A stretch of 61,361 bases of DNA from Pyrinomonadaceae bacterium (GTDB lineage: Bacteria; Acidobacteriota; Blastocatellia; Pyrinomonadales; Pyrinomonadaceae), in contig JBHENG010000004.1 in the NCBI GenBank assembly GCA_046262195.1, forward strand, positions 1 to 61,361. Reading direction: 5' to 3'. This document shows, piece by piece, positions 1-61,361 of the stretch. The translations under genes and the position numbers were made by a program. Each line of letters starts with the position of its first letter. The first letter of the stretch is position 1. The notes beneath the pieces were generated by a model. It had not been told where the DNA came from. It did no database searches and was given only the letters and a program-made list of their open reading frames with translations.

Positions 1-21
1 GGAATTTTCGTGCGACAAACA

Positions 22-813
22 TTAACCCAACGCGTCCAGACACTCCATGAGGCTCCGCTGGCGGCAGGTATAGATTGGCATCCCGCGCAGCGTATATTTA
101 CTGGCCGGGGTCTGGCGCAGCTCTTCAGCCAGGGCAAGAAAATCTTTCGGCTCGTCGGTCTCGAAGGAGATCAGGTACTCGTGCTCGTTGAAACCAAACG
201 CGTGCGTCAAATGTATCTTTATATTGGGAAATTTTTGCCCTACCATAAAGTTTTCTTCGATCATTCCGTCTCGCTCTTCAGCCGGTATGCGGTACCAGTC
301 CTTGTGCTTGGCCCACGGGTAAACGAAATGATACTTTGCCGTGCCCGCCGCAACCTTATGCCGGTCGGCGTTTTCACCGTCGACGAACATCATTCGTTTA
401 GTGATGGAAAGGTAATTGTCGGTCGTTTCGATAAAGCTGCCAAGGTTGGTGCGATAAAGCTTGGCGGTCATGTCCTGGACGAGGTCCAGCGACTCGCCCA
501 CACGCCAGATCATCAGATCCGCCTTGGAGTCGAAACCTACCAGCGAATATGTGTAAAGGAGAAAATCGTCGCGGAACCTATCGAAAACCTTCTGAAACTC
601 AGTCTTGAACGCGCTTTTCGTCTTGCTGCTCAGTTTCCTCCATTCGGGATTTATGCGGAGGAACATAAAATTGACGAACTGCTTATCGACGACCGCGAAT
701 TCCGGCACATCGTCGTTGTCGGAGACAAGCCTCAACGCCGGCTCGGTTTCTTTTTGAAAATTCAGAACGTCTTTTGTCATCCCCGCGTGGTCGGTCTGCC
801 AACTGCGTGCCAA
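22..813 (-). CDS. chlorite dismutase-family protein, probably coproheme decarboxylase (HemQ/ChdC-like)
   Basis: 263-aa ORF. Length and sequence character (..HFVYPWAKHKDWY.., ..IKIHLTHAFGFNEHEY..) match my recollection of the Cld/HemQ family. No search was run. Confidence 0.65.
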   Translation of the reverse strand: MARSWQTDHAGMTKDVLNFQKETEPALRLVSDNDDVPEFAVVDKQFVNFMFLRINPEWRKLSSKTKSAFKTEFQKVFDRFRDDFLLYTYSLVGFDSKADLMIWRVGESLDLVQDMTAKLYRTNLGSFIETTDNYLSITKRMMFVDGENADRHKVAAGTAKYHFVYPWAKHKDWYRIPAEERDGMIEENFMVGQKFPNIKIHLTHAFGFNEHEYLISFETDEPKDFLALAEELRQTPASKYTLRGMPIYTCRQRSLMECLDALG

Positions 814-891
814 CTAATTTTGCAAGTTTACCGTTGGATGTGCAAATCAATGAGCTCCCCTGATAATCCCAAAAGATTTACAAAAGAAAAT

Positions 892-1776
892 ATGCGTGTA
901 AGAATTGCTCTGATGCAAAGGCTCTTCTGCTGTCTTGTTTTGATGCTCTCGGCCTGGGTGGCGATCTCTGCCCAGCAGAGGCCCCTGCTCACGGATGATG
1001 TTGACATCACGCCGGCGGGCTCCATCGAAATAGGTGCCGGCGTCGATTTTTTTCAGAACGCTAAATTTCCTCTCTCGGGTATACGAGGAGATCTTACCCG
1101 CGTTGGCGACATTCGGCTGAAAACGGGGTTTTCGTCCAACGTGGAGCTGCAGATCGAGGGGACCATTCAGAGCTATGTTGCGATCAACTCCCGCACGCCT
1201 TCGGCTATACCTCTCACCGTTTCGGGAAACTCTACCAACGATTTCGACGATATTACCGTCTCGGCGAAAGTAAAGTTGCGGAACGAGACCAGGCTGCTGC
1301 CCGCGTTAGGGCTGAAATTTGGGTTTCAGATGCCAAATACAGATCAGGCCCGGGGAATAGGTACGAATCAGATCAATATCTTTTCAAAGGTGTTGGTGCA
1401 GAAAAAATTTGGCACGGTCGCTGGCCGCACACCGCGTTTCAACGCGATGGGCAACATCGGTCTTGGCATCATGACGGCCCCTCTCGAACGCTTTACCCAG
1501 AATGATGTACTCCTGTACGGCCTCGCCGGAATTTACCGGCTCACCGACCGGATCAATGTTGTGAGTGAGGTAAACGGCCGGGTGAATACCCGCGGCGGTG
1601 GCGCACCCCTGGGCACAGAAAGCGTGGGGCAGTTTCGCCTCGGGGCACAGTTCAGGACGTCGGGCTTGAGGTTTGATACGGCTGCCGCTTTTGGCCTCAC
1701 GAAATATAGTCCCCGATCGGGTGTCATTTTCGGCGTGACCTATCAATCGCCGTCAATATTTACTCCGGCAAAGTGA
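892..1776 (+). CDS. outer-membrane beta-barrel protein with signal peptide
   Basis: This is the in-frame ATG at 892 inside track ORF 10..1776. The N-terminus MRVRIALMQRLFCCLVLMLSAWVAISAQQ looks like a signal peptide. The rest shows an alternating hydrophobic pattern rich in G/S/N/T, typical of beta-barrels. The part of the track ORF upstream of 892 is antisense to the HemQ-like gene. Confidence 0.55.
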   Translation: MRVRIALMQRLFCCLVLMLSAWVAISAQQRPLLTDDVDITPAGSIEIGAGVDFFQNAKFPLSGIRGDLTRVGDIRLKTGFSSNVELQIEGTIQSYVAINSRTPSAIPLTVSGNSTNDFDDITVSAKVKLRNETRLLPALGLKFGFQMPNTDQARGIGTNQINIFSKVLVQKKFGTVAGRTPRFNAMGNIGLGIMTAPLERFTQNDVLLYGLAGIYRLTDRINVVSEVNGRVNTRGGGAPLGTESVGQFRLGAQFRTSGLRFDTAAAFGLTKYSPRSGVIFGVTYQSPSIFTPAK

Positions 1777-2595
1777 TCAGATATTGATAGGCGAATGGCC
1801 CTCGCCGAGGCCGGGTGCGCTGCGAATGGCATCGTTAACAAACTGTTTGGCGTTTCTAACTGATTTTTCTAATGTATTTCCCCAGGCCAGATTTGCCGTT
1901 ATGGCCGCTGCCAATGCGCATCCGGTACCGTGCGTCGCCTTGGTGTCGATCCAGTCGGCCTCTAGTATCGTCAGATTGCCGTTGATGAACAGATAGTCTT
2001 TAGCTTTTGGTTCTTTGACAATTTGATTTCCCTTTTCAAATGCATGGCCGCCTTTGATCAGCACATTTCTCGCTCCCATCTCGTGCATCAGCTCCGCAGC
2101 ACGCATTATTCCGGGCTCGTCCTTGATCTCGCTCTTTGAGATACGTTCAGCCTCGGGTATGTTCGGGGTAATCAGCGCCGCTAGTCTGAATAGGTGGGTG
2201 ACCAGAGCTTCGAGGGCCTGGTCATCTATCAGATCAAAGCCGGTTGTCGAGCGTACGACCGGGTCCACGATCATGTTACATATGCCCCTTTCCGTGATGA
2301 TGGCGGCAACTTCCTCGATGATGTCCCGGGTGGGCAGCATGCCCGTTTTCATCGCGGCGACCTGATAATCGTCAAATACGGGCTCCACCTGCCGTCTCAC
2401 GGCATCTGCCGTCTGGTGATCGGCGCCGAAAACACCGACGGTGTTCTGATAGGTCAGCGAGGTGACCGCCGCGGTTGCGAAGCAGCCCAGCCTGGTAAAG
2501 GTTTTGACATCGGCGATGATCCCGGCCCCTCCTGACGGATCGAGGCCCGCGATGGTAAGACAAACGGGCGGCGGTGCTTTGTCAGTTTGGTTCAT
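1777..2595 (-). CDS. thiD: hydroxymethylpyrimidine/phosphomethylpyrimidine kinase
   Basis: Motif LTIAGLDPSGGAGIIADVKTF and C-terminal THGTGCALAAAI are typical ThiD. I moved the start to the internal ATG at 2595 (MNQTDK..). It overlaps the thiE stop by 14 nt. Confidence 0.85.
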   Translation of the reverse strand: MNQTDKAPPPVCLTIAGLDPSGGAGIIADVKTFTRLGCFATAAVTSLTYQNTVGVFGADHQTADAVRRQVEPVFDDYQVAAMKTGMLPTRDIIEEVAAIITERGICNMIVDPVVRSTTGFDLIDDQALEALVTHLFRLAALITPNIPEAERISKSEIKDEPGIMRAAELMHEMGARNVLIKGGHAFEKGNQIVKEPKAKDYLFINGNLTILEADWIDTKATHGTGCALAAAITANLAWGNTLEKSVRNAKQFVNDAIRSAPGLGEGHSPINI

Positions 2596-3232
2596 TTCGG
2601 ATCTTCTGGATGATCGAACGCATGGATCGAGGTTCGTTGAATGCTCGTATTCCAGCGACACCTGATGCCCCGGCTTGAAGAACACTTTGCACGTTGGTCT
2701 CATCGATGCCGCCCAGAGCTATCACAGGAAAAGGTCCCAGGCGCTCACACACCAAGCTTAACTCCGAAAGCCTCGTGGTCTGACTCTTACCAGGGGTTGG
2801 GAAAACTGGCCCAAAGGTAACGAAGTTAGCACCGGAATTTGATGCAATAACCGCTTCGTCCAAGTGGTGGCACGAAACGCCGATGATAAGATCGCCTGAA
2901 AACACCTCTCTAACGATCTCAGGGGGCAGCCCGGTAGCCGGTAGGTGGACCCCATGAGCCCCGGCAGCCAAGGCGACATCCGGGCGATCATTCACCAACA
3001 ACAATGTGGATGAGCCGCGTACTATATCAACACATTTCGTTGTTATCTCGTAAAGTAGCCTGGCTGAGAGATGCTTTTCACGGAGCTGGAAAAGCGTGAC
3101 CTTTTCAGAAACCGCAAACCGGACGATGTTTAGTAGTTGTTCAGGGTCTGATGTGATTGTCTCGTCGGTTGCGGTTCCCGCACTTATCGCATACGTGGCG
3201 AGTCGCGGTTCACGGTCGGTCACTCTTCTCAT
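2582..3232 (-). CDS. thiE: thiamine-phosphate synthase
   Basis: 216 aa. Motifs LFQLREKHL.., VNDRPDVALAAGAHGVHL and IALGGI are typical ThiE. It sits directly upstream of thiD. Confidence 0.85.
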   Translation of the reverse strand: MRRVTDREPRLATYAISAGTATDETITSDPEQLLNIVRFAVSEKVTLFQLREKHLSARLLYEITTKCVDIVRGSSTLLLVNDRPDVALAAGAHGVHLPATGLPPEIVREVFSGDLIIGVSCHHLDEAVIASNSGANFVTFGPVFPTPGKSQTTRLSELSLVCERLGPFPVIALGGIDETNVQSVLQAGASGVAGIRAFNEPRSMRSIIQKIRNEPN

Positions 3233-3506
3233 TCCCCTGCAGCATTTTCACGCTCTGGCTAAAGTGTGCCATTTCCCAGAACGCGATAAGAAGATTGAGG
3301 ACACCAAGCCCCGTAACGGCCCCGCGAAACCAGGTCGAGGCCACCGCCTTCTGAAGTATCGGAGCTCCTGTTTTATCGGACAGAAATACGAGGAGGTAAT
3401 TTTCGCCCCACGGACCGAACAAAGCATCCCACGGTGAAAGGATCAGGTAAAAGCCCAGTAACAGACACAGGATAATAAAAAAAATGACGGTAAGGCGTTC
3501 TACCAT
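3210..3506 (-). CDS. small two-pass membrane protein, unknown function
   Basis: 98 aa with two hydrophobic helices (VIFFIILCLLLGFYLILSPW; GAVTGLGVLNLLIAFW). It overlaps the thiE start by 23 nt. Confidence 0.5.
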   Translation of the reverse strand: MVERLTVIFFIILCLLLGFYLILSPWDALFGPWGENYLLVFLSDKTGAPILQKAVASTWFRGAVTGLGVLNLLIAFWEMAHFSQSVKMLQGNEKSDRP

Positions 3507-3556
3507 ACCGTCAAATTATAACTTGTTGCCGGATTTGCGACCAACCAGGGCTGGCG

Positions 3557-5602
3557 CTACGACTTGCCGACGAGGTTCTTCACCCGATCAGAAACGTCAC
3601 GAAAATCTACGTCTTCAGCATATATTTTCTCAAAATAGCGGGCCGCACTTTCATCGTCGCCATGTGCCGAATATGCGAGTGCGAGCTCGTACCATAATCC
3701 GTGGTACTCCTCATCGGAGATGCCGTCGGTTTCGAGAGCACGGTTGAACCAGGTAACAGCATGGCTCGCATTGCCGTTTTGCAGGAAGCAGTGTCCAAGC
3801 AGATTTGAACAATAAAAGAAACGCCTCGATCCGTCATTCGGCGACGTACAATTGATCGCCTCCTGGAATTCGCGTATGGCCTCTTCGGTCAAACCCATTT
3901 CCTGATACGCAACGGCCGTATTGTAATGAGTTTCGTAATCTCCGTCGCTGACATCATCTGCCAAGCCAAATTCTGACCGGATCTCCTCAATCCCCAGAGC
4001 ATTGCCTTTGACAGATACGCCAGCAGCCGCGGGACTATGTAGTGCCGGCTCCAGCCCGATCCTCTTCCGAAGCGCGGAGAACTCGGGCCGATCTCCAAAC
4101 TGATCAGTTAGATCGGTGAGCGCCTTCTCAGCCAGGTCATTGTAATCATTCTCGATATAGAAGGTGACGCTTTCAATCTCTTTCTGGATTGTCTGTTCAT
4201 CGGAAAGCGACAAACCATCAGGCGTCCCCGTTTGGGAGATCTCAAAACCAGACTCGCTCTCTACTACCTGCACATTGACGGCGTGGCCGTTGTGCTCTAG
4301 GCTAAAAGCATTTTCCTCGTCATTTGGATCTGTCGCAATTGAGGTTACATACTCATCGCCGACTACGTTGTTACTGTTAACCACGAACTGTGACCTAAGC
4401 ACGTCCTCGTCAACTTCTACGTCTTCAAAGCCATGCTCGGCATTGATCTCGTCGAGCCGTTCACGAAACTTCGTCTCATACGGCCTTACCACTACCAATT
4501 GTGAAAGGGCAAAGCGCTCGTCTTCAACGGACTCTGTGATAGATGCCGCGGCATATAACCTTTCCAGGGCGGAAACAAAACCACTCTCATCTTTAAGCCA
4601 TGAGGTATATCGGATCAACAGTCTAAGACCCGACAAATGGCATGGATCCCGTTCGAGCACTTCGTTGATCCAGTTACCGCACTCGTCAGACTGACCGCCT
4701 GCCAGCAGATACTCAGTCGACATGGTAAGAACTCTCGCGGCTGAGTCAATGTCGTTACTATTGAGATAGATCCGTATCAGTTCGAGGAATCTTGGGTAAT
4801 TAGCGGGTTCGATCTCTACCAATCTAACGACAGCCTTTTCGGCACCCGCGGCGTTGTTTGAGTCGATGCAGCACTCGATCATGAGATAGAGAACGTCCCG
4901 ATTATATGGTTCGTTCTCCAGGATCTCTTCGAGCAATGATTCCGCTTTACCGGCTCTCCCCATCGCCGTGTGAGCTTTGACCAATCCGTTGAGGATCCGA
5001 AGGTCGTTTGACCGGATGCTGAAGCCTTTCATCAAAGCGCGGATTGCATCTTCGTGCTTGGTCTGCCGGCTAAATCTTGCGGCGGCTTCAGCATATGACT
5101 CGACGGCGTCGTCGTTTTGGCCTTCCCGTAGGTATGAGTCAGCCAAATTTAGGCAAACATCAGTATTGTTCGGATCAAGCAGGGCGATTTGCTTATACAT
5201 GGCCAGTGCATCAAGCTGGCGGCCGCCTTTCTGGTAATGCTCGGCCAAGGTGGCATAATGTGCCCGAGCTTCCGCAAGTGACCCTTTCCCCTTATGCAAT
5301 TCAGCCAACTTTGCGGAAACCTCGATCGAATCCGGCTGAATGCGGGAGACTTTGTTATAAACAGCGATCGCCTTCTGGGAAAATCCTTGCGCGTTGTAGT
5401 GGTCGGCGACCTGAAGATAACATTCGACAGCATCTTTCTTCTCTGCGCTTTTCGCATACAGGTCCCCAAGCATGTTTAAAGTAGCAATGTCACGCGGGTC
5501 GTTTTCCACGACCATGCGGTACTCTGCTATGGCGGAGCGTATCTTGCCTTGGGCGACGAAACGCTCGGCATTTCGCATCGCTTTTGCTTTATCGAAACTC
5601 AT
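3557..5602 (-). CDS. tetratricopeptide-repeat protein
   Basis: 681 aa. TPR-like A/Y/L periodicity is repeated at both the N- and C-termini, with an acidic linker in the middle. No catalytic motif was seen. Confidence 0.7.
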   Translation of the reverse strand: MSFDKAKAMRNAERFVAQGKIRSAIAEYRMVVENDPRDIATLNMLGDLYAKSAEKKDAVECYLQVADHYNAQGFSQKAIAVYNKVSRIQPDSIEVSAKLAELHKGKGSLAEARAHYATLAEHYQKGGRQLDALAMYKQIALLDPNNTDVCLNLADSYLREGQNDDAVESYAEAAARFSRQTKHEDAIRALMKGFSIRSNDLRILNGLVKAHTAMGRAGKAESLLEEILENEPYNRDVLYLMIECCIDSNNAAGAEKAVVRLVEIEPANYPRFLELIRIYLNSNDIDSAARVLTMSTEYLLAGGQSDECGNWINEVLERDPCHLSGLRLLIRYTSWLKDESGFVSALERLYAAASITESVEDERFALSQLVVVRPYETKFRERLDEINAEHGFEDVEVDEDVLRSQFVVNSNNVVGDEYVTSIATDPNDEENAFSLEHNGHAVNVQVVESESGFEISQTGTPDGLSLSDEQTIQKEIESVTFYIENDYNDLAEKALTDLTDQFGDRPEFSALRKRIGLEPALHSPAAAGVSVKGNALGIEEIRSEFGLADDVSDGDYETHYNTAVAYQEMGLTEEAIREFQEAINCTSPNDGSRRFFYCSNLLGHCFLQNGNASHAVTWFNRALETDGISDEEYHGLWYELALAYSAHGDDESAARYFEKIYAEDVDFRDVSDRVKNLVGKS

Positions 5603-5824
5603 TATACTTTGGGACAGGGAACAGTAGCGATCTATCGCGCACGCCGTCAGATCACAATTTGGAAGGGGTGCACGGGCTGAACCAAAACCCGCATATTCAA
5701 TTTATCACCCCGCCCGCAGACTGTCAATCGTTTTTGCCGATGTTGCTCATTGTAAAACAGTCTAGGAACAACTTTTGATTTTTACGAGTGGTTTTCTTAG
5801 TCTTGGACTTTATTTAGCGATGAT

Positions 5825-6865
5825 ATGCAAGCACTCATACTAGCCGGTGGAAAAGGCACGCGACTGCGGCCACTCACGGTTTATACACCGAAGCCTGTCG
5901 TGCCCATCATGAATAGGCCCCTCCTTCTTTACCAGATCGATGTTTTGCGAAAGGCGGGAATAACTGATGTCACACTATCGCTCAGTTATCAACCCGATAA
6001 AATCGAGCAGATAGTGGGGAGCGGTTCTGACATGGGCGTTAACCTACGATACATCACTGAGTCGAGTCCGATGGGTACTGGAGGCGCATATCGTTTCGCC
6101 CTCGAGGGTTCAAAGCAAACCACCGTAGTTTTTAACGGGGACATTTTAACTACCCTGGATGTCAATAAGCTTTTGGAATTTCATTTATCCAAAAAGGCCG
6201 CGGCCACCATGGCCGTCGTAGCGGTTGATGATCCTGCTATCTACGGCGTCGCTCAGGTTGATGCGTCGGATGCCGTGACACGATTTATTGAAAAGCCGGG
6301 GCCAGATGACCTGCCTGGCTTGCACGTTGACACCATCAATGCGGGAATCTATGTACTGGAGCCGGATATCCTTGAAGCCATACCACCCAATACAAACCAG
6401 TCATTTGAGTACGATATCTTTCCCGGTCTTCTCCGGGACGGCGGGCGTTTCTTCGGCTACACCATAACAAAGGATTACTGGACAGACATTGGAACACCCG
6501 ACAGTTATCTAGCTGCCCACCATGATTTCTTAGCCGGAAAAATCAAGGGTTTTGATATCGAAGCCGTCGTAAAATCGGATGTTGCAACCCGTGCAGAGAT
6601 AGATAATAAATCATTAATCGGCCCTGGCTGCACCATCAAGTCTGGGGCGCGGATCGTTAACTCAGTGATTGGAGCAGGCGTTCATATCGAAGAAAAAGCC
6701 ATTATTGAGAATTCAGTTGTATGGACCCATGGCCGCATCTCGGCCGGGGCCGAGGTCCGAAATTCGGTATTGGGTCGTAGCTGTCATATTGGTCGAAACG
6801 CGACCGTCGGCGCAGGATCAGTGCTCGGGGATAAGACGACTTTGACGGACTATACGTGCGTCTAG
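5825..6865 (+). CDS. NDP-sugar pyrophosphorylase (sugar-1-phosphate nucleotidyltransferase) with C-terminal left-handed beta-helix
   Basis: N-terminal LILAGGKGTRLRPLT signature. The C-terminus has hexapeptide repeats (IGPGCTI, IVNSVIGAGVHI..). Confidence 0.8.
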   Translation: MQALILAGGKGTRLRPLTVYTPKPVVPIMNRPLLLYQIDVLRKAGITDVTLSLSYQPDKIEQIVGSGSDMGVNLRYITESSPMGTGGAYRFALEGSKQTTVVFNGDILTTLDVNKLLEFHLSKKAAATMAVVAVDDPAIYGVAQVDASDAVTRFIEKPGPDDLPGLHVDTINAGIYVLEPDILEAIPPNTNQSFEYDIFPGLLRDGGRFFGYTITKDYWTDIGTPDSYLAAHHDFLAGKIKGFDIEAVVKSDVATRAEIDNKSLIGPGCTIKSGARIVNSVIGAGVHIEEKAIIENSVVWTHGRISAGAEVRNSVLGRSCHIGRNATVGAGSVLGDKTTLTDYTCV

Positions 6866-6925
6866 ATGCCTCCACTGCCGGCTTGAAGCAAACGGCAAGC
6901 CCGGCAAATTCATATTGGCAAAGGC

Positions 6926-6954
6926 TTGACACAAAACGCTTGAAAGCACATTAT
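6926..6954 (+). promoter_or_regulatory. candidate sigma70 promoter (TTGACA-17 nt-CATTAT)
   Basis: TTGACA at 6926-6931 and CATTAT at 6949-6954, with a 17-nt spacer. It lies about 120 nt upstream of the ATG at 7073. Confidence 0.4.
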
Positions 6955-7072
6955 CTTAGCTAATCTCGTGGTGAGTTAATGCGCGACTTGCGACCACGTT
7001 AAATAAACTGCTAAACAGCTCACAGACAACTCATTATTGAAAGTCTCGCTGTTTGGCGAGGCTTTTTGTTTT
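6955..7072 (+). promoter_or_regulatory. structured 5' leader, candidate riboswitch or attenuator for the Hcy-methyltransferase/MTHFR gene
   Basis: Stem CGTGGT (6967-6972) pairs with ACCACG (6993-6998), with an inner CGC/GCG helix. An A-rich tail TTAAATAAACTGCTAAAC follows. A second hairpin CTCGC(7045-7049)/GCGAG(7056-7060) contains the only SD-like GGCGAGG and is followed by a T-run that ends at the ATG. Confidence 0.3.
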
Positions 7073-8962
7073 ATGAAAGACTTTCGCGAATTACTCGATG
7101 GTGATGGCGTCTACGTTTTTGATGGGGCGGTCGGTACCCGCCTCTATGATAAAGGCATTTATATTAACCGCAGTTATGACGAGTTAAATATCGCCGCACC
7201 GGACCTCGTGCGAGAAGTCCACGAGGAATATGTCGCTGCCGGGGCCGACATCATCGAAACAAATTCATTTGGAGCCACTCGCCATAAGCTGCAGCCCTAT
7301 GGACTTGAGAACAAAATTCGAGAGATAAATATTGCGGCTGCAAAAATAGCCCGGCAAGCTGCTGGAGATAAAGCATACGTAGCCGGGGCGATCGGCCCGT
7401 TGGGACTCCGCATAGAGCCGTATGGTCCTACGTCATTCGACGAAGCTAAAGATATGTTCAAAGAACAGGTCGAGGGACTGCTCGACGGCGGCGTCGACCT
7501 CTTTGTTCTTGAAACATTCTCGGAGCTCGAGGCGATTGAGCAGGCAATACGGGCTGTTCGTGAGCTAACCGACATTCCCATCGTGGCTCAGATGGCCATC
7601 CAGATGGATGGGAAAACAGTTTTTGGCACCTCGCCTGAGACCTTCACAACTAGGCTCGACCAGCTGCCGGTCGAAACGATCGGTCTTAACTGTGGAATGG
7701 GTCCGAATCATGTCCTCAACGCTCTGGAGAAAATGAGGTCAGTAACTGACAAGAAACTATCCGCCCAACCAAACGCCGGGCTGCCGCGCGACGTCCAGGG
7801 GCGGCAGTTTTACATGGGCTCGCCCGAGTACATGGCCACCTTTGCTAAAAGGTTCGTCCAGGCAGGGGCAAAGTTCGTTGGCGGTTGCTGTGGCACGACC
7901 CCGACGCACATAAAGCTGATAGCTGATGCCATTCGGTCGATCAGCCCGCGACAGAGTAAGGTTTTCGCGCGGTCCGAACCGATAGCTCTGGTGGAACTCA
8001 AGCCCGCTGATGTAAGTGTTGTCCCTGCCGAAGAGCGGTCGAACTGGTCCGGCAAAATAGCGCGGGGTGAGTTTGTCACGTCTGTTGAAGTTCTGCCTCC
8101 AAAGGGATGTGATGCTCAAAAGACTCTTGACTCGATTCGTTTGCTTAAAGAGGCCGGTGTAGATGGTGTCAATATCCCGGACGGCCCACGGGCTCAAACT
8201 CGTATGTCCGCGCAGGCTACGGCCGTGCTTGTCGAACGTGAGATAGGTATAGAGGCAGTGCTCCATTATTGCTGCCGTGATAGAAACCTTTTGGGTATGA
8301 TGTCGGACCTGCTTGGAGCTGCCGCCCTTGGTTTGCGTAATCTTCTTGTTATTACTGGAGATCCGCCAAAGATGGGCCCATATCCTGATGCGACCGCTGT
8401 TTTCGATATTGATGCGATCGGCCTGACCAATATGGTTAACAAGCTCAACCATGGGCTCGACTTGGGAAACAACCCCATCGGCCGCCCAACCGCGTTTTCG
8501 ATCGGCGTGGGAGTTAATCCCGGGGCCGTCAACATGGAGGAGGAGATCAGACGATTTGAATGGAAGGTTGAAGCCGGCGCCGAGTATGCGATCACGCAGC
8601 CAGTGTTTGATACAGCTCAACTAAAAACGTTTTTGGGCTTGATAGAACATGTGCGGATACCAATAGTCGCCGGCATATGGCCGCTGGTAAGTTTCCGCAA
8701 CGCAGAGTTCTTGCATAATGAGGTTCCCGGAGTAGAAGTGACGCCGGAAATACTGGAACGTATGCGGGTTGCGTCGGAGAAGGGAAAAGACGACGCTCGG
8801 CAGGAAGGAATAGACATCGCTAGAGAATCACTATTGGAAGTACGTGATGTGATTCAGGGGGTGCAGGTCTCGGCGCCCTTTGGCAACGTTAAATACGCGT
8901 TACAGGTCTTTGAGGCTTTGAAAGGTCCGGATGTTTTGTCATCAGCTCTATCAGAGCACTAG
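7073..8962 (+). CDS. bifunctional homocysteine S-methyltransferase-domain / 5,10-methylenetetrahydrofolate reductase fusion protein
   Basis: The N-terminal ~300 aa carry Hcy-binding domain marks (ETNSFGA, GLNCG, GGCCGTTP). The C-terminal ~300 aa look like MTHFR (..LHYCCRDRN.., ..ITGDPP.., ..AEYAITQPVFD..). I preferred the ATG at 7073 over the track's TTG at 7037. Confidence 0.8.
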   Translation: MKDFRELLDGDGVYVFDGAVGTRLYDKGIYINRSYDELNIAAPDLVREVHEEYVAAGADIIETNSFGATRHKLQPYGLENKIREINIAAAKIARQAAGDKAYVAGAIGPLGLRIEPYGPTSFDEAKDMFKEQVEGLLDGGVDLFVLETFSELEAIEQAIRAVRELTDIPIVAQMAIQMDGKTVFGTSPETFTTRLDQLPVETIGLNCGMGPNHVLNALEKMRSVTDKKLSAQPNAGLPRDVQGRQFYMGSPEYMATFAKRFVQAGAKFVGGCCGTTPTHIKLIADAIRSISPRQSKVFARSEPIALVELKPADVSVVPAEERSNWSGKIARGEFVTSVEVLPPKGCDAQKTLDSIRLLKEAGVDGVNIPDGPRAQTRMSAQATAVLVEREIGIEAVLHYCCRDRNLLGMMSDLLGAAALGLRNLLVITGDPPKMGPYPDATAVFDIDAIGLTNMVNKLNHGLDLGNNPIGRPTAFSIGVGVNPGAVNMEEEIRRFEWKVEAGAEYAITQPVFDTAQLKTFLGLIEHVRIPIVAGIWPLVSFRNAEFLHNEVPGVEVTPEILERMRVASEKGKDDARQEGIDIARESLLEVRDVIQGVQVSAPFGNVKYALQVFEALKGPDVLSSALSEH

Positions 8963-9913
8963 TACAATTTTCCCTAATGCCGATCTATCCATAATTCGTG
9001 TGTGTGCCTCTGCCGCTTCGCTTAATTTGAGCACGTCACCAACAACTGGTTTAAGAGCACCCTCACTTATTCCATTAAAGATCGCCTGTTTGATCGAATC
9101 ACGGTCGGTTGTTGGCGTATTAAACAACGACATACCGTAGATAGTGACATCCTTTGTCATCGCCAGTCGCGGTGTGAAATCGAGCCTGCCGCGACTGCCT
9201 ACCACGACTATCCGGCCAAACATCGCCAGTGCGTTGAAGTCCTTTTCGAGGTTTTCGTTTGCAAGCATCTCAACGATTACATCCACCCCGACTCCGGCTG
9301 TCGCGGTTTTGATCGCTTCAAAATGTGAAGGGTCGTTGTGGTCGAAGGCGAACTGGGCTCCTTCATTTAGTACAAGATCAAATCCTTTTTTTGAGCCCGC
9401 TGTACCGATGACAGTGACGCCTTTCGAACGCGCCCACTGCATGGAGGCGATACCCACCCCGCCAGAGGCCCCGTGCACTAAAAGTGTTTCTGCATCCTTA
9501 ATTGCCGCTTTCTGGAATAGAGCTCTATAAGCCGTAGCATATGGTGTCCATATACCAGCCCCTTGCTCAAAGCTGACTCTTTCAGGTAAATGCCCCAGCT
9601 GCTCGATTGTGCATACTGCAAATTCCGCATACGTACCTGTCATCGAATCAGCAGTGTACACGCGGTCGCCGGGGGCAAAGTCAGTTACTCTTTTACCCAC
9701 GGACTCAATCACACCTGCCGCATCTTTCCCGGGCGTATAAGGGAGCTGGGGAGCGTGCGCGTGATTTCCGCTACGAAGATACGTGTCCACCGGGTTTACT
9801 CCGACAGCTTTTACACGTACCAGGACTTCAACGTCAGAGATCGTCGGCACGGGCACATCGATGAGATTGAGGACTTCAGGACCTCCGAACTCAGTAACAA
9901 CAACGGCCTTCAT
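8951..9913 (-). CDS. qor: NADPH:quinone oxidoreductase / zeta-crystallin-like medium-chain dehydrogenase
   Basis: 320 aa. MKAVVV..GGPEVL.., GVNPVDTY and VHGASGGVG (Rossmann) are present. It starts 3 nt after the glmS stop. Confidence 0.75.
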   Translation of the reverse strand: MKAVVVTEFGGPEVLNLIDVPVPTISDVEVLVRVKAVGVNPVDTYLRSGNHAHAPQLPYTPGKDAAGVIESVGKRVTDFAPGDRVYTADSMTGTYAEFAVCTIEQLGHLPERVSFEQGAGIWTPYATAYRALFQKAAIKDAETLLVHGASGGVGIASMQWARSKGVTVIGTAGSKKGFDLVLNEGAQFAFDHNDPSHFEAIKTATAGVGVDVIVEMLANENLEKDFNALAMFGRIVVVGSRGRLDFTPRLAMTKDVTIYGMSLFNTPTTDRDSIKQAIFNGISEGALKPVVGDVLKLSEAAEAHTRIMDRSALGKIVLVL

Positions 9914-9916
9914 AAG

Positions 9917-11779
9917 CTATTCGACGGTCACGGACTTTGCGAGATTACGAGGTTGATCGACATCACACCCACGGCGGACAGCGATGTAGTAAGACAAAAG
10001 TTGTAAAGGAACGATCGATAAAATAGGCCCGAGAAGATCGGAGGTCTTAGGTATTTCGATAATGTGATTCGCGACCTTAGAACTCATCGAGTCCCCCTCG
10101 GTAAGAACAGCGATGACGATGCCGTCGCGTGCTTTGACCTCGACGATATTTGAGTGGGTTTTCTCGTATCGCAATTCGCTGCCGGGCTCCCCATCTTCCC
10201 GGGTGTTGACCACAACCACCGGTAGTTTTTCATCGATCAAAGCGTTGGGTCCGTGTTTCATTTCTCCGGCCGGGTACCCTTCCGCATGAATATAGCTGAT
10301 CTCTTTTAATTTCAAAGCACCTTCGAGCGCAACAGGAAAATTGATTCCGCGACCTAAGTACAAGAAGTCCTGAACGCGAAAGTATTCGCGAGACAGTTCT
10401 TCAATGAGATCTGCATCGTTCAGCAATTGCTCGATCTTCAGCGGAAGTTGAGCCAGGTCCTGCGCAAGTTTCCTGGCCTTCGCATCATCAATGACCCCTC
10501 TTAACTGGCCAAGAAATAAGGCGAATAGGTAAAGGGCGATCATCTGAGATGTAAACGCCTTCGTTGAGGCAACACCTATTTCGGGCCCGGCATGGGTCAA
10601 AATTGTTCCATCGGCCTCCCTTGTGATCATCGAGCCGTGCACATTGCAGATCGCGAGGACTTTACAACGGGACTCTTTCGCCTGTCGCATTGCTGCAATA
10701 GTATCCGCTGTCTCACCGGACTGGGAGATAACGATCATTAGATCAGTCTCTGCGAGCACGGGATCCCTGTATCGAAACTCGGAGGCATAATCAACTTCTA
10801 CGGGGACGCGGGCTAGTTGCTCTAACATGTATTTGCCAGCCAATCCGGCGTGCCAGGATGTCCCGCAAGCCGCGATTTTAACTGACGTTACCCCAACGAA
10901 ATCTTCCGTCGAGATGTCCATCTGATCTAAATAGACCTTTCCGGTATCAAGCGAGATACGCCCTTGCGAAGTATCGCGGACTGCTCGCGGCTGCTCATAG
11001 ATCTCCTTGAGCATGAAGTGCTTAAAGCCGCCTTTTTCGGCCATTATAGGATCCCAAGTGATCCGCTGCTGGTGCGGCTCAACAACGTTACCCTGGAAAT
11101 CCGTAACCCTAACCGACTCTTTGGTGAGGACCGCGATCTCCCGATCACCCAAAAAGAAAACGTCCCGAGTATGCTGAAGTATCGGCGGTATGTCGGAAGC
11201 TACAAAAAACTCCCCATCGCCAAGACCTATAACGACTGGTGGGCCTTCACGAGCGGCAATTATCGTGTCCGGCTCGTCCACAGAGATAATTGCCAGTGCA
11301 AAGATCCCTTTGAGTTCGAGCAAAGTTTCTCGAACGGCGAGTTCGAGCGACAACCCCTTGGTGTCGATATAATGGCCGATCAAGTGTGCGACCACTTCCG
11401 TGTCCGTCTCGGTTTTGAATTCGTGTCCCTCTGCGGCCAGCCGGTCTTTCAGGGCTATGTAGTTTTCGATGATACCGTTGTGAACGACAACTACATTTCC
11501 CGACTGATCCCTATGCGGGTGAGCATTTTCCTCGGTCGGACGGCCATGGGTCGCCCAACGGGTGTGGCCGATGCCGTAGTTGCCATCCAAGGGATTCAAC
11601 CGAATGCACTCTTCGAGGTTACGAAGCTTTCCCTCGGCTCTCCGAAGCGAGAGGTGATGCCCCTCGTCGACCACAGCTATTCCAGCGGAGTCGTAGCCGC
11701 GGTATTCGAGTTTTCGCAATCCTTCGATTATTAGAGGTACGACCTGTTTATTTCCAACATAACCGACAATTCCACACAT
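9917..11779 (-). CDS. glmS: glutamine--fructose-6-phosphate aminotransferase
   Basis: MCGIVGY N-terminal nucleophile, two SIS domains and the C-terminal ..NLAKSVTVE. Confidence 0.95.
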
Positions 11780-11860
11780 AATAATTACGTTTCTAGTGAA
11801 GTGCGATTCGAATCATTATTCCCGCGATACACCAAATAACGCCATAATAGCCGAGACTTT

Positions 11861-12187
11861 TTAGACCGAGTGGTAAATTTCGTGCACGACAGTCAATATC
11901 GATTCCTCACCGGTTGCCTCAAGGGCGACAGCTTTCAAACCGTCCGTGTACTGGGCTAGAGCCTGAAAATTCTGATCGAGGTCGAACGGCGTATCTGCAT
12001 AAATGAGGTTGATGCCTTCGGTCTCTGGAATGCCTTCGGACGTTAGATAAGAACCTTTAGTTTCCGGGACTACGGTGCAGCCGCCGAATGTGTATAGAAA
12101 TTCGCGTTCCAGAACGGTCCGGAGCCGGCCCTGAAAGAGACCGCTCGGAAGATAGATCTCAATTCTTGCTCTTTTGGACAGCGGCAA
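11861..12187 (-). CDS. hypothetical 108-aa protein between glmU and glmS
   Basis: Intact ORF on the same strand as its neighbours. Its start overlaps the glmU 3' end by 29 nt. I recognise no motif. Confidence 0.45.
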   Translation of the reverse strand: MPLSKRARIEIYLPSGLFQGRLRTVLEREFLYTFGGCTVVPETKGSYLTSEGIPETEGINLIYADTPFDLDQNFQALAQYTDGLKAVALEATGEESILTVVHEIYHSV

Positions 12188-13670
12188 TAAATTTCTCCTT
12201 TCGCTCCGCGAAGCTATTCATCCTCGATATGGATGCCTCCCCAGAAACCCGTTCGGGAGATCGCTTTTGATGTGACGAGGTTTCACCAGTCATAGGGGAA
12301 GTCTCTTTTCTCTTTTTCACTGCGGCCGGTACGCCGGCGACCAAAGTGCCGGCCTCCACATCCTTCGTCACAACACTCCCGGCGGCCGTTGCAGAACCAT
12401 CACCAACCGTAACCGGAGCGACTAGCATTGTATCTGAGCCTATCTTGACTCCTGAGCCGATACGGGTCTCGTGTTTGTTCGTTCCATCGTAATTACAGGT
12501 GACGGTCCCGGCACCGATGTTGGTATTCTCGCCGATAATGGCGTCGCCCAGGTATGTGAGGTGGCTCGCCTTCGATCCGGCGCCAAGAGTAGTCTTCTTT
12601 AGCTCGACAAAATTACCCACCTTGGAGCCGGCGATCATCGAAGCTTTTCCGCGAAGATGCGCCATCGGGCCTACGGTGCAGTCGTCACCTATGGATGAAT
12701 CAACGATCAGGCAATTATCGCGGATCTCAACGGCGTTTCCGATGATCGAGTCTACGATTCGGGTGCCGGAACGCAGGACGCAACCGTCGCCAATAACGCT
12801 CTTTCCTTCAATGGTGACGTTTGGGTAAAGGACTGTGTCGCGACCGAGAGTCGAGCGCCTGCTGACGTATGTTGACGGTGGGTCGACCAGTGTGACGCCA
12901 TCTTTCAACATCAAACGCGTCCGCGTCCTTTGACGAAAGTTCTCTTCCATATCGGCCAATTGCCGTCGGTCATTCACGCCTTCGACCTCAGCGGGGTCGC
13001 TGCATTGAAAGATCGCAACGTCATCATTCTGCTGGCTAAGTATCCCCGGCACGTCGGTGAGATAAAACTCGCCCTGAGCGTTGTCCTTGTTGACCTGCGA
13101 AAGAGCAGCAAATAACTTTTTGCTGTTAAAACAGTAAATACCAGAGTTTATTTCATCGACTTGCTTGTCGTCATCGCTCGCGTCTTTCTGTTCGACAACC
13201 CGTTTGAAGAGGCCGTTATCGCCGCGGATGATCCGGCCGTACCCCGTGGGGTTCTCCAGTCGGACACTCAGAATGGTGCATGCGGCACCGCCTCCCCGGA
13301 ACTCTTCGTGCAGCTTTGTCAGCTCGGTCAGAGTCTGGCTCGTGATCATTGGGACGTCCCCGGAGAGAATGAGTAACGCGGAACTGTCTTTCTCCAGGAA
13401 CCGGCGACATGAATTGACCGCATCCCCCGTACCAAGCTGCTTTTCCTGTCTGACAAATGTTACGAAACTGCTGTCGAACTCACTGAGTACGCCGGCCTTG
13501 ACCTGCGCATCCTGATGCCCAACAACAACAAAGACTTTCTCCAGCGCCAACGCCAACGCCGTTTCAAGCACATGATTTATCAGGGGCCGGCCGTCTAATT
13601 CATGCAGGACCTTAGCTCGGTTGGACCTCATTCGAGTGCCAAGGCCGGCGGCCATGATCAATACGTTCAT
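12159..13670 (-). CDS. glmU: bifunctional UDP-N-acetylglucosamine pyrophosphorylase / glucosamine-1-phosphate N-acetyltransferase, with an extra basic C-terminal tail
   Basis: MAAGLGTRMRS nucleotidyltransferase signature and a long hexapeptide-repeat (LbH) domain. About 50 residues (..KKRKETSPMTGETSSHQKRSPER..) extend beyond where GlmU normally ends. Confidence 0.9.
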   Translation of the reverse strand: MNVLIMAAGLGTRMRSNRAKVLHELDGRPLINHVLETALALALEKVFVVVGHQDAQVKAGVLSEFDSSFVTFVRQEKQLGTGDAVNSCRRFLEKDSSALLILSGDVPMITSQTLTELTKLHEEFRGGGAACTILSVRLENPTGYGRIIRGDNGLFKRVVEQKDASDDDKQVDEINSGIYCFNSKKLFAALSQVNKDNAQGEFYLTDVPGILSQQNDDVAIFQCSDPAEVEGVNDRRQLADMEENFRQRTRTRLMLKDGVTLVDPPSTYVSRRSTLGRDTVLYPNVTIEGKSVIGDGCVLRSGTRIVDSIIGNAVEIRDNCLIVDSSIGDDCTVGPMAHLRGKASMIAGSKVGNFVELKKTTLGAGSKASHLTYLGDAIIGENTNIGAGTVTCNYDGTNKHETRIGSGVKIGSDTMLVAPVTVGDGSATAAGSVVTKDVEAGTLVAGVPAAVKKRKETSPMTGETSSHQKRSPERVSGEASISRMNSFAERKEKFIAAVQKSKN

Positions 13671-13704
13671 ATGCAGCAGTTTAACGGTTTACGAGCACTG
13701 ACCT

Positions 13705-14736
13705 TCAAGCAAACACCTCTTTCATGGGCCGGGCGGCACATAACAAAAGCACCTGAGCAAGCTTTTCCGGGTTATGCCGGACCATCTCGGCATCGTCCAA
13801 CAGGTTACCATAAATGACTTCTGCCGCCTCGATCGTTTCCGGGGCCAGGGAGCCGCCCACGCCGATCTGCACTGCCCCTTCGCCCCTATATTTAGCTAAC
13901 TGAAGTTCGCTGATCGGGTAGTTATTCACTAGAACGTAATCGAATGCTATTGCGGGTGCGTGTGCTCGTATGATTTCGAGATGCTGACGAGAGGTAAAGC
14001 CGTCTGTCTCGCCCGGCTGTGTCATCAGATTACATATGAAAACTTTGATCGCCCCGGATCGTGCGATCGACTCTGCGACACCGTCTACCAAAAGGGGGGG
14101 CAGGAGGCTGGTGAATAGCGAGCCAGGACCGATCGTTATGATATCGGCCTCTTGAATGGCTTCAAGAGCCTCTACCATCGGTTTACTGCCTTTCGGTTCG
14201 AGGTACAAATGCTCAATAGAACTGCCAACCTTGCCGATCTGGGTCTCGCCCCGTGTTATTGATCCGTCTTTCAGCCGGGCCGCAAGCCGCACGTCTGCCA
14301 CCGTCGCGGGGTAAATGTGACCCTTACTGGCAAGGATCTCTGACGAAAGTTTCACGGCTTCGGCAAAGTCGCCCGTGATCTCGGTCAGCGCAGCCAGGAA
14401 GATATTGCCGAAGCTATGGCCTCCCAGATCCCCCTCACCTCGAAACCTGTGTTGAAATAACTGTGAGAGCAACCGCGAATCTTCAGACAAAGCCACCATG
14501 CAGTTGCGGATGTCACCTGGAGGTAGCATTTGTAGCTCCTCACGCAGGCGCCCAGAGCTGCCGCCATCATCAGTGACGGCGACGATGGCAGATAACCTGG
14601 CTAGCCAGGCCGGTGCCGAATTCTCGGCGTGCACAAATCTCTTGAGCCCTGCCAAAACAGTTGCCAGTCCATTCCCCCCGCCAATTGCGACGAAATTCAG
14701 CCCCGCGGGTTCATCCGAAAAGAGATGGTGCTTCAT
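13705..14736 (-). CDS. yvcK: YvcK/GlmR (CofD-like, UPF0052) family protein
   Basis: Motifs AIGGGNGL, VTDDGGSSGRLR and PPGDIRNC are typical of the YvcK/CofD-like family. Confidence 0.85.
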   Translation of the reverse strand: MKHHLFSDEPAGLNFVAIGGGNGLATVLAGLKRFVHAENSAPAWLARLSAIVAVTDDGGSSGRLREELQMLPPGDIRNCMVALSEDSRLLSQLFQHRFRGEGDLGGHSFGNIFLAALTEITGDFAEAVKLSSEILASKGHIYPATVADVRLAARLKDGSITRGETQIGKVGSSIEHLYLEPKGSKPMVEALEAIQEADIITIGPGSLFTSLLPPLLVDGVAESIARSGAIKVFICNLMTQPGETDGFTSRQHLEIIRAHAPAIAFDYVLVNNYPISELQLAKYRGEGAVQIGVGGSLAPETIEAAEVIYGNLLDDAEMVRHNPEKLAQVLLLCAARPMKEVFA

Positions 14737-14899
14737 TTTTTGACAGCGGGAATTGCAAATGGCGGGCGAGTCTTTACTGATCCACCGTCAATGCTCGACG
14801 GGTTTGACCAATGAATATTAACATTCTCAGACCCCGTAATCAACGACTTTCGCACCGTCATCGCGGCCCCTGCTCCTCTACAATCGTACTAAAAAATAC

Positions 14900-14928
14900 T
14901 TGTTCATTCTTGCATCATTGTGTTAAAT
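14900..14928 (+). promoter_or_regulatory. candidate promoter for mglBA (TTGTTC-17 nt-TTAAAT, TG-extended)
   Basis: TTGTTC at 14900-14905 and TTAAAT at 14923-14928, preceded by TG. It lies about 100 nt upstream of the mglB ATG. Confidence 0.3.
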
Positions 14929-15028
14929 TTAGTTTTGCGGCTTCATCTTCGAGGCCCATCCATTGCCGCTGCCAATACAATTCATTTGATCAGTCATTCC
15001 CCGTCGGTTATTCACACGAGAACATCCA

Positions 15029-15511
15029 ATGGCAGAAACGCCTTTTATCTTGCAAGAACATCAGTTTCAGAGGCTTAAGACCGTCCTGGCGAGGCTTTGT
15101 GTAGAGTGCGCCGCACGCGTCGTTTTTCTGATCGACAGAGATGGTCAGCCAATTGCCTTTCACGGCCAGATTGGAAACATGGATACGACCAGCTTTGCGT
15201 CACTTGCTGCCGGGAACGTCGCTGCGACGAGCAGCATGGCTAAGCTCATCGGGGAAGACGCTTTTCCCTCGGTTTTTCACGAGGGAGAACGAGAAAGCAT
15301 ATTTATCAGTATAATTGGCCGAAGCCTGTTGGTCGTGGTTTTCGACGAGCGTTCAACGCTCAGCCTCGTAAAGATCAGAACAAAACGCGGCAGTTTCGAG
15401 GTCGCGTCCATCCTCGATGAGGCCACTGTTGACTCCGCGAATTTCAGGATCAATAACAGTTCGTTTTTCTCGGAGATCACCGACGAAGATATCGATAGTT
15501 TGTTCAGCTAG
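15029..15511 (+). CDS. mglB: Roadblock/LC7-domain GTPase-activating protein MglB
   Basis: 160 aa. The core ..VVFLIDRDGQPIA..DTTSFASLAAGNVAA..KLIGEDAFP..FHEG.. and the acidic tail ..EITDEDIDSLFS closely resemble Myxococcus MglB as I recall it. Confidence 0.85.
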   Translation: MAETPFILQEHQFQRLKTVLARLCVECAARVVFLIDRDGQPIAFHGQIGNMDTTSFASLAAGNVAATSSMAKLIGEDAFPSVFHEGERESIFISIIGRSLLVVVFDERSTLSLVKIRTKRGSFEVASILDEATVDSANFRINNSSFFSEITDEDIDSLFS

Positions 15512-15518
15512 TACGGTG

Positions 15519-15676
15519 GTGAATGGTAAATCGTAAATGGTCAATAGTGAAAAATGCGACCTTATGAAAGTTTGGAATTGATTACTGGTCTATCCAAGCA
15601 CCTTAAGGCCAAACTCTGACGATTTACGCTTTACCATTTTCCATTCACCATTTACCATTTACCATTTACCATTCAC
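15519..15676. repeat. heptamer-periodic inverted-repeat element in the mglB-mglA spacer
   Basis: The left arm (15519-15556) is GTGAATG GTAAATC GTAAATG GTCAATA GTGAAAA. The right arm (15620-15675) is 8 tandem 7-mers (CGATTTA CGCTTTA CCATTTT CCATTCA CCATTTA x3 CCATTCA). The reverse complement of the right arm matches the left arm at 30 of 33 positions, plus 6 more after a 3-nt bulge. Confidence 0.85.
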
Positions 15677-15682
15677 TGACCT

Positions 15683-16267
15683 ATGACATTCATTAATTAC
15701 GCCTCACGCGAGATTAATTGCAAGATTGTTTATTATGGCCCCGGTCTATGTGGCAAGACCACCAATCTCCAATACATATATGATTCCACCGCTCCGCAAG
15801 CAAAAGGAAAGCTGATCAGTCTCGCGACAGAGACCGACAGAACATTGTTCTTTGATTTTATGCCGCTGGAATTGGGAACAGTTCGCGGCTTCAAGACGCG
15901 ATTTCATCTGTATACCGTTCCAGGTCAGGTTTATTATGACGCTTCAAGGAAGCTCATCCTGAAAGGTGTCGATGGCGTCGTTTTTGTCGCCGACAGTCAG
16001 GAAGAGCGCATGGATGCAAATATCGAGTCACTTTTTAACCTCGAAGAAAACCTCCAGACGCAGGGCTATGATCTGAACCAGATACCCTATGTGCTGCAAT
16101 TGAACAAGCGGGATCTGCCAAATGTTACTCCTGTCGAAGAACTGTCGTCGGAACTGTCACGAAAGGGAGAACCAGTTTTCGAAGCAGTTGCCACGAACGG
16201 CGCGGGAGTTTTCGACACTCTAAAAGCTGTGGCTAAGCAAGTGCTCACGGAACTAAGAAAAGGCTGA
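15683..16267 (+). CDS. mglA: Ras-like small GTPase MglA
   Basis: The N-terminus ..[30 protein letters not shown].. and [22 protein letters not shown] are essentially the Myxococcus MglA signature. Confidence 0.95.
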
Positions 16268-16597
16268 TCAAGCCTAATTAAAGTAAAAATCAAAATGAGG
16301 GATGAACCGGTCATCTCTCTTTTGCTTTTTAAAGACTTGACCAAGGTGAATCGCGTTAACCCAATACCGTAAGGTGAGTTGAGGCGTGTTTGCTCGTTTT
16401 GGGGGAAATGGTTAGCGGCCCGTATCCACCAACTAACAAGAGCAGGCGTGAAAAAGAACGCCCAATGGAGATGTTCTGGCTGAGTTCCAAAAAAATTGAA
16501 ATGTTTTGGCCCGGTTCTCCACTCTCTAGTGAAAACACAATATTTCAGGACGCGTAGAGATGTCCTGACCAGTAAATAACAACAAAGGAGATCCGAA

Positions 16598-17260
16598 ATG
16601 AAAAAAGTTGCCCTAGCCATATTGTTCCTAGCCATGACAGCCGTGACCGGTTCCGCTTTTGGGCAGAAACCGGGCAATACGGTCGTCACCAGCACGATCG
16701 CCGATTCTGACGCCAATTTTATTCCGCTTAGTATTCAGAGCGACCTGCTGGGAGCCTATCTAAACGGTTCGGATTCAGTCGAATCGCAGATCCAGGGGGT
16801 CGGCGACTGGGAGTTGAACATGCTCGGTTCCGCGACCAGGCGAGTCAACGTGAATTTCGACGACCTCGTCGCCGGCTCAAACCCTAACAACCTGCCGGCA
16901 CCGACGAGCGGTTACCACCCGGTTCGTTTTATCACGCAATGCGGAGTGTATGGCTCAAACCTGCTGAACCTGACAACGGTGGGCCAAACTGCCACGTGCG
17001 GGATGATCGTTAGGGTGAACATAGGCAGTGACGGTTTTTCGCTGCGGTTCTATTCCCAAAATTTCCCGGGGTCTGACAATATTTCCGTCGCGTGTACCGC
17101 AGTTGCGAGCGGGAAATGCAGTGGTTGGCGGACGCAAAGCCCTAACGGGACCGGCAAGCTGATCGCGCAGGTTTACAAGGTCACGACGGTGAAAGGGAAG
17201 ACGGTACTGACTGATTACGGCAAATACCGGTTCTCATTCGATATTTCGTTCGCAAAGTAG
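16598..17260 (+). CDS. secreted hypothetical protein (beta-rich, 4 Cys)
   Basis: AAGGAG RBS 7 nt upstream. The signal peptide MKKVALAILFLAMTAVTGSAFGQ is followed by a mature part rich in G/S/T/N/V. Confidence 0.7.
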   Translation: MKKVALAILFLAMTAVTGSAFGQKPGNTVVTSTIADSDANFIPLSIQSDLLGAYLNGSDSVESQIQGVGDWELNMLGSATRRVNVNFDDLVAGSNPNNLPAPTSGYHPVRFITQCGVYGSNLLNLTTVGQTATCGMIVRVNIGSDGFSLRFYSQNFPGSDNISVACTAVASGKCSGWRTQSPNGTGKLIAQVYKVTTVKGKTVLTDYGKYRFSFDISFAK

Positions 17261-17445
17261 GTTCGCCCCGTATGCGTGATTTCCGTGTGAATGGAAACTC
17301 CAATGTGTTATGCTTCGGCCAATTCAAAAAAAAATGATCGTGGACGAGCGGCGGCTAAAATCGCCGCTTGTCGATATTTCCAGTTCCAACCCCATCGCCG
17401 CGGTTTATGAGGTCTCGGATTGAGGACTTTTTTCAGGAGTCAGGT

Positions 17446-20400
17446 ATGCGAAACGTACTATTGAAGTACTTATTGTCAAATAAAGGCACAGTCTGGAACA
17501 GGTATAACATCTCTGCCGTGTTCCTTCTTGTATTTCCCTTTTTTCCATTGGCCACTGTCGCGCAAACTCCATCGCCCGACCCTTTTTGGGGTAAGGTGCA
17601 AAAGTTGCGCGAGATCAAATTCGGAGAGACAGTCAGCGATATCGGTACGCCCGGAGCCTATCACGGATATCAGCTAACAATGGAGGCCGGGACGTCGGTG
17701 GAATGCAACCTCGGGGAGCGCGAGATCACAGTTGGGATGACGATGGTCATCCCGGACAAAGAGTACCCGGTGCCGGGTGATAGGGTGCCCGAATCAGTCG
17801 ATGTCGGACGAATCAGCTCATCTCAATACGGCCTTGTCGAGCCGGTGGTGATCGTGGCCGACAAAGCCGGAAAATATGTCATTAGGGCAATATTTACCGA
17901 AAAGGGCAGGTATTCTCTCAGCTGCGGTTTATCTCATCCTACGACCGATCGGGACAGGAAATACGCCGCAGCACAAAGGTTGTTCCTGGAGATAAGACAG
18001 GCGGTCGGGGCTCGCCGTAAGCCGCTGTCAGCTGTCGCCGACAAAATCAAAGAACGGGCCGGAATATATCGAAGCCTCGGTGATAAGAAGAGCCTCGCGC
18101 TAGCTCTAAATGACGTTGGATGGCTCCATATGGACGTTAATGAAACGGAGCAGGCTCTGGCGCATTTTCGGGAGGCGATGGATCTCTTTAAGTCTTTGGG
18201 CAGCAACGTTGACGTGAATCGGAGCCTTGTCAACTTCCGTTCGGTCTATGAATCGCAGGGGAATTATCAACAGATGGTAGACTACGAAAATCAGAGACTA
18301 ATGTTAAACCGCTCCTCGGGGTCTAAACGGCTGGAAGCCGACGCATTATTAAGTCTCGGTGTCATTTACCACCGGCTTGCAGATGAAACGAAGGCGCGGG
18401 AGTATTACGAACAGTTTTTCGGTATTCAAAGTGCTGTCGATCCCCCTACACTCGACTCGCTTAACGGCCAGGTTCTTTACTTCACAAACATGGCCAACCT
18501 TAGCCGCGGGATGAACGGCGGCGAGATACTTATTGATGCCTTTGGGCCGCGGACAGACGAGGACTATCGGAAAGCACTCGAGTACCTTACGCAATCCCTT
18601 GAGATCAACCGAAAGATGGAGACTCTATTTTCAACAACCGCACGTTTGCATACTTTCAATCTCTTGCAGATAGCGAATAGCTACAAGGAATTGGGGCAAT
18701 ATCCCGAGGCTCTGGAGTATTTGGATCGCTTCGCTGCAGCCCCGCGGTCTAACCGAGCCGGGGTGGCCATTCTTTACGGAAGTGTTTATGCACGGAAAGG
18801 AGACGTGGCGAAGGCTTCCGCGTACTTCGAGGACGTGATGAGGCTTCTGCGCGAAGGAGCAAACCCCGGAAATCATACCGGCTATCTGCAAAACATAGCA
18901 AAAGATTATTATTTTGCGGGCGAGTCACAGAAAGCTCTCGATGCATTGCAAGAGGCTCTCTTGATCGACCGGTCACGCCAGAATTCGATATCTGCGACGG
19001 ATTCACTTTTTCAAATTGCCCGTATCGAGCGGGATCTCGGCAATTTCAACAACTCGCGTAAGAACATTGAGGAAGCTATACAGATCGCCGAGACGGTACG
19101 CTCACGGATCACCGCCGACGAGCTGCGGACAACATACTTCTCCACGGCCAGGAGGTTTTACGAATTCTACGTGGACCTGCTGATGCAGGCCCGCAAGTCG
19201 CAGCCTGAGAAAGCGTTTGACGCGTTGGCCTTGCAAGCGAGCGAGAAGGCTCGATCCCGTAGTTTGTTGGATTTATTGACACTCTCTGGTATTGACATTA
19301 AGGAGGGTGTCGATCCTACGTTGCTCGCGCGCGAAAAATCGATTCGGGAAAGGCTCGCCCACAAGGCAAGCCAACAGAGTCGTTTACTGCTTGCGAAGCA
19401 TACCCCGGAAGAAGCCTCGAAGATCGGTCTGGAAGTTTCGGATCTCACGGGAGAATACCAAAAAGTTCAGGCTGAGATTAGAAATACGAGTCCGCGCTAT
19501 GCTGCCCTCACCCAGCCGACCCCGCTAAATACAAAGCAGATCCAGCAGCTCCTCGATTCGGGCACGATCCTTCTTGAATACTCGCTTGGCGAAAAGAAGA
19601 GTTATATGTGGGCGGTCACACCCGATTCGGTCACGAGCTTTGATCTGCCGGGGCGGGATGAGATCGAAAAGCATTCAAGAAAGGCGTATGGGCTGATGAC
19701 GGAGCGCAATCGTCAGGTAAAAGGCGAAACGGCTGCACAAGCCGGTGCAAGGGCGAAGGCCGCCGATGCCGAATATCCACGGGTGGCAGCCGCATTGTCG
19801 GAGATGCTGCTCGGTCCCGCGGCCGATCTGATCAGGAATAAGAGATTGCTGGTCGTGCCCGATGGCGCTCTAAACTATATATCGTTCGCCGCTCTGCCTT
19901 TGCCAAAAAATCGGGAGCCTAATACCGTCGCCGCAATGTCTTTGGGCGCATATCACGAAGTCGTTACGCTGCCATCGGCATCAACTCTCGCACGTCTGCG
20001 CGAAGAGGCTGTTGGCCGAAAGGTTGCGGACAAAATGGTCGCGATCTTTGCCGATCCCGTCTTTGGCACCGCCGACAGCAGGGCGGGTGTGCGGGCGAAA
20101 AGTCAGGCGACGAAAAACCAGTCGCAAAATGCTTTGTCCACGCGCGACTTCGAGCGAGCATTATCGGATGTCGGACTTGCCGCAAAGGGAACGGGGGGCT
20201 TGCCTCGGCTGCCGTTCTCGCGACGCGAGGCGGATGCGATCTTTGCCGTATCGCCAAAAAATCTGAGCCTGAAAGAAGTTGATTTCAAGGCAAGCAAGCA
20301 GGAGGTTTTTGGTGCGAATCTCGACCAATACCGCATTCTGCACTTTGCCACCCACGGTTTGCTCGATAGTCAGCATCCGGAATTGTCGGGCGTGGTTCTT

Positions 20401-20778
20401 TCGCTGGTGGATAAGAGCGGCAACGACATCGACGGATTTTTGCGGCTCCAGGACATCTACAATCTTAAGCTCAACGCCGATCTCGTCGTCCTGAGTGCCT
20501 GTAACACGGCGCTGGGCAAGGAGGTTAGGGGAGAAGGTCTGATCGGACTCACTCGCGGCTTTATGTATGCCGGAGCGCCGCGGGTTGTTGCGAGTTTGTG
20601 GAAGGTTGACGACGCGGCGACCGCCGAATTGATGGGAACATTTTATCGCAAAATGCTGGTTGACAATCTGCGCCCCGCAGCCGCTCTTCGAGCGGCGCAG
20701 ACAGAGATGATGAAGCAGCCGCGATGGCGCTCTCCGTATTATTGGGCTCCGTTCGTGCTGCAGGGCGAGTGGAAATGA
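17446..20778 (+). CDS. exported or anchored TPR-repeat CHAT-domain (caspase-like) protease
   Basis: ATG at 17446 is preceded by AGGAG. A hydrophobic N-terminal segment (ISAVFLLVFPFFPLATVAQ) is followed by a long TPR array. The C-terminal CHAT domain has His in HFATHG (20353-20355) and Cys in LSACNT (20500-20502). Confidence 0.85.
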   Translation: MRNVLLKYLLSNKGTVWNRYNISAVFLLVFPFFPLATVAQTPSPDPFWGKVQKLREIKFGETVSDIGTPGAYHGYQLTMEAGTSVECNLGEREITVGMTMVIPDKEYPVPGDRVPESVDVGRISSSQYGLVEPVVIVADKAGKYVIRAIFTEKGRYSLSCGLSHPTTDRDRKYAAAQRLFLEIRQAVGARRKPLSAVADKIKERAGIYRSLGDKKSLALALNDVGWLHMDVNETEQALAHFREAMDLFKSLGSNVDVNRSLVNFRSVYESQGNYQQMVDYENQRLMLNRSSGSKRLEADALLSLGVIYHRLADETKAREYYEQFFGIQSAVDPPTLDSLNGQVLYFTNMANLSRGMNGGEILIDAFGPRTDEDYRKALEYLTQSLEINRKMETLFSTTARLHTFNLLQIANSYKELGQYPEALEYLDRFAAAPRSNRAGVAILYGSVYARKGDVAKASAYFEDVMRLLREGANPGNHTGYLQNIAKDYYFAGESQKALDALQEALLIDRSRQNSISATDSLFQIARIERDLGNFNNSRKNIEEAIQIAETVRSRITADELRTTYFSTARRFYEFYVDLLMQARKSQPEKAFDALALQASEKARSRSLLDLLTLSGIDIKEGVDPTLLAREKSIRERLAHKASQQSRLLLAKHTPEEASKIGLEVSDLTGEYQKVQAEIRNTSPRYAALTQPTPLNTKQIQQLLDSGTILLEYSLGEKKSYMWAVTPDSVTSFDLPGRDEIEKHSRKAYGLMTERNRQVKGETAAQAGARAKAADAEYPRVAAALSEMLLGPAADLIRNKRLLVVPDGALNYISFAALPLPKNREPNTVAAMSLGAYHEVVTLPSASTLARLREEAVGRKVADKMVAIFADPVFGTADSRAGVRAKSQATKNQSQNALSTRDFERALSDVGLAAKGTGGLPRLPFSRREADAIFAVSPKNLSLKEVDFKASKQEVFGANLDQYRILHFATHGLLDSQHPELSGVVLSLVDKSGNDIDGFLRLQDIYNLKLNADLVVLSACNTALGKEVRGEGLIGLTRGFMYAGAPRVVASLWKVDDAATAELMGTFYRKMLVDNLRPAAALRAAQTEMMKQPRWRSPYYWAPFVLQGEWK

Positions 20779-20799
20779 GGTAGTCAATCAATCGGGCGG

Positions 20800-21354
20800 A
20801 TGAAGCAGTGGACGCTCTCGCAAAACTCCTTTGACCAGTTTTTATCGTGTCTTGATGCAGACCGCGACCTCGCCGGCCAGCAATACGAACAATTAAGGAC
20901 CCGCATTGTCAAATTTTTTGAGTGGAGGTCGTGCCTGGATCCCCACTCCCTCGCCGATGAGGCTTTTGACCGCGTGATCCGCAAGATCGACCAGGGCGAA
21001 AAGATAAACGACGTTCCGGCGTATCTCTACGGCGTCTCTAAGCTGCTTTACCTCGAGACCACAAAGCGCCAGCGACGCGAAGACCCGATCATCATTGACT
21101 TTCCCGTACAACCCAAGTTGGAAGAGGAAGACCCGCACCTACATTGTCTTGAGAACTGCCTTGCCCTGGTCTCGCACGATAAAAAGGAATTGATCCTCAG
21201 GTATTACGGCTTTGATCGCCAGGCAAAGATCGACGACCGGAAGAAGCTGGCTGATCATCTTGGGTTATCTATCAATGCACTCAGGATCAAGGCGTTGCGT
21301 ATCCGCTCACAGGTCGAGGAATGCGTTATGAGATGTGTTCGCGATGAGAAGTGA
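20800..21354 (+). CDS. ECF-type (group 4-like) RNA polymerase sigma factor
   Basis: 184 aa. The sigma2-like part is ..ADEAFDRVIRKI..YLYGVSKLLYLE... The sigma4 HTH is ..LILRYYGFD..KKLADHLGLSINALRIKALRIRSQV... It starts 21 nt after the CHAT gene. Confidence 0.7.
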   Translation: MKQWTLSQNSFDQFLSCLDADRDLAGQQYEQLRTRIVKFFEWRSCLDPHSLADEAFDRVIRKIDQGEKINDVPAYLYGVSKLLYLETTKRQRREDPIIIDFPVQPKLEEEDPHLHCLENCLALVSHDKKELILRYYGFDRQAKIDDRKKLADHLGLSINALRIKALRIRSQVEECVMRCVRDEK

Positions 21355-21402
21355 AATGTTTCAACGCAAAAAACCACTATTAACAGAAGCGAAGGCTTAA
21401 AT

Positions 21403-22347
21403 ATGAGCGCATACGACAACAAATTAGCTGCCGACTTCCTGCTCGGGCGGGTTTCTGAACAACAGCGAGCGAATATCGAACAGAGCTTCATTACGGATCA
21501 GCAAAGCTTTGAGCATCTGCTGCAGGCCGAGAATGATCTTGTCGACGACTATGTAGCCGATCGTTTGTCGGCGGACGACCGTCGACAGTTCGAATCAATT
21601 GTGCTCCCACGCCAAAAACAAAAGGTGGAATTTGCGCGGGCAATGGCAGCTTATGCAGCCGCGAATGCTACAGCCGACACACCAGCGCCCGCTGTCGAAA
21701 GCTGGCGAGAATGGTTCAGCGGTATCTTCACCATCGCTCCGGCTTACTCGGTCGGGTTTTCGGCCGCAGCCATTCTTGTTGCCCTCACGGCCATTTTTTT
21801 GTTGAACCGAACGTCGGAACCGGACCGCGCCGCCATAGACACACCAGCACCGCAGCAGATCGCTCCCACATTACCGCCAGAGCCCGGGCGGTCGACTGAC
21901 ACGTCCATCACCGTTCCCCCGTCGGTCACGGCCCCGGTTCGGGCTGAGAAACCTTCATCAGAACTGGCTCCGGCAACCCGTCCCAAGAATGTTCCCGCTG
22001 CTGAACACCAGCGATCAGTGACATCACTCATAGCGACCATCATGCTGGCTCCCGGCCTGACCCGAGGCGACGGTTCAAGCCCGGCGTCAGAACTCCCAAA
22101 TAAGGAGGGCGTCGTCCGTCTGCAGCTTCCGCCCGAACAGGGCGAATACCGCCGCTATGCGATCGTCGTCGAGACCGTGGACGGTCAGCAGGTCTGGAAC
22201 CAGCGTGTCTCCGCCGGAGCAGGCACGATCAGCACCACCGTTCCGCGAAAGCGGCTTTCACGCGGCGACTACATCGTCACGCTCAAAGGCATCGATGTCA
22301 CCGGTCTTGCCCAAACCCTCAACGAATATACATTTTCGATAAAATAA
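21403..22347 (+). CDS. single-pass membrane protein, putative anti-sigma factor
   Basis: It lies immediately downstream of the sigma gene. It has an N-terminal helical ~90 aa (..ADFLLGRVSEQQRANIEQSF..), a TM segment (VGFSAAAILVALTAIFLL), a Pro-rich linker and a C-terminal ~90-aa beta-rich domain. No HxxxCxxC zinc motif was seen. Confidence 0.55.
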   Translation: MSAYDNKLAADFLLGRVSEQQRANIEQSFITDQQSFEHLLQAENDLVDDYVADRLSADDRRQFESIVLPRQKQKVEFARAMAAYAAANATADTPAPAVESWREWFSGIFTIAPAYSVGFSAAAILVALTAIFLLNRTSEPDRAAIDTPAPQQIAPTLPPEPGRSTDTSITVPPSVTAPVRAEKPSSELAPATRPKNVPAAEHQRSVTSLIATIMLAPGLTRGDGSSPASELPNKEGVVRLQLPPEQGEYRRYAIVVETVDGQQVWNQRVSAGAGTISTTVPRKRLSRGDYIVTLKGIDVTGLAQTLNEYTFSIK

Positions 22348-22383
22348 ACACGTTTCGCACCGGCATAGATTACAATCCATTTT

Positions 22384-22647
22384 GTGAAACCTGGTGAGGA
22401 GCTTATTCAACAAGGTCTCTACGACCTAGCGAACGGTGAGGAGACCGTTGCCGCTTTGGTCGTAGCCATCGGAGCGCCCAGGCTTCGGCGCGTTGGTCTC
22501 ATGCTCCCCGCCCAACTGCCATCTTCGCCCGAACACCGGCTTTACGAAAAACTTCAATTGATCGATCCAGACTCGGCGCATTCACAGTACAATGCCCTGA
22601 TACGGAGATTAGTGAGCTTTGAACGAGCGGCGGAATGCGGAGTTTAA
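22384..22647 (+). CDS. small hypothetical protein, possible partner of the downstream nucleotidyltransferase
   Basis: 87-aa ORF with a GTG start and no clear RBS. It overlaps the next ORF by 13 nt. Confidence 0.35.
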   Translation: MKPGEELIQQGLYDLANGEETVAALVVAIGAPRLRRVGLMLPAQLPSSPEHRLYEKLQLIDPDSAHSQYNALIRRLVSFERAAECGV

Positions 22648-23162
22648 CCGACCGGGACAAGATCTCAAGGTTTATGCACGCGCTGGGCTCGCGCGTAAGC
22701 CTATCGGCGCGAGTCTATCTTACCGGCGGCTCGTCGGCGGTGCTTCATGGCTGGCGGCTGACAACGCTCGACATCGATTTGAAATTTATACCTGATCTGG
22801 ATGAGATCTTTCGTCAGTTGCCCAAACTAAAGGAAGAGCTTGAGATGAATATCGAATTGGCGGCGCCCTCGGACTTCATCCCTGAATTACCGGGCTGGGA
22901 AGAACGTTCTATTTATATTGGAAGCGAGGGGAAGATCCGCTTTTATCACTACGATCCGTACAGTCAGGCGTTATCGAAGATCGAGCGGGGACATACGCAG
23001 GATGTGGCCGATGTCGAATCCATGTTTCGCGACAAGCTGATCGACGTCGAGCAGTTATTGCGCCATTTTAAAGAGATCGAGTCGCGGCTTTACCGCTATC
23101 CGGCGATAAATCCCGACAAATTCGCTGCCAATGTGCGTGCGGTTATCGAACGATTTGAATAG
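22635..23162 (+). CDS. minimal pol-beta-fold nucleotidyltransferase (DUF6036-like)
   Basis: 175 aa. LTGGSSAVLHGWRLTTLDIDLKF fits the G[GS]-x(9-13)-D-x-[DE] nucleotidyltransferase signature. The family name is from memory. Confidence 0.6.
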   Translation: MRSLTDRDKISRFMHALGSRVSLSARVYLTGGSSAVLHGWRLTTLDIDLKFIPDLDEIFRQLPKLKEELEMNIELAAPSDFIPELPGWEERSIYIGSEGKIRFYHYDPYSQALSKIERGHTQDVADVESMFRDKLIDVEQLLRHFKEIESRLYRYPAINPDKFAANVRAVIERFE

Positions 23163-23196
23163 TCGGAAAAAATCGAAAAGGCGTGCGTTTGGTCAC

Positions 23197-23226
23197 GTAA
23201 AAGCCCTGCGCTTTTACTCTTTTTTC
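23197..23226 (+). terminator. hairpin plus T-run downstream of the nucleotidyltransferase gene
   Basis: GTAAAAG (23197-23203) pairs with CTTTTAC (23211-23217), followed by TCTTTTTT. Confidence 0.45.
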
Positions 23227-23255
23227 ACATTTTACCTTTTATAACGTTTAGCAAG

Positions 23256-23332
23256 TGGCGGGGCCGACGGGGCTCGAACCCGCGACCTCCAACGTGACAG
23301 GCTGGCGTTCTAACCAACTGAACTACGACCCC
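23256..23332 (-). tRNA. tRNA-Asp (anticodon GTC)
   Basis: A manual fold of the reverse complement gives GGGGTCG-TA-GTTC..GAAC-G-CCAGC-CTGTCAC-GTTGG-AGGTC-GCGGG-TTCGAGC-CCCGT-CGGCCCC-G-CCA. It is 77 nt with an encoded CCA. Confidence 0.9.
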
Positions 23333-23341
23333 GCGTTAGAC

Positions 23342-23413
23342 AAGGCAAAAGTCAAAAGGCAAAAGTCAAAATAAGAAGTGTTTCTTTGCCTTTTGACTTT
23401 TTACTTTTGCCTT
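23342..23413. repeat. heptamer/14-mer tandem repeat with inverted copies in the tRNA-Val/tRNA-Asp spacer
   Basis: AAGGCAAAAGTCAA occurs twice in tandem (23342-23369). Inverted copies TTTGCCTTTTGACTTTT and TTACTTTTGCCTT lie at 23385-23413. Alternative 15-17-bp stems are possible. Confidence 0.8.
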
Positions 23414-23419
23414 TATTTT

Positions 23420-23495
23420 TGGTGGGCACGAAGGGACTCGAACCCCTAACTTCCTCCTTGTAAGGGAGGCTGTCTACCAATTGACGTACGTGCCC
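23420..23495 (-). tRNA. tRNA-Val (anticodon TAC)
   Basis: The reverse complement folds as GGGCACG-TA-CGTC..GACA-G-CCTCC-CTTACAA-GGAGG-AAGTT-AGGGG-TTCGAGT-CCCTT-CGTGCCC-A-CCA. It is 76 nt. Confidence 0.9.
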
Positions 23496-23583
23496 AAGCT
23501 GCTGAAAAGAAGATGTTTTCGCACGCGTGCCCGACTTATTTTCAAAAAAAGGTCGCTCCATTTCGAAAAATGAGCGAACTGCA

Positions 23584-23612
23584 ATGCTACGAAGTTGAGT
23601 GTGCGATGTCAA
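23584..23612 (-). promoter_or_regulatory. candidate sigma70 promoter for the tRNA-Val/tRNA-Asp unit
   Basis: On the minus strand, TTGACA (23612-23607), a 17-nt spacer and TAGCAT (23589-23584). It lies about 90 nt upstream of the tRNA-Val 5' end. Confidence 0.5.
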
Positions 23613-23630
23613 GTTAATCGGCGGCGGGAA

Positions 23631-24638
23631 TCAGCCCCGTCGCATCAGCACTGGCGGGCCGCCATCTTTTTTATCAGGGCCATCGCGATAGGTCAGAACA
23701 GTGCCTCCAAAGCCGACCGCCCAGCCGCCGCCACCCGAAAACACGATCTTTTCAAGTCTGTGGGTTGTCCTGGAGTCAACACTCTGCCATGTCGTCCCCC
23801 CGTCGCGCGTACGGATTATCACTCCATTATCGCCCACGGCCCAGCCATTTGAAGCGGTGGTGAAATGTACATCATTTAGGTTTACGGTAACTCCCGAGTC
23901 CTGCTGCCGCCACAGCCTTCCGCCACCGTTGGACTTAAAGATCCGGCCCTTGGAGCCGACCGCCCAGGCACCACGTGTCCCGTAGAAGAAGATGCTGTTG
24001 AAGCGAGTATCTGTAAGGCCAAGCAGCGTGGCCTTTTCCCAAGTAAATCCGGCGTCCTCCGTAAACATGATCGTTCCGCCAGAGCCGACCAGAGCTCCGA
24101 TATCCGGGTCGCCGAATTCCCCGCCGAGCAGCAGATAATGGATGGCCGTTTTGCTCTTTTTCCACGATACACCATCTTCCTGGAGCTTAAAGAAAACCCC
24201 GCCTTCGCCAAAGGCCGTTGCTCTACCGTCATGGTTAAAGAGCAGCCGTGTAACACGCTCTCGGCCGCCATCTTCGAACTCTATCTTTTCCCACGTATGG
24301 CCGCCGTCAGTGGTTTTGCGCAGGTACGACGTGGCATTCGCGCCGCGATTGAAGATATTTCGTTCGCACAGCAGCCAGCCTATATTCTCATCGACGAAAT
24401 GGATTTGGAGGAAAGAGTCGGTCGTAAATTTCTTGGATTGGATCCACGTGGCCCCGCCGTCAGCAGTTGCCAGCAGCACACCGTCGGTCCCCGCTATCCA
24501 TGCCTTTTGCTCGTTTACAAAAAAGATGTCTTTGAACCAGGCAAATGTATTCGTATTTTGTTTTACCCACTCCGCCTGAGCAGTTTGAAAGCAAAACGCA
24601 ATGAGCATTAGGCAGATCAGCCTATGGATCTTTGTCAT
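23631..24638 (-). CDS. secreted BNR/Asp-box beta-propeller protein (Ycf48-like)
   Basis: Signal peptide MTKIHRLICLMLIAFCFQTAQA. Repeated Asp-box motifs are present: DGGATW, DGGHTW, DAGFTW, NGGGRLW, DGGTTW. Confidence 0.75.
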   Translation of the reverse strand: MTKIHRLICLMLIAFCFQTAQAEWVKQNTNTFAWFKDIFFVNEQKAWIAGTDGVLLATADGGATWIQSKKFTTDSFLQIHFVDENIGWLLCERNIFNRGANATSYLRKTTDGGHTWEKIEFEDGGRERVTRLLFNHDGRATAFGEGGVFFKLQEDGVSWKKSKTAIHYLLLGGEFGDPDIGALVGSGGTIMFTEDAGFTWEKATLLGLTDTRFNSIFFYGTRGAWAVGSKGRIFKSNGGGRLWRQQDSGVTVNLNDVHFTTASNGWAVGDNGVIIRTRDGGTTWQSVDSRTTHRLEKIVFSGGGGWAVGFGGTVLTYRDGPDKKDGGPPVLMRRG

Positions 24639-24647
24639 GGCTATTAA

Positions 24648-25466
24648 CTAAAAAGGGCTGCCAAATAACAGTCTCGCGGCGCTCGCTTTACCCAAAACAT
24701 CAAAGACCTTCTCAATAGTGAAGCCTTTTCCTGCTACCAACACCTGGTCTCCTGGATTGAGGTAAACCATGTCGGCCTTTCCATTCTCCATCTGAGACAG
24801 GCTGACAGTTTTTCGTGCCAGCTTTCCGTCCTTGGTGTAGCTAACGACATAGACCTTGTTCTTATCGCCGTTTTTTGTTACTCCGCCAGATTCAATAATT
24901 GCTTCGTATACACTTACCTTTCGGTCCATAACGCGCACGCCAGGCGCGGCAACGTTTCCCATAACGCTGTACCGGGTGTTCATTGCTTTATCTAACGTAA
25001 CGGTGACTTTCGGCTCGATAATATACTCGTCCAGTTTTCGGGTGATCTCCTCAGCGACTTGTTCGACGGTTTTACCTGCCACTAAGATCCCTTCGCGAAT
25101 GAGCGGATATGAAATACGGGCGTTTGGCGGCACGGTCTTTCCCATTACGCAGTATTCAGGACATTGACCGAATACCTCAACCGAGATCATGTCGCTAGGA
25201 CCCAACCGATATTCCTTTAGGTAATTACGATAATAAGGCAATATATCGTCAGCACCGTCTGCCTCATCCCAACCATTATCCGGCGTGGCGACACCTGCTT
25301 TTGGCGCAATGGATGGAGCAGCTTTACCCGCGCCACCAGCTCGATCCGAGGGGTTTAGGCTGTCCTTTTGCGCGGCCGCGGTCGTTTGTCCGAGACCGTT
25401 CATCGCAGCGAAGCTAATAACCAGAACCGTTAGTGAAAAAGTCCGAAAAAAAGTAGTCGCTTTCAT
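24648..25466 (-). CDS. polysaccharide export protein (Poly_export + SLBB, Wza-like periplasmic part)
   Basis: Signal peptide, then YRLGPSDMISVEVFG (the Poly_export signature) and SLBB-like ..GDQVLV... Confidence 0.8.
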   Translation of the reverse strand: MKATTFFRTFSLTVLVISFAAMNGLGQTTAAAQKDSLNPSDRAGGAGKAAPSIAPKAGVATPDNGWDEADGADDILPYYRNYLKEYRLGPSDMISVEVFGQCPEYCVMGKTVPPNARISYPLIREGILVAGKTVEQVAEEITRKLDEYIIEPKVTVTLDKAMNTRYSVMGNVAAPGVRVMDRKVSVYEAIIESGGVTKNGDKNKVYVVSYTKDGKLARKTVSLSQMENGKADMVYLNPGDQVLVAGKGFTIEKVFDVLGKASAARLLFGSPF

Positions 25467-25524
25467 TTCTATTTCCTCGTCGAATGATGAAACGTCTATT
25501 TACCTTACGAATCCAGTTTTGAGG

Positions 25525-26913
25525 CTACTGCCCCTTTCCGAAAAGAACGGTCTTAATAGTGTCGAAAACGATAACCAGATCGAGTGTTAAACTCTGGTTC
25601 TTGATGTAATACAGGTCGTACTGAAGCTTCTGCATGGCGTCGTTGACAGATGCACCATACGGATATTTGATCTGGGCCCACCCTGTTAAGCCAGGGGCAA
25701 CAAGGTGCCGATGCTCAAAGTATGGGATCTCTTTCGCCAGCTGCTTGACGAAATGGGGCCGTTCGGGTCTCGGACCGACGAAATTCATTTCCCCTTTAAG
25801 GATATTCCAAAATTGGGGTATCTCATCGATACGCAGCTTGCGGATCACCCTTCCCACGCGAGTGGTCCGCGCGTCATTTGATGCGGCCCATAACGGCTTT
25901 CCGTCTGCCTCTGCGTCGGCTCTCATCGAGCGAAACTTAATTACATTGAACGAACGTCCACTCTTTCCAACTCGCTCCTGTTTGTAAAAGATCGGTCCTC
26001 GCGATTCAACTTTGATCAGCACGGCTGTGAGCACTGCCACCGGCAACGATACCAACAAGCCCAACAGAGCCAGCAACCTGTGGATCGATTCTCGGAATAC
26101 CAGTTTTATCGGCGAATCTCGTCGACGCCCTGCAAAGATCAGCCACGACGGGCGTAGCATATCGACGTGGACCTTGCCGGTGATACGTTCAAAAAAGGAG
26201 GTACATTCCTCGATAGACACGTCGCCAGCAAGGCTCATTTTTAATAACGCTTCGGTCGGGAAAGCGCCCCGGCGCTCGCGGACCGCGATGACAACGCGGT
26301 CGATCTTCTCGTTGCGTATAACTTCCTCGAGTTCATGGGCCCGCCCCAGGATTTCCGAACGCCCAAGCTTTTCGCGAGGTTTGGCACCATTTTCTGAAAC
26401 GAATCCAACGATACGATATCCGGCGTCCCGCCTTTCCCAGACGGCTTCGGCAGTATCCAGAGCTGTTTGCCCTGTGCCGACAACCAGTATCTTCTCACCG
26501 ATGTCCGGATGTCCCGTTAGCGAATGGATGAATATTCGCCACCCAAGCAGCAGGCACAGCACGAGTGGAACCGATATAACAGAAACGCCGCGCCCGATCA
26601 TCAATTGCGGGACAAAATAGAATATGAACGACAGCAGAACCCAGGCCACACCGAGGGCCTGCACAAGCCTGAGCAGGAGCTCACGGCGGTTCGTCATTAC
26701 TACGTAGTCGTAAAGGTCGTAAAAATAGAGGATCAGGAGGCTGACCAGGCTGGCGAACGCAACTTTTAACCAGCCGTTCTTAACATTCAGTTCGTTTGCG
26801 GAACCGGTTACCCCAACGCGCAGGTACATCGCAAGGATAACGCCGGCATAAAGAATGGCAGCGTCGGCCAGGAGCAGCCAAAAGATCCTTGGACTAAACT
26901 TAGATGCACCCAT
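25525..26913 (-). CDS. polyprenyl-phosphate glycosyl-1-phosphate transferase (WbaP-like, PEP-CTERM-system-associated type)
   Basis: N-terminal TM helices and a central Rossmann-like segment. The C-terminal bacterial sugar-transferase motifs are ..RFSMR.., GPRPERPHFV and PGLTGWAQI. Confidence 0.85.
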   Translation of the reverse strand: MGASKFSPRIFWLLLADAAILYAGVILAMYLRVGVTGSANELNVKNGWLKVAFASLVSLLILYFYDLYDYVVMTNRRELLLRLVQALGVAWVLLSFIFYFVPQLMIGRGVSVISVPLVLCLLLGWRIFIHSLTGHPDIGEKILVVGTGQTALDTAEAVWERRDAGYRIVGFVSENGAKPREKLGRSEILGRAHELEEVIRNEKIDRVVIAVRERRGAFPTEALLKMSLAGDVSIEECTSFFERITGKVHVDMLRPSWLIFAGRRRDSPIKLVFRESIHRLLALLGLLVSLPVAVLTAVLIKVESRGPIFYKQERVGKSGRSFNVIKFRSMRADAEADGKPLWAASNDARTTRVGRVIRKLRIDEIPQFWNILKGEMNFVGPRPERPHFVKQLAKEIPYFEHRHLVAPGLTGWAQIKYPYGASVNDAMQKLQYDLYYIKNQSLTLDLVIVFDTIKTVLFGKGQ

Positions 26914-26929
26914 TGTATTAAGCGCCAGA

Positions 26930-27943
26930 TCACGGACTCAGCGATTCGTTTAGCCGCTTGTAGTTGTAGTACCCGTAGTTATAATGCGAATCGTCCATTA
27001 CCTCTTCGCTCTGATTAAGCACCACGCCGAGCATCCGGTCCTTTGGAAGGTGTTCCAGTAATCGGTCCATGACTCCGTAGCGCGTTCTATTTGCCCTGAC
27101 CACCAGCATTGCTCCATCGGCATGATTGATCAGGACGGCTGCGTCGGTGAAAATACCCAGTGGCGGCGCGTCGATGATCACATAATCGAACATTTCGCGA
27201 GCCTCTCGCAGGATCTCTTTGAACTTTGGTCCCGATATAAGCTCGGCCACGTCGCTGCGAGCGTCCCCACCCGGGAGGATATGCAGACCCGCAGGTTCCA
27301 GGCGGACAATGGACTCAGCTACTGTGGCGGTTCCCGACAGTACGTGAGATAAACCCCGGTCGGTCTCGATCCCGAGGTAATCAGCAAGACTCGGCATACG
27401 CAGATCGCTGTCAATGATCAGCGCTTTGACCCCGTCAGTCTGAGCGAGGAGCCATGACAAATTGAGCGCTGTCACGGATTTCCCCTCACCCGGGTTTACA
27501 CTGGCGATGACGATCGACTGCAGTTTCTGACGTTGGCTTTTATGCAATACGTGCGTTCGTAAGCTGCGATATTCTTCGCAGTAGGTGGAGTTCGGCCGCG
27601 TTATTGCAACGAGACGTGGCTCAACGCGTTCGGGGTCGACGGTCCACCTGACAAAGTCAGGCAGCTCGCGAACCCCGGAACGCGTTAAGCTTTCAGCGTT
27701 CAATTTTGCCCCGGCAGTTTTTTCCAATTCCAAATCAGGGAGTGCCGTCCCGACAATGGAATCCGGCTGCCCCATGAACGCCGAACTTGGATGACCGATC
27801 TTTAGTTCCGTTGAGAGAAGGTCGGGCGGCATGTGAAGCCGACGAACGCTGCGGTCGAACGGTACGAGATTGGGTTCAGAAGCCGAGATCTTTTCGATCC
27901 CGCCTTCGATACGTTTCTTTTCTAAGGCTTTAAGAATGCTCAT
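26930..27943 (-). CDS. BY-kinase-type P-loop ATPase (EpsG/CapB-like) with C-terminal tyrosine cluster
   Basis: Walker A is NPGEGKS, Walker A' is IIDSDLR and Walker B is VIIDAPP. The C-terminus is ..HYNYGYYNYK... Confidence 0.8.
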   Translation of the reverse strand: MSILKALEKKRIEGGIEKISASEPNLVPFDRSVRRLHMPPDLLSTELKIGHPSSAFMGQPDSIVGTALPDLELEKTAGAKLNAESLTRSGVRELPDFVRWTVDPERVEPRLVAITRPNSTYCEEYRSLRTHVLHKSQRQKLQSIVIASVNPGEGKSVTALNLSWLLAQTDGVKALIIDSDLRMPSLADYLGIETDRGLSHVLSGTATVAESIVRLEPAGLHILPGGDARSDVAELISGPKFKEILREAREMFDYVIIDAPPLGIFTDAAVLINHADGAMLVVRANRTRYGVMDRLLEHLPKDRMLGVVLNQSEEVMDDSHYNYGYYNYKRLNESLSP

Positions 27944-27987
27944 TTACACCTCCGCATGGCGGACCCACATGTCCCAATGGGTAACAC

Positions 27988-29043
27988 TTAATATTTATTG
28001 AACGATCCAACAAGGGCGTCGATCTCGAGGCTGACCTCTTCGTCATAATCCTCGAATATCAGGCTCTCACCGTTTGTGTAGCCATTTGAGCTCGGACGAT
28101 CGTCGTGACTCAGCGTCCTTGGTTTCGGATTTTCCGTTCGGGTTTGTGCACTCCAAATGTCGTCGCTTGAGCCGGGGCGCATAGTGTGACCATGGCGGTT
28201 CGCGTTCGTGTCGGAGGACATTAGGGGAGGTCTTCGAGGAAGCATGTCCAGGTTCTCGGCAACTGTTTCAATGATCTTTCGACCGATCACTTGTTGCCCG
28301 GCTGAATATGCCGCCAGCATTGCGTTGTCGCAAATATTGTTTATCTGTCTCGGTATGCCCTCAGAACACTGAAAAATGAAATCGATCGCTTCGGGCGTGA
28401 ACACGTTCGGCTCGTTAGACCCGGCTATTAGCAGGCGTTCAGTGATGTAGCGGTCGACTTCCCCGGTATTTGGGAACGAGTGCATGTTGCACCTCAGAGC
28501 AACCCGCTGCTTTAGCTGCCGCAAGTTGGCCTGGTTGAGTTTGTCACGCAGCTCCGGCTGTCCCGTAAGCACGATCTGCAAATGTTTGGCGTCGTCAGAC
28601 TCGAAATTAAGCAGCAGGCGAATCTCTTCAAGCACATAATCGGACAGTTCATGCGCCTCGTCTATGATTATCACCGTGCGCAGCCCTCGCCGATGCCGCT
28701 CTTCAAGCACTTTTCCCATTGTGCTCAGAAGTTCTGATTTGTTCTCCCAATCCCTGATGCCCAGCATTTGAGTGACATGCTGATAGAACTCGTCTATGGA
28801 TAATCGAGGGTTGAAAACATACGCCGCCAGCACACTCGAATCCAGCCGTCTCAGTATCCACCTGAGAGCCGTGGTCTTGCCCGTGCCGACCTCGCCTGTC
28901 AGAACGATCAATCCTTTTGCGTTCTCCAGGCCATAATAAAGGCTTGCCAGAACCTCATTGTAGCTGGGCGTGAAAACGATAAACCGGGGGTCCGGTGTCA
29001 GAGTGAATGGAGTGTCGTCCAACCCAAAAAATTCTTTGTACAT
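27988..29043 (-). CDS. ExeA-like AAA ATPase (PEP-CTERM-locus secretion ATPase type)
   Basis: The motifs are LTGEVGTGKTT (P-loop), IIIDEAH (Walker B) and ..LTGQPEL... Confidence 0.75.
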   Translation of the reverse strand: MYKEFFGLDDTPFTLTPDPRFIVFTPSYNEVLASLYYGLENAKGLIVLTGEVGTGKTTALRWILRRLDSSVLAAYVFNPRLSIDEFYQHVTQMLGIRDWENKSELLSTMGKVLEERHRRGLRTVIIIDEAHELSDYVLEEIRLLLNFESDDAKHLQIVLTGQPELRDKLNQANLRQLKQRVALRCNMHSFPNTGEVDRYITERLLIAGSNEPNVFTPEAIDFIFQCSEGIPRQINNICDNAMLAAYSAGQQVIGRKIIETVAENLDMLPRRPPLMSSDTNANRHGHTMRPGSSDDIWSAQTRTENPKPRTLSHDDRPSSNGYTNGESLIFEDYDEEVSLEIDALVGSFNKY

Positions 29044-29103
29044 AATTACCCTCTAGCTCTTATTTCTGAATATCGTGGCCATCCGGCCAGGCGCTGGATC
29101 ATC

Positions 29104-30762
29104 TTAGGAAACAAGTTTGTCGAACAATCGTGTTAGCTGCAGCACAATGACGATCACCGGTATCACACCGATCGCCGCCGCGACTCCGGCGGCTAACTTC
29201 AACGTTTGAGATCTACGCAGCCATACCTTTTCCCCGGAGGACAGGAGCGGTGGCACTGACGCAAGCACGGGGAGGCCCGTATAATGCTTGGCATCGTCGA
29301 TGTTCTGGATCTTGAAAAGTCGGGGGATCTCAAAAAAGGCCATCAGTATCATACCGAGAGCCAGTCCGATTCCCGTTCCGAGGAGTGTTAACAGGAACCG
29401 TTTCGGGGCCACCGGCGATTCCGGCACGTTTGCGGGATCCTGAACTCGGATCGTTTCACCCTGGGCATTCGACTCAACCCCGACCACTGTCTCGGCGTCA
29501 TTCTTTTTCTTCAGTATCTCGTCGTAGGTCTGCTTTGCCGACTGGTATCGGGCGTCAACGCCTTGTAAAGCAACCTGCACATTAGGTATGGCGTTGATCT
29601 TTGATTCGAGCACGGCTATCTGTCCGGAGTTTTGCTGTCGCTCCACGTCTTTTTGAGCAAGCTGCTGCTCTATATGTCCGATCTGGGCCTGGATCCGCTG
29701 GTTCTCGAGCTCAAGATTCTTTTTCTGCAATTCGGCTTTTCTGCCGGTCGCCTGAGTTGCGATCTGGACACGCTTGTCCGTATTTTTACGCAGGTTCTCG
29801 ATCTCTTCGTTCAAACGCTCGATCTCGATCTTTTTTGCGATAACGGCCGGGAGCTTTTCTTTATAAACCTTTAAGAGATTTGAAAGCTGGCCGTTTAGAT
29901 CCGCTCGTTTTTGTATCAATTGTGCATAGGCCGGAGTATCTTCTACCTGTGCGGCCTGCCGGGCGGTGTCCTGCGTTTCTCTCTCGCCAAAGTCCTCTAT
30001 CAGACGCATCTGACGATTGTTAGAAGCGATCGCATCGCTAAGACGGCCCTTTTCGTTGTACAGCGTCTGCTTTTCCTTTGTGATGGTGTCCTCACGCTGA
30101 CGCAAACCCTGCAGCTGTGCCACTAGTCCCTGCTCAGACTGCGGCAATGTCGAGACGTTCTGCATCATGATGTCGAGACGTTGCTTCTCGAGATCATCCA
30201 GGGCAGTTTTCTTCTCATTCAATTGTTTCTCAAAGAGCTCGTTAGTTGATTCAGCGATCTCAACCGAGTTTTGGACCTGGGCGTTTACGTACTTGCTCGC
30301 GAGCTCGGCCGTTACGTTTCGCGCCGCGATCCGATCACGGTCACGATAGCTGATGCGAAACGCGGCCACCTTCTCATTGCCCGTCTCCTCAAGGTGAACC
30401 TTGATGTTTTTCCACATTTTCTCGATGATCAGCTCCATGGGCATGGCTGAAGCTCGCTCCTGCTTGTAGAGGTCATACTTCTGCACCATCGGTTCGAGAG
30501 ATGAACGGCTCAATACTTCCTGGTTGATCGTCGACAGTCGTTGAGAAAGGTCTTCCTTGGAAAGGGACTGTACTAGATTTGACGAAATCGTCGGCGGCTT
30601 AACGGTCAGCAGCGATGTTGATTCGTAGATGCTGGGAAGCTTGTAGACAACGTACCCGATCGCCGCTGTAAGGGTGATGGTCGGCAAAAGGACCAACCAT
30701 TTCTGCCGCTTCAGCATGGCAATGAGCTCGCCCGGTTTTCTCTGTCTGAATTCAACACTCAT
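29104..30762 (-). CDS. polysaccharide chain-length determinant (Wzz/GumC-like, PEP-CTERM locus type)
   Basis: There is an N-terminal TM (WLVLLPTITLTAAIGYVVY), a long coiled-coil periplasmic region and a C-terminal TM pair. Confidence 0.8.
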   Translation of the reverse strand: MSVEFRQRKPGELIAMLKRQKWLVLLPTITLTAAIGYVVYKLPSIYESTSLLTVKPPTISSNLVQSLSKEDLSQRLSTINQEVLSRSSLEPMVQKYDLYKQERASAMPMELIIEKMWKNIKVHLEETGNEKVAAFRISYRDRDRIAARNVTAELASKYVNAQVQNSVEIAESTNELFEKQLNEKKTALDDLEKQRLDIMMQNVSTLPQSEQGLVAQLQGLRQREDTITKEKQTLYNEKGRLSDAIASNNRQMRLIEDFGERETQDTARQAAQVEDTPAYAQLIQKRADLNGQLSNLLKVYKEKLPAVIAKKIEIERLNEEIENLRKNTDKRVQIATQATGRKAELQKKNLELENQRIQAQIGHIEQQLAQKDVERQQNSGQIAVLESKINAIPNVQVALQGVDARYQSAKQTYDEILKKKNDAETVVGVESNAQGETIRVQDPANVPESPVAPKRFLLTLLGTGIGLALGMILMAFFEIPRLFKIQNIDDAKHYTGLPVLASVPPLLSSGEKVWLRRSQTLKLAAGVAAAIGVIPVIVIVLQLTRLFDKLVS

Positions 30763-30872
30763 CTTCGTTTACCTTTTTTCTCTAGGAATGAAAAGCTATA
30801 GGGTCGCCAGAGCAGTTTTGGCTTCCCGAACTTCTCTTTCTGTCAGAACGTCGCCTCTCCCTGAGCGAGGCT

Positions 30873-33170
30873 TCAAATTCGCGCCTTGCCCCTGCCATCG
30901 GCTGTCGCGAGCGCCATTCCAAGGCGGACACGGTATTCTGGGTTCGGTTGCGTACCCGACTTTTTAGTGGCAGAGTCGTCCAGCACTACCGCTTTCTTAA
31001 ATTGCTCTACCGCCGGCGACCCAAGTCCCTTTTTCAGATAGACCCACCCGAGGGTGTCGTGAAAGCTGGCGATCGACTGGTCTTTCGCAACGGCCATCGT
31101 TGCCAGCCGCAATGCCTCGTCAAGATTCCCCCGGTTGTCTGCAATGATCCACGCCAGGTTATTGGCTGCGATCGGAGACTCAGGCGACAACTCGAGAGCT
31201 TTTCTATAAGAATTTTCGGCCTCATTCGTTCTGCCTAACGAATCCTGCAGAATGCCAAGCATCGTATAGGTCTGCGCTACCGGACTCTTATCCAGGATGC
31301 GCTTGTATTGCTGTACGGCTTCGTCCGCTCGGTTTTGCTGGACGAGCAAAGCCGCATATGCGGAGTATGCCGGCAGATAGTTTTCGTCGAGGCTGATCGC
31401 AGCGTTAAGCTGCACCTCAGCTGCGGCATTGTTTTTTTCCGCGGCGTAGATCGTTGATTTCAGATAATGAAGAGCGGCGACAAAGTCGTGGCGCCCCTGA
31501 TTGCTAGCTATCAATTGGTCTATCCTGTTATGAGCACTTACAAATTGATTCAGCCTCACGGACATATTGACGATCCCGTTGATCGCATCGAAACTGCGGT
31601 TGTCCGTATTAAAAGCACTCTCGTAGAGTCCGAGTGCCTCCGAATAATTCCTCTCTGCGATGAACACTTTCGCCAGGTTGATCTTTGCTGATGTTGAACG
31701 GGGAGCCAGCTTTACCACGCCTTCCAATTCGGCTTTTGCGGATGCGAGATCGCCGAGTTCAAGCTGTGCGAGGCCTCGCGAGGAAAGCCCGCGAATAAAC
31801 AGCTCGTGTGCGCCCTGACTATCTTGGTCCGCGGTAGCCCTTGCCGAGGTGGTTTTCTGTACCAGATCGTTTGCCATTTTCAAAGCAGTTGCAGGATCAC
31901 CGGTCGCAAAAGCAGCTTGTATCTTCAGTAGGCCGGTTTTCAGATACCCGGGGTGATACCTCTCAAGATCGGCGATAAATGCATTCGCTTGATCGATCTG
32001 CCCCAGTGCCAGACGGGCTTCGGCAATCAGGAACAACGGTTCCTTGCCGCTGGGACGCTGTTTCAACACCTCTTCGAGATCCTGAACGGCCGATTGCGCG
32101 TCACCCTGATGCATTTTCACTCGTGAGCGCAGCATAAGAGCCTCCACATCGTCCTCATTCAGCTTGAACAACGCGTCGAGCTGGGTATTGACCTCGGGGA
32201 TCGCTTTGCGATTCAGATGGATCTCAGCCAGTCGATATCGTGCGAGGGAATATTCAGGGGCTGCCGCGAGTACCTGAGTAAGAACATTGACGGCATCAGT
32301 GTCTCGACCCGTTTTATTATAGAAGTCGGCAAGAACCAGTTCGCTTTCCGGGCTGTGCTCCTGAATGTTGACGAGCTCGCGGTAAGCGTTCTCTGCCTTA
32401 TCCAACTGCTTGCTCGTGACGTAAAATTCTGCCGCTGCTTCACGTGCTTCAATGCTACCTGAAGCAATTTTTATAGCTTTCAGAAACTGTGTTTCGGCTT
32501 CCGGGTCACGATTCGCATACATCAAAAAGCGACCGTACTCGGTATATCCTTTGATCGAACTAGGGCTTGCCGCAATCCCCCGCCGGATCGCTTCCTCGGC
32601 TTCCGAAGGCTTTTCGCGAGTCATATAAAGTCTTTGAAGACTTATGTATGATTCGATCCGGCCGGGTTCCCGGGCAATAGCGTTATTTACGACGTTTATG
32701 ACGTCTTTATCAGGTTTGCCCTGGGCAGCAAGGATCGATGCTGTGAGGATGTGGCCTTCCACGAAGTTTGGATCGGTGGTCAGGATCTCGTCGCGGATCC
32801 TTTCAGCCTCGGCCACCAGTGGGGGCTGCACGATCAAAAAATAGTTTGCGAGCTTTGCCTTAGCGTCGAGGTTAGTTTCGTCAAGCTCGACCGTTTTACG
32901 AAGTTCCTCTAACGTCTCGCTGAACTGCCCTAAATTCTCAAACGCCCGCGCCATGCCCCAGTGAGCTTCCGCAGAGTCCTTGCTTGACTCCGCGGCCGCT
33001 CGGAACTGCATTAACGCATCGTGAAATTTACGTTTTTCTAGATACTGGTTTCCCCGGACGAGGAAGGTAGCCGTAGAACCGCCGCACGCCGCGAACAGAA
33101 GACAAACGCAAACGAATAATAAAAGATGGTGGTACCGTGAACGAAAGGTGAGGCACTCTGATTTCAGCAT
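30873..33170 (-). CDS. TPR-repeat lipoprotein (PrsT-like, PEP-CTERM system)
   Basis: Lipobox ..CLLFAAC-GGS, followed by about 700 aa of continuous TPR repeats. It is positioned beside the exosortase gene. Confidence 0.75.
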   Translation of the reverse strand: MLKSECLTFRSRYHHLLLFVCVCLLFAACGGSTATFLVRGNQYLEKRKFHDALMQFRAAAESSKDSAEAHWGMARAFENLGQFSETLEELRKTVELDETNLDAKAKLANYFLIVQPPLVAEAERIRDEILTTDPNFVEGHILTASILAAQGKPDKDVINVVNNAIAREPGRIESYISLQRLYMTREKPSEAEEAIRRGIAASPSSIKGYTEYGRFLMYANRDPEAETQFLKAIKIASGSIEAREAAAEFYVTSKQLDKAENAYRELVNIQEHSPESELVLADFYNKTGRDTDAVNVLTQVLAAAPEYSLARYRLAEIHLNRKAIPEVNTQLDALFKLNEDDVEALMLRSRVKMHQGDAQSAVQDLEEVLKQRPSGKEPLFLIAEARLALGQIDQANAFIADLERYHPGYLKTGLLKIQAAFATGDPATALKMANDLVQKTTSARATADQDSQGAHELFIRGLSSRGLAQLELGDLASAKAELEGVVKLAPRSTSAKINLAKVFIAERNYSEALGLYESAFNTDNRSFDAINGIVNMSVRLNQFVSAHNRIDQLIASNQGRHDFVAALHYLKSTIYAAEKNNAAAEVQLNAAISLDENYLPAYSAYAALLVQQNRADEAVQQYKRILDKSPVAQTYTMLGILQDSLGRTNEAENSYRKALELSPESPIAANNLAWIIADNRGNLDEALRLATMAVAKDQSIASFHDTLGWVYLKKGLGSPAVEQFKKAVVLDDSATKKSGTQPNPEYRVRLGMALATADGRGKARI

Positions 33171-33275
33171 ACGTTTAATATGTCTCGCAAGCTCGATCGT
33201 GATTCCAGGTCGGGGCAGGACCCAGGATCAAACGATTTTATGCGTTCTTATCTCGTGGACTGGATCTCCACATTC

Positions 33276-33298
33276 CCAATAAAACCGAGTTTTATTGG
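33276..33298. other. perfect 10-bp A/T-rich hairpin in the xrt-prsT spacer
   Basis: CCAATAAAAC-CGA-GTTTTATTGG. Confidence 0.7.
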
Positions 33299-33367
33299 CA
33301 CTGGGGAAATACATCTAATCAGTTTCAGATTTCAGAATTTCGCTCGTCGCGGTGGACGGCGATGAGG

Positions 33368-34942
33368 TTATTCGGGCACGAAAGGCGAAAGCGAGTCGGC
33401 GAGCTGGGTAGACAACTCTACTGCCGCTCTTAAAGCCGCAGCCTCGTCGTTGCCGACGCTGGTCATAACGCGGACAAGGGCCCCGTCCGTTCGGCCGCGA
33501 GTAACGCTGTCCCAGATAGTGTTAAGTTTGTCAGCGTACTCGTTTGCTTCCGATCGACCGCGGCCCTGATACCAATAGATCATGACCTCGTTGTATATCC
33601 CGTTCTCAATAAAGTACTGGTTGGCTCGGAACACTCTGCCATCGCCGGTGATGATGTCTATATACTGCGGCCGATTCATTACCCAACCGGCTCCGGGAAG
33701 GCAATTCTGTGGACTATGATATGTGGCTCCGGTTCTTTGTGAGCCGTAATAGCCTACATAAATGTTCGCGATTCGACCGTCTGGCGCCACGTATTCGCGC
33801 ATGGTGTAATCCGTCGTTTTGAGTAGGCTCTGTATTCGGTCGTCAAATTTGATACTGTCACCCCTCTGTTGCCAACTGCCCAAGGTCGCGCCCATCTCGC
33901 TGAATGATTTACGCGGAATTGTCGTTTCGGGTCGTAATGCTAGCCAGTTAACAAGCACGCCGGCCAGCAGGATGGCGATCAGAACCGGCCATACACGAGG
34001 GAAGCTCGGCGGTATTGGAACATCATCAAAACCCTTGAGTGACTGTTTACGATGTAGGAGCCGCTTCAGAAGATAGTTCGCCCCAAGCAGCAGAGCCAGC
34101 GCCAACACATATACGATCCAGCCCAATGTATCGTGCCAGCTCGCCTCCGTTGCCTGCTTTCCGTAATAATATGTGAGCACACCGGTGGCGGTTACTCGGA
34201 GAGCATTCGTGAATACAGCAACAATGACCGCGAAGGACATTAAGAGAAGGGCTCGAGCCGCGTCTGGACCTGATAGCCCGACGATGCGTCCGCGCTGATC
34301 GTGCCGAGTGAAGTAGCTGAGTACTAAAGCTAACGTGACCAGCGTCATCAGTGAACGAATGCCGCTGCATGCCTCGACTACTTCGAGTGAAAGGGTCTGA
34401 GTAGCTCCAGCGGGCAGGATGTCTATCACGTTGCCCATTCGCACGGTAGGGACACCAAAAAGGCGGATTCCCACTACTGCTAGTTGCGAAGCCCATATCT
34501 GAAGGGGGAATGCAATGCGATTAAAAACGATCTGCGGTATAGGGATCGAAAGCAGTAAAAGGATGAACGGTACCGCTACGAGATTGAGTAGTCTGAAACC
34601 CCAGAGGTAAACGACTACCGCCGCGGCCATGAGTACAAAAGAGATGCGCTGGGTAAAAAGTTCCGCCCCTAACGTTCCGATAAGAAGCAGCAGAACCGCG
34701 GCGACAAAAAGAGCGGATCCAATGCGCACAGATCCCGGACCGACCGCGCCTTTTAGCAGTTCCCACGACGTCCACACGATAAAGGCCACCACTATCGGTA
34801 CGAGTAGACCATGAGAATAATTCTCGTCTGTCCACCAGTCTTGAACGAGTTTCGTTATGACCTGTGCGTACAGAAATAGAATTGCCGTGGTCAGTGCTCC
34901 GATAGCAATGTATTGATTTTTGGGGTAGCTTATTCCGCTCAT
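33368..34942 (-). CDS. exosortase (EpsH/Xrt family) fused to an EpsI-family domain
   Basis: The N-terminal ~300 aa are polytopic and carry EVVEACSGIRS (Cys192 codon at 34367-34369). One further TM precedes the C-terminal domain, which contains the YHSPQNCLPGAGW motif typical of EpsI. Confidence 0.85.
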   Translation of the reverse strand: MSGISYPKNQYIAIGALTTAILFLYAQVITKLVQDWWTDENYSHGLLVPIVVAFIVWTSWELLKGAVGPGSVRIGSALFVAAVLLLLIGTLGAELFTQRISFVLMAAAVVVYLWGFRLLNLVAVPFILLLLSIPIPQIVFNRIAFPLQIWASQLAVVGIRLFGVPTVRMGNVIDILPAGATQTLSLEVVEACSGIRSLMTLVTLALVLSYFTRHDQRGRIVGLSGPDAARALLLMSFAVIVAVFTNALRVTATGVLTYYYGKQATEASWHDTLGWIVYVLALALLLGANYLLKRLLHRKQSLKGFDDVPIPPSFPRVWPVLIAILLAGVLVNWLALRPETTIPRKSFSEMGATLGSWQQRGDSIKFDDRIQSLLKTTDYTMREYVAPDGRIANIYVGYYGSQRTGATYHSPQNCLPGAGWVMNRPQYIDIITGDGRVFRANQYFIENGIYNEVMIYWYQGRGRSEANEYADKLNTIWDSVTRGRTDGALVRVMTSVGNDEAAALRAAVELSTQLADSLSPFVPE

Positions 34943-34952
34943 GCGTCGAGGG

Positions 34953-34978
34953 GAATTAAACGACCAATGGTTTAATTC
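34953..34978. other. perfect 9-bp A/T-rich hairpin between the ispA-like stop and the xrt start
   Basis: GAATTAAAC-GACCAATG-GTTTAATTC. Confidence 0.7.
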
Positions 34979-35002
34979 TTCCTCGTTGTTCGAGCAAAAT
35001 GC

Positions 35003-35890
35003 TTAGTTGTTTCGGTTTACGACGAAGTGGGCCAGGTCTGATAAATGGGCGGTGTCCCGGCCGATCGTCTTGAGAACCTGACAAGCCTTTTCATGAATAT
35101 CCATGATTATCGATTTTGTCCGATCGACACCGTAACTGCGGGGATACGTCGCTTTTCCCGCGCCTGCGTCTTTGCCCGCAGTCTTCCCGAGAGTGCTGGT
35201 TTCCGCGGTGACATCCAGTAGATCATCCGTCACTTGAAACAGAAGGCCAAGGTGGCTCGCATAATCCTGAACAGCCACTACTTCCTGCGGCGATGCATTA
35301 CCGATGACTGCTCCGCCGATCGCCGCAAACGCTATCAAGGCCCCCGTTTTCTGTTGATGGATCCTATCGATTTCTTCGGCTGCCAAATTCTTTTCTTCGC
35401 TTTGGAGATCGAGTTGTTGTCCAGAGATCATGCCGGACGGCGTGCCCGCACTGTCGGCCAGCAGGGATATTAGCTCAACACGCTTGTCTGGGGATAGTGT
35501 CGTGTCCTCCGCGATGGCTTTGAATGCAAGGGTCTGCAGGGCATCACCGGCAAGAATAGCTGTGGCTTGGCCAAACTGACGATGACAGCTGGCACGGCCA
35601 CGCCGCAGATCGTCGTTGTCCATGGCCGGGAGGTCGTCGTGGATCAAGGAATAGCTGTGGATCATTTCCAGCGCAGCGGCTGTTTTCCATAGACATTCCT
35701 CCCGTGCCTCGAAAGTAAGACCCGCCGCTATAACGATCGCAGGCCTAATGCGCTTGCCGCCGGGAAACAGGCCCCATCTGATCGCTTGATGGAGCAGCTT
35801 TGGCTCTTGGGCGGCCGAAGGTACGAGCTGATCAAGAGTCGAATCTACTCTCTCGCCCACGGTCGATAGAAGCTCTTGGGTAGTGAACAT
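35003..35890 (-). CDS. polyprenyl diphosphate synthase (FPP/GGPP synthase)
   Basis: The first aspartate-rich motif is LIHDDLPAMDNDDLRRG. The second is FQVTDDLLD. Confidence 0.85.
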   Translation of the reverse strand: MFTTQELLSTVGERVDSTLDQLVPSAAQEPKLLHQAIRWGLFPGGKRIRPAIVIAAGLTFEAREECLWKTAAALEMIHSYSLIHDDLPAMDNDDLRRGRASCHRQFGQATAILAGDALQTLAFKAIAEDTTLSPDKRVELISLLADSAGTPSGMISGQQLDLQSEEKNLAAEEIDRIHQQKTGALIAFAAIGGAVIGNASPQEVVAVQDYASHLGLLFQVTDDLLDVTAETSTLGKTAGKDAGAGKATYPRSYGVDRTKSIIMDIHEKACQVLKTIGRDTAHLSDLAHFVVNRNN

Positions 35891-35977
35891 AGGTCGAAAT
35901 TATCAAGTATATTCAACCATTAGCAAAATAAAGTTTTTTGCGAATCATTAGAGGATATTGTAGATTGCTCAGATACT

Positions 35978-36454
35978 ATGCCGGTTGCGAATCAAGAGTT
36001 CCGACGTGCTCTATCCTGCTTTGCAAGCGGTGTTACCGTTGTCACCACGAGAGACCGGGCGGGAAAACCATTTGGCATAACGATATCTGCCTTTTCTTCC
36101 CTCTCGCTCGACCCGCCGCTCATCCTGATATGCGTTGAAAAGACTACTGTAAGCCATCGGGCACTTACTGAAGCGGAAAGGTTTGTCGTGAACATTCTCG
36201 AGGAAACTCAGCTCCACGTTTCGGAGCGCTTCGCTAGCCCCGCAGATCCTAAATTCTTGAGCGATGAGCTGGCCGGCGAGGAGGGAGCACTCCCAATGCT
36301 TCCCAATGCGCTGGCATACCTGGAATGCTCAATCACAAACGTATATGAGGGCGGCGACCATTCAATATTTGTTGGTGAGGTATTACGAACAATTGTTAAC
36401 GGTGGAAACCCGCTCATCTATTTTCACGGCACGTATAGAGAGCTGAAAAATTAG
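35978..36454 (+). CDS. flavin reductase-like (NAD(P)H:FMN oxidoreductase) protein
   Basis: 158 aa. FRRALSCFASGVTVVTT....FGITISAFSSLSLDPPLILICV is typical of the Flavin_Reduct domain. Confidence 0.75.
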   Translation: MPVANQEFRRALSCFASGVTVVTTRDRAGKPFGITISAFSSLSLDPPLILICVEKTTVSHRALTEAERFVVNILEETQLHVSERFASPADPKFLSDELAGEEGALPMLPNALAYLECSITNVYEGGDHSIFVGEVLRTIVNGGNPLIYFHGTYRELKN

Positions 36455-36497
36455 ACGGGGCCGGCAATGTCGATGCGGCATTTCGATCGAATTTGCA

Positions 36498-36526
36498 TTC
36501 ATAATTGCACCTTAAAATGCTAAAAT
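36498..36526 (+). promoter_or_regulatory. candidate extended -10 promoter for nrdJ
   Basis: TTCATA (36498-36503), a 17-nt spacer, and TG at 36518-36519 preceding TAAAAT (36521-36526). Confidence 0.3.
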
Positions 36527-36569
36527 TGAACTGATCCCGGCAGAATTTCATCATAGAGACGGAGTGAGT

Positions 36570-39077
36570 ATGAGCACAATGTTCGAATCAGCTATCAGCA
36601 GCTTTCTCGAAAAGAACGGTGTCGGAAGCGGCATGTGTGTTTCGAAGGCTCGCGACTTTGCTCCCGTCGGATTTAACGCCGAAAAGATAGTTAGTCGCCG
36701 CTATTCTCTCAAGGACGAGAAAGGCAGATCGTTCGAGACATGGGCCGACATAGTTGGTCGGGTCGTGGGGCATGTCTCCCAGGCCGAGTCTGATCCTTAC
36801 AAGCAAAAACTCTTTTATGACGACATGTCAGCGATCATGCTGGCTCGTGAGTTCATTCCGAACACACCCTGTTTGGTAAATGCCGGCAAACCCAAAGGAC
36901 AATTGGCGGCCTGTTTTGTTCTTAACGTCCCCGATTCCATCGAAGGGATCATGCAGCATGCGCAAAATGTCGCCGTGATCCACCAAACCGGCGGCGGAAC
37001 AGGCATGACGTATGAGTTTCTCCGACCGGCGGGATCCATGGTCAACTCGACACGTGGTGTAGCCTCTGGTCCGGTCAGTTTTATGAACATCGTCAATCAG
37101 ACGACGGAGGTAATCAAGCAGGGTGGAGTGCGCCGCGGCGCGAATATGGGCATCCTGAGCGTATCTCACCCGGATATCCTTCGCTTTATTCACGCCAAAA
37201 ACGACCAGTCGAGTCTAACGAATTTCAACATCTCCGTGACGGTTCCCGACATGTTCATGGAGGCTGTGGAAAAACGTATCTGGTTTCAAACCGAGTTTAA
37301 TAATGAGCCATGGACGCACGCAATATTTGATTCCGTTACGGGCTCCGACTACGTTCTTTACCGCGCCAAAGACGGCTCAACCGCGACATTTGCTGACAGA
37401 CTTGCGTTTGAAACTGCTGATCTTTCGCAACAAACCGTCGAGGAGCCGCCAATGCCTGGGATGGTATACGCTCCCGATATTTGGAACCGGATCATTGCGT
37501 CGGCCCACAAATACGCCGAGCCGGGTGTCATCTTTATCGATGAAGTGAACCGGCACAATCACCTCATGGCGTCCATGGGTCCGATCTATGCATGCAATCC
37601 TTGTGGTGAACAACAACTTCATTTCAATAATTCCTGCAATCTGGGGTCTATAGACGTGTCGAAGTTTTTCGCGGATAACTCTGAAAGTGGTCCGGGCGTC
37701 GCGTGGGAACGCCTTTCCTCGGTAACGCGACTATGTACTCGGTTTTTGGACAATGTTATCGACGTCGGGCATTTTCCACTGCCGGAGATCGATGACACGG
37801 TAAAACGGACGAGACCTGTTGGACTCGGCATCATGGGTTTTGCCGACCTGTGTTTGAAGCTCGGTATAACATACGGCAGCGGCCAATCGATCAACCTGAT
37901 GGAAAAAGTCATGGGGTTTGTCCGAAAAGAAGCTTGGCTTGCCTCGCTTGAACTTGGAAGAGAAAAGGGTGCATTTCCCGAGTTCGAAGCAAACCGGGAA
38001 TCCTACACGCGTTTTATTTATGATGACCTCGGCATTCCGCGTGACATCCCGCTTACACCGCGAAATTATGAAGTAACAACGGTCGCTCCAACCGGGACCA
38101 TTTCTCTCGTGGCGGAAACATCATCTGGGATCGAACCGAATTTTTCATGGGCATACGTGCGGCAGGACACCGTTGGGACCCGGACGTACGTGCATACCCT
38201 CGCGGCGGAAGCCCTCGGGATCAATGTAGATCAATCCGATGAGGCTTCTATTAAAAATGCAGCCGAGTATGTTGTGACGCACCAAAATGAGTTGCCGGCG
38301 CACTTCATTTCTGCGATGGATATTCCGGCTCCGGATCACGTAAGAGTTCTTGCTGCGGCCCAGAAACACGTTGACAACTCTATTTCCAAGACATGCAACG
38401 GTGCTGCGGACGATACGCTGCAGTCCGTGGAGGATCTCTATCGTCTTGCGAGGCAATTAGGATGCAAAGCGGTCAGCTACTATCGGGATGGCAGCCGCGA
38501 GGGCCAGGTTTTGACCTCGATGAAAGCCACCCTGCCCCAGCCTGAAGCTCCGCCTTTGAGCGAGCCTGATACCATTGCACCGAAAGCTTATAACTACGAC
38601 GCGGCGGAAAAGGTCGATCGCCCGCGCGAGCTTCAAGGCTCAACATGGCGAATTCCCTTCGAAGGCCAGAACCTTTACGTCACGGTTAATCACGATGGTC
38701 AGCGGATACTCGAGATCTTCGTAGCCGGTCCGATAAGTGCCGGGGTAGGCTTGTTGACATCAAAGATGCTGCGAGGCGGCTTCGACGCAAAAGATGTCGC
38801 TCGAAGTCTCAATAAGGTGACTTCGACCCACGCGGTCTGGTTCAACGAACGGCTTCTTACCTCTCCCGAGCAGGCCGTGGCGGAATGCCTGCTGCTGATC
38901 GACCGACGCCTCAAGGGACTTCCGGAATCCGTCCGAGCCCAGGGGAAAACACTCGCGATCGAAACAACCGGGACCATGGCAAGTCTGATTACCGAATGTC
39001 CCGAGTGCGGCGGACAGCTCGAACATGCGTCGGGCTGTGACTCGTGCCGGGACTGTGGTTACTCAAAGTGTAAGTAG
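36570..39077 (+). CDS. nrdJ: class II (adenosylcobalamin-dependent) ribonucleotide reductase with C-terminal Cys-rich tail
   Basis: RNR motifs include ..NTPCLVNAG.., ..ACNPCGEQ.. and ..ISKTCN... The C-terminus is [27 protein letters not shown] preferred the ATG at 36570, which has GACGGAG upstream, over the GTG at 36564. Confidence 0.9.
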
Positions 39078-39099
39078 ATCTCTCTTTCCCCGCATCTAA

Positions 39100-40758
39100 G
39101 TGGTGGCGATGTTTAGAAATCTCTCATTACAGGTCTGCCTTTCTCTTTTGATCGCATCCGGCGTGAGTGCGGCACTCAGCGCCTCGGCTGCATACTCAGT
39201 CGAGCCGCAGATCACTCCGACGCCTACCGCGACGCCAACGCCGTCCACCTCGCTAAAACCGATCGTAACTCCGTCGCCGACTCCGACGCCGCGGATCCAA
39301 ACGTTGGAGGAGCTCCAGTCAAAGATCAGGCAGCGCGTGTTTTCCTCGGACGTCCGCCGCGGTCGTGTCGGCGTAAAGATCGTTTCGCTGAACTCGGGAA
39401 AGATGATTTTCGAAAACGACTCTGAAAAATATTTCATGCCTGCGTCGAACATGAAGAACTTTACGGTCGCGGCAGCCCTGGAAAAGCTCGGGCCCGACTT
39501 TAAATTCGTCACCTCGGTTTACGCGAACTCTCACCCCGATGCAAACGGAACGATCCTTAGCGACCTCCGAATCTACGGACGGGGTGACATCTCGATTTCG
39601 ACAGCTTTTTTCGGGACCTCGGCAAGTGACCCGGAGACGTATCACAAAGGTATCGACCGCCTTGTCGATCGCATCGCGGCGGCAGGCGTGAAGCGCGTGG
39701 AGGGCAGCATCGTCGGCGATGAGAGCCATTTCAAAGGGTTCGCTATCCCGGGAACATGGGAGTGGGACGACCTGCAGTGGTATTACGGAGCCGAGATCTC
39801 GGCCCTTTCTATCAATGACAATGCTGTGGATATCAGTGTCATGCCCGGATCGACGGTGGGCAGCCCATGCGTTGTCACTATCTCGCCGCCCAACACGCTT
39901 TTTCAAATAAACAGCACTTGCACAACGGGTGGGGCAAGACGGGCACTAGGCATCAACAAACGCCTGGACCGAAACGTGTTGGAAATAACGGGTAGCATCC
40001 CCTCCAATGACGCGGGCTATCGAAGCTCCATCACGATTACGCACCCGGCTGACCTTTTCGTATCGATATTAAAGCAGCGCCTCGAGAAACGAGGTATTCC
40101 TGTCGCGGGCACTGCGCGGACCATGGTCCCAAACACCGTCATCGACACCAATGTGGAGATCGCGAAACTCGAGTCGCCCCCTTTTCGTGAGATCGCCGCA
40201 AAAACAATGAAGCCGAGCCAGAACATGTTTACCGAGACTATCCTCTGGACGCTGGGTGAGTATGCGCGAGAACGTAGTTCATCCGAGTCAACCGCCAATG
40301 GCGTCTCGTCTGGCATCCGAGATAGTTTTCAGCTGGGTATCGCAGCGGTGAAAGAGTTCTCGACGTCCATTGGGATCCCTGCGGACGGGATAGTGCAGCA
40401 TGATGGCAGCGGCCTCTCGCGTCATGACCTCATCACGCCATCTGCTGTGGTAACGCTTTACACGCACATGGCCAACAAAAGCCGACATGCCCAGGTTTGG
40501 AGCGACAGTCTGACGATCGGCGGGGTGGATGGAACTCTGGCAAACCGTTTTCGCGGCACGGCGGCGGCTGGAAACATTCGCGGAAAGACGGGCACCATCG
40601 ACCAGGTCTCAGCACTCTCGGGCTATATGACCACGGCTGCGGGCGAACGGCTCGTATTGTCTATCGTGGTCAACGGGGTACCGGAGACCCGTACGCGCAC
40701 GTCTTTGATCGACGCGATCGTGACAGATCTGGCTAACTTTAACGGGAAGATCAACTGA
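39100..40758 (+). CDS. dacB: D-alanyl-D-alanine carboxypeptidase/endopeptidase (PBP4, peptidase S13)
   Basis: Signal peptide and a Thr/Pro-rich linker. PASNMK is the SxxK active site, and ..KTGT.. lies near the C-terminus. The start could instead be the ATG at 39109. Confidence 0.8.
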   Translation: MVAMFRNLSLQVCLSLLIASGVSAALSASAAYSVEPQITPTPTATPTPSTSLKPIVTPSPTPTPRIQTLEELQSKIRQRVFSSDVRRGRVGVKIVSLNSGKMIFENDSEKYFMPASNMKNFTVAAALEKLGPDFKFVTSVYANSHPDANGTILSDLRIYGRGDISISTAFFGTSASDPETYHKGIDRLVDRIAAAGVKRVEGSIVGDESHFKGFAIPGTWEWDDLQWYYGAEISALSINDNAVDISVMPGSTVGSPCVVTISPPNTLFQINSTCTTGGARRALGINKRLDRNVLEITGSIPSNDAGYRSSITITHPADLFVSILKQRLEKRGIPVAGTARTMVPNTVIDTNVEIAKLESPPFREIAAKTMKPSQNMFTETILWTLGEYARERSSSESTANGVSSGIRDSFQLGIAAVKEFSTSIGIPADGIVQHDGSGLSRHDLITPSAVVTLYTHMANKSRHAQVWSDSLTIGGVDGTLANRFRGTAAAGNIRGKTGTIDQVSALSGYMTTAAGERLVLSIVVNGVPETRTRTSLIDAIVTDLANFNGKIN

Positions 40759-42172
40759 TCTGGTTGCCTGATCGCAGTGTGTCTAAAAGTTTTTCGTGGA
40801 TATTCCCAAAACCACCATTCGACATTATCGCAACGACATCGCCCTCACCTAATTCGGGCGTCAGGTGCCCGACGATAGTGTCTGCATCGGGAAAACTCAG
40901 TACGGGCTTGCCTTGAAGTGCTATATCGGCCACCAGTTCGTCGACATCCAGCACTTTGCCTAGCTCACTCGCCTTTGAAGTGTTATATACACCTGCAATT
41001 ATCACGTAATCCGCATAGACGAATGCTTTGGCATACGGCTCCTGAAAGACCGCGAGACGCGAAGACCACGTTCGGGGTTCAAAAACCGCGATCAGGCGAC
41101 GGCCCGCATACTTGGTTCGGAGTGCCTTAAGAGTTTCTTCGACGGCTGTTGGATGGTGGGCAAAATCGTCAATCACGGTGACGCCACGCTCAACTCCGCG
41201 TACCTCAACACGTCGCTTCACCGATTTGAACGTTTGGAAGGCCTCCTGCAGCTTCTCTTTAGACACGCCCCACGCATCCGCGGCGATTATAACTGCCATG
41301 CAGTTGCGTACATTGAATTCGCCTATCAGATTCGTCTCGAAATCATCCCATTCATTGCCGTCTTTATATACTGAGAACCGTGTCACTTCGCCTGTAAAGT
41401 CAATGTCCCGGACCTGCCACTTCGCATCGTCCGAGAGCCCAAAAGTCTCGATCTGCGTATAAAGCCGTCCCTCCATCTCGTTCAGCACCTCTCGGACAAC
41501 CGGTGAATCGACCCCCACGATCAAGCGGCCATTTGAAGGGACGAGATTCATCAGCCTGGAGAACTGGAACTTTATCTCAATGAGGTCGCGGTAAATGTCG
41601 GCGTGGTCAAATTCTATATTTCCAACGATCGCGATCTCGGGCAGATAGTGCATAAACTTGGGTTTCTTGTCGAAATACGCTGTGTCGTATTCGTCGCCCT
41701 CGATTACAAAGTGATCGCTTTCTGTCACCCTAAAGCTTGCACCGAAATTCTGGACTATTCCCCCTACCAGAAAGCCCGGATCAAGGCCGCCCACCTCACA
41801 AACCCAGGCCGCGATGCTGCTCGTGGTGGTCTTTCCGTGCGTGCCGGCGATGACCAGAGACCGTTTTCCACGGATAAACTCTTCTTTGACTATCTCCGCT
41901 TGGGAGCGATATAAAAGCTTGCGATTTAGCACTTCCTCGAGCTCGGCATTGCCGCGAGAGATCGCATTCCCAACAACGGTTACATCGGCGCCAATGTCCG
42001 CGTTTTCCGCTTTGTAACCATTAAGTAGCTCGATGCCGAGTGCCTCGAGCTGCGTAGACATCGGAGGATATACGTTTTGATCCGAACCCGTAACTTTATG
42101 TCCGCGCGCCTGCAGCATACCCGCAAGGCTGGCCATTGCGGTACCGCATATTCCGATCAAGTGATAGTTCAT
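40751..42172 (-). CDS. mpl: UDP-N-acetylmuramate:L-alanyl-gamma-D-glutamyl-meso-DAP ligase
   Basis: HLIGICGTAMASLAGML and GTHGKTTTSS are present. The Mur-ligase architecture is short (473 aa), as is typical of Mpl. It overlaps the dacB 3' end by 8 nt (convergent). Confidence 0.85.
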   Translation of the reverse strand: MNYHLIGICGTAMASLAGMLQARGHKVTGSDQNVYPPMSTQLEALGIELLNGYKAENADIGADVTVVGNAISRGNAELEEVLNRKLLYRSQAEIVKEEFIRGKRSLVIAGTHGKTTTSSIAAWVCEVGGLDPGFLVGGIVQNFGASFRVTESDHFVIEGDEYDTAYFDKKPKFMHYLPEIAIVGNIEFDHADIYRDLIEIKFQFSRLMNLVPSNGRLIVGVDSPVVREVLNEMEGRLYTQIETFGLSDDAKWQVRDIDFTGEVTRFSVYKDGNEWDDFETNLIGEFNVRNCMAVIIAADAWGVSKEKLQEAFQTFKSVKRRVEVRGVERGVTVIDDFAHHPTAVEETLKALRTKYAGRRLIAVFEPRTWSSRLAVFQEPYAKAFVYADYVIIAGVYNTSKASELGKVLDVDELVADIALQGKPVLSFPDADTIVGHLTPELGEGDVVAIMSNGGFGNIHEKLLDTLRSGNQIS

Positions 42173-42291
42173 GTTTTATCCCGAAAACCTGCTAGCTGGC
42201 TTGATGCCACCCGAAACGGTATTAAAACATCTTAATTTACCGCGGGCCGTTTGATGAAGTTTCGACGTTATTCCCGACCGCTTTTTCGCTT

Positions 42292-43362
42292 ATGAGACTT
42301 GTCATTGCCCTTATGTTGAGCGTCGGGCTGCTTTTTAACTGCATACCCGTTGCCACCTTTGAGACGGATCAATTTAACCTGTCTCCCATGCCCCTCGCGG
42401 ACGTTGGTGAGGAGGTGACTGAGTACGTGATCTCGCAACTACAGGAGGCCGTCCATGACGTCAACTCCAGGATAGCTGAAACCGAAGCGTGTCTCGCCGC
42501 CCCTCGAAAAAGGGGGTGCGATTTATTGGACGATGAGCGAAAGAGGCTTAGGTATTTACGCTCTAACGACGCGGTGGCGAAAGCAGTTTATGACCTGGTT
42601 AGCGGCAGCAATCTGTTGACCACCAAGTTCGGAAACTGGATGCGTGCGCATAAATTTCGCGGGCAGCCATCAAGCTATAAAGCACCTTTCGCCGATACGA
42701 TCTATCGTCTTCGTCCTTCTGATTACCTCACGCTGAGTCCGACAGTGCGGCTGTACGGACATGAATTCGGCATCGACAAACTGGAACATCTTTTCCAGCA
42801 GGGGCACCAGTATTACACCCGTCAAAGGGAAGCCGTGGACAGCGGCAAGAGCTTGTCTGAGGGCTCCACGAAAGCTATTGAATGGGGAAAGCTGACCGAG
42901 CGGACCTACTACGGTCTTTTGACTTCTGGCGTCTATTCCAACGCTGATCTGACGGCCAATTACGTCGGTTTAAAGTTTTATCAAGGCTTATCCAATCCTG
43001 TACCGATCGGCGGATCACGGCCTGCTATGCTGCGTCTTGTGGATGGTAAATGGGCGGTTGCGAACCGCGCAACGCTTCACCAATACCTGCTTAAACCGTT
43101 CATCAGCGACCATCTAAACGAGGCATTTAACCCATCGAGCTACGCGATCTACCTCTACCCCTCGGTTCGACGGATCGTTCGGGATAAAGCGTGTGCCCAA
43201 TGGCGGCGAGTTTTGCCCGAACTAGACATGCAGGCGCTTGTCAGCACGGCCAAAGCGCTTGAGCTATGGCATGGTGAAGATTACGGCCATACGGCCCGTG
43301 CTCGAACGCTGCGATTCTCCGAAGTATGCTATGCACCCGGGACATTGCGCGGCAGGAGCTAG
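42292..43362 (+). CDS. secreted hypothetical protein
   Basis: 356 aa with an N-terminal hydrophobic signal (MRLVIALMLSVGLLFNCIPVA). I recognise no motif. Confidence 0.55.
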   Translation: MRLVIALMLSVGLLFNCIPVATFETDQFNLSPMPLADVGEEVTEYVISQLQEAVHDVNSRIAETEACLAAPRKRGCDLLDDERKRLRYLRSNDAVAKAVYDLVSGSNLLTTKFGNWMRAHKFRGQPSSYKAPFADTIYRLRPSDYLTLSPTVRLYGHEFGIDKLEHLFQQGHQYYTRQREAVDSGKSLSEGSTKAIEWGKLTERTYYGLLTSGVYSNADLTANYVGLKFYQGLSNPVPIGGSRPAMLRLVDGKWAVANRATLHQYLLKPFISDHLNEAFNPSSYAIYLYPSVRRIVRDKACAQWRRVLPELDMQALVSTAKALELWHGEDYGHTARARTLRFSEVCYAPGTLRGRS

Positions 43363-43415
43363 GGGCCCGTAGCCGGCAAGATCGGTTGGTCGAGATTCCC
43401 GAGTGTGGGGCAAGA

Positions 43416-43604
43416 CTACTTCTTGCGGTCGCCCCGATCGCCCTGGCCGGGTTTTGTGTCGTTCTTGGCGGTCCGTTTTCGATCCTGGCTAAGGGAACGT
43501 CCCACATCGTCGCTCTCTTTGAACCTTCCTTTCTCGTCCCGCCGTACGTATCGTTTATCAGTTCCCGTATCGATCAGTTCCCTTTTGCTTCCAGCCTTCG
43601 CCAT
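43416..43604 (-). CDS. small highly charged protein (62 aa)
   Basis: Strong AGGAGG RBS 8 nt upstream of the ATG. The composition is Lys/Arg/Asp-rich (..DTGTDKRYVRRDEKGRFKESDDVGRS..). Confidence 0.6.
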   Translation of the reverse strand: MAKAGSKRELIDTGTDKRYVRRDEKGRFKESDDVGRSLSQDRKRTAKNDTKPGQGDRGDRKK

Positions 43605-43748
43605 TACGAGTTCCTCCTATAATTGTTCAGCCGATTGTTAGGCTGTTTATCTAAAATTAAAGTAAAACTTTAGGGCCGTTGTCAGGCTCATCACTAAGGC
43701 AAGTCGAATCCTATACGTCGACAGCCGTCGCCTGACCCCTAGGCCGTA

Positions 43749-44171
43749 TTGATTATGTCCGATCTCGAAGCTATCTACAAAAATGCCCTTTACGTTGTGG
43801 ATGCCGGGCCCCTTAAGTTCACGATCCGTCTAGATAATGAAAACAATTCTCTCCGTGAATTCCTGCGTCTCGGCAAGCATACCTCATGGGCGTTTTTGAC
43901 AGCCTATAACCCTAATTCTCAACCGCGTGCTGATGCTGAAAACGCCGCCCGACAGTCTGAACTTGTTGCCGATCTGGAGCGAAAAGGGTTTACCACGCTC
44001 GAAGGTTATGGCACGGGCGAAAATTGGCACCCTGAACCGTCGCTCTTCGTGCTCGACATTCGACGGGACGAGGCCATTGCCGTCGGTACGCGTTTCGGTC
44101 AGAACGCAATATTATGGGGTAGCATCGATAGCGATCCTGAATTGGTTTGGTGTGGAAAACCGGAGGCGTAG
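43749..44171 (+). CDS. DUF3293-like protein
   Basis: ..WAFLTAYNPNS.. and ..EPSLFVLDI....A...G..FGQNAILW.. match my recollection of DUF3293. Confidence 0.5.
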   Translation: MIMSDLEAIYKNALYVVDAGPLKFTIRLDNENNSLREFLRLGKHTSWAFLTAYNPNSQPRADAENAARQSELVADLERKGFTTLEGYGTGENWHPEPSLFVLDIRRDEAIAVGTRFGQNAILWGSIDSDPELVWCGKPEA

Positions 44172-44198
44172 CCATTCTCCTGCAACGAACCAAATTGC

Positions 44199-44660
44199 TC
44201 ACTGACCGGGTCTGGCCGAAAGCTGCACCGCAGATCCCGGCTCACGCCTACACGGCTCGGTACTTGCGGCTCCGGCTCTGTTCCTTGCCTGCCTGCCGGC
44301 GCCCGGCAGTGTCCTCTCGTCGACACGTAGCAGGCCGCACTCGACCTCCCCGAGCCGCAGTCTCAGCCCGTCGATCTGAGAACGCAGAAACTGGATTTCG
44401 GTGTCGTTATTATCTGTTATCCGCGGGGCAATAACGGACGAACGGGTTTGGCTTTCCATGCGATTTATTCTCGACTCTATGGAATAGAACCGTTGCTCGA
44501 TCTGATCTATCCGGCGCGCCAAAAACTGGTCCGTCTGGGCTGAAACCGTGGGCATGGCCGGATCCGAGAATGCAGCCGACATTGCGGTGTAGACGAGGAT
44601 CGCGGCTCCTCCCGCCACCAACGTTGTTTTGAATTTGTCATTTATTTTCTTGTACATCAT
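44199..44660 (-). CDS. membrane-anchored coiled-coil protein, unknown function
   Basis: N-terminal TM (TLVAGGAAILVYTAMSAAF), then heptad-like ..IDQIEQRFYSIESRINRMES.. and ..IQFLRSQIDGLRLRL... Confidence 0.45.
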   Translation of the reverse strand: MMYKKINDKFKTTLVAGGAAILVYTAMSAAFSDPAMPTVSAQTDQFLARRIDQIEQRFYSIESRINRMESQTRSSVIAPRITDNNDTEIQFLRSQIDGLRLRLGEVECGLLRVDERTLPGAGRQARNRAGAASTEPCRREPGSAVQLSARPGQ

Positions 44661-44764
44661 GTCGCCCCCGGTACTAATACTTATAGATAAATTCTAACAT
44701 TGGCCTGAATGTTGGCGACGTCAGCGAGAATTAGAATATAGTGTGTAAAAGTCGAGAGACCTCT

Positions 44765-45328
44765 ATGAAATTCAAATTAGTTGAAACCGTAATACTTTTT
44801 CTGTTGGCAGTCTCCGTCTCCTTCGGGCAGAAAACTGAGACTGAAAACCTGCAGTACAAGCTGCTGGCGACGACGAAAACGTCGACAATGCAGAAGGAGA
44901 TAAATGAGACGGCCGTCCAAGGCTATCGGATACTTGTCGGAGCCCCGACGAGCGGATCGGAAATGGCGCTGTTTCTGTCGCGGGACGGGACAGTGGCCGA
45001 GCCATACCAGTACAAACTGCTCGCAACGACACGGACGTCCACGATGCAAAAAGAGCTCAACGAAGCTGCTGAAGCGGGTTATCGGCTTATACCGAGCACA
45101 ATGATTCCAAAAAAGGATTTCTTTGGCGGAGTTGAGATCGTGATGATCATGGAACGTCCACCCAGACCGGACAAACGCTATACATATAGACTTTTGGCCA
45201 CAACGCGAACCTCCACCCTGCAGAAGGAAGTGACCGACGCCAAAAACGATGGCTTCAAAATAGTTGGAATGGTCAGTCGCGACGAGCACATGGTCGTGAT
45301 GGAGCGCGAGACCGCCGTTACGCCGTAA
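44765..45328 (+). CDS. secreted protein with three internal ~55-aa repeats (DUF4177-like units)
   Basis: Signal peptide MKFKLVETVILFLLAVSVSFGQ. The repeats are YKLLATTKTSTMQKEINETAVQGYRI, YKLLATTRTSTMQKELNEAAEAGYRL and YRLLATTRTSTLQKEVTDAKNDGFKI. Confidence 0.7.
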   Translation: MKFKLVETVILFLLAVSVSFGQKTETENLQYKLLATTKTSTMQKEINETAVQGYRILVGAPTSGSEMALFLSRDGTVAEPYQYKLLATTRTSTMQKELNEAAEAGYRLIPSTMIPKKDFFGGVEIVMIMERPPRPDKRYTYRLLATTRTSTLQKEVTDAKNDGFKIVGMVSRDEHMVVMERETAVTP

Positions 45329-45334
45329 TTTTTT

Positions 45335-45356
45335 AGGCTGCAAACAGCCCTTTTTG
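45335..45356 (+). terminator. short hairpin plus T-run after the triple-repeat gene
   Basis: GGCTG-CAAA-CAGCC followed by CTTTTTG. Confidence 0.4.
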
Positions 45357-45428
45357 CTTCATTTTCTCGAGAATCAATTCGGCAGCCTCGGCTGCTGACC
45401 TCCCTTCGGTATTCATCGGCTCGCCAAA

Positions 45429-46388
45429 GTGGTTATGACGACGAATGAAAGACCACCCAAAGGTGCGGCGGCGGCAAAGGTCTCCGCGTGGCGGCTCGGG
45501 GGCCTGTCGTGGCGAACGTTGCTGCGGAGAATTTGGCGTGAACTCTACGAAGGCGGGTTGCTGACGCATGCGGCGGCCCTGGCTTTTTACTTTCTTTTTG
45601 CACTTTTCCCCCTGTTGCTGTTCCTTGCCACGTTCCTTGCCATTTTCGGAGAAACGGGGGCGGAACTGCAATCTATCCTGCTGAGGTTTTTGGGGCGCAT
45701 TGCCCCGCCCTCTGCCTTTGCACTAGTTGACTCGACCATCGGAGAGATCGGCTCAGTGGCCGGAGGGGGACGCCTGGTGCTAGGACTGATATCGGCATTA
45801 TGGCTGGCCTCGCTTGGCATCGCCGCCCTGAGCGAATCGTTGAACGCTATGTACGGCGTACACGAGACGCGCTCGTGGTGGCGAGTAAGGCTCATTGCTA
45901 TCGCATTGACGGTGGTGTTGATAACGCTGATCCTGTGCGCTCTTTTGGCGATGATGTACGGCGGCGAGTTCGGCATGAATATTGCCGACCACTTTCAGCA
46001 AGGCAGGCTGTTCTCGGCGTTGTGGTCAATAGTCCAGGTGCCGCTCGCACTGCTGTTTGCACTGCTCGTGTTCGCACTCATCTATTACTACGCACCCGAT
46101 CTTCTTGAGCAGAAATGGTACTGGATAACGCCCGGGTCATTACTTGCCGTCATTTTATGGGTCCTGGTGTCCGCTCTGCTAAGGACGTATCTGCAGCATT
46201 TCGATATGTACAGCCGGACCTATGGTTCATTGGGAGCCGTGATCATTTTAATGCTGTGGTTCTATCTGACGGGCGCTGCCATTCTGCTTGGAGGTAAAAT
46301 TAACGCGGAGATCGAGAATGCCGCAGCCAAGGCAGGTGTTCCAGACGCCAAACGCCGCGGAGATAAGGAACCGGGCGAACACGATTAA
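45429..46388 (+). CDS. YihY/BrkB-family inner-membrane protein
   Basis: ..THAAALAFYFLFALFPLLLFL.. and six predicted TM segments are typical of the YihY family. The start could instead be the ATG at 45435. Confidence 0.75.
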   Translation: MVMTTNERPPKGAAAAKVSAWRLGGLSWRTLLRRIWRELYEGGLLTHAAALAFYFLFALFPLLLFLATFLAIFGETGAELQSILLRFLGRIAPPSAFALVDSTIGEIGSVAGGGRLVLGLISALWLASLGIAALSESLNAMYGVHETRSWWRVRLIAIALTVVLITLILCALLAMMYGGEFGMNIADHFQQGRLFSALWSIVQVPLALLFALLVFALIYYYAPDLLEQKWYWITPGSLLAVILWVLVSALLRTYLQHFDMYSRTYGSLGAVIILMLWFYLTGAAILLGGKINAEIENAAAKAGVPDAKRRGDKEPGEHD

Positions 46389-46404
46389 ACCCGTCGTCTA
46401 ATGC

Positions 46405-46437
46405 AAAAGGCCTCACCTCTATAGGTGAAGCCCTTTG
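46405..46437. terminator. bidirectional hairpin between convergent genes
   Basis: GGCCTCACC-TCTATA-GGTGAAGCC has one mismatch. It is flanked by an A-run upstream and a short T-run downstream. Confidence 0.4.
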
Positions 46438-46456
46438 GCGAGACGTTTTCTGGCGT

Positions 46457-46663
46457 CTATCGAGCGGGCACTGAGACGTCCACGTTTATCTTTTGATTCC
46501 CGCCCCCGGGAGCCTTTCGAAGAATGCCGCTGTAATAAACTGCCGCCGCAATGAGGCCAACAATTATGATAAAGGTTATGGCCCAAATCGCACTGCTGGC
46601 CGTCGATTCACCGCCGCCGTCGCGAACCACCACATCCTCTTCAACTACCACTTTTTTTGACAT
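46457..46663 (-). CDS. small single-pass membrane protein (68 aa)
   Basis: The internal ATG at 46663 has a GGAGGG RBS. The TM segment is AIWAITFIIIVGLIAAAVYY. The track ORF extends further upstream without support. Confidence 0.5.
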   Translation of the reverse strand: MSKKVVVEEDVVVRDGGGESTASSAIWAITFIIIVGLIAAAVYYSGILRKAPGGGNQKINVDVSVPAR

Positions 46664-46831
46664 TATAAAACCCTCCTGACATAGTTTGTACCGAAAAACG
46701 GGTGTGGCGTATGTAGAACGGCATACAGTGGCTGCTGGCGGTGAGAGTGCGGTCAGCTCGCGTATGACAAGGTTGGGTTCCGGGAGGCTCAAAAAGCGTT
46801 TTGAATCATATACTATCTGAGCTGGCGAGCT

Positions 46832-48901
46832 CTACGATCCCAGCAATTCCTTAACAAGCTCATCCGCCCCATAGAGCTTTCGCAGGGCCTCAAGAATGCC
46901 CGCAGAATGAACCGCAACGGCACGCGAGCCCTCCGCATCCTCTATGAACCAGTAACGGTTAGAAAGCTTCTGAATATTGCTATCAAAATTCAAACCAACG
47001 AGCTCCGCGTTGCGCGTGATGACGGGTGAGCCCGAGTTGCCGCCGATCGTGTCCGCGGTGTACACAAAGTTCAGAGGCGTGGCCAGATCGACTTTATCGC
47101 GGCCGGCACGGTACCGCTCAGGAAGGTCCCAGGGCGGCTTTTCGCCAAAGCTAAGTGCACGATCGTAGAGCCCGTAAAATGTGGTCTGGAACGGGACGAG
47201 CGTGGTGTCTTCCTCATAGCCCGCTACCTTGCCATAGCTGATCCGAAGATTGGAATTTGCATCCGGGGGCATGCTGCGGCCATACACGGCAAAGCGCGCC
47301 TGTGCGATACGTGTGCCGTTAGCAGCTTCAACGTTGGCAATGTTGGTCTCGTTCCACGTGCGAAGCTCACGGATCACCGGATCAACCCGGCGCGCTAGAG
47401 CTATCATCGGGTCGGTTGAGTTCGCCGTCATGTCAGCGGTGCCCTCAACGAGGGCCTTGCGCGCCGCAACATCCATGAGCTTGGTCTCACGAACCGCCCG
47501 GCGAGCAACGTCGGCAGGCTTTTCGCTGCCGAGAGCCGCCAGGATATATGGATCGTTGGGACCGAGGACCTTAAGGGCCTCTTCAAGCCACGAACGCAAC
47601 GCGGCTTCCTCCATATCCGCGTAGATCGGGGCCGGCGACAGAATAGCGTTGCGGACAACATCCAGTCGAGCGTCGCGATATTCAGGAAAGCGTCGCTCAT
47701 TTGGCTTTGCCTTCTCCGCGTGATAGGTGACGATCTGGCTGGCGATCGTGGCCAGCCGCGATGCAGCCAGATTAGAGAACGCGAGCCGTTTGGACATAGC
47801 CGGTAGAGCTTCATACGCTTTGCCAATAGCGTCCCAGGCTGGTGCATACTGAGCGTTAAGGTCAGTCCTTGCGGCAAGCTTGTCGCGAAGGTCCTTCTCC
47901 TCAGCGACCTTCTTCGCAAACATACGCGGGTTGCTCAGGCCCTCCTGTTGCCCCTGAAGCCGCTTTAGTGAGTTGGCGAAGGACCGCATGCCGGGGTTGG
48001 CCTGGCGAAGTTGTTCGGGTCCCAGTTTTGAGTATTCCTCCAAAGCCCGGCGGCGCGTTTCCCAGACCTGCTTCTGAAGCGGGTTGCCGATGTCCCGCTG
48101 GTATGCAAGCTGCGATACGGTCAACAAGCGAGCGGTCGAACCGGGGTACCCGGTCGCCAGCACGAACTCGTTTTCTTTAGGGCCCGTCGCCGACCATTTC
48201 AAATACTGAGGCGTGCTTGCCGGCTTTCCATTCTCGTAAAGTCGGAGAAACGTAAAATCAAGGTCGTGTCGCGGGAAAGTAAAATTATCGTAATCACCGC
48301 CAAAGAAGGCGATCTGCTCCTCCGGGGCCATAACCAGACGGACATCCGTATATCGCTTGACGCAGTAATTCCAGTACTCTCCGCCGCTGTAAAGCGAGAC
48401 GACGGAGCATCTCAGCCCCGTATTTGCCGCTGATCCTTTTTCGATCTCGGCCATCATTGCCTGCCGCTGGGCCGCCGCCTCGGCATTCGACGCACCCGCT
48501 TTCACGGCACCGTGAACCCGTTCTGTGACGTTGTCGTAAGAAACGAGCACGGTGGCTTCAGCGTCCTGAGCCTTAAGTTCTTCTGCCTGAGTGCGGGCAT
48601 AAAAAGCAGTTTTCATCAGATCACGATCCTTCGTCGACAGCTTCGCGATAATGTCGGAGGCAACGTGGTGATTGGTCGCGATCAGGCCGTTAGGCGAGAC
48701 GATGCCGGCGGACGCGCCGCCGATCTTCACCGAAGCGAGCCGAACGCGATCGAGCCACTCTTTTGACGGCTCAAAATTGTAACGCTCCTTCCACTGTTTC
48801 AGAGGCGGGTTGTCGTACGTCCACATCCCCTCATCGGCCAGGGCAGGCAGCACATTTAAAAGAAGGGTCAGCAGTAAAAATGAGGTCAGAAATTGTTTCA
48901 T
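46832..48901 (-). CDS. peptidase family S46 (dipeptidyl-peptidase 7/11-like)
   Basis: Signal peptide followed by ADEGMW. His lies in ..ATNHHV.. and the catalytic Ser in GGNSGSPV. Confidence 0.85.
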   Translation of the reverse strand: MKQFLTSFLLLTLLLNVLPALADEGMWTYDNPPLKQWKERYNFEPSKEWLDRVRLASVKIGGASAGIVSPNGLIATNHHVASDIIAKLSTKDRDLMKTAFYARTQAEELKAQDAEATVLVSYDNVTERVHGAVKAGASNAEAAAQRQAMMAEIEKGSAANTGLRCSVVSLYSGGEYWNYCVKRYTDVRLVMAPEEQIAFFGGDYDNFTFPRHDLDFTFLRLYENGKPASTPQYLKWSATGPKENEFVLATGYPGSTARLLTVSQLAYQRDIGNPLQKQVWETRRRALEEYSKLGPEQLRQANPGMRSFANSLKRLQGQQEGLSNPRMFAKKVAEEKDLRDKLAARTDLNAQYAPAWDAIGKAYEALPAMSKRLAFSNLAASRLATIASQIVTYHAEKAKPNERRFPEYRDARLDVVRNAILSPAPIYADMEEAALRSWLEEALKVLGPNDPYILAALGSEKPADVARRAVRETKLMDVAARKALVEGTADMTANSTDPMIALARRVDPVIRELRTWNETNIANVEAANGTRIAQARFAVYGRSMPPDANSNLRISYGKVAGYEEDTTLVPFQTTFYGLYDRALSFGEKPPWDLPERYRAGRDKVDLATPLNFVYTADTIGGNSGSPVITRNAELVGLNFDSNIQKLSNRYWFIEDAEGSRAVAVHSAGILEALRKLYGADELVKELLGS

Positions 48902-48925
48902 AATGTTACCGAAGAGTAGATTGTG

Positions 48926-50122
48926 TTAGCCGAGCACGCGTTGCAATTTTTCCATAGCGCCCTGTAAGACCTGGTCTTCGCGGGCGATGCAAATGCGTAC
49001 GTAGGCGTCCCACGTGTCAGTGTCGGCGAATGCGCCGCCCGGGGTCATCCCCACGCCCGCCTCGCTCATAAGCATTTCATTGAACGAGATAGCGTCGTTG
49101 TATTGCTCGGGAATTCGAGCCCACAAGTAGAAGGCCGAACACGATTTGTAAATATCAAACCCCAGATCCGTCAGTACCTCCGACGTAACCCGGCGCTTAG
49201 CGTCAAACTGTTCGCGAAGTCTTGGATAGTACTCTTCGTCGGCCATCAGGACACGCGACAAAGCCGCCTGCAGCGGCGTTGCCGGACAAACATAGATGAC
49301 GTTTGCCGCATTATTGAGAGGCGCTATCAGCTCGCCTTTGCCATAGGCGTACCCGAGACGCCAGCCGGAGATGTTCCACGATTTCGAGAACGAGTTAACT
49401 GTAATGGTGCGGTCCCACATCCCCGGCAGAGACGCTATTGGAATATGCGGCTTTTCGCCCGTTACGTAGTGTTCATAAACTTCGTCAGAAATCACGAGCA
49501 GATCCAGCTCCTGCGCGACCTCGGCTATGGCCTCGAGCTCGGTTTGCGACATCACCTTGCCGCTGGGATTTGCCGGCGTGCAGACGATGATCGCCTTTAG
49601 CGGGAATTCGCCGCGGTCCTTTAGTTCTTTGCAGCGAGAGCGAAGAGCTTCTTTTTCGAATGAGAGGTTTTCATCCAGATGGAACGTTTCAGTTTTGGCA
49701 CTGAATTCCTCCATGATCCGGCGGTGATAAGGGTAATAGGGCTCAAAGACGAGAGCCGACCGGCCTCGCAAATACCCTTGTGCGATCCCGATCAGAGCGC
49801 CCGTGCCGCCAGTGGTGATCATCACTTCGAAGGGACGAGCCGCCGCATCAACCTCGATGCCGTTGTATCTCGATATCTTTGCCGCGACCGCCTTTCGCAG
49901 GTTTTCGTCCCCCTCACTGCCGCCATAGTGGTTTTGGCTTGCTGCAATGATCTCCCCTGCCTCCCGGGCCAGACGCGGGTCGATCGGCAGCTCAGACTGT
50001 CCCTGCACAAGATTGCCGCTCGCCGGTACCAGCCGTGTGATCGCACGAATATCCGGCTTCACCTTCTTCATTGTGGCTTCTGACATAAGGTACAAAATAT
50101 CAGCTTTGGTGCCCGCCTGCAT
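48926..50122 (-). CDS. pyridoxal-phosphate-dependent aminotransferase, class I/II
   Basis: SFSKSWNISGWRLGY (PLP lysine), ..NPSGKV.. The start is uncertain; alternative ATGs lie at 50086 and 50071. Confidence 0.8.
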   Translation of the reverse strand: MQAGTKADILYLMSEATMKKVKPDIRAITRLVPASGNLVQGQSELPIDPRLAREAGEIIAASQNHYGGSEGDENLRKAVAAKISRYNGIEVDAAARPFEVMITTGGTGALIGIAQGYLRGRSALVFEPYYPYHRRIMEEFSAKTETFHLDENLSFEKEALRSRCKELKDRGEFPLKAIIVCTPANPSGKVMSQTELEAIAEVAQELDLLVISDEVYEHYVTGEKPHIPIASLPGMWDRTITVNSFSKSWNISGWRLGYAYGKGELIAPLNNAANVIYVCPATPLQAALSRVLMADEEYYPRLREQFDAKRRVTSEVLTDLGFDIYKSCSAFYLWARIPEQYNDAISFNEMLMSEAGVGMTPGGAFADTDTWDAYVRICIAREDQVLQGAMEKLQRVLG

Positions 50123-50348
50123 CTTCCACGCCTTTCTTTCAACGCTCGGGTTCCGTGTTCATCCATTCTTGTTAGGCCGCATCTGTATCATGCTTGCAAC
50201 TATGCCTTGACATTGCAACGCGACTTGCTGTAAACTTTATGGGGCAGCAGTGGATATTTGACATAACTAGGCTTGGCTACAGCATTGCTTGCGCGCGCTG
50301 GGTCGCCGGGACATGGGACAACGAGCTCCCGTAATAGCCAATAACCTT

Positions 50349-50954
50349 TCATGTTGTTTTTGCTCGTCGGCTAACGTACTGATTGCCCGCGACCCAAAAC
50401 CGCCACGGCTTCGCGGCGTCTTCGCCGGCATAGTCGATCCCGACTCGCACGCCGACGGCGATGTCTGATTTTTTGAAACGGCGATATTCGTCCAGCCAGA
50501 TCCGATCGCCGAGCAGGTCTTCGCCATTTAAGCGTCGATCGATGTCCATGGCGATGCAGAGCTTGCCCGGACCGGATGTCAGGTTTCGGTCCGTCATCTC
50601 TCCACGTCGGGAGCGCATGATTTCGACGCCGTCGACCGGTTCAACAGCTCTTATCAGCACAACCTGCGGGACGTTCGGTGCGGCCGTAACGACATTAAGC
50701 TGGTAATACATTCCGTAGACAAAGAACACATATACGAGCCCGCCGAGGCCGTAGGTTGCCTCGTTGCGAGCCGTCCGGCGGCCGCCATAACTGTGTGCCG
50801 CACGATCGGTGATACCGAGATACGCCTCTGTTTCGACGATCATACCGGAAACTCGGTTCCCCTCGTCGTCGGGGACGACCAGTAGCTTGCCCAGCAGGTC
50901 GCGGGCGATCTGGACCGTGTCGTCACGGAGATAGAACTCTCTCTGAAGCTTCAC
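50349..50954 (-). CDS. mpg: DNA-3-methyladenine glycosylase (AAG/Mpg family)
   Basis: 201 aa. ..FYLRDDTVQIARDLLGKLLV.., ..IVETEAYLG..D.A.HS.. and ..GPGKLC.A..I are present. Confidence 0.8.
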   Translation of the reverse strand: MKLQREFYLRDDTVQIARDLLGKLLVVPDDEGNRVSGMIVETEAYLGITDRAAHSYGGRRTARNEATYGLGGLVYVFFVYGMYYQLNVVTAAPNVPQVVLIRAVEPVDGVEIMRSRRGEMTDRNLTSGPGKLCIAMDIDRRLNGEDLLGDRIWLDEYRRFKKSDIAVGVRVGIDYAGEDAAKPWRFWVAGNQYVSRRAKTT

Positions 50955-51061
50955 AAGCGAGATAGTATCAGACGCCGCAAAACAACCTGCAACTCGCCGT
51001 AAGCGTCAGAGATAAGTACAATTTGCTAAACTCTCGTTCTCCCTGAACGAAAATTACATTA

Positions 51062-52384
51062 ATGAAAATCATACTTTCTATCGTAGTGGCCCTTTCGTCG
51101 TATCCCGCTATTGCGCAAAAGCCGACGGAGGTGCTCGCCACCACGGCCGGTCGCACGTTTACGGCCCGTGACCTCTCCCCAGCGGCGCAGAATGCAATTG
51201 AAAAACTGCCGTCCATGATCGCCAATCTTCGAAAGCAGCTTCTTGCTCAAAAGCTCGGGAGCGTGCTGCTCGAGACCGAAGCGAAAACACGAAACATGCA
51301 GATCCCTGCCCTGCTAAAACTTGAAACGGCTAAGGTCAAAGACCCGACGCCGGCCGAGATACAGGCCGTGTATGACGCAAACAAGGCCGCCATCGGCAAC
51401 AAGTCCCTCGCCGAAGTGCGGAAGCAGATAGTTGAATTTATCCGGCACGATCCGGAAGAGAAAGCCGTCATGGCGTTTATCGATTCGCTTGCCGCCAAAC
51501 ACAAGGTCGTGTATGGAAAAGACGTCAATGCCCCGGACCTGAAGCCCGCCGATGTGCTTTTTACGGTAGGCGGCCGGTCTGTTGCGGCTAGGGAGTTTGA
51601 AGAAGAGACAAAGATGGCGCTATATGGCGCGCGTTACGATTTCTATGAGGACCTGAAGGCTGAGGTCGAAGACGCGGTCCACAACGCGTTGGCCATCGAA
51701 GAGGCAAAGGCCCAAAAACTCGAGCCCGGCGATTTAATAGCCCGTGAGGTCACATCGAAGATGAAGGATTACTCCGACGCCGAGCGTACCGGCCTCGAAA
51801 GTGCGTTTCGCGCACGCCTTTTTTCTAAATACGGCGCCCGGATTTTGCTGACCGAGCCGGAACCGGTGGTGCAGAACATTTCGGTTGACGATGACCCATC
51901 CCGTGGGCCAGCGGCCGCACATGTCACCATCGTCATGTTCAGCGACTTCCAGTGCTCGGCGTGCGCGGCCACGCATCCGATATTGAAAAGCGTAATGGGC
52001 GAGTACGGGGACAAGGTCCGGCTCGTAGTGCGCGACTTCCCGCTCGAGAGCATCCATGAGAATGCCTTCAAAGCGGCGCTCGCCGCGGGGGCGGCGAATG
52101 CTCAGGGAAAGTTCTTTGAATACACCGAGATGCTGTACAAACACCAGGACGCTCTCGACGCCGAATCGCTCAAGAAGTACGCCGTAGAAGCCGGTTTAAA
52201 TGTCAAACAATTTGAGTTAGACTTTAGCTCCGAAAAGGTAGCTGCTGAGGTCAGAAAAGATCAGGCCGAAGGCCAGACCTACGGCATAAGCGGTACTCCG
52301 GCCATCTTCGTTAATGGCGTGGGCGTGCGAACGCTTTCAGCCGAAGCTTTTCGCAAAGCCATTGACCGGGCCCTCAAAAAGTAG
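51062..52384 (+). CDS. exported thioredoxin-fold DsbA-like protein with long N-terminal helical (chaperone-like) extension
   Basis: Signal peptide. The C-terminal ..VMFSDFQCSACA.. is a CxxC motif and ..GISGTPAIFVNG.. contains the cis-Pro region. Confidence 0.7.
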   Translation: MKIILSIVVALSSYPAIAQKPTEVLATTAGRTFTARDLSPAAQNAIEKLPSMIANLRKQLLAQKLGSVLLETEAKTRNMQIPALLKLETAKVKDPTPAEIQAVYDANKAAIGNKSLAEVRKQIVEFIRHDPEEKAVMAFIDSLAAKHKVVYGKDVNAPDLKPADVLFTVGGRSVAAREFEEETKMALYGARYDFYEDLKAEVEDAVHNALAIEEAKAQKLEPGDLIAREVTSKMKDYSDAERTGLESAFRARLFSKYGARILLTEPEPVVQNISVDDDPSRGPAAAHVTIVMFSDFQCSACAATHPILKSVMGEYGDKVRLVVRDFPLESIHENAFKAALAAGAANAQGKFFEYTEMLYKHQDALDAESLKKYAVEAGLNVKQFELDFSSEKVAAEVRKDQAEGQTYGISGTPAIFVNGVGVRTLSAEAFRKAIDRALKK

Positions 52385-52403
52385 GCTGTTGGTTCGAGAA
52401 CGT

Positions 52404-53249
52404 ATGCGTATTTTATTTATGGTCCTCATAGCTGCCGTGGCATTTGGATGCTCCTCCGGCAGCGCAAACGTGTCGAAGGCCAACGCGAATAATGCTAATG
52501 CCAGAACCGGGCCTCCGCCGGTGTACGGGTATGAAGTAGTAAACTCGTATCCGCACGACCCAAACGCCTTTACTCAAGGTCTTTTCTTCCATAACGGATT
52601 TCTTTACGAGAGCACCGGCGAGTACGGGGGCTCGTCCATCCGTAAGATCGAGATCGAGACCGGAAAAGTCGTTCAAAAGTCAGAACTGCCCCGGGATATT
52701 TTTGCCGAAGGAATGGCCCTGCTCGGCGACAAGATCTATCAGCTCACATGGAAGGAACGTACTTGCCGGGTTTACGACGTTAATGATTTCAAGCTGCTGC
52801 AGGAGTTCAGCTATCAGGGTGACGGTTGGGGACTTACGACCGACGGAACAAATCTCTTCATGACGGACAGCACGCATGTTATGCGGGTCCTTAACCCCGA
52901 AACATTTCGTTCGGTAAGAATGATTGCCGTTATGCGAGATGACGGCAAGCCGCTCATGCAGCTCAATGAGCTCGAATATATCAAGGGCGAGATCTGGGCG
53001 AACATATGGCACTCGGAACAGCCCGACGTGCTGGGAAAGCCTAATCACATTGCCCGGATCGATCCCTCCAGCGGAAAGATATTGGGGTGGGTCAGCCTTG
53101 CCGGGATCTCTCCTGCCGATCAGCCTCCTGGATCAGACGAAAATACGCTGAATGGCATTGCATATGACGCCACCGGTGACCGCATTTTTGTCACCGGTAA
53201 AAAGTGGAAAAAGCTCTACGAGATCAAGATCAAACCGCCCCAGGCTTAA
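52404..53249 (+). CDS. glutaminyl-peptide cyclotransferase (beta-propeller type), lipoprotein
   Basis: The ATG at 52404 gives MRILFMVLIAAVAFGC-SSG, a lipobox. ..YPHDPNAFTQGL..YESTGEYGGSSIR.. is typical of bacterial/plant-type QC. Confidence 0.75.
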   Translation: MRILFMVLIAAVAFGCSSGSANVSKANANNANARTGPPPVYGYEVVNSYPHDPNAFTQGLFFHNGFLYESTGEYGGSSIRKIEIETGKVVQKSELPRDIFAEGMALLGDKIYQLTWKERTCRVYDVNDFKLLQEFSYQGDGWGLTTDGTNLFMTDSTHVMRVLNPETFRSVRMIAVMRDDGKPLMQLNELEYIKGEIWANIWHSEQPDVLGKPNHIARIDPSSGKILGWVSLAGISPADQPPGSDENTLNGIAYDATGDRIFVTGKKWKKLYEIKIKPPQA

Positions 53250-53726
53250 ATGACGGAAGACGACAGACGGTTTATGGCGCGGGCTATCGCGCTCGCAAAA
53301 GAGGGTGTGGCAGCAAATGCCGGCGGCCCTTTTGGTTCAGTCATAGTCCGTAACGGCGAGATCATCGGCGAGGGAAACAATAGGGTCACGTCATCCAATG
53401 ACCCAACGGCACACGCCGAGGTGACCGCCATTCGAGCAGCATGCGAACAGCTCGCAAGTTTTCAGCTCGACGGCTGTACGATCTACACTTCATGCGAGCC
53501 GTGTCCGATGTGTCTCGGGGCAATTTATTGGGCCCGGCCGGAGCGCGTTGTCTTTGCATGTACTCGTCAGGATGCTGCAAATATTGGGTTTGACGACAAT
53601 TTCATTTACGAGGAGCTCGAAAAGAGCAATGAGGACCGCGAAATGGTGCTGCTAAGCCTGATGAGGGATGAGGCTCTCGAGGTTTTCCGCGATTGGGCTG
53701 CCAAGGCCGACAAGATCGAGTATTAG
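53250..53726 (+). CDS. guaD: guanine deaminase (CDA-fold, GuaD type)
   Basis: ..GGPFGSVIV..NDPTAHAEVTAIR..YTSCEPCPMCLGAIYWARP.. is very close to Bacillus GuaD as I recall it. The ATG abuts the preceding TAA. Confidence 0.8.
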   Translation: MTEDDRRFMARAIALAKEGVAANAGGPFGSVIVRNGEIIGEGNNRVTSSNDPTAHAEVTAIRAACEQLASFQLDGCTIYTSCEPCPMCLGAIYWARPERVVFACTRQDAANIGFDDNFIYEELEKSNEDREMVLLSLMRDEALEVFRDWAAKADKIEY

Positions 53727-53786
53727 ACAGTTTCCTCCTCATTTCTGATCCGTCCCGTTACGCGTTCACGCGCGGCGATTTTTTAG

Positions 53787-55262
53787 ATGATCGACTTTAT
53801 TCTTAATGATCAGGAAATACGCACAAGCCAATCGCCCGGCACCACCGTGCTCGATTTTGTCCGGTATCACAAAAACCTAAAAGGAACAAAGATCGGCTGT
53901 CGCGAGGGGGACTGCGGCGCATGTACACTGCTGGTCGGAGAACTCGCGGGTGACAGTGTGAAATACCGAACGATGACTTCGTGTCTCATGCCGCTCGCCA
54001 ACGCAAGCGGCAAACACATCGTAACGATCGAGGGTATCAATCCGCCGAACCGTGGTCTGACGCCGGTGCAGGAGGCGATGGTCGATGAAAGCGGGACACA
54101 ATGCGGCTTCTGCACCGTCGGTTTCGTGATGTCTCTGACAGGCTTTTGTATCGATGAGACGCCAAAAACTCCTGACCTGGCCATTTCGTCCGTCGACGGC
54201 AACATCTGCCGCTGCACGGGTTATAAATCGATCAAAAGAGCAGTTTGCCGTCTCAGCGATCTCGCCGCCAACCATGATGAGGGCGGTGGTTCTCTCGATG
54301 GCGCGATCAGCAGCAATATAATCCCCGATTATTTCACGGCGATACCGCAGAGGCTACAAACTCTGAGACCTACAAAACCGATGAGATCAAGCACGAACTT
54401 GTTCGTTGGCGGCGGAACCGACGTATATGTTCAAAAGCCCGAGGTCATGGGTGAGGCTGACGGGGAACATCTGTTTTACGATGCAGAACTTCGCGGCATA
54501 CGAGAGAACGGCGAGATGGTGGAGATAGGGGCTTCGGCGACGGTTACTGATCTGATGGTCTCGCCTGTAATGCAGGCTATATTTCCGGATCTTTATAAAC
54601 ACTTTAAACTCGTCTCTTCAACGCCTATTCGGAACATGGCGACGCTTGCCGGAAACTTCATTAATGCTTCGCCCATCGGCGATATGACGGTGTGGTTTCT
54701 CGCCTTGAACGCGAAGGTCGAATTTACCCGCTACGACAGCGGCGAATCGCGAAATTTGCCATTAAAAGACCTGTACCTCGGCTACAAACAGCTGGCCAGA
54801 TCGGAGGATGAGTACATTCGGTCTGTCCGGTTCAGAAAACCATCTGGTGACTTTCGGTTCAATTTTGAGAAGGTGAGCAAGAGAACCTACCTGGACATCT
54901 CAACCGTGAACACTGCGATCTCGTTAAACGTTCGATCGGCCCCTGCGCCGACATGGCGTCCGCCTCCTCTCGACCCGCAGCTTCCGGCGCAATCGGCGGG
55001 CGTTCAGACCCACTACAGCATCGTAGAGGCCCATGTTGCTGCCGGCGGCGTAGCTCCGATACCACTGTACCTCAAGGAGACATCGGACTTCCTCAGCGGT
55101 AAGGAGGTGAATGGCGAAACTCTGCGTCAAGCTTTCGAGTTGATCCAGGCGGAGATCTCGCCGATAAGTGACGTTCGCGGTACCGAAGCTTATAAACGGC
55201 TGCTTTTGAGGCAGCTTTTTACGGCACATTTTTTTGAACTGTTTGGTTTGAAATGTCGATAA
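53787..55262 (+). CDS. xdhA: xanthine dehydrogenase small subunit (2x[2Fe-2S] + FAD domain)
   Basis: GCREGDCGACT, ..QCGFCT.. and ..NICRCTGY.. are followed by an FAD-binding (CO-dehydrogenase flavoprotein-like) domain. Confidence 0.85.
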   Translation: MIDFILNDQEIRTSQSPGTTVLDFVRYHKNLKGTKIGCREGDCGACTLLVGELAGDSVKYRTMTSCLMPLANASGKHIVTIEGINPPNRGLTPVQEAMVDESGTQCGFCTVGFVMSLTGFCIDETPKTPDLAISSVDGNICRCTGYKSIKRAVCRLSDLAANHDEGGGSLDGAISSNIIPDYFTAIPQRLQTLRPTKPMRSSTNLFVGGGTDVYVQKPEVMGEADGEHLFYDAELRGIRENGEMVEIGASATVTDLMVSPVMQAIFPDLYKHFKLVSSTPIRNMATLAGNFINASPIGDMTVWFLALNAKVEFTRYDSGESRNLPLKDLYLGYKQLARSEDEYIRSVRFRKPSGDFRFNFEKVSKRTYLDISTVNTAISLNVRSAPAPTWRPPPLDPQLPAQSAGVQTHYSIVEAHVAAGGVAPIPLYLKETSDFLSGKEVNGETLRQAFELIQAEISPISDVRGTEAYKRLLLRQLFTAHFFELFGLKCR

Positions 55263-55270
55263 GTGGGTGA

Positions 55271-57571
55271 ATGAAAAACGTTGATTCGACATCACACGTT
55301 CGCGGTGAATCCATTTACCTCGATGATATTCAGCTCGTTCAGGGCACGTTATACGCGTGTGTTTTTGACTCGCCCGTAGCTCACGGCCGGCTCTACAGCA
55401 TTGATACGTCGATAGCCGAGAGGTCTGAGGGCGTCGTGAGGGTCATAACTTCCAAAGATATTGTAGGCGAGAACCAGATCGGCGGCATCATCCCGGATGA
55501 ACCGCTGCTGGCTGATGAGGAAGTGCATTTTCAAGGGATGCCCATCGCGATCATTGTGGCAGGGACCGAGAAGCTGGCCCGGAGGGCGGCAAACAGCGTC
55601 ACCGCTGGAATAGAAGAGCTTGCGCCGGTCACGGACCCACGTGTCGCCGCTGCGAACGGCGATCTGATAGTGGGGCCCAAGCAGTTCAAGATGGGCGAGG
55701 TCGAACTGGTATTTAGCAACTGTAAACACGTTTTCGAGGGGCGTGCGGACGTAAATGGACAGGAACACCTCTATATCGAAACGCAGGGGGCGTATGCCGT
55801 TCCGACCGAGAACGGCGGGCTAAAAGTCTATTCTTCCACGCAGGGCCCGAGTGCCGTCCAGCGTGCTGTTTGTCGCGTTACCGGGTTGGCTATGCACCAG
55901 GTCGAGGTAGACGTCCAGCGTTTGGGCGGCGGTTTTGGCGGCAAGGAAGACCAGGCCAATGCCTGGGCGGCCGTTTGCGCGGTTGCATCCCAGTTGACCG
56001 GCCGCCCTGTAAAATACGCTTTGCATCGCATGGAAGACATGCGGATGACAGGCAAGCGGCATCCGTACTCCGCAGATTATAAGATCGGCCTCGATGCGGA
56101 CCTGAAGATAATGGCCTATGAGGTGACCTTTTATCAGAACGCTGGAGCCGCCTGCGACCTCTCGCCGCCCGTGCTGGAACGCACCCTTTTTCACTGCACA
56201 AACTCATATTACATCCCCAATGTGAGTGCGACCGCCTATTGCTGCCGGACCAATCTCCCGCCAAACACCGCATTCCGCGGCTTTGGTGGCCCCCAGGGAA
56301 TGTTCGTTATCGAGTCGGCCATCGAGCACGCAGCAGAGGAACTGGGTGTGAATAAGATCGACATTCAGCGGCGTAATCTGCTGAAAGACGGCGACGAGTT
56401 TCCTTATGGTCAAAAGGCAGAGAGTGATGCAGTGACGTCCTGGACGCAGGCTGACGCGGAGTACGATTTTTCACTTCTGCAAAAACAAGCAGAGGATTTT
56501 AATGTCGATTCCCTGTACCTGAAAAAAGGCGTGGCCGTGATGCCCATATGTTTTGGTATCTCGTTCACAAAAACCCCCATGAACCAGGCCCGTTCACTGG
56601 TACATGTGTACACGGACGGCAGCGTGGCGGTGTCGACCGGCGCCGTAGAGATGGGTCAGGGCGTGAATACCAAAATGGCACAGGTCGCTGCACGCATGTT
56701 TGGTCTGCCGATCACGCACGTAAAGGTTCACACGACTAATACCTTACGAATCGCCAATACCAGCCCGACGGCGGCGTCGGCGGCTGCAGATCTTAACGGG
56801 AAGGCTACGCAGCTCGCCTGTGAGTCGATTCGCGATCGCCTTTTCGAGGTCGCAAAGGACCTGGTTGAGGCCGCCCGCGTGGAAGACCTCTCGCTTAACG
56901 ACGGCTTTGTCTATCGCAACGGCGAAAAAACCGGATTGGAATGGCAAACCCTTGTCATGGAAGCTCACCTTCAGCGGGTCAGTCTGAGCGAGCATTCCCA
57001 CTATGCCACGCCGGGCATCGGCTTTGACTGGAGCGTAGCCAAGGGCCATCCGTTTGCTTATCACGTATATGGCACGGCAATCGTCGGGGTCACCGTTGAC
57101 TGCCTTCGTGGCCGCTACGAGATCGACTACGTTAAATGTTGTCACGACTTTGGCTCGTCGATTAACACCGCGATCGATTACGGCCAGATCGAAGGCGGGA
57201 TTGTACAAGGCCTCGGCTGGATGACGATGGAAGAGGTCGTCTTTGACGATGCCGGGCGGCTACGCTCGAATGCTTTGTCTACGTACAAGGTACCGGATAT
57301 TTACTCCGTACCAAAAGAGATCGCCATTTTGCCGTTAGAGACAAGCCGCGAAAACCTCGCGATCTTTAATTCAAAAGCCGTCGGCGAGCCGCCGCTCATG
57401 TACGCCCTCGGCGCGTACTTTGCCATCCGGAATGCCGTCAAAGCATTTGCCGATTGTTCGCCCCCTTTTGATGCCCCGTTCACACCCGAAAAGGTGCTGA
57501 TGAATCTCTACGCTTCGGACCTGGCCACGATAGCGGCAAAGGCAACTAGTTGGCCTGGAAACGAAATATAG
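55271..57571 (+). CDS. xdhB: xanthine dehydrogenase molybdopterin-binding subunit
   Basis: 766 aa. ..RLGGGFGGKE.., ..AFRGFGGPQG.. and ..GEPP.. are present. Confidence 0.9.
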   Translation: MKNVDSTSHVRGESIYLDDIQLVQGTLYACVFDSPVAHGRLYSIDTSIAERSEGVVRVITSKDIVGENQIGGIIPDEPLLADEEVHFQGMPIAIIVAGTEKLARRAANSVTAGIEELAPVTDPRVAAANGDLIVGPKQFKMGEVELVFSNCKHVFEGRADVNGQEHLYIETQGAYAVPTENGGLKVYSSTQGPSAVQRAVCRVTGLAMHQVEVDVQRLGGGFGGKEDQANAWAAVCAVASQLTGRPVKYALHRMEDMRMTGKRHPYSADYKIGLDADLKIMAYEVTFYQNAGAACDLSPPVLERTLFHCTNSYYIPNVSATAYCCRTNLPPNTAFRGFGGPQGMFVIESAIEHAAEELGVNKIDIQRRNLLKDGDEFPYGQKAESDAVTSWTQADAEYDFSLLQKQAEDFNVDSLYLKKGVAVMPICFGISFTKTPMNQARSLVHVYTDGSVAVSTGAVEMGQGVNTKMAQVAARMFGLPITHVKVHTTNTLRIANTSPTAASAAADLNGKATQLACESIRDRLFEVAKDLVEAARVEDLSLNDGFVYRNGEKTGLEWQTLVMEAHLQRVSLSEHSHYATPGIGFDWSVAKGHPFAYHVYGTAIVGVTVDCLRGRYEIDYVKCCHDFGSSINTAIDYGQIEGGIVQGLGWMTMEEVVFDDAGRLRSNALSTYKVPDIYSVPKEIAILPLETSRENLAIFNSKAVGEPPLMYALGAYFAIRNAVKAFADCSPPFDAPFTPEKVLMNLYASDLATIAAKATSWPGNEI

Positions 57572-57605
57572 AGCTTCATTCTTCAGTTGCTGTAGAATTT
57601 GGCTC

Positions 57606-58574
57606 GTGATCAAAGAACTGGAGCTCTGGCAATTTATCCTCGAGCGTTTGCGGAGGAACGAGCCGGTCATGCTGCTTGTCGTTGCAAAGAGTTCCGGCAG
57701 CAGTCCTGGACGCGCGGGCTACAAGATGGCCGTAGCTGCCGACGGTCAACTATGCGGCAGTATCGGCGGAGGAATCATGGAGATCGCACTGGTCGAAGAG
57801 GCCAAGGCAGAGATCTCCCCGGCCGCCAATGGGGTCGTTTCGAAATTAATAGAACAGGTTCATCAAAAGAACAGCCCGAGCGCAAGCGGCATGATATGCT
57901 CCGGGCGACAGACAGTGATCCTACATTTGATCAAACCTGATCCGGTCCTCATTGCGGAGATCGAGGCATTTATTGAAGACGATAACGCGATGACGCTAAC
58001 TTTGACGCCAAATAGATTAGCGATCCGGCCAGACGCTGCAGAAACGGGCGCCTCGACTGCCTTCGATCAGCTCTCAGAGACGGAATTTCAGTATTCCGAG
58101 AGACTCGGATACACGAACGAGCTCTACATTATCGGCGGAGGTCATTGCTCTTTAGCGTTGTCAGATCTGATGTCTAAACTGGATTTCCGGATAACGGTTC
58201 TTGACGACAGGCCGGACCTTAACACTGTTTCAAAAAACCACTTCGCCCACCACATCGACATCATCGGCGGTTACGAGGCGGTCGTGGAGCAAATCGGAGA
58301 CGGGCCAAATACCTATGTAGTGGTGATGACCGTGGGATACCAGTCGGACGCCGCCGTCATCCGCAGCCTGATTGATAAACCTCTCAGATATGTTGGGGTT
58401 CTGGGCAGCAAGGCAAAAATGGCCACGCTGCTTCGCGATCTCGAGCGGGAAGGTTTCTCTCGCGAACAGCTTTCACGGCTCCATACGCCTATCGGCGTTC
58501 CCATAAACAGCCGAACGCCAGAAGAAATAGCCGTGAGCATTGCGGCTGAAATTATCGCGATCAAAAATGCGTAA
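57606..58574 (+). CDS. xdhC: XdhC/CoxI-family molybdenum cofactor insertion chaperone
   Basis: ..V.....GS.PGR.G.KM.V..DG...GSIGGG and the C-terminal ..GLPI....PEEIAVSIAAEII.. are present. It lies after xdhB. Confidence 0.8.
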   Translation: MIKELELWQFILERLRRNEPVMLLVVAKSSGSSPGRAGYKMAVAADGQLCGSIGGGIMEIALVEEAKAEISPAANGVVSKLIEQVHQKNSPSASGMICSGRQTVILHLIKPDPVLIAEIEAFIEDDNAMTLTLTPNRLAIRPDAAETGASTAFDQLSETEFQYSERLGYTNELYIIGGGHCSLALSDLMSKLDFRITVLDDRPDLNTVSKNHFAHHIDIIGGYEAVVEQIGDGPNTYVVVMTVGYQSDAAVIRSLIDKPLRYVGVLGSKAKMATLLRDLEREGFSREQLSRLHTPIGVPINSRTPEEIAVSIAAEIIAIKNA

Positions 58575-58577
58575 CCG

Positions 58578-58994
58578 TCATTTCGCAAACACCGAGCTGA
58601 AATCGTTAAATCCTTTGAACTCCAACGCGTTGCCGCTGGGATCCAGAAAGAACATAGTCCCCTGTTCACCCACCTCGCCCGCAAACCTGATCTTTGGCTC
58701 GATTATGAACTCAACCTTTTTCGCACGCAGTTTTTCGGCCAGCTCCCGCCATTCATTCATCGGCAGAACGACTCCAAAATGCGGGACAGGTACGTCATCG
58801 GCATCGACGTGATTCGATGCCCTGATCCCTGTTGATTCCGGCGCGAGGTGGGTCACGATCTGGTGACCATACAGGTCAAAGTCGATCCACCGCTCGGAGC
58901 TCCGGCCTTCGGGACACTCGAGGACGCGTCCATAAAACTCGCGGGCCTGTTCGAGATCGTGAACCGGAAAAGCGAGATGAAATAGGTTTTTCAT
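58578..58994 (-). CDS. VOC (glyoxalase/bleomycin-resistance/dioxygenase) family protein
   Basis: 138 aa. [22 protein letters not shown].. is a typical VOC N-terminus. Confidence 0.65.
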
Positions 58995-59032
58995 AAAATT
59001 GCGCCGATAAGCTGCTGTGCTAATCTCGAAAA

Positions 59033-60217
59033 ATGTCGGATAACGTCCAAAAATTCATCGCTGAGCTGACCGCGTCGATCCAGGACGGTACCTTTGTTAA
59101 ATTGACGCTAGGCAATTATAAAGGGCCTGACAAACAACTCCAAAAGATACTCGTCCGACTGGTGCGGACAAAGAAAGGGGACCGACTCTACTTCCAATAC
59201 CGCGAGACATTAAGGGATACGGCGAAGAACTACGACGTGAATACCGGCATCGCGTTGATTGCGGAATCGCTCGACGGACAGTTTTTCAGCGGCCATCTAT
59301 TTACCACTGAAAAGGACGTCCAGCTTAGCATCAGCAAAAAAGGCCGGCCGCTTCTGAACGTATCTAAGCCAAGTTTCAGCAAACCACCGAAATCCGTCCA
59401 TAACCGCGAAAAGAAGCTGCAGGTCGACCAACACAGTTTTTACCTCAAGGCTCTCGGCATCACGGACGATACCGGCCGTGTTAAGAACCCGCAGCAGGAC
59501 AAATGGCGGCAGATCAATAAATTCATTGAAGTATTGGCGAGCCTCGTCGACAAATCCCAGCTAAAGGACAAGCATGAGCTTTCAATAGTGGATATGGGCT
59601 GCGGGAAAGGTTATCTGACCTTTGCCGCTTATGATCATTTTAAAAACGTTCGAGGGGTCAATGTCCATGTCGTAGGTGTTGAGACCCGGCCCGAGCTGGT
59701 CAAACTCTGTAACCACATAGCCGACGCGTCCGGGTTTGACAACCTGAAGTTTGTGGTCGGGGATATATCCCAATTCGACATGGACCGGACGGACATCCTT
59801 ATCGCCCTTCACGCGTGCAATACGGCGACGGACGATGCCCTGTTCAAGGGCATCTCGGCTCACGCAGACCTCATTATCGGCGCTCCGTGCTGCCACCAGG
59901 AGCTTCGACCGCAGATCAAGGCGCCTGCCATGCTAAAAGATATTCTTAAGCACGGCGTAATGCTCGAGAGAACTGCTGAAACCCTCACCGATGGACTTCG
60001 CTCGCTCCTATTGGAACGCAGCGGTTATGAGACAAAGCTGTTTGAGTTCGTGTCGATTGAACATACTGCGAAGAACAATATGCTCGTCGGAACGCGAACT
60101 GCTAAGAAACGGGGCGTCAAAGCTATTCAGCGGCAGATCGACGATATCTGTGAAGCGTACGGCATTCGCCGTCAGGCTCTGATGAGCCTGCTTGGTGAGC
60201 AACAGAATTTGGATTAA
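59033..60217 (+). CDS. class I SAM-dependent methyltransferase with ~170-aa N-terminal extra domain
   Basis: [13 protein letters not shown] is motif I, and ..VGDIS.. and ..LHACNTATD.. follow. The substrate is unknown. Confidence 0.65.
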
Positions 60218-60232
60218 TATCATTCGCATCAT

Positions 60233-60688
60233 ATGCGATCAGAAGCGTCAACACCCGAGGAATATATTGCCGGCCTGCCCGCCGATCGCAAGCCGGCCGT
60301 CAGCGCGATCCGGGACGCCATTAACAGCAACTTGCCCCCGGGATTTAAGGAGATAATCTCTTACGGCATGATCGGTTGGGTAGTGCCGCACGAGTTGTAT
60401 CCGGCAGGATACCGCAGCGACCCAAAGCTTCCACTGCCGTTTATCAGTCTCGCGTCTCAGAAAAACCATATAGCGCTCTATCACATGGGTTTATATGGCG
60501 GAGGGCTGATCGACTGGTTTCGCACCGAGTGGAACAAGGCCAACACAACACACAAACTAGATATCGGTAAATCGTGCGTTCGATTTAAAAAGCCGGATGA
60601 CATCCCCGTCGATCTGCTCGGCCGGCTTGCGTCAAAAATGACGCCCCAGCAGTGGATAGTCGCCTACGAGTCCGCCCGTAGGACTTAG
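60233..60688 (+). CDS. DUF1801 (YdhG-like) domain protein
   Basis: ..TPEEYIAGLPADRKPAVSAIRDAI.. and ..KNHIALYHMG.. are typical of this family. Confidence 0.6.
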   Translation: MRSEASTPEEYIAGLPADRKPAVSAIRDAINSNLPPGFKEIISYGMIGWVVPHELYPAGYRSDPKLPLPFISLASQKNHIALYHMGLYGGGLIDWFRTEWNKANTTHKLDIGKSCVRFKKPDDIPVDLLGRLASKMTPQQWIVAYESARRT

Positions 60689-60704
60689 GGCTCCGCCAAT
60701 ATCC

Positions 60705-60733
60705 TTGACCCAAATAGCGACCCGATCTATAAT
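60705..60733 (+). promoter_or_regulatory. near-consensus sigma70 promoter for rpmE
   Basis: TTGACC (60705-60710), a 17-nt spacer and TATAAT (60728-60733). It lies 54 nt upstream of the ATG, and the RBS is AAGGAAG. Confidence 0.6.
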
Positions 60734-60786
60734 AAAAGATTGCGTTATATCGCACATCGCTTATCTACGGCGAAGGAAGTGAGATT

Positions 60787-61008
60787 ATGAAACAAGATAT
60801 ACATCCAAAATATAACCCGATATCGGTCATATGCGCCTGTGGCAGTACGTTTCAGACCCGCTCAACTATGAGCGAAGATCTGCACATAGAAATTTGCTCC
60901 GAGTGCCATCCGTTTTTCACCGGTAAACAAAAACTCGTCGACACTGCCGGACGGGTCGATCGCTTTAACAAGCGGTACGCTCGCGGGGCAGCTGAGGCCG
61001 CTAAATAA
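60787..61008 (+). CDS. rpmE: 50S ribosomal protein L31 (Cys-containing, zinc-binding type)
   Basis: MKQDIHPKY.., CACGSTF.., [13 protein letters not shown]. Confidence 0.95.
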
Positions 61009-61060
61009 GGTTGTTGGCTCATTGAGACTCGTAACTGACAAATATTAGCTAAGAAAAACG

Positions 61061-61135
61061 ACGCCGACCTTGTGGCTCTCCGCTAAGCGTGTATTTCACG
61101 CGACCAGAGGGTAAAAAAAGGTCGGCGTTTTGTAT
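61061..61135 (+). terminator. long composite hairpin plus T-run after rpmE
   Basis: An 11-bp outer stem pairs ACGCCGACCTT (61061-61071) with AAGGTCGGCGT (61118-61128). It encloses a 46-nt loop with an inner GCGTG/CACGC stem and is followed by TTTTG. An A-run lies upstream. Confidence 0.55.
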
Positions 61136-61201
61136 TAAAAAATCGCATGCGAGGGTGCTTTATGCATCTATATAACTTGGTCTGAAATCAAACAAAGCGA
61201 T

Positions 61202-61361
61202 ATGAAAACCCGATCAACGACCCGCAAGTTGCGGTTCCTTCACACAATATTTGCCCTCGAGCGCGATCTTATCGTCGGCGGCCAGGCCGTTATGGAAGGC
61301 GTCATGATGCGAACTCCGTCGGCCTATGCCATCGCATGCCGAAAGTCAGATGGATCGATAG
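61202..61361 (+). CDS. DUF1385-family protein, 5' fragment (runs off the window)
   Basis: Translation from the ATG at 61202 is [65 protein letters not shown] is the DUF1385 N-terminal signature. This family is often found downstream of rpmE. Confidence 0.55.

Follow-up and report, generated by a model that had tools for sequence, protein, structure and literature searches.

The window, the 61,361-nt stretch of DNA analysed here, comes from a soil Acidobacterium. Four co-directional genes lie on its + strand and, as claimed by the initial annotation, all of them are present as open reading frames: a small secreted protein (16598..17260, 220 aa), a TPR-CHAT protease (17446..20778, 1110 aa), an ECF-type sigma factor (20800..21354, 184 aa) and an anti-sigma factor (21403..22347, 314 aa). 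The gaps reported between the last three, 21 nt between the CHAT and sigma genes and 48 nt between the sigma and anti-sigma genes, were confirmed. To the left, the module is bounded by a terminator-like hairpin with a T-run on the + strand (16297..16319, 9-bp stem, tail TTTTGCTTTT), which closes the upstream Roadblock/GTPase unit.

The 1110-aa protein is a predicted cysteine protease of the CHAT type. Its residues 779-1108 (19780-20769) matched Pfam PF12770, the caspase-like CHAT peptidase family of clan CD, with an E-value of 2.6e-68 and 231 bits (gathering threshold 24), and the match spans profile positions 2-289 of 289. The His/Cys dyad that had been described as intact is indeed so, with His970 encoded by the CAC codon at 20353-20355 within HFATHG and Cys1019 by the TGT codon at 20500-20502 within VLSACNT. 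Both residues were invariant in the aligned CHAT domains of our locus census (His 66/66, Cys 71/71), which span ~35-80% identity, and this invariance argues that CHAT catalysis has been retained. Several TPR families were matched at ~residues 190-580 (Pfam), forming an array at 18016-19185 (~residues 191-580). The region before it, previously noted as a "~130-aa beta-rich domain", is a conserved N-terminal domain (~residues 45-190; 17578-18015) with HMM matches in 12/12 close loci. The claim of an N-terminal export/anchor segment was also borne out by hydropathy, which gave a single hydrophobic segment in this protein, at residues 21-39 (17506-17562; ATVA|Q), and such a segment occurs in 31/34 complete CHAT ORFs. 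Relatives conserve a GGAGTCnGnTATG context, which supports the ATG at 17446 as the start codon.

The sigma factor (184 aa) has no hydrophobic segment by hydropathy and carries four conserved Cys residues (C116, C120, C175, and C179). We predict that it is a divergent ECF-type sigma factor. The family profile and relatives upheld the ECF-type assignment made initially; the window protein itself had no Pfam match. Since that protein gave sub-threshold NCBIfam matches only (TIGR02989, 1.3e-9), the assignment is made at the level of the family, whose profile matched ECF SigL (6dv9_F) across sigma2-sigma4 with an E-value of 0.0033. Among 30 relatives, Sigma70_r4_2 was matched by 18 and Sigma70_r2 by four, and the window protein, at 184 aa, fits the composition of ECF (group IV) factors, which have sigma2 and sigma4 only in ~180-200 aa. 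There are >456 relatives of this sigma factor in metagenomes.

The anti-sigma factor is composed of a helical zf-HC2-class N-domain (residues 1-89; 21403-21669), a transmembrane helix (residues 112-135; 21736-21807), a disordered Pro/Ser/Thr-rich linker (residues 136-208; 21808-22026) and an FnIII/Ig-like beta-sandwich (residues 209-313; 22027-22341). The latter, a periplasmic domain with FnIII-like matches, is opened by a conserved LxPGxTR-G loop, and R221 (22063-22065) lies in the invariant L215...R221 loop. In the AF2 model pLDDT was above 90 in both folded domains, and above 93 in the helical bundle formed by residues 3-89. Hydropathy supported the earlier description of the protein as single-pass and agreed with the AF2 model in placing one helix at ~residues 112-135 with an ectodomain after it, so that this ectodomain and the CHAT domain are both predicted from hydropathy to be extracytoplasmic. 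PF13490 (zf-HC2) was matched by 42/56 anti-sigma relatives (best E 1.2e-8); the window protein itself gave no family match, PF13490 included. Its N-domain contains no Cys, and the zinc motif H-x3-C-x2-C is thus absent. Many ASDs are non-zinc variants, and the window N-domain is predicted to be one of these, in a class I (zf-HC2 / ASD) transmembrane anti-sigma. The anti-sigma family is very large, with 6,745 clusters at 50% identity.

The 220-aa protein had been described as secreted, Cys-containing and beta-rich, and each of these features was found: a Sec-type signal peptide at residues 1-22 by hydropathy (AFG|Q), four invariant Cys residues (Cys115, Cys134, Cys166, and Cys174) and an all-beta AF2 model (pLDDT 84, pTM 0.78), for which there was no significant fold match in the PDB. 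It is not the orphan that it had been thought to be, as it belongs to a conserved, fast-evolving family with 33 homologs, whose subfamilies A and B are remote homologs of each other (hhalign probability 95.4%, E 1.9e-8). Linkage of the gene to the module was seen at 20 loci and takes two gene orders.

An ECF-type promoter-like motif, GAAAY-N16-CCACT, is present in two copies in every close locus (n = 12). In the window, both copies are on the + strand: P1 (16496..16528; GAAAT at 16498-16502, 16 nt, CCACT at 16519-16523) is ~75 nt 5' of the gene for the 220-aa protein, and P2 (21351..21383; GAAAT at 21353-21357, 16 nt, CCACT at 21374-21378) overlaps the sigma stop codon with its GAAAT and lies ~25 nt 5' of the start codon of the anti-sigma gene. 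Across 61 kb, 0.03 exact matches to the pattern would be expected and two were observed. By PWM, P1 and P2 scored 26.6 and 31.4 bits, and untrained sites in the window ≤6 bits; over the 12 loci and the 61-kb window, P1/P2 sites scored 20-42 bits and other sites ≤14 bits. The motif was also found at the sigma/anti-sigma junction of ~15 independent loci, none of which had been used for building the PWM, and before genes downstream of the anti-sigma gene in independent loci. From this motif conservation, P1 and P2 are candidate autoregulatory promoters of the sigma factor, bipartite and with a 16-nt spacer (~16-17 nt is typical of ECF autoregulatory promoters). As the 48-nt gap itself contains a promoter-like motif, short spacing alone is no proof of one transcript, and the proposal that protease, sigma and anti-sigma genes are simply co-transcribed was too simple.

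P1 is kept before the small secreted gene in 12/12 close loci, in both sequence subfamilies, and where this gene has been relocated 3' of the anti-sigma gene it still has the motif in front of it. For this reason the 220-aa protein is probably chiefly a sigma-dependent output and not an obligate partner. Between this gene and the CHAT gene is a stable RNA hairpin on the + strand (17340..17375; dG -23.6 kcal/mol, z -2.9), with similar hairpins, several of them with T-runs, at the same place in six other loci (L002, L006, L010, L011, L015, and L018). This hairpin is likely an attenuator or partial terminator.

The four genes are a conserved module in Acidobacteriota (Blastocatellia). Our linkage census was built on relatives of the sigma gene and comprised 73 fully assessable loci, in 65 of which (89%) a TPR-CHAT gene adjoins the sigma gene: upstream in 58 (CHAT>sigma>anti), convergent in five (sigma>anti<CHAT) and fused in two. 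An ASD-type anti-sigma gene adjoins the sigma gene in 81/83 loci. The flanking genes are unrelated between loci and mostly housekeeping, and synteny is thus conserved in three gene orders amid unrelated flanks. No adjacent CHAT gene was found in eight of the 73 loci, nor in seven more with partial flanks, and these loci retain the same anti-sigma ectodomain. The conserved core consists of three genes, those for the exported TPR-CHAT protein, the divergent ECF sigma and the zf-HC2-class anti-sigma with its FnIII-like domain. In the two fusions, L013 and L088, the sigma gene is followed by an anti-sigma N-domain and TM helix fused to TPR-CHAT (ASD-TM-TPR-CHAT). L088, although absent from the ASD profile, still scored an E-value of 6e-32, and its CHAT domain 1.1e-65 (Pfam). 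These fusions provide a Rosetta-stone argument for a direct relationship between CHAT and anti-sigma. The split forms have two domains that are absent from the fused forms, one at the N-terminus of the CHAT protein and one at the C-terminus of the anti-sigma.

We propose, and judge the chances to be about even, that the module is an autoregulated ECF switch in which the exported CHAT protein acts as site-1 protease for the anti-sigma, making it a split counterpart of DdvA (see below). At rest, the sigma factor would be held at the membrane by the N-domain of the anti-sigma. Detection of a periplasmic signal, whether by the TPRs of the protease, by its N-terminal domain or by both, would switch on the His970/Cys1019 dyad, and CHAT, we infer, would then cut the exposed periplasmic part of the anti-sigma in trans, either in the disordered linker or in the LxPGxTR-G loop with which the FnIII-like domain opens. 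A site-2 intramembrane protease, which would have to be encoded elsewhere as there is none near the module, and cytoplasmic proteases would complete the degradation. Free sigma would transcribe from P1, giving the 220-aa protein and, where transcription reads through the hairpin, CHAT and sigma (positive feedback), and from P2, giving anti-sigma, so that negative feedback would reset the switch.

Because P1 lies upstream of the secreted protein, CHAT and sigma genes in the window's clade (12/12 close loci), CHAT is probably also induced by sigma and could be an output. Under this somewhat unlikely alternative, the FnIII-like domain of the anti-sigma would be the sensor, unlinked DegS-, Prc- or RseP-type proteases would degrade the anti-sigma, and sigma would induce the secreted beta-protein together with CHAT, which would process periplasmic or surface substrates, possibly that protein. 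Consistent with an output role, the motif at L057 stands before a C11 peptidase gene directly upstream of CHAT, the other genes with the motif in front encode assorted secreted proteins, and the architecture of the anti-sigma is unchanged in loci that lack CHAT. However, a hairpin lies between CHAT and the small gene that P1 would drive, and in most loci of the wider family the motif precedes the anti-sigma and downstream genes but not CHAT directly (PWM scan of independent loci), a distribution that fits CHAT as an input. Moreover, conservation of the CHAT>sigma>anti order far exceeds that of the location of any output gene, and in L013 and L088 CHAT is physically part of the anti-sigma.

It is distinctly improbable, in our view, that CHAT is mainly non-proteolytic, an RseB-like shield or co-sensor that would bind the FnIII-like ectodomain via its N-terminal domain or TPRs and block site-1/site-2 proteases until displaced by a ligand. 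The bulk of the TPR-CHAT domain of DdvA does protect it from RseP, and removal of that domain suffices for RseP-dependent degradation (PMC11506125). The two extra domains of the split forms could similarly be docking modules, but they share no homology with each other, and the catalytic His and Cys, invariant in 66-71 sequences, speak for retained catalysis. That the module regulates an anti-phage defence island in the manner of DdvS/DdvA, as suggested by the resemblance to DdvA, a small pair of DUF6036 nucleotidyltransferase genes directly after the module in the window and MazE/Fic, HNH, and DUF4357 genes upstream at L016, is highly improbable given that no PADLOC model matched the module proteins or the downstream pair, that flanks vary in every locus, and that no motif sites precede defence genes in the window and loci scanned.

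An exported CHAT site-1 protease would resemble, in part, the canonical regulated intramembrane proteolysis of anti-sigma factors by DegS/RseP (RseA), PrsW/RasP (RsiW) and Prc (cell-surface signalling). Common to both are a single-pass anti-sigma whose sigma-binding domain (a predicted one in the window) is cytoplasmic and, as proposed for the window, an extracytoplasmic first cut and an autoregulated sigma operon. The canonical site-1 enzyme is a PDZ serine protease or metalloprotease, whereas the window candidate is a dedicated, co-encoded clan-CD cysteine protease with a TPR array. Neighbourhoods of caspase, ECF sigma and TPR (DUF1822) genes are known from comparative genomics (PMC8195603), similarly a computational link between caspase-superfamily peptidases, ECF sigma genes and TPR proteins. 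Those systems differ in being built on EACC2/TRADD-N cytoplasmic conflict-system proteins, and neither an exported CHAT nor a zf-HC2 anti-sigma with FnIII-like ectodomain is described in that study.

While the conserved module, the shared compartment and the dyad proposed by the initial annotation were all supported, its orphan protein, its simple co-transcription and its novel logic were not; for the last, said to have no characterised example, both Craspase Csx29 and DdvA/DdvS are precedents (PMC11506125, PMC6061681, PMC10028731). In type III-E Craspase (Csx29, Csx30, CASP-sigma/RpoE), experiments showed that the TPR-CHAT protein Csx29 turns transcription on by cutting Csx30, which inhibits an ECF-like sigma; that a CHAT protease can control a sigma factor is thereby proven experimentally (PMC10028731). 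Unlike the window system, Craspase is cytoplasmic and RNA-activated through Cas7-11, and its Csx30 is a soluble protein with no relation to zf-HC2 anti-sigmas. Csx29 was a marginal profile match to the CHAT domain (E 0.13), and Cas7-11, Csx30, Csx31 and CRISPR context are absent from the flanks in the window and related loci.

The closest counterpart is DdvS/DdvA of Myxococcus xanthus, an ECF sigma and a transmembrane anti-sigma with periplasmic TPR-CHAT (PMC11506125, PMC6061681). DdvA has been solved by cryo-EM (PDB 8rot/8rw5), and a model in which its CHAT self-cleaves as site-1 protease, followed by RseP, was put forward; the site-1 step is a proposal, as mutating the dyad gave no phenotype when the activating signal was absent (PMC11506125). 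Both systems combine an ECF sigma, a single-pass anti-sigma and a TPR-CHAT with intact His-Cys dyad on the periplasmic side (predicted topology in the window), and share the proposed logic of CHAT followed by RseP. The fused ASD-TM-TPR-CHAT layout of DdvA is matched exactly by L013 and L088. In contrast, the window encodes protease and anti-sigma as two polypeptides, each with parts of its own: an FnIII-like ectodomain in the anti-sigma, whose ASD lacks zinc ligands, and a signal peptide and N-terminal domain in CHAT. The phylum, Acidobacteriota, differs too, and DdvA-like proteins are reported to be narrowly distributed, whereas the window family is far larger. A regulon of CBASS/CRISPR genes as in DdvA was not indicated, there being no PADLOC match and flanks that are unrelated between loci. 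The CHAT-domain profile failed to recover DdvA (8rot_B) at E ≤ 1, and L088 matched it in the TPR region only (E 1.1e-3); the likeness is therefore architectural, as the CHAT domain has no close sequence relationship to DdvA. The window system is a split, sequence-unrelated variant of known logic and, as a two-protein version of the DdvA system, a widespread new variant rather than a new principle. What is new is the two-copy motif, the fast-evolving secreted family and the very large anti-sigma family.

The four co-directional genes of the module were recovered in the window exactly where the initial annotation had placed them, all on the forward strand: those for a small secreted protein (16598-17260, 220 aa), a TPR-CHAT protein (17446-20778, 1110 aa), an ECF-type sigma factor (20800-21354, 184 aa) and an anti-sigma protein (21403-22347, 314 aa), with gaps of 21 nt between the TPR-CHAT and sigma genes and 48 nt between the sigma and anti-sigma genes. 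The codons of the catalytic dyad (CAC at 20353-20355 and TGT at 20500-20502) agreed as well. The proposed topology was matched by a simple hydropathy scan, which found a Sec-type signal peptide on the small secreted protein, a single N-terminal hydrophobic segment ending ATVA|Q on the TPR-CHAT protein, no hydrophobic segment in sigma and a single TM helix in the anti-sigma (~residues 112-135; 116-135 by AlphaFold2).

A terminator-like hairpin (16297-16319) shuts the unit directly 5' of the module, an MglB/MglA-like pair (15029-16267) in which a Roadblock/LC7 protein accompanies a small Ras/Arf-like GTPase; at 12159-14736 there are GlmU-like and CofD-family genes. Directly 3' are two overlapping small genes (22384-22647 and 22635-23162) encoding an 87-aa protein, for which a family match was not found, and a DUF6036 nucleotidyltransferase (E 1.2e-11). 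This pair looks toxin-antitoxin-like, matches no PADLOC model and is not kept beside the module in other loci. The reverse strand carries, at 24648-27943, a cluster for the initiation and export of exopolysaccharide, which comprises a Poly_export/SLBB (Wza-like) protein, a bacterial sugar transferase and an AAA_31/ParA-type ATPase, the last being a tyrosine-kinase-like co-polymerase component.

All contigs with sigma homologues at 50-65% identity, which derive from MAGs of Pyrinomonadaceae and Chloracidobacterium (class Blastocatellia), have the order small secreted protein, TPR-CHAT, sigma, anti-sigma, and their flanking genes are entirely different. A scan of genome contigs with the single sigma protein gave only 8 loci; a profile scan of metagenome contigs was far richer and added >456 relatives, the majority of them from soil and the majority ~40% identical. 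Component HMMs were run against six-frame translations of all loci, giving 95 non-redundant sigma loci, among which the metagenome loci are the best 80 of the >456 relatives and so are biased to closer ones. The order CHAT, sigma, anti-sigma was found in 58 loci, a sigma/anti-sigma pair with convergent CHAT in five, and sigma followed by a fused protein in two. CHAT was absent from eight loci in which both sides could be assessed and from the upstream side of seven in which the downstream side could not; a further 15 were not assessable. CHAT therefore adjoins sigma in 65 of the 73 fully assessable loci (89%), which rules out chance adjacency. A gene encoding the characteristic anti-sigma N-domain (zf-HC2 class, here ASD) follows sigma in 81 of 83 loci. 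We regard it as very probable that these genes constitute a conserved and functional ECF module to which the CHAT protease belongs.

Three loci (L-numbers denote related sigma loci, each with its own coordinates) encode, on the reverse strand and convergent to the anti-sigma gene, a secreted protein of ~350 aa with an ARPP-1 domain (PF20208, E 1.7e-59; L084 8626-9672, L074 7730-8893 and L096 8706-9758). L074 and L084 are without CHAT and L096 contains it; in that subclade the ARPP-1 protein may serve as a further partner or as an alternative one.

Neither the sigma nor the anti-sigma of the window has a Pfam match of its own, and profiles were needed for both because single-sequence PDB searches returned nothing useful. 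Sigma has only sub-threshold ECF matches in NCBIfam; its family profile (30 members) aligns with the ECF factor SigL over sigma2-sigma4 (E 0.0033), and Sigma70_r4_2 is matched by 18 of the 30 relatives. The main text of the ECF reclassification paper makes no mention of CHAT. Four cysteines are invariant or nearly so in the sigma family: C116 and C120 in CLExCL where sigma4 begins (codons 21145-21147 and 21157-21159), and C175 and C179 in the C-terminal ECVxxC (21322-21324 and 21334-21336). The partner anti-sigma domain is without the usual zinc ligands, and the sigma itself may bind zinc or have a redox site through the four cysteines.

For the anti-sigma, a word-indexed homologue search with the ASD alignment returned fragments only, and an exhaustive HMMER search and the locus census were used instead. 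The family comprises 6,745 clusters at 50% identity with E <= 1e-3 (2,683 with E <= 1e-10), and its best 150 matches share one full-length architecture of ~300-350 aa. PF13490 (zf-HC2, an anti-sigma N-terminal domain) is matched by 42 of 56 family members. In the AlphaFold2 model, built with 56 sequences, residues 3-89 fold confidently into a helical bundle, residues 136-208 form a disordered Pro/Ser/Thr-rich linker, and residues 209-313 make up a seven-strand beta-sandwich, also confident, whose PDB matches are FnIII/Ig-like domains. L215 and R221, invariant across the 56 sequences, sit in a lower-confidence loop after the first strand. An extra ORF of ~208 aa between the anti-sigma and secreted-protein genes of two loci (L048 4704-5330 and L054 8558-9232) encodes a second copy of the FnIII-like C-domain, with a signal/anchor segment and no anti-sigma N-domain. 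It is accompanied by a separate copy of the promoter motif and has no Pfam matches.

The CHAT domain occupies residues 779-1108 of the window protein (Pfam, E 2.6e-68), and many TPR families match at ~residues 190-580. Its dyad, His970 within HFATHG and Cys1019 within VLSACNT, is invariant among the aligned census domains (66/66 and 71/71, respectively), and an N-terminal export/anchor segment is present in 31 of 34 complete CHAT ORFs of the census. A PDB profile search with the N-terminal domain gave no match. In L010, tandem paralogous TPR-CHAT genes (1123-4518 and 4694-7972), both with this N-terminal domain, precede one sigma/anti-sigma pair.

The fused forms join the two partners in one chain. 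In L013, whose sigma is 40% identical to that of the window, the gene after sigma encodes a 1209-aa protein in the order N-domain motif, TM helix, TPR-CHAT, and the motif (YLLGEL...E..ELLDDY...L...R..FE) is the same as in the window's anti-sigma. L088 has the same layout, ASD-TM-TPR-CHAT, with an ASD match of E 6e-32 despite being outside the training of that profile and a CHAT match of E 1.1e-65 (Pfam). The fused proteins have neither the FnIII-like C-domain of the anti-sigma nor the N-terminal domain of the split CHAT proteins. A common origin of these two domains was ruled out (hhalign probability 2%); they may be docking modules that non-covalently restore the fused arrangement.

The initial annotation had described the small secreted protein as an orphan, and this proved incorrect: it has 33 homologues, and its family is linked to the module in 20 non-redundant loci, upstream of CHAT in 12 and downstream of the anti-sigma in eight. 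Proteins of ~240 aa that fill the same slot in other loci are remotely homologous to it (hhalign probability 95.4%, E 1.9e-8, 213 columns), and thus the two groups form one fast-evolving family with four invariant cysteines. No member was found within 7 kb in ~10 other long loci. The AF2 model is confident and all-beta (pLDDT 84, pTM 0.78), and a PDB fold search with it gave no significant match, only vague beta-barrel resemblances. In the window the gene is followed by a stable hairpin at 17340-17375 (dG -23.6 kcal/mol, z -2.9); hairpins, several with T-runs, also lie 3' of it in many relatives.

A promoter-like motif, which the initial annotation had not anticipated, is present twice in each of the 12 close loci: as P1 (GAAAYGTTTT-N11-CCACYT) ~60-100 nt 5' of the small secreted gene, and as P2 (GAAAYnnnTC-N11-CCACT) in the sigma/anti-sigma gap. 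In the window these lie at ~16498-16522 and ~21353-21377, the exact pattern occurring twice versus 0.03 expected. The geometry, 5-mer + 16 nt + 5-mer, is that of ECF promoters. With a PWM, P1 and P2 score 20-42 bits versus <=14 bits for other sites in each locus and the 61-kb window. Among independent loci (466 kb, outside PWM training) the motif recurs at the sigma/anti-sigma junction in ~15, and also directly after the anti-sigma gene, before downstream genes; it was not found directly 5' of CHAT in these loci, L057 excepted. There, within 1322-3174, a 22-bit site precedes a clostripain-family gene (Peptidase_C11, E 1.1e-28) that is itself just 5' of CHAT. No sigma-70-type promoters were found on the forward strand of the module. 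We infer from sequence that the GAAAY-N16-CCACT-type motif probably functions as a promoter. The downstream-placed members of the small secreted family are again motif-preceded (L048/L054, L067 and L081), and the simplest reading is that the small secreted protein is an output of the sigma, on which its strong expression depends. The motif also precedes genes for a range of other secreted proteins: a lactonase-like lipoprotein, a DUF2272 protein and a clostripain-family peptidase.

The C11 gene of L057 places another clan-CD protease in the slot of the window's small secreted gene; the DdvA operon of Myxococcus xanthus also has a C25-type peptidase (PMC11506125). The -10-like CCACT of P2 belongs, in most relatives, to a palindrome, CCACTnnnnAGTGG (L018 10590-10606, and the same junction in L006, L009, L010, L011 and L007), of which it forms the left arm; the right arm overlaps the ribosome-binding site of the anti-sigma gene (AGTGGAGG). 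The window copy has no such palindrome. The palindrome could occlude the ribosome-binding site in read-through but not P2 transcripts, or be an operator. A third, weaker motif-like site in the window (16403-16435, GGGAAATGG...CCACC), 93 nt 5' of P1, scores 16.8 bits, a value inflated because the site was within the PWM training set, and is not conserved in other loci.

As to mechanism, we lean, if only slightly, towards CHAT being an extracytoplasmic input protease that starts anti-sigma degradation, given that fused forms exist, that CHAT and the anti-sigma ectodomain are predicted to share a compartment, that the dyad is invariant, that CHAT, sigma and anti-sigma are conserved far more tightly than any output gene, that the motif is absent directly 5' of CHAT in most of the wider family, and that there are two precedents, DdvA/DdvS and Craspase. 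The main rival, in which CHAT is an effector induced by the sigma, is a distinctly weaker candidate. That CHAT is a shield or co-sensor is unlikely: the invariant dyad favors retained catalysis. A defence-island regulator is very improbable, as PADLOC models match no module protein.

Building on CHAT as input protease, a fuller reading can be proposed, tentatively. The free exported TPR-CHAT would be a new kind of site-1 protease dedicated to regulated intramembrane proteolysis, cutting in trans at a conserved Arg-containing loop (LxPGxTR|G) with which the FnIII-like ectodomain of the zf-HC2 anti-sigma begins; it would be among the commonest ECF inputs in soil Acidobacteriota (thousands of protein clusters), and the fast-evolving small secreted beta-protein would be a securin-like inhibitor or bait, not merely an output. 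We consider this combination doubtful as a whole.

Acidobacteriota are abundant soil bacteria whose signalling has, to our knowledge, been very little studied. The >456 sigma relatives and 6,745 anti-sigma clusters indicate that the CHAT/ECF link is common among them and no Myxococcus curiosity. The module also supplies a candidate promoter motif and candidate outputs that are usable for reporters.

Our literature search found no paper uniting the CHAT domain, Acidobacteria and a sigma factor, and for a periplasmic TPR-CHAT with an anti-sigma it returned the DdvA paper only. DdvA, partner of the ECF sigma DdvS, is an anti-sigma that crosses the membrane once and carries a periplasmic TPR-CHAT of ~900 residues, and its cryo-EM structure has an intact dyad in a resting state; once the TPR-CHAT is removed, DdvA undergoes RseP-dependent degradation (PMC11506125). 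Its authors explicitly propose self-cleavage in trans, with CHAT as the site-1 protease; mutating the dyad has no effect on phenotype in the absence of the activating signal, itself unknown, and DdvA-like proteins were found only in Myxococcota and one Comamonas (PMC11506125). In Craspase, the TPR-CHAT protein Csx29 cuts Csx30, an inhibitor of an ECF-like sigma (PMC10028731). Comparative genomics has also described caspase/ECF sigma/TPR neighbourhoods of a different, cytoplasmic kind (PMC8195603). The interpretation in the initial annotation is supported in part, its claim of an undescribed system being reduced by the DdvA/DdvS and Craspase precedents.

That a periplasmic CHAT triggers anti-sigma destruction is so far a proposal for a single protein, DdvA, in which it is hard to test because a single chain holds both protease and presumed substrate and no signal is known. 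In the window's family they are naturally two proteins, and a trans-cleavage assay is therefore straightforward; the main value of the module is that it could make the CHAT-as-site-1-protease hypothesis directly testable in trans. Sequence-level homology to DdvA was ruled out: its PDB entry (8rot_B, 991 aa) was not recovered by the CHAT-domain profile, and the fused L088 protein matches it in TPR repeats only (E 1e-3). The module would thus work like DdvA/DdvS yet lies outside its family, and is apparently, judging by these comparisons, an independent split variant. The proposed logic is the same, but the module is split and has extra domains and an extra, frequent output gene; it represents a new and widespread split form of a type of ECF control that was described only recently.
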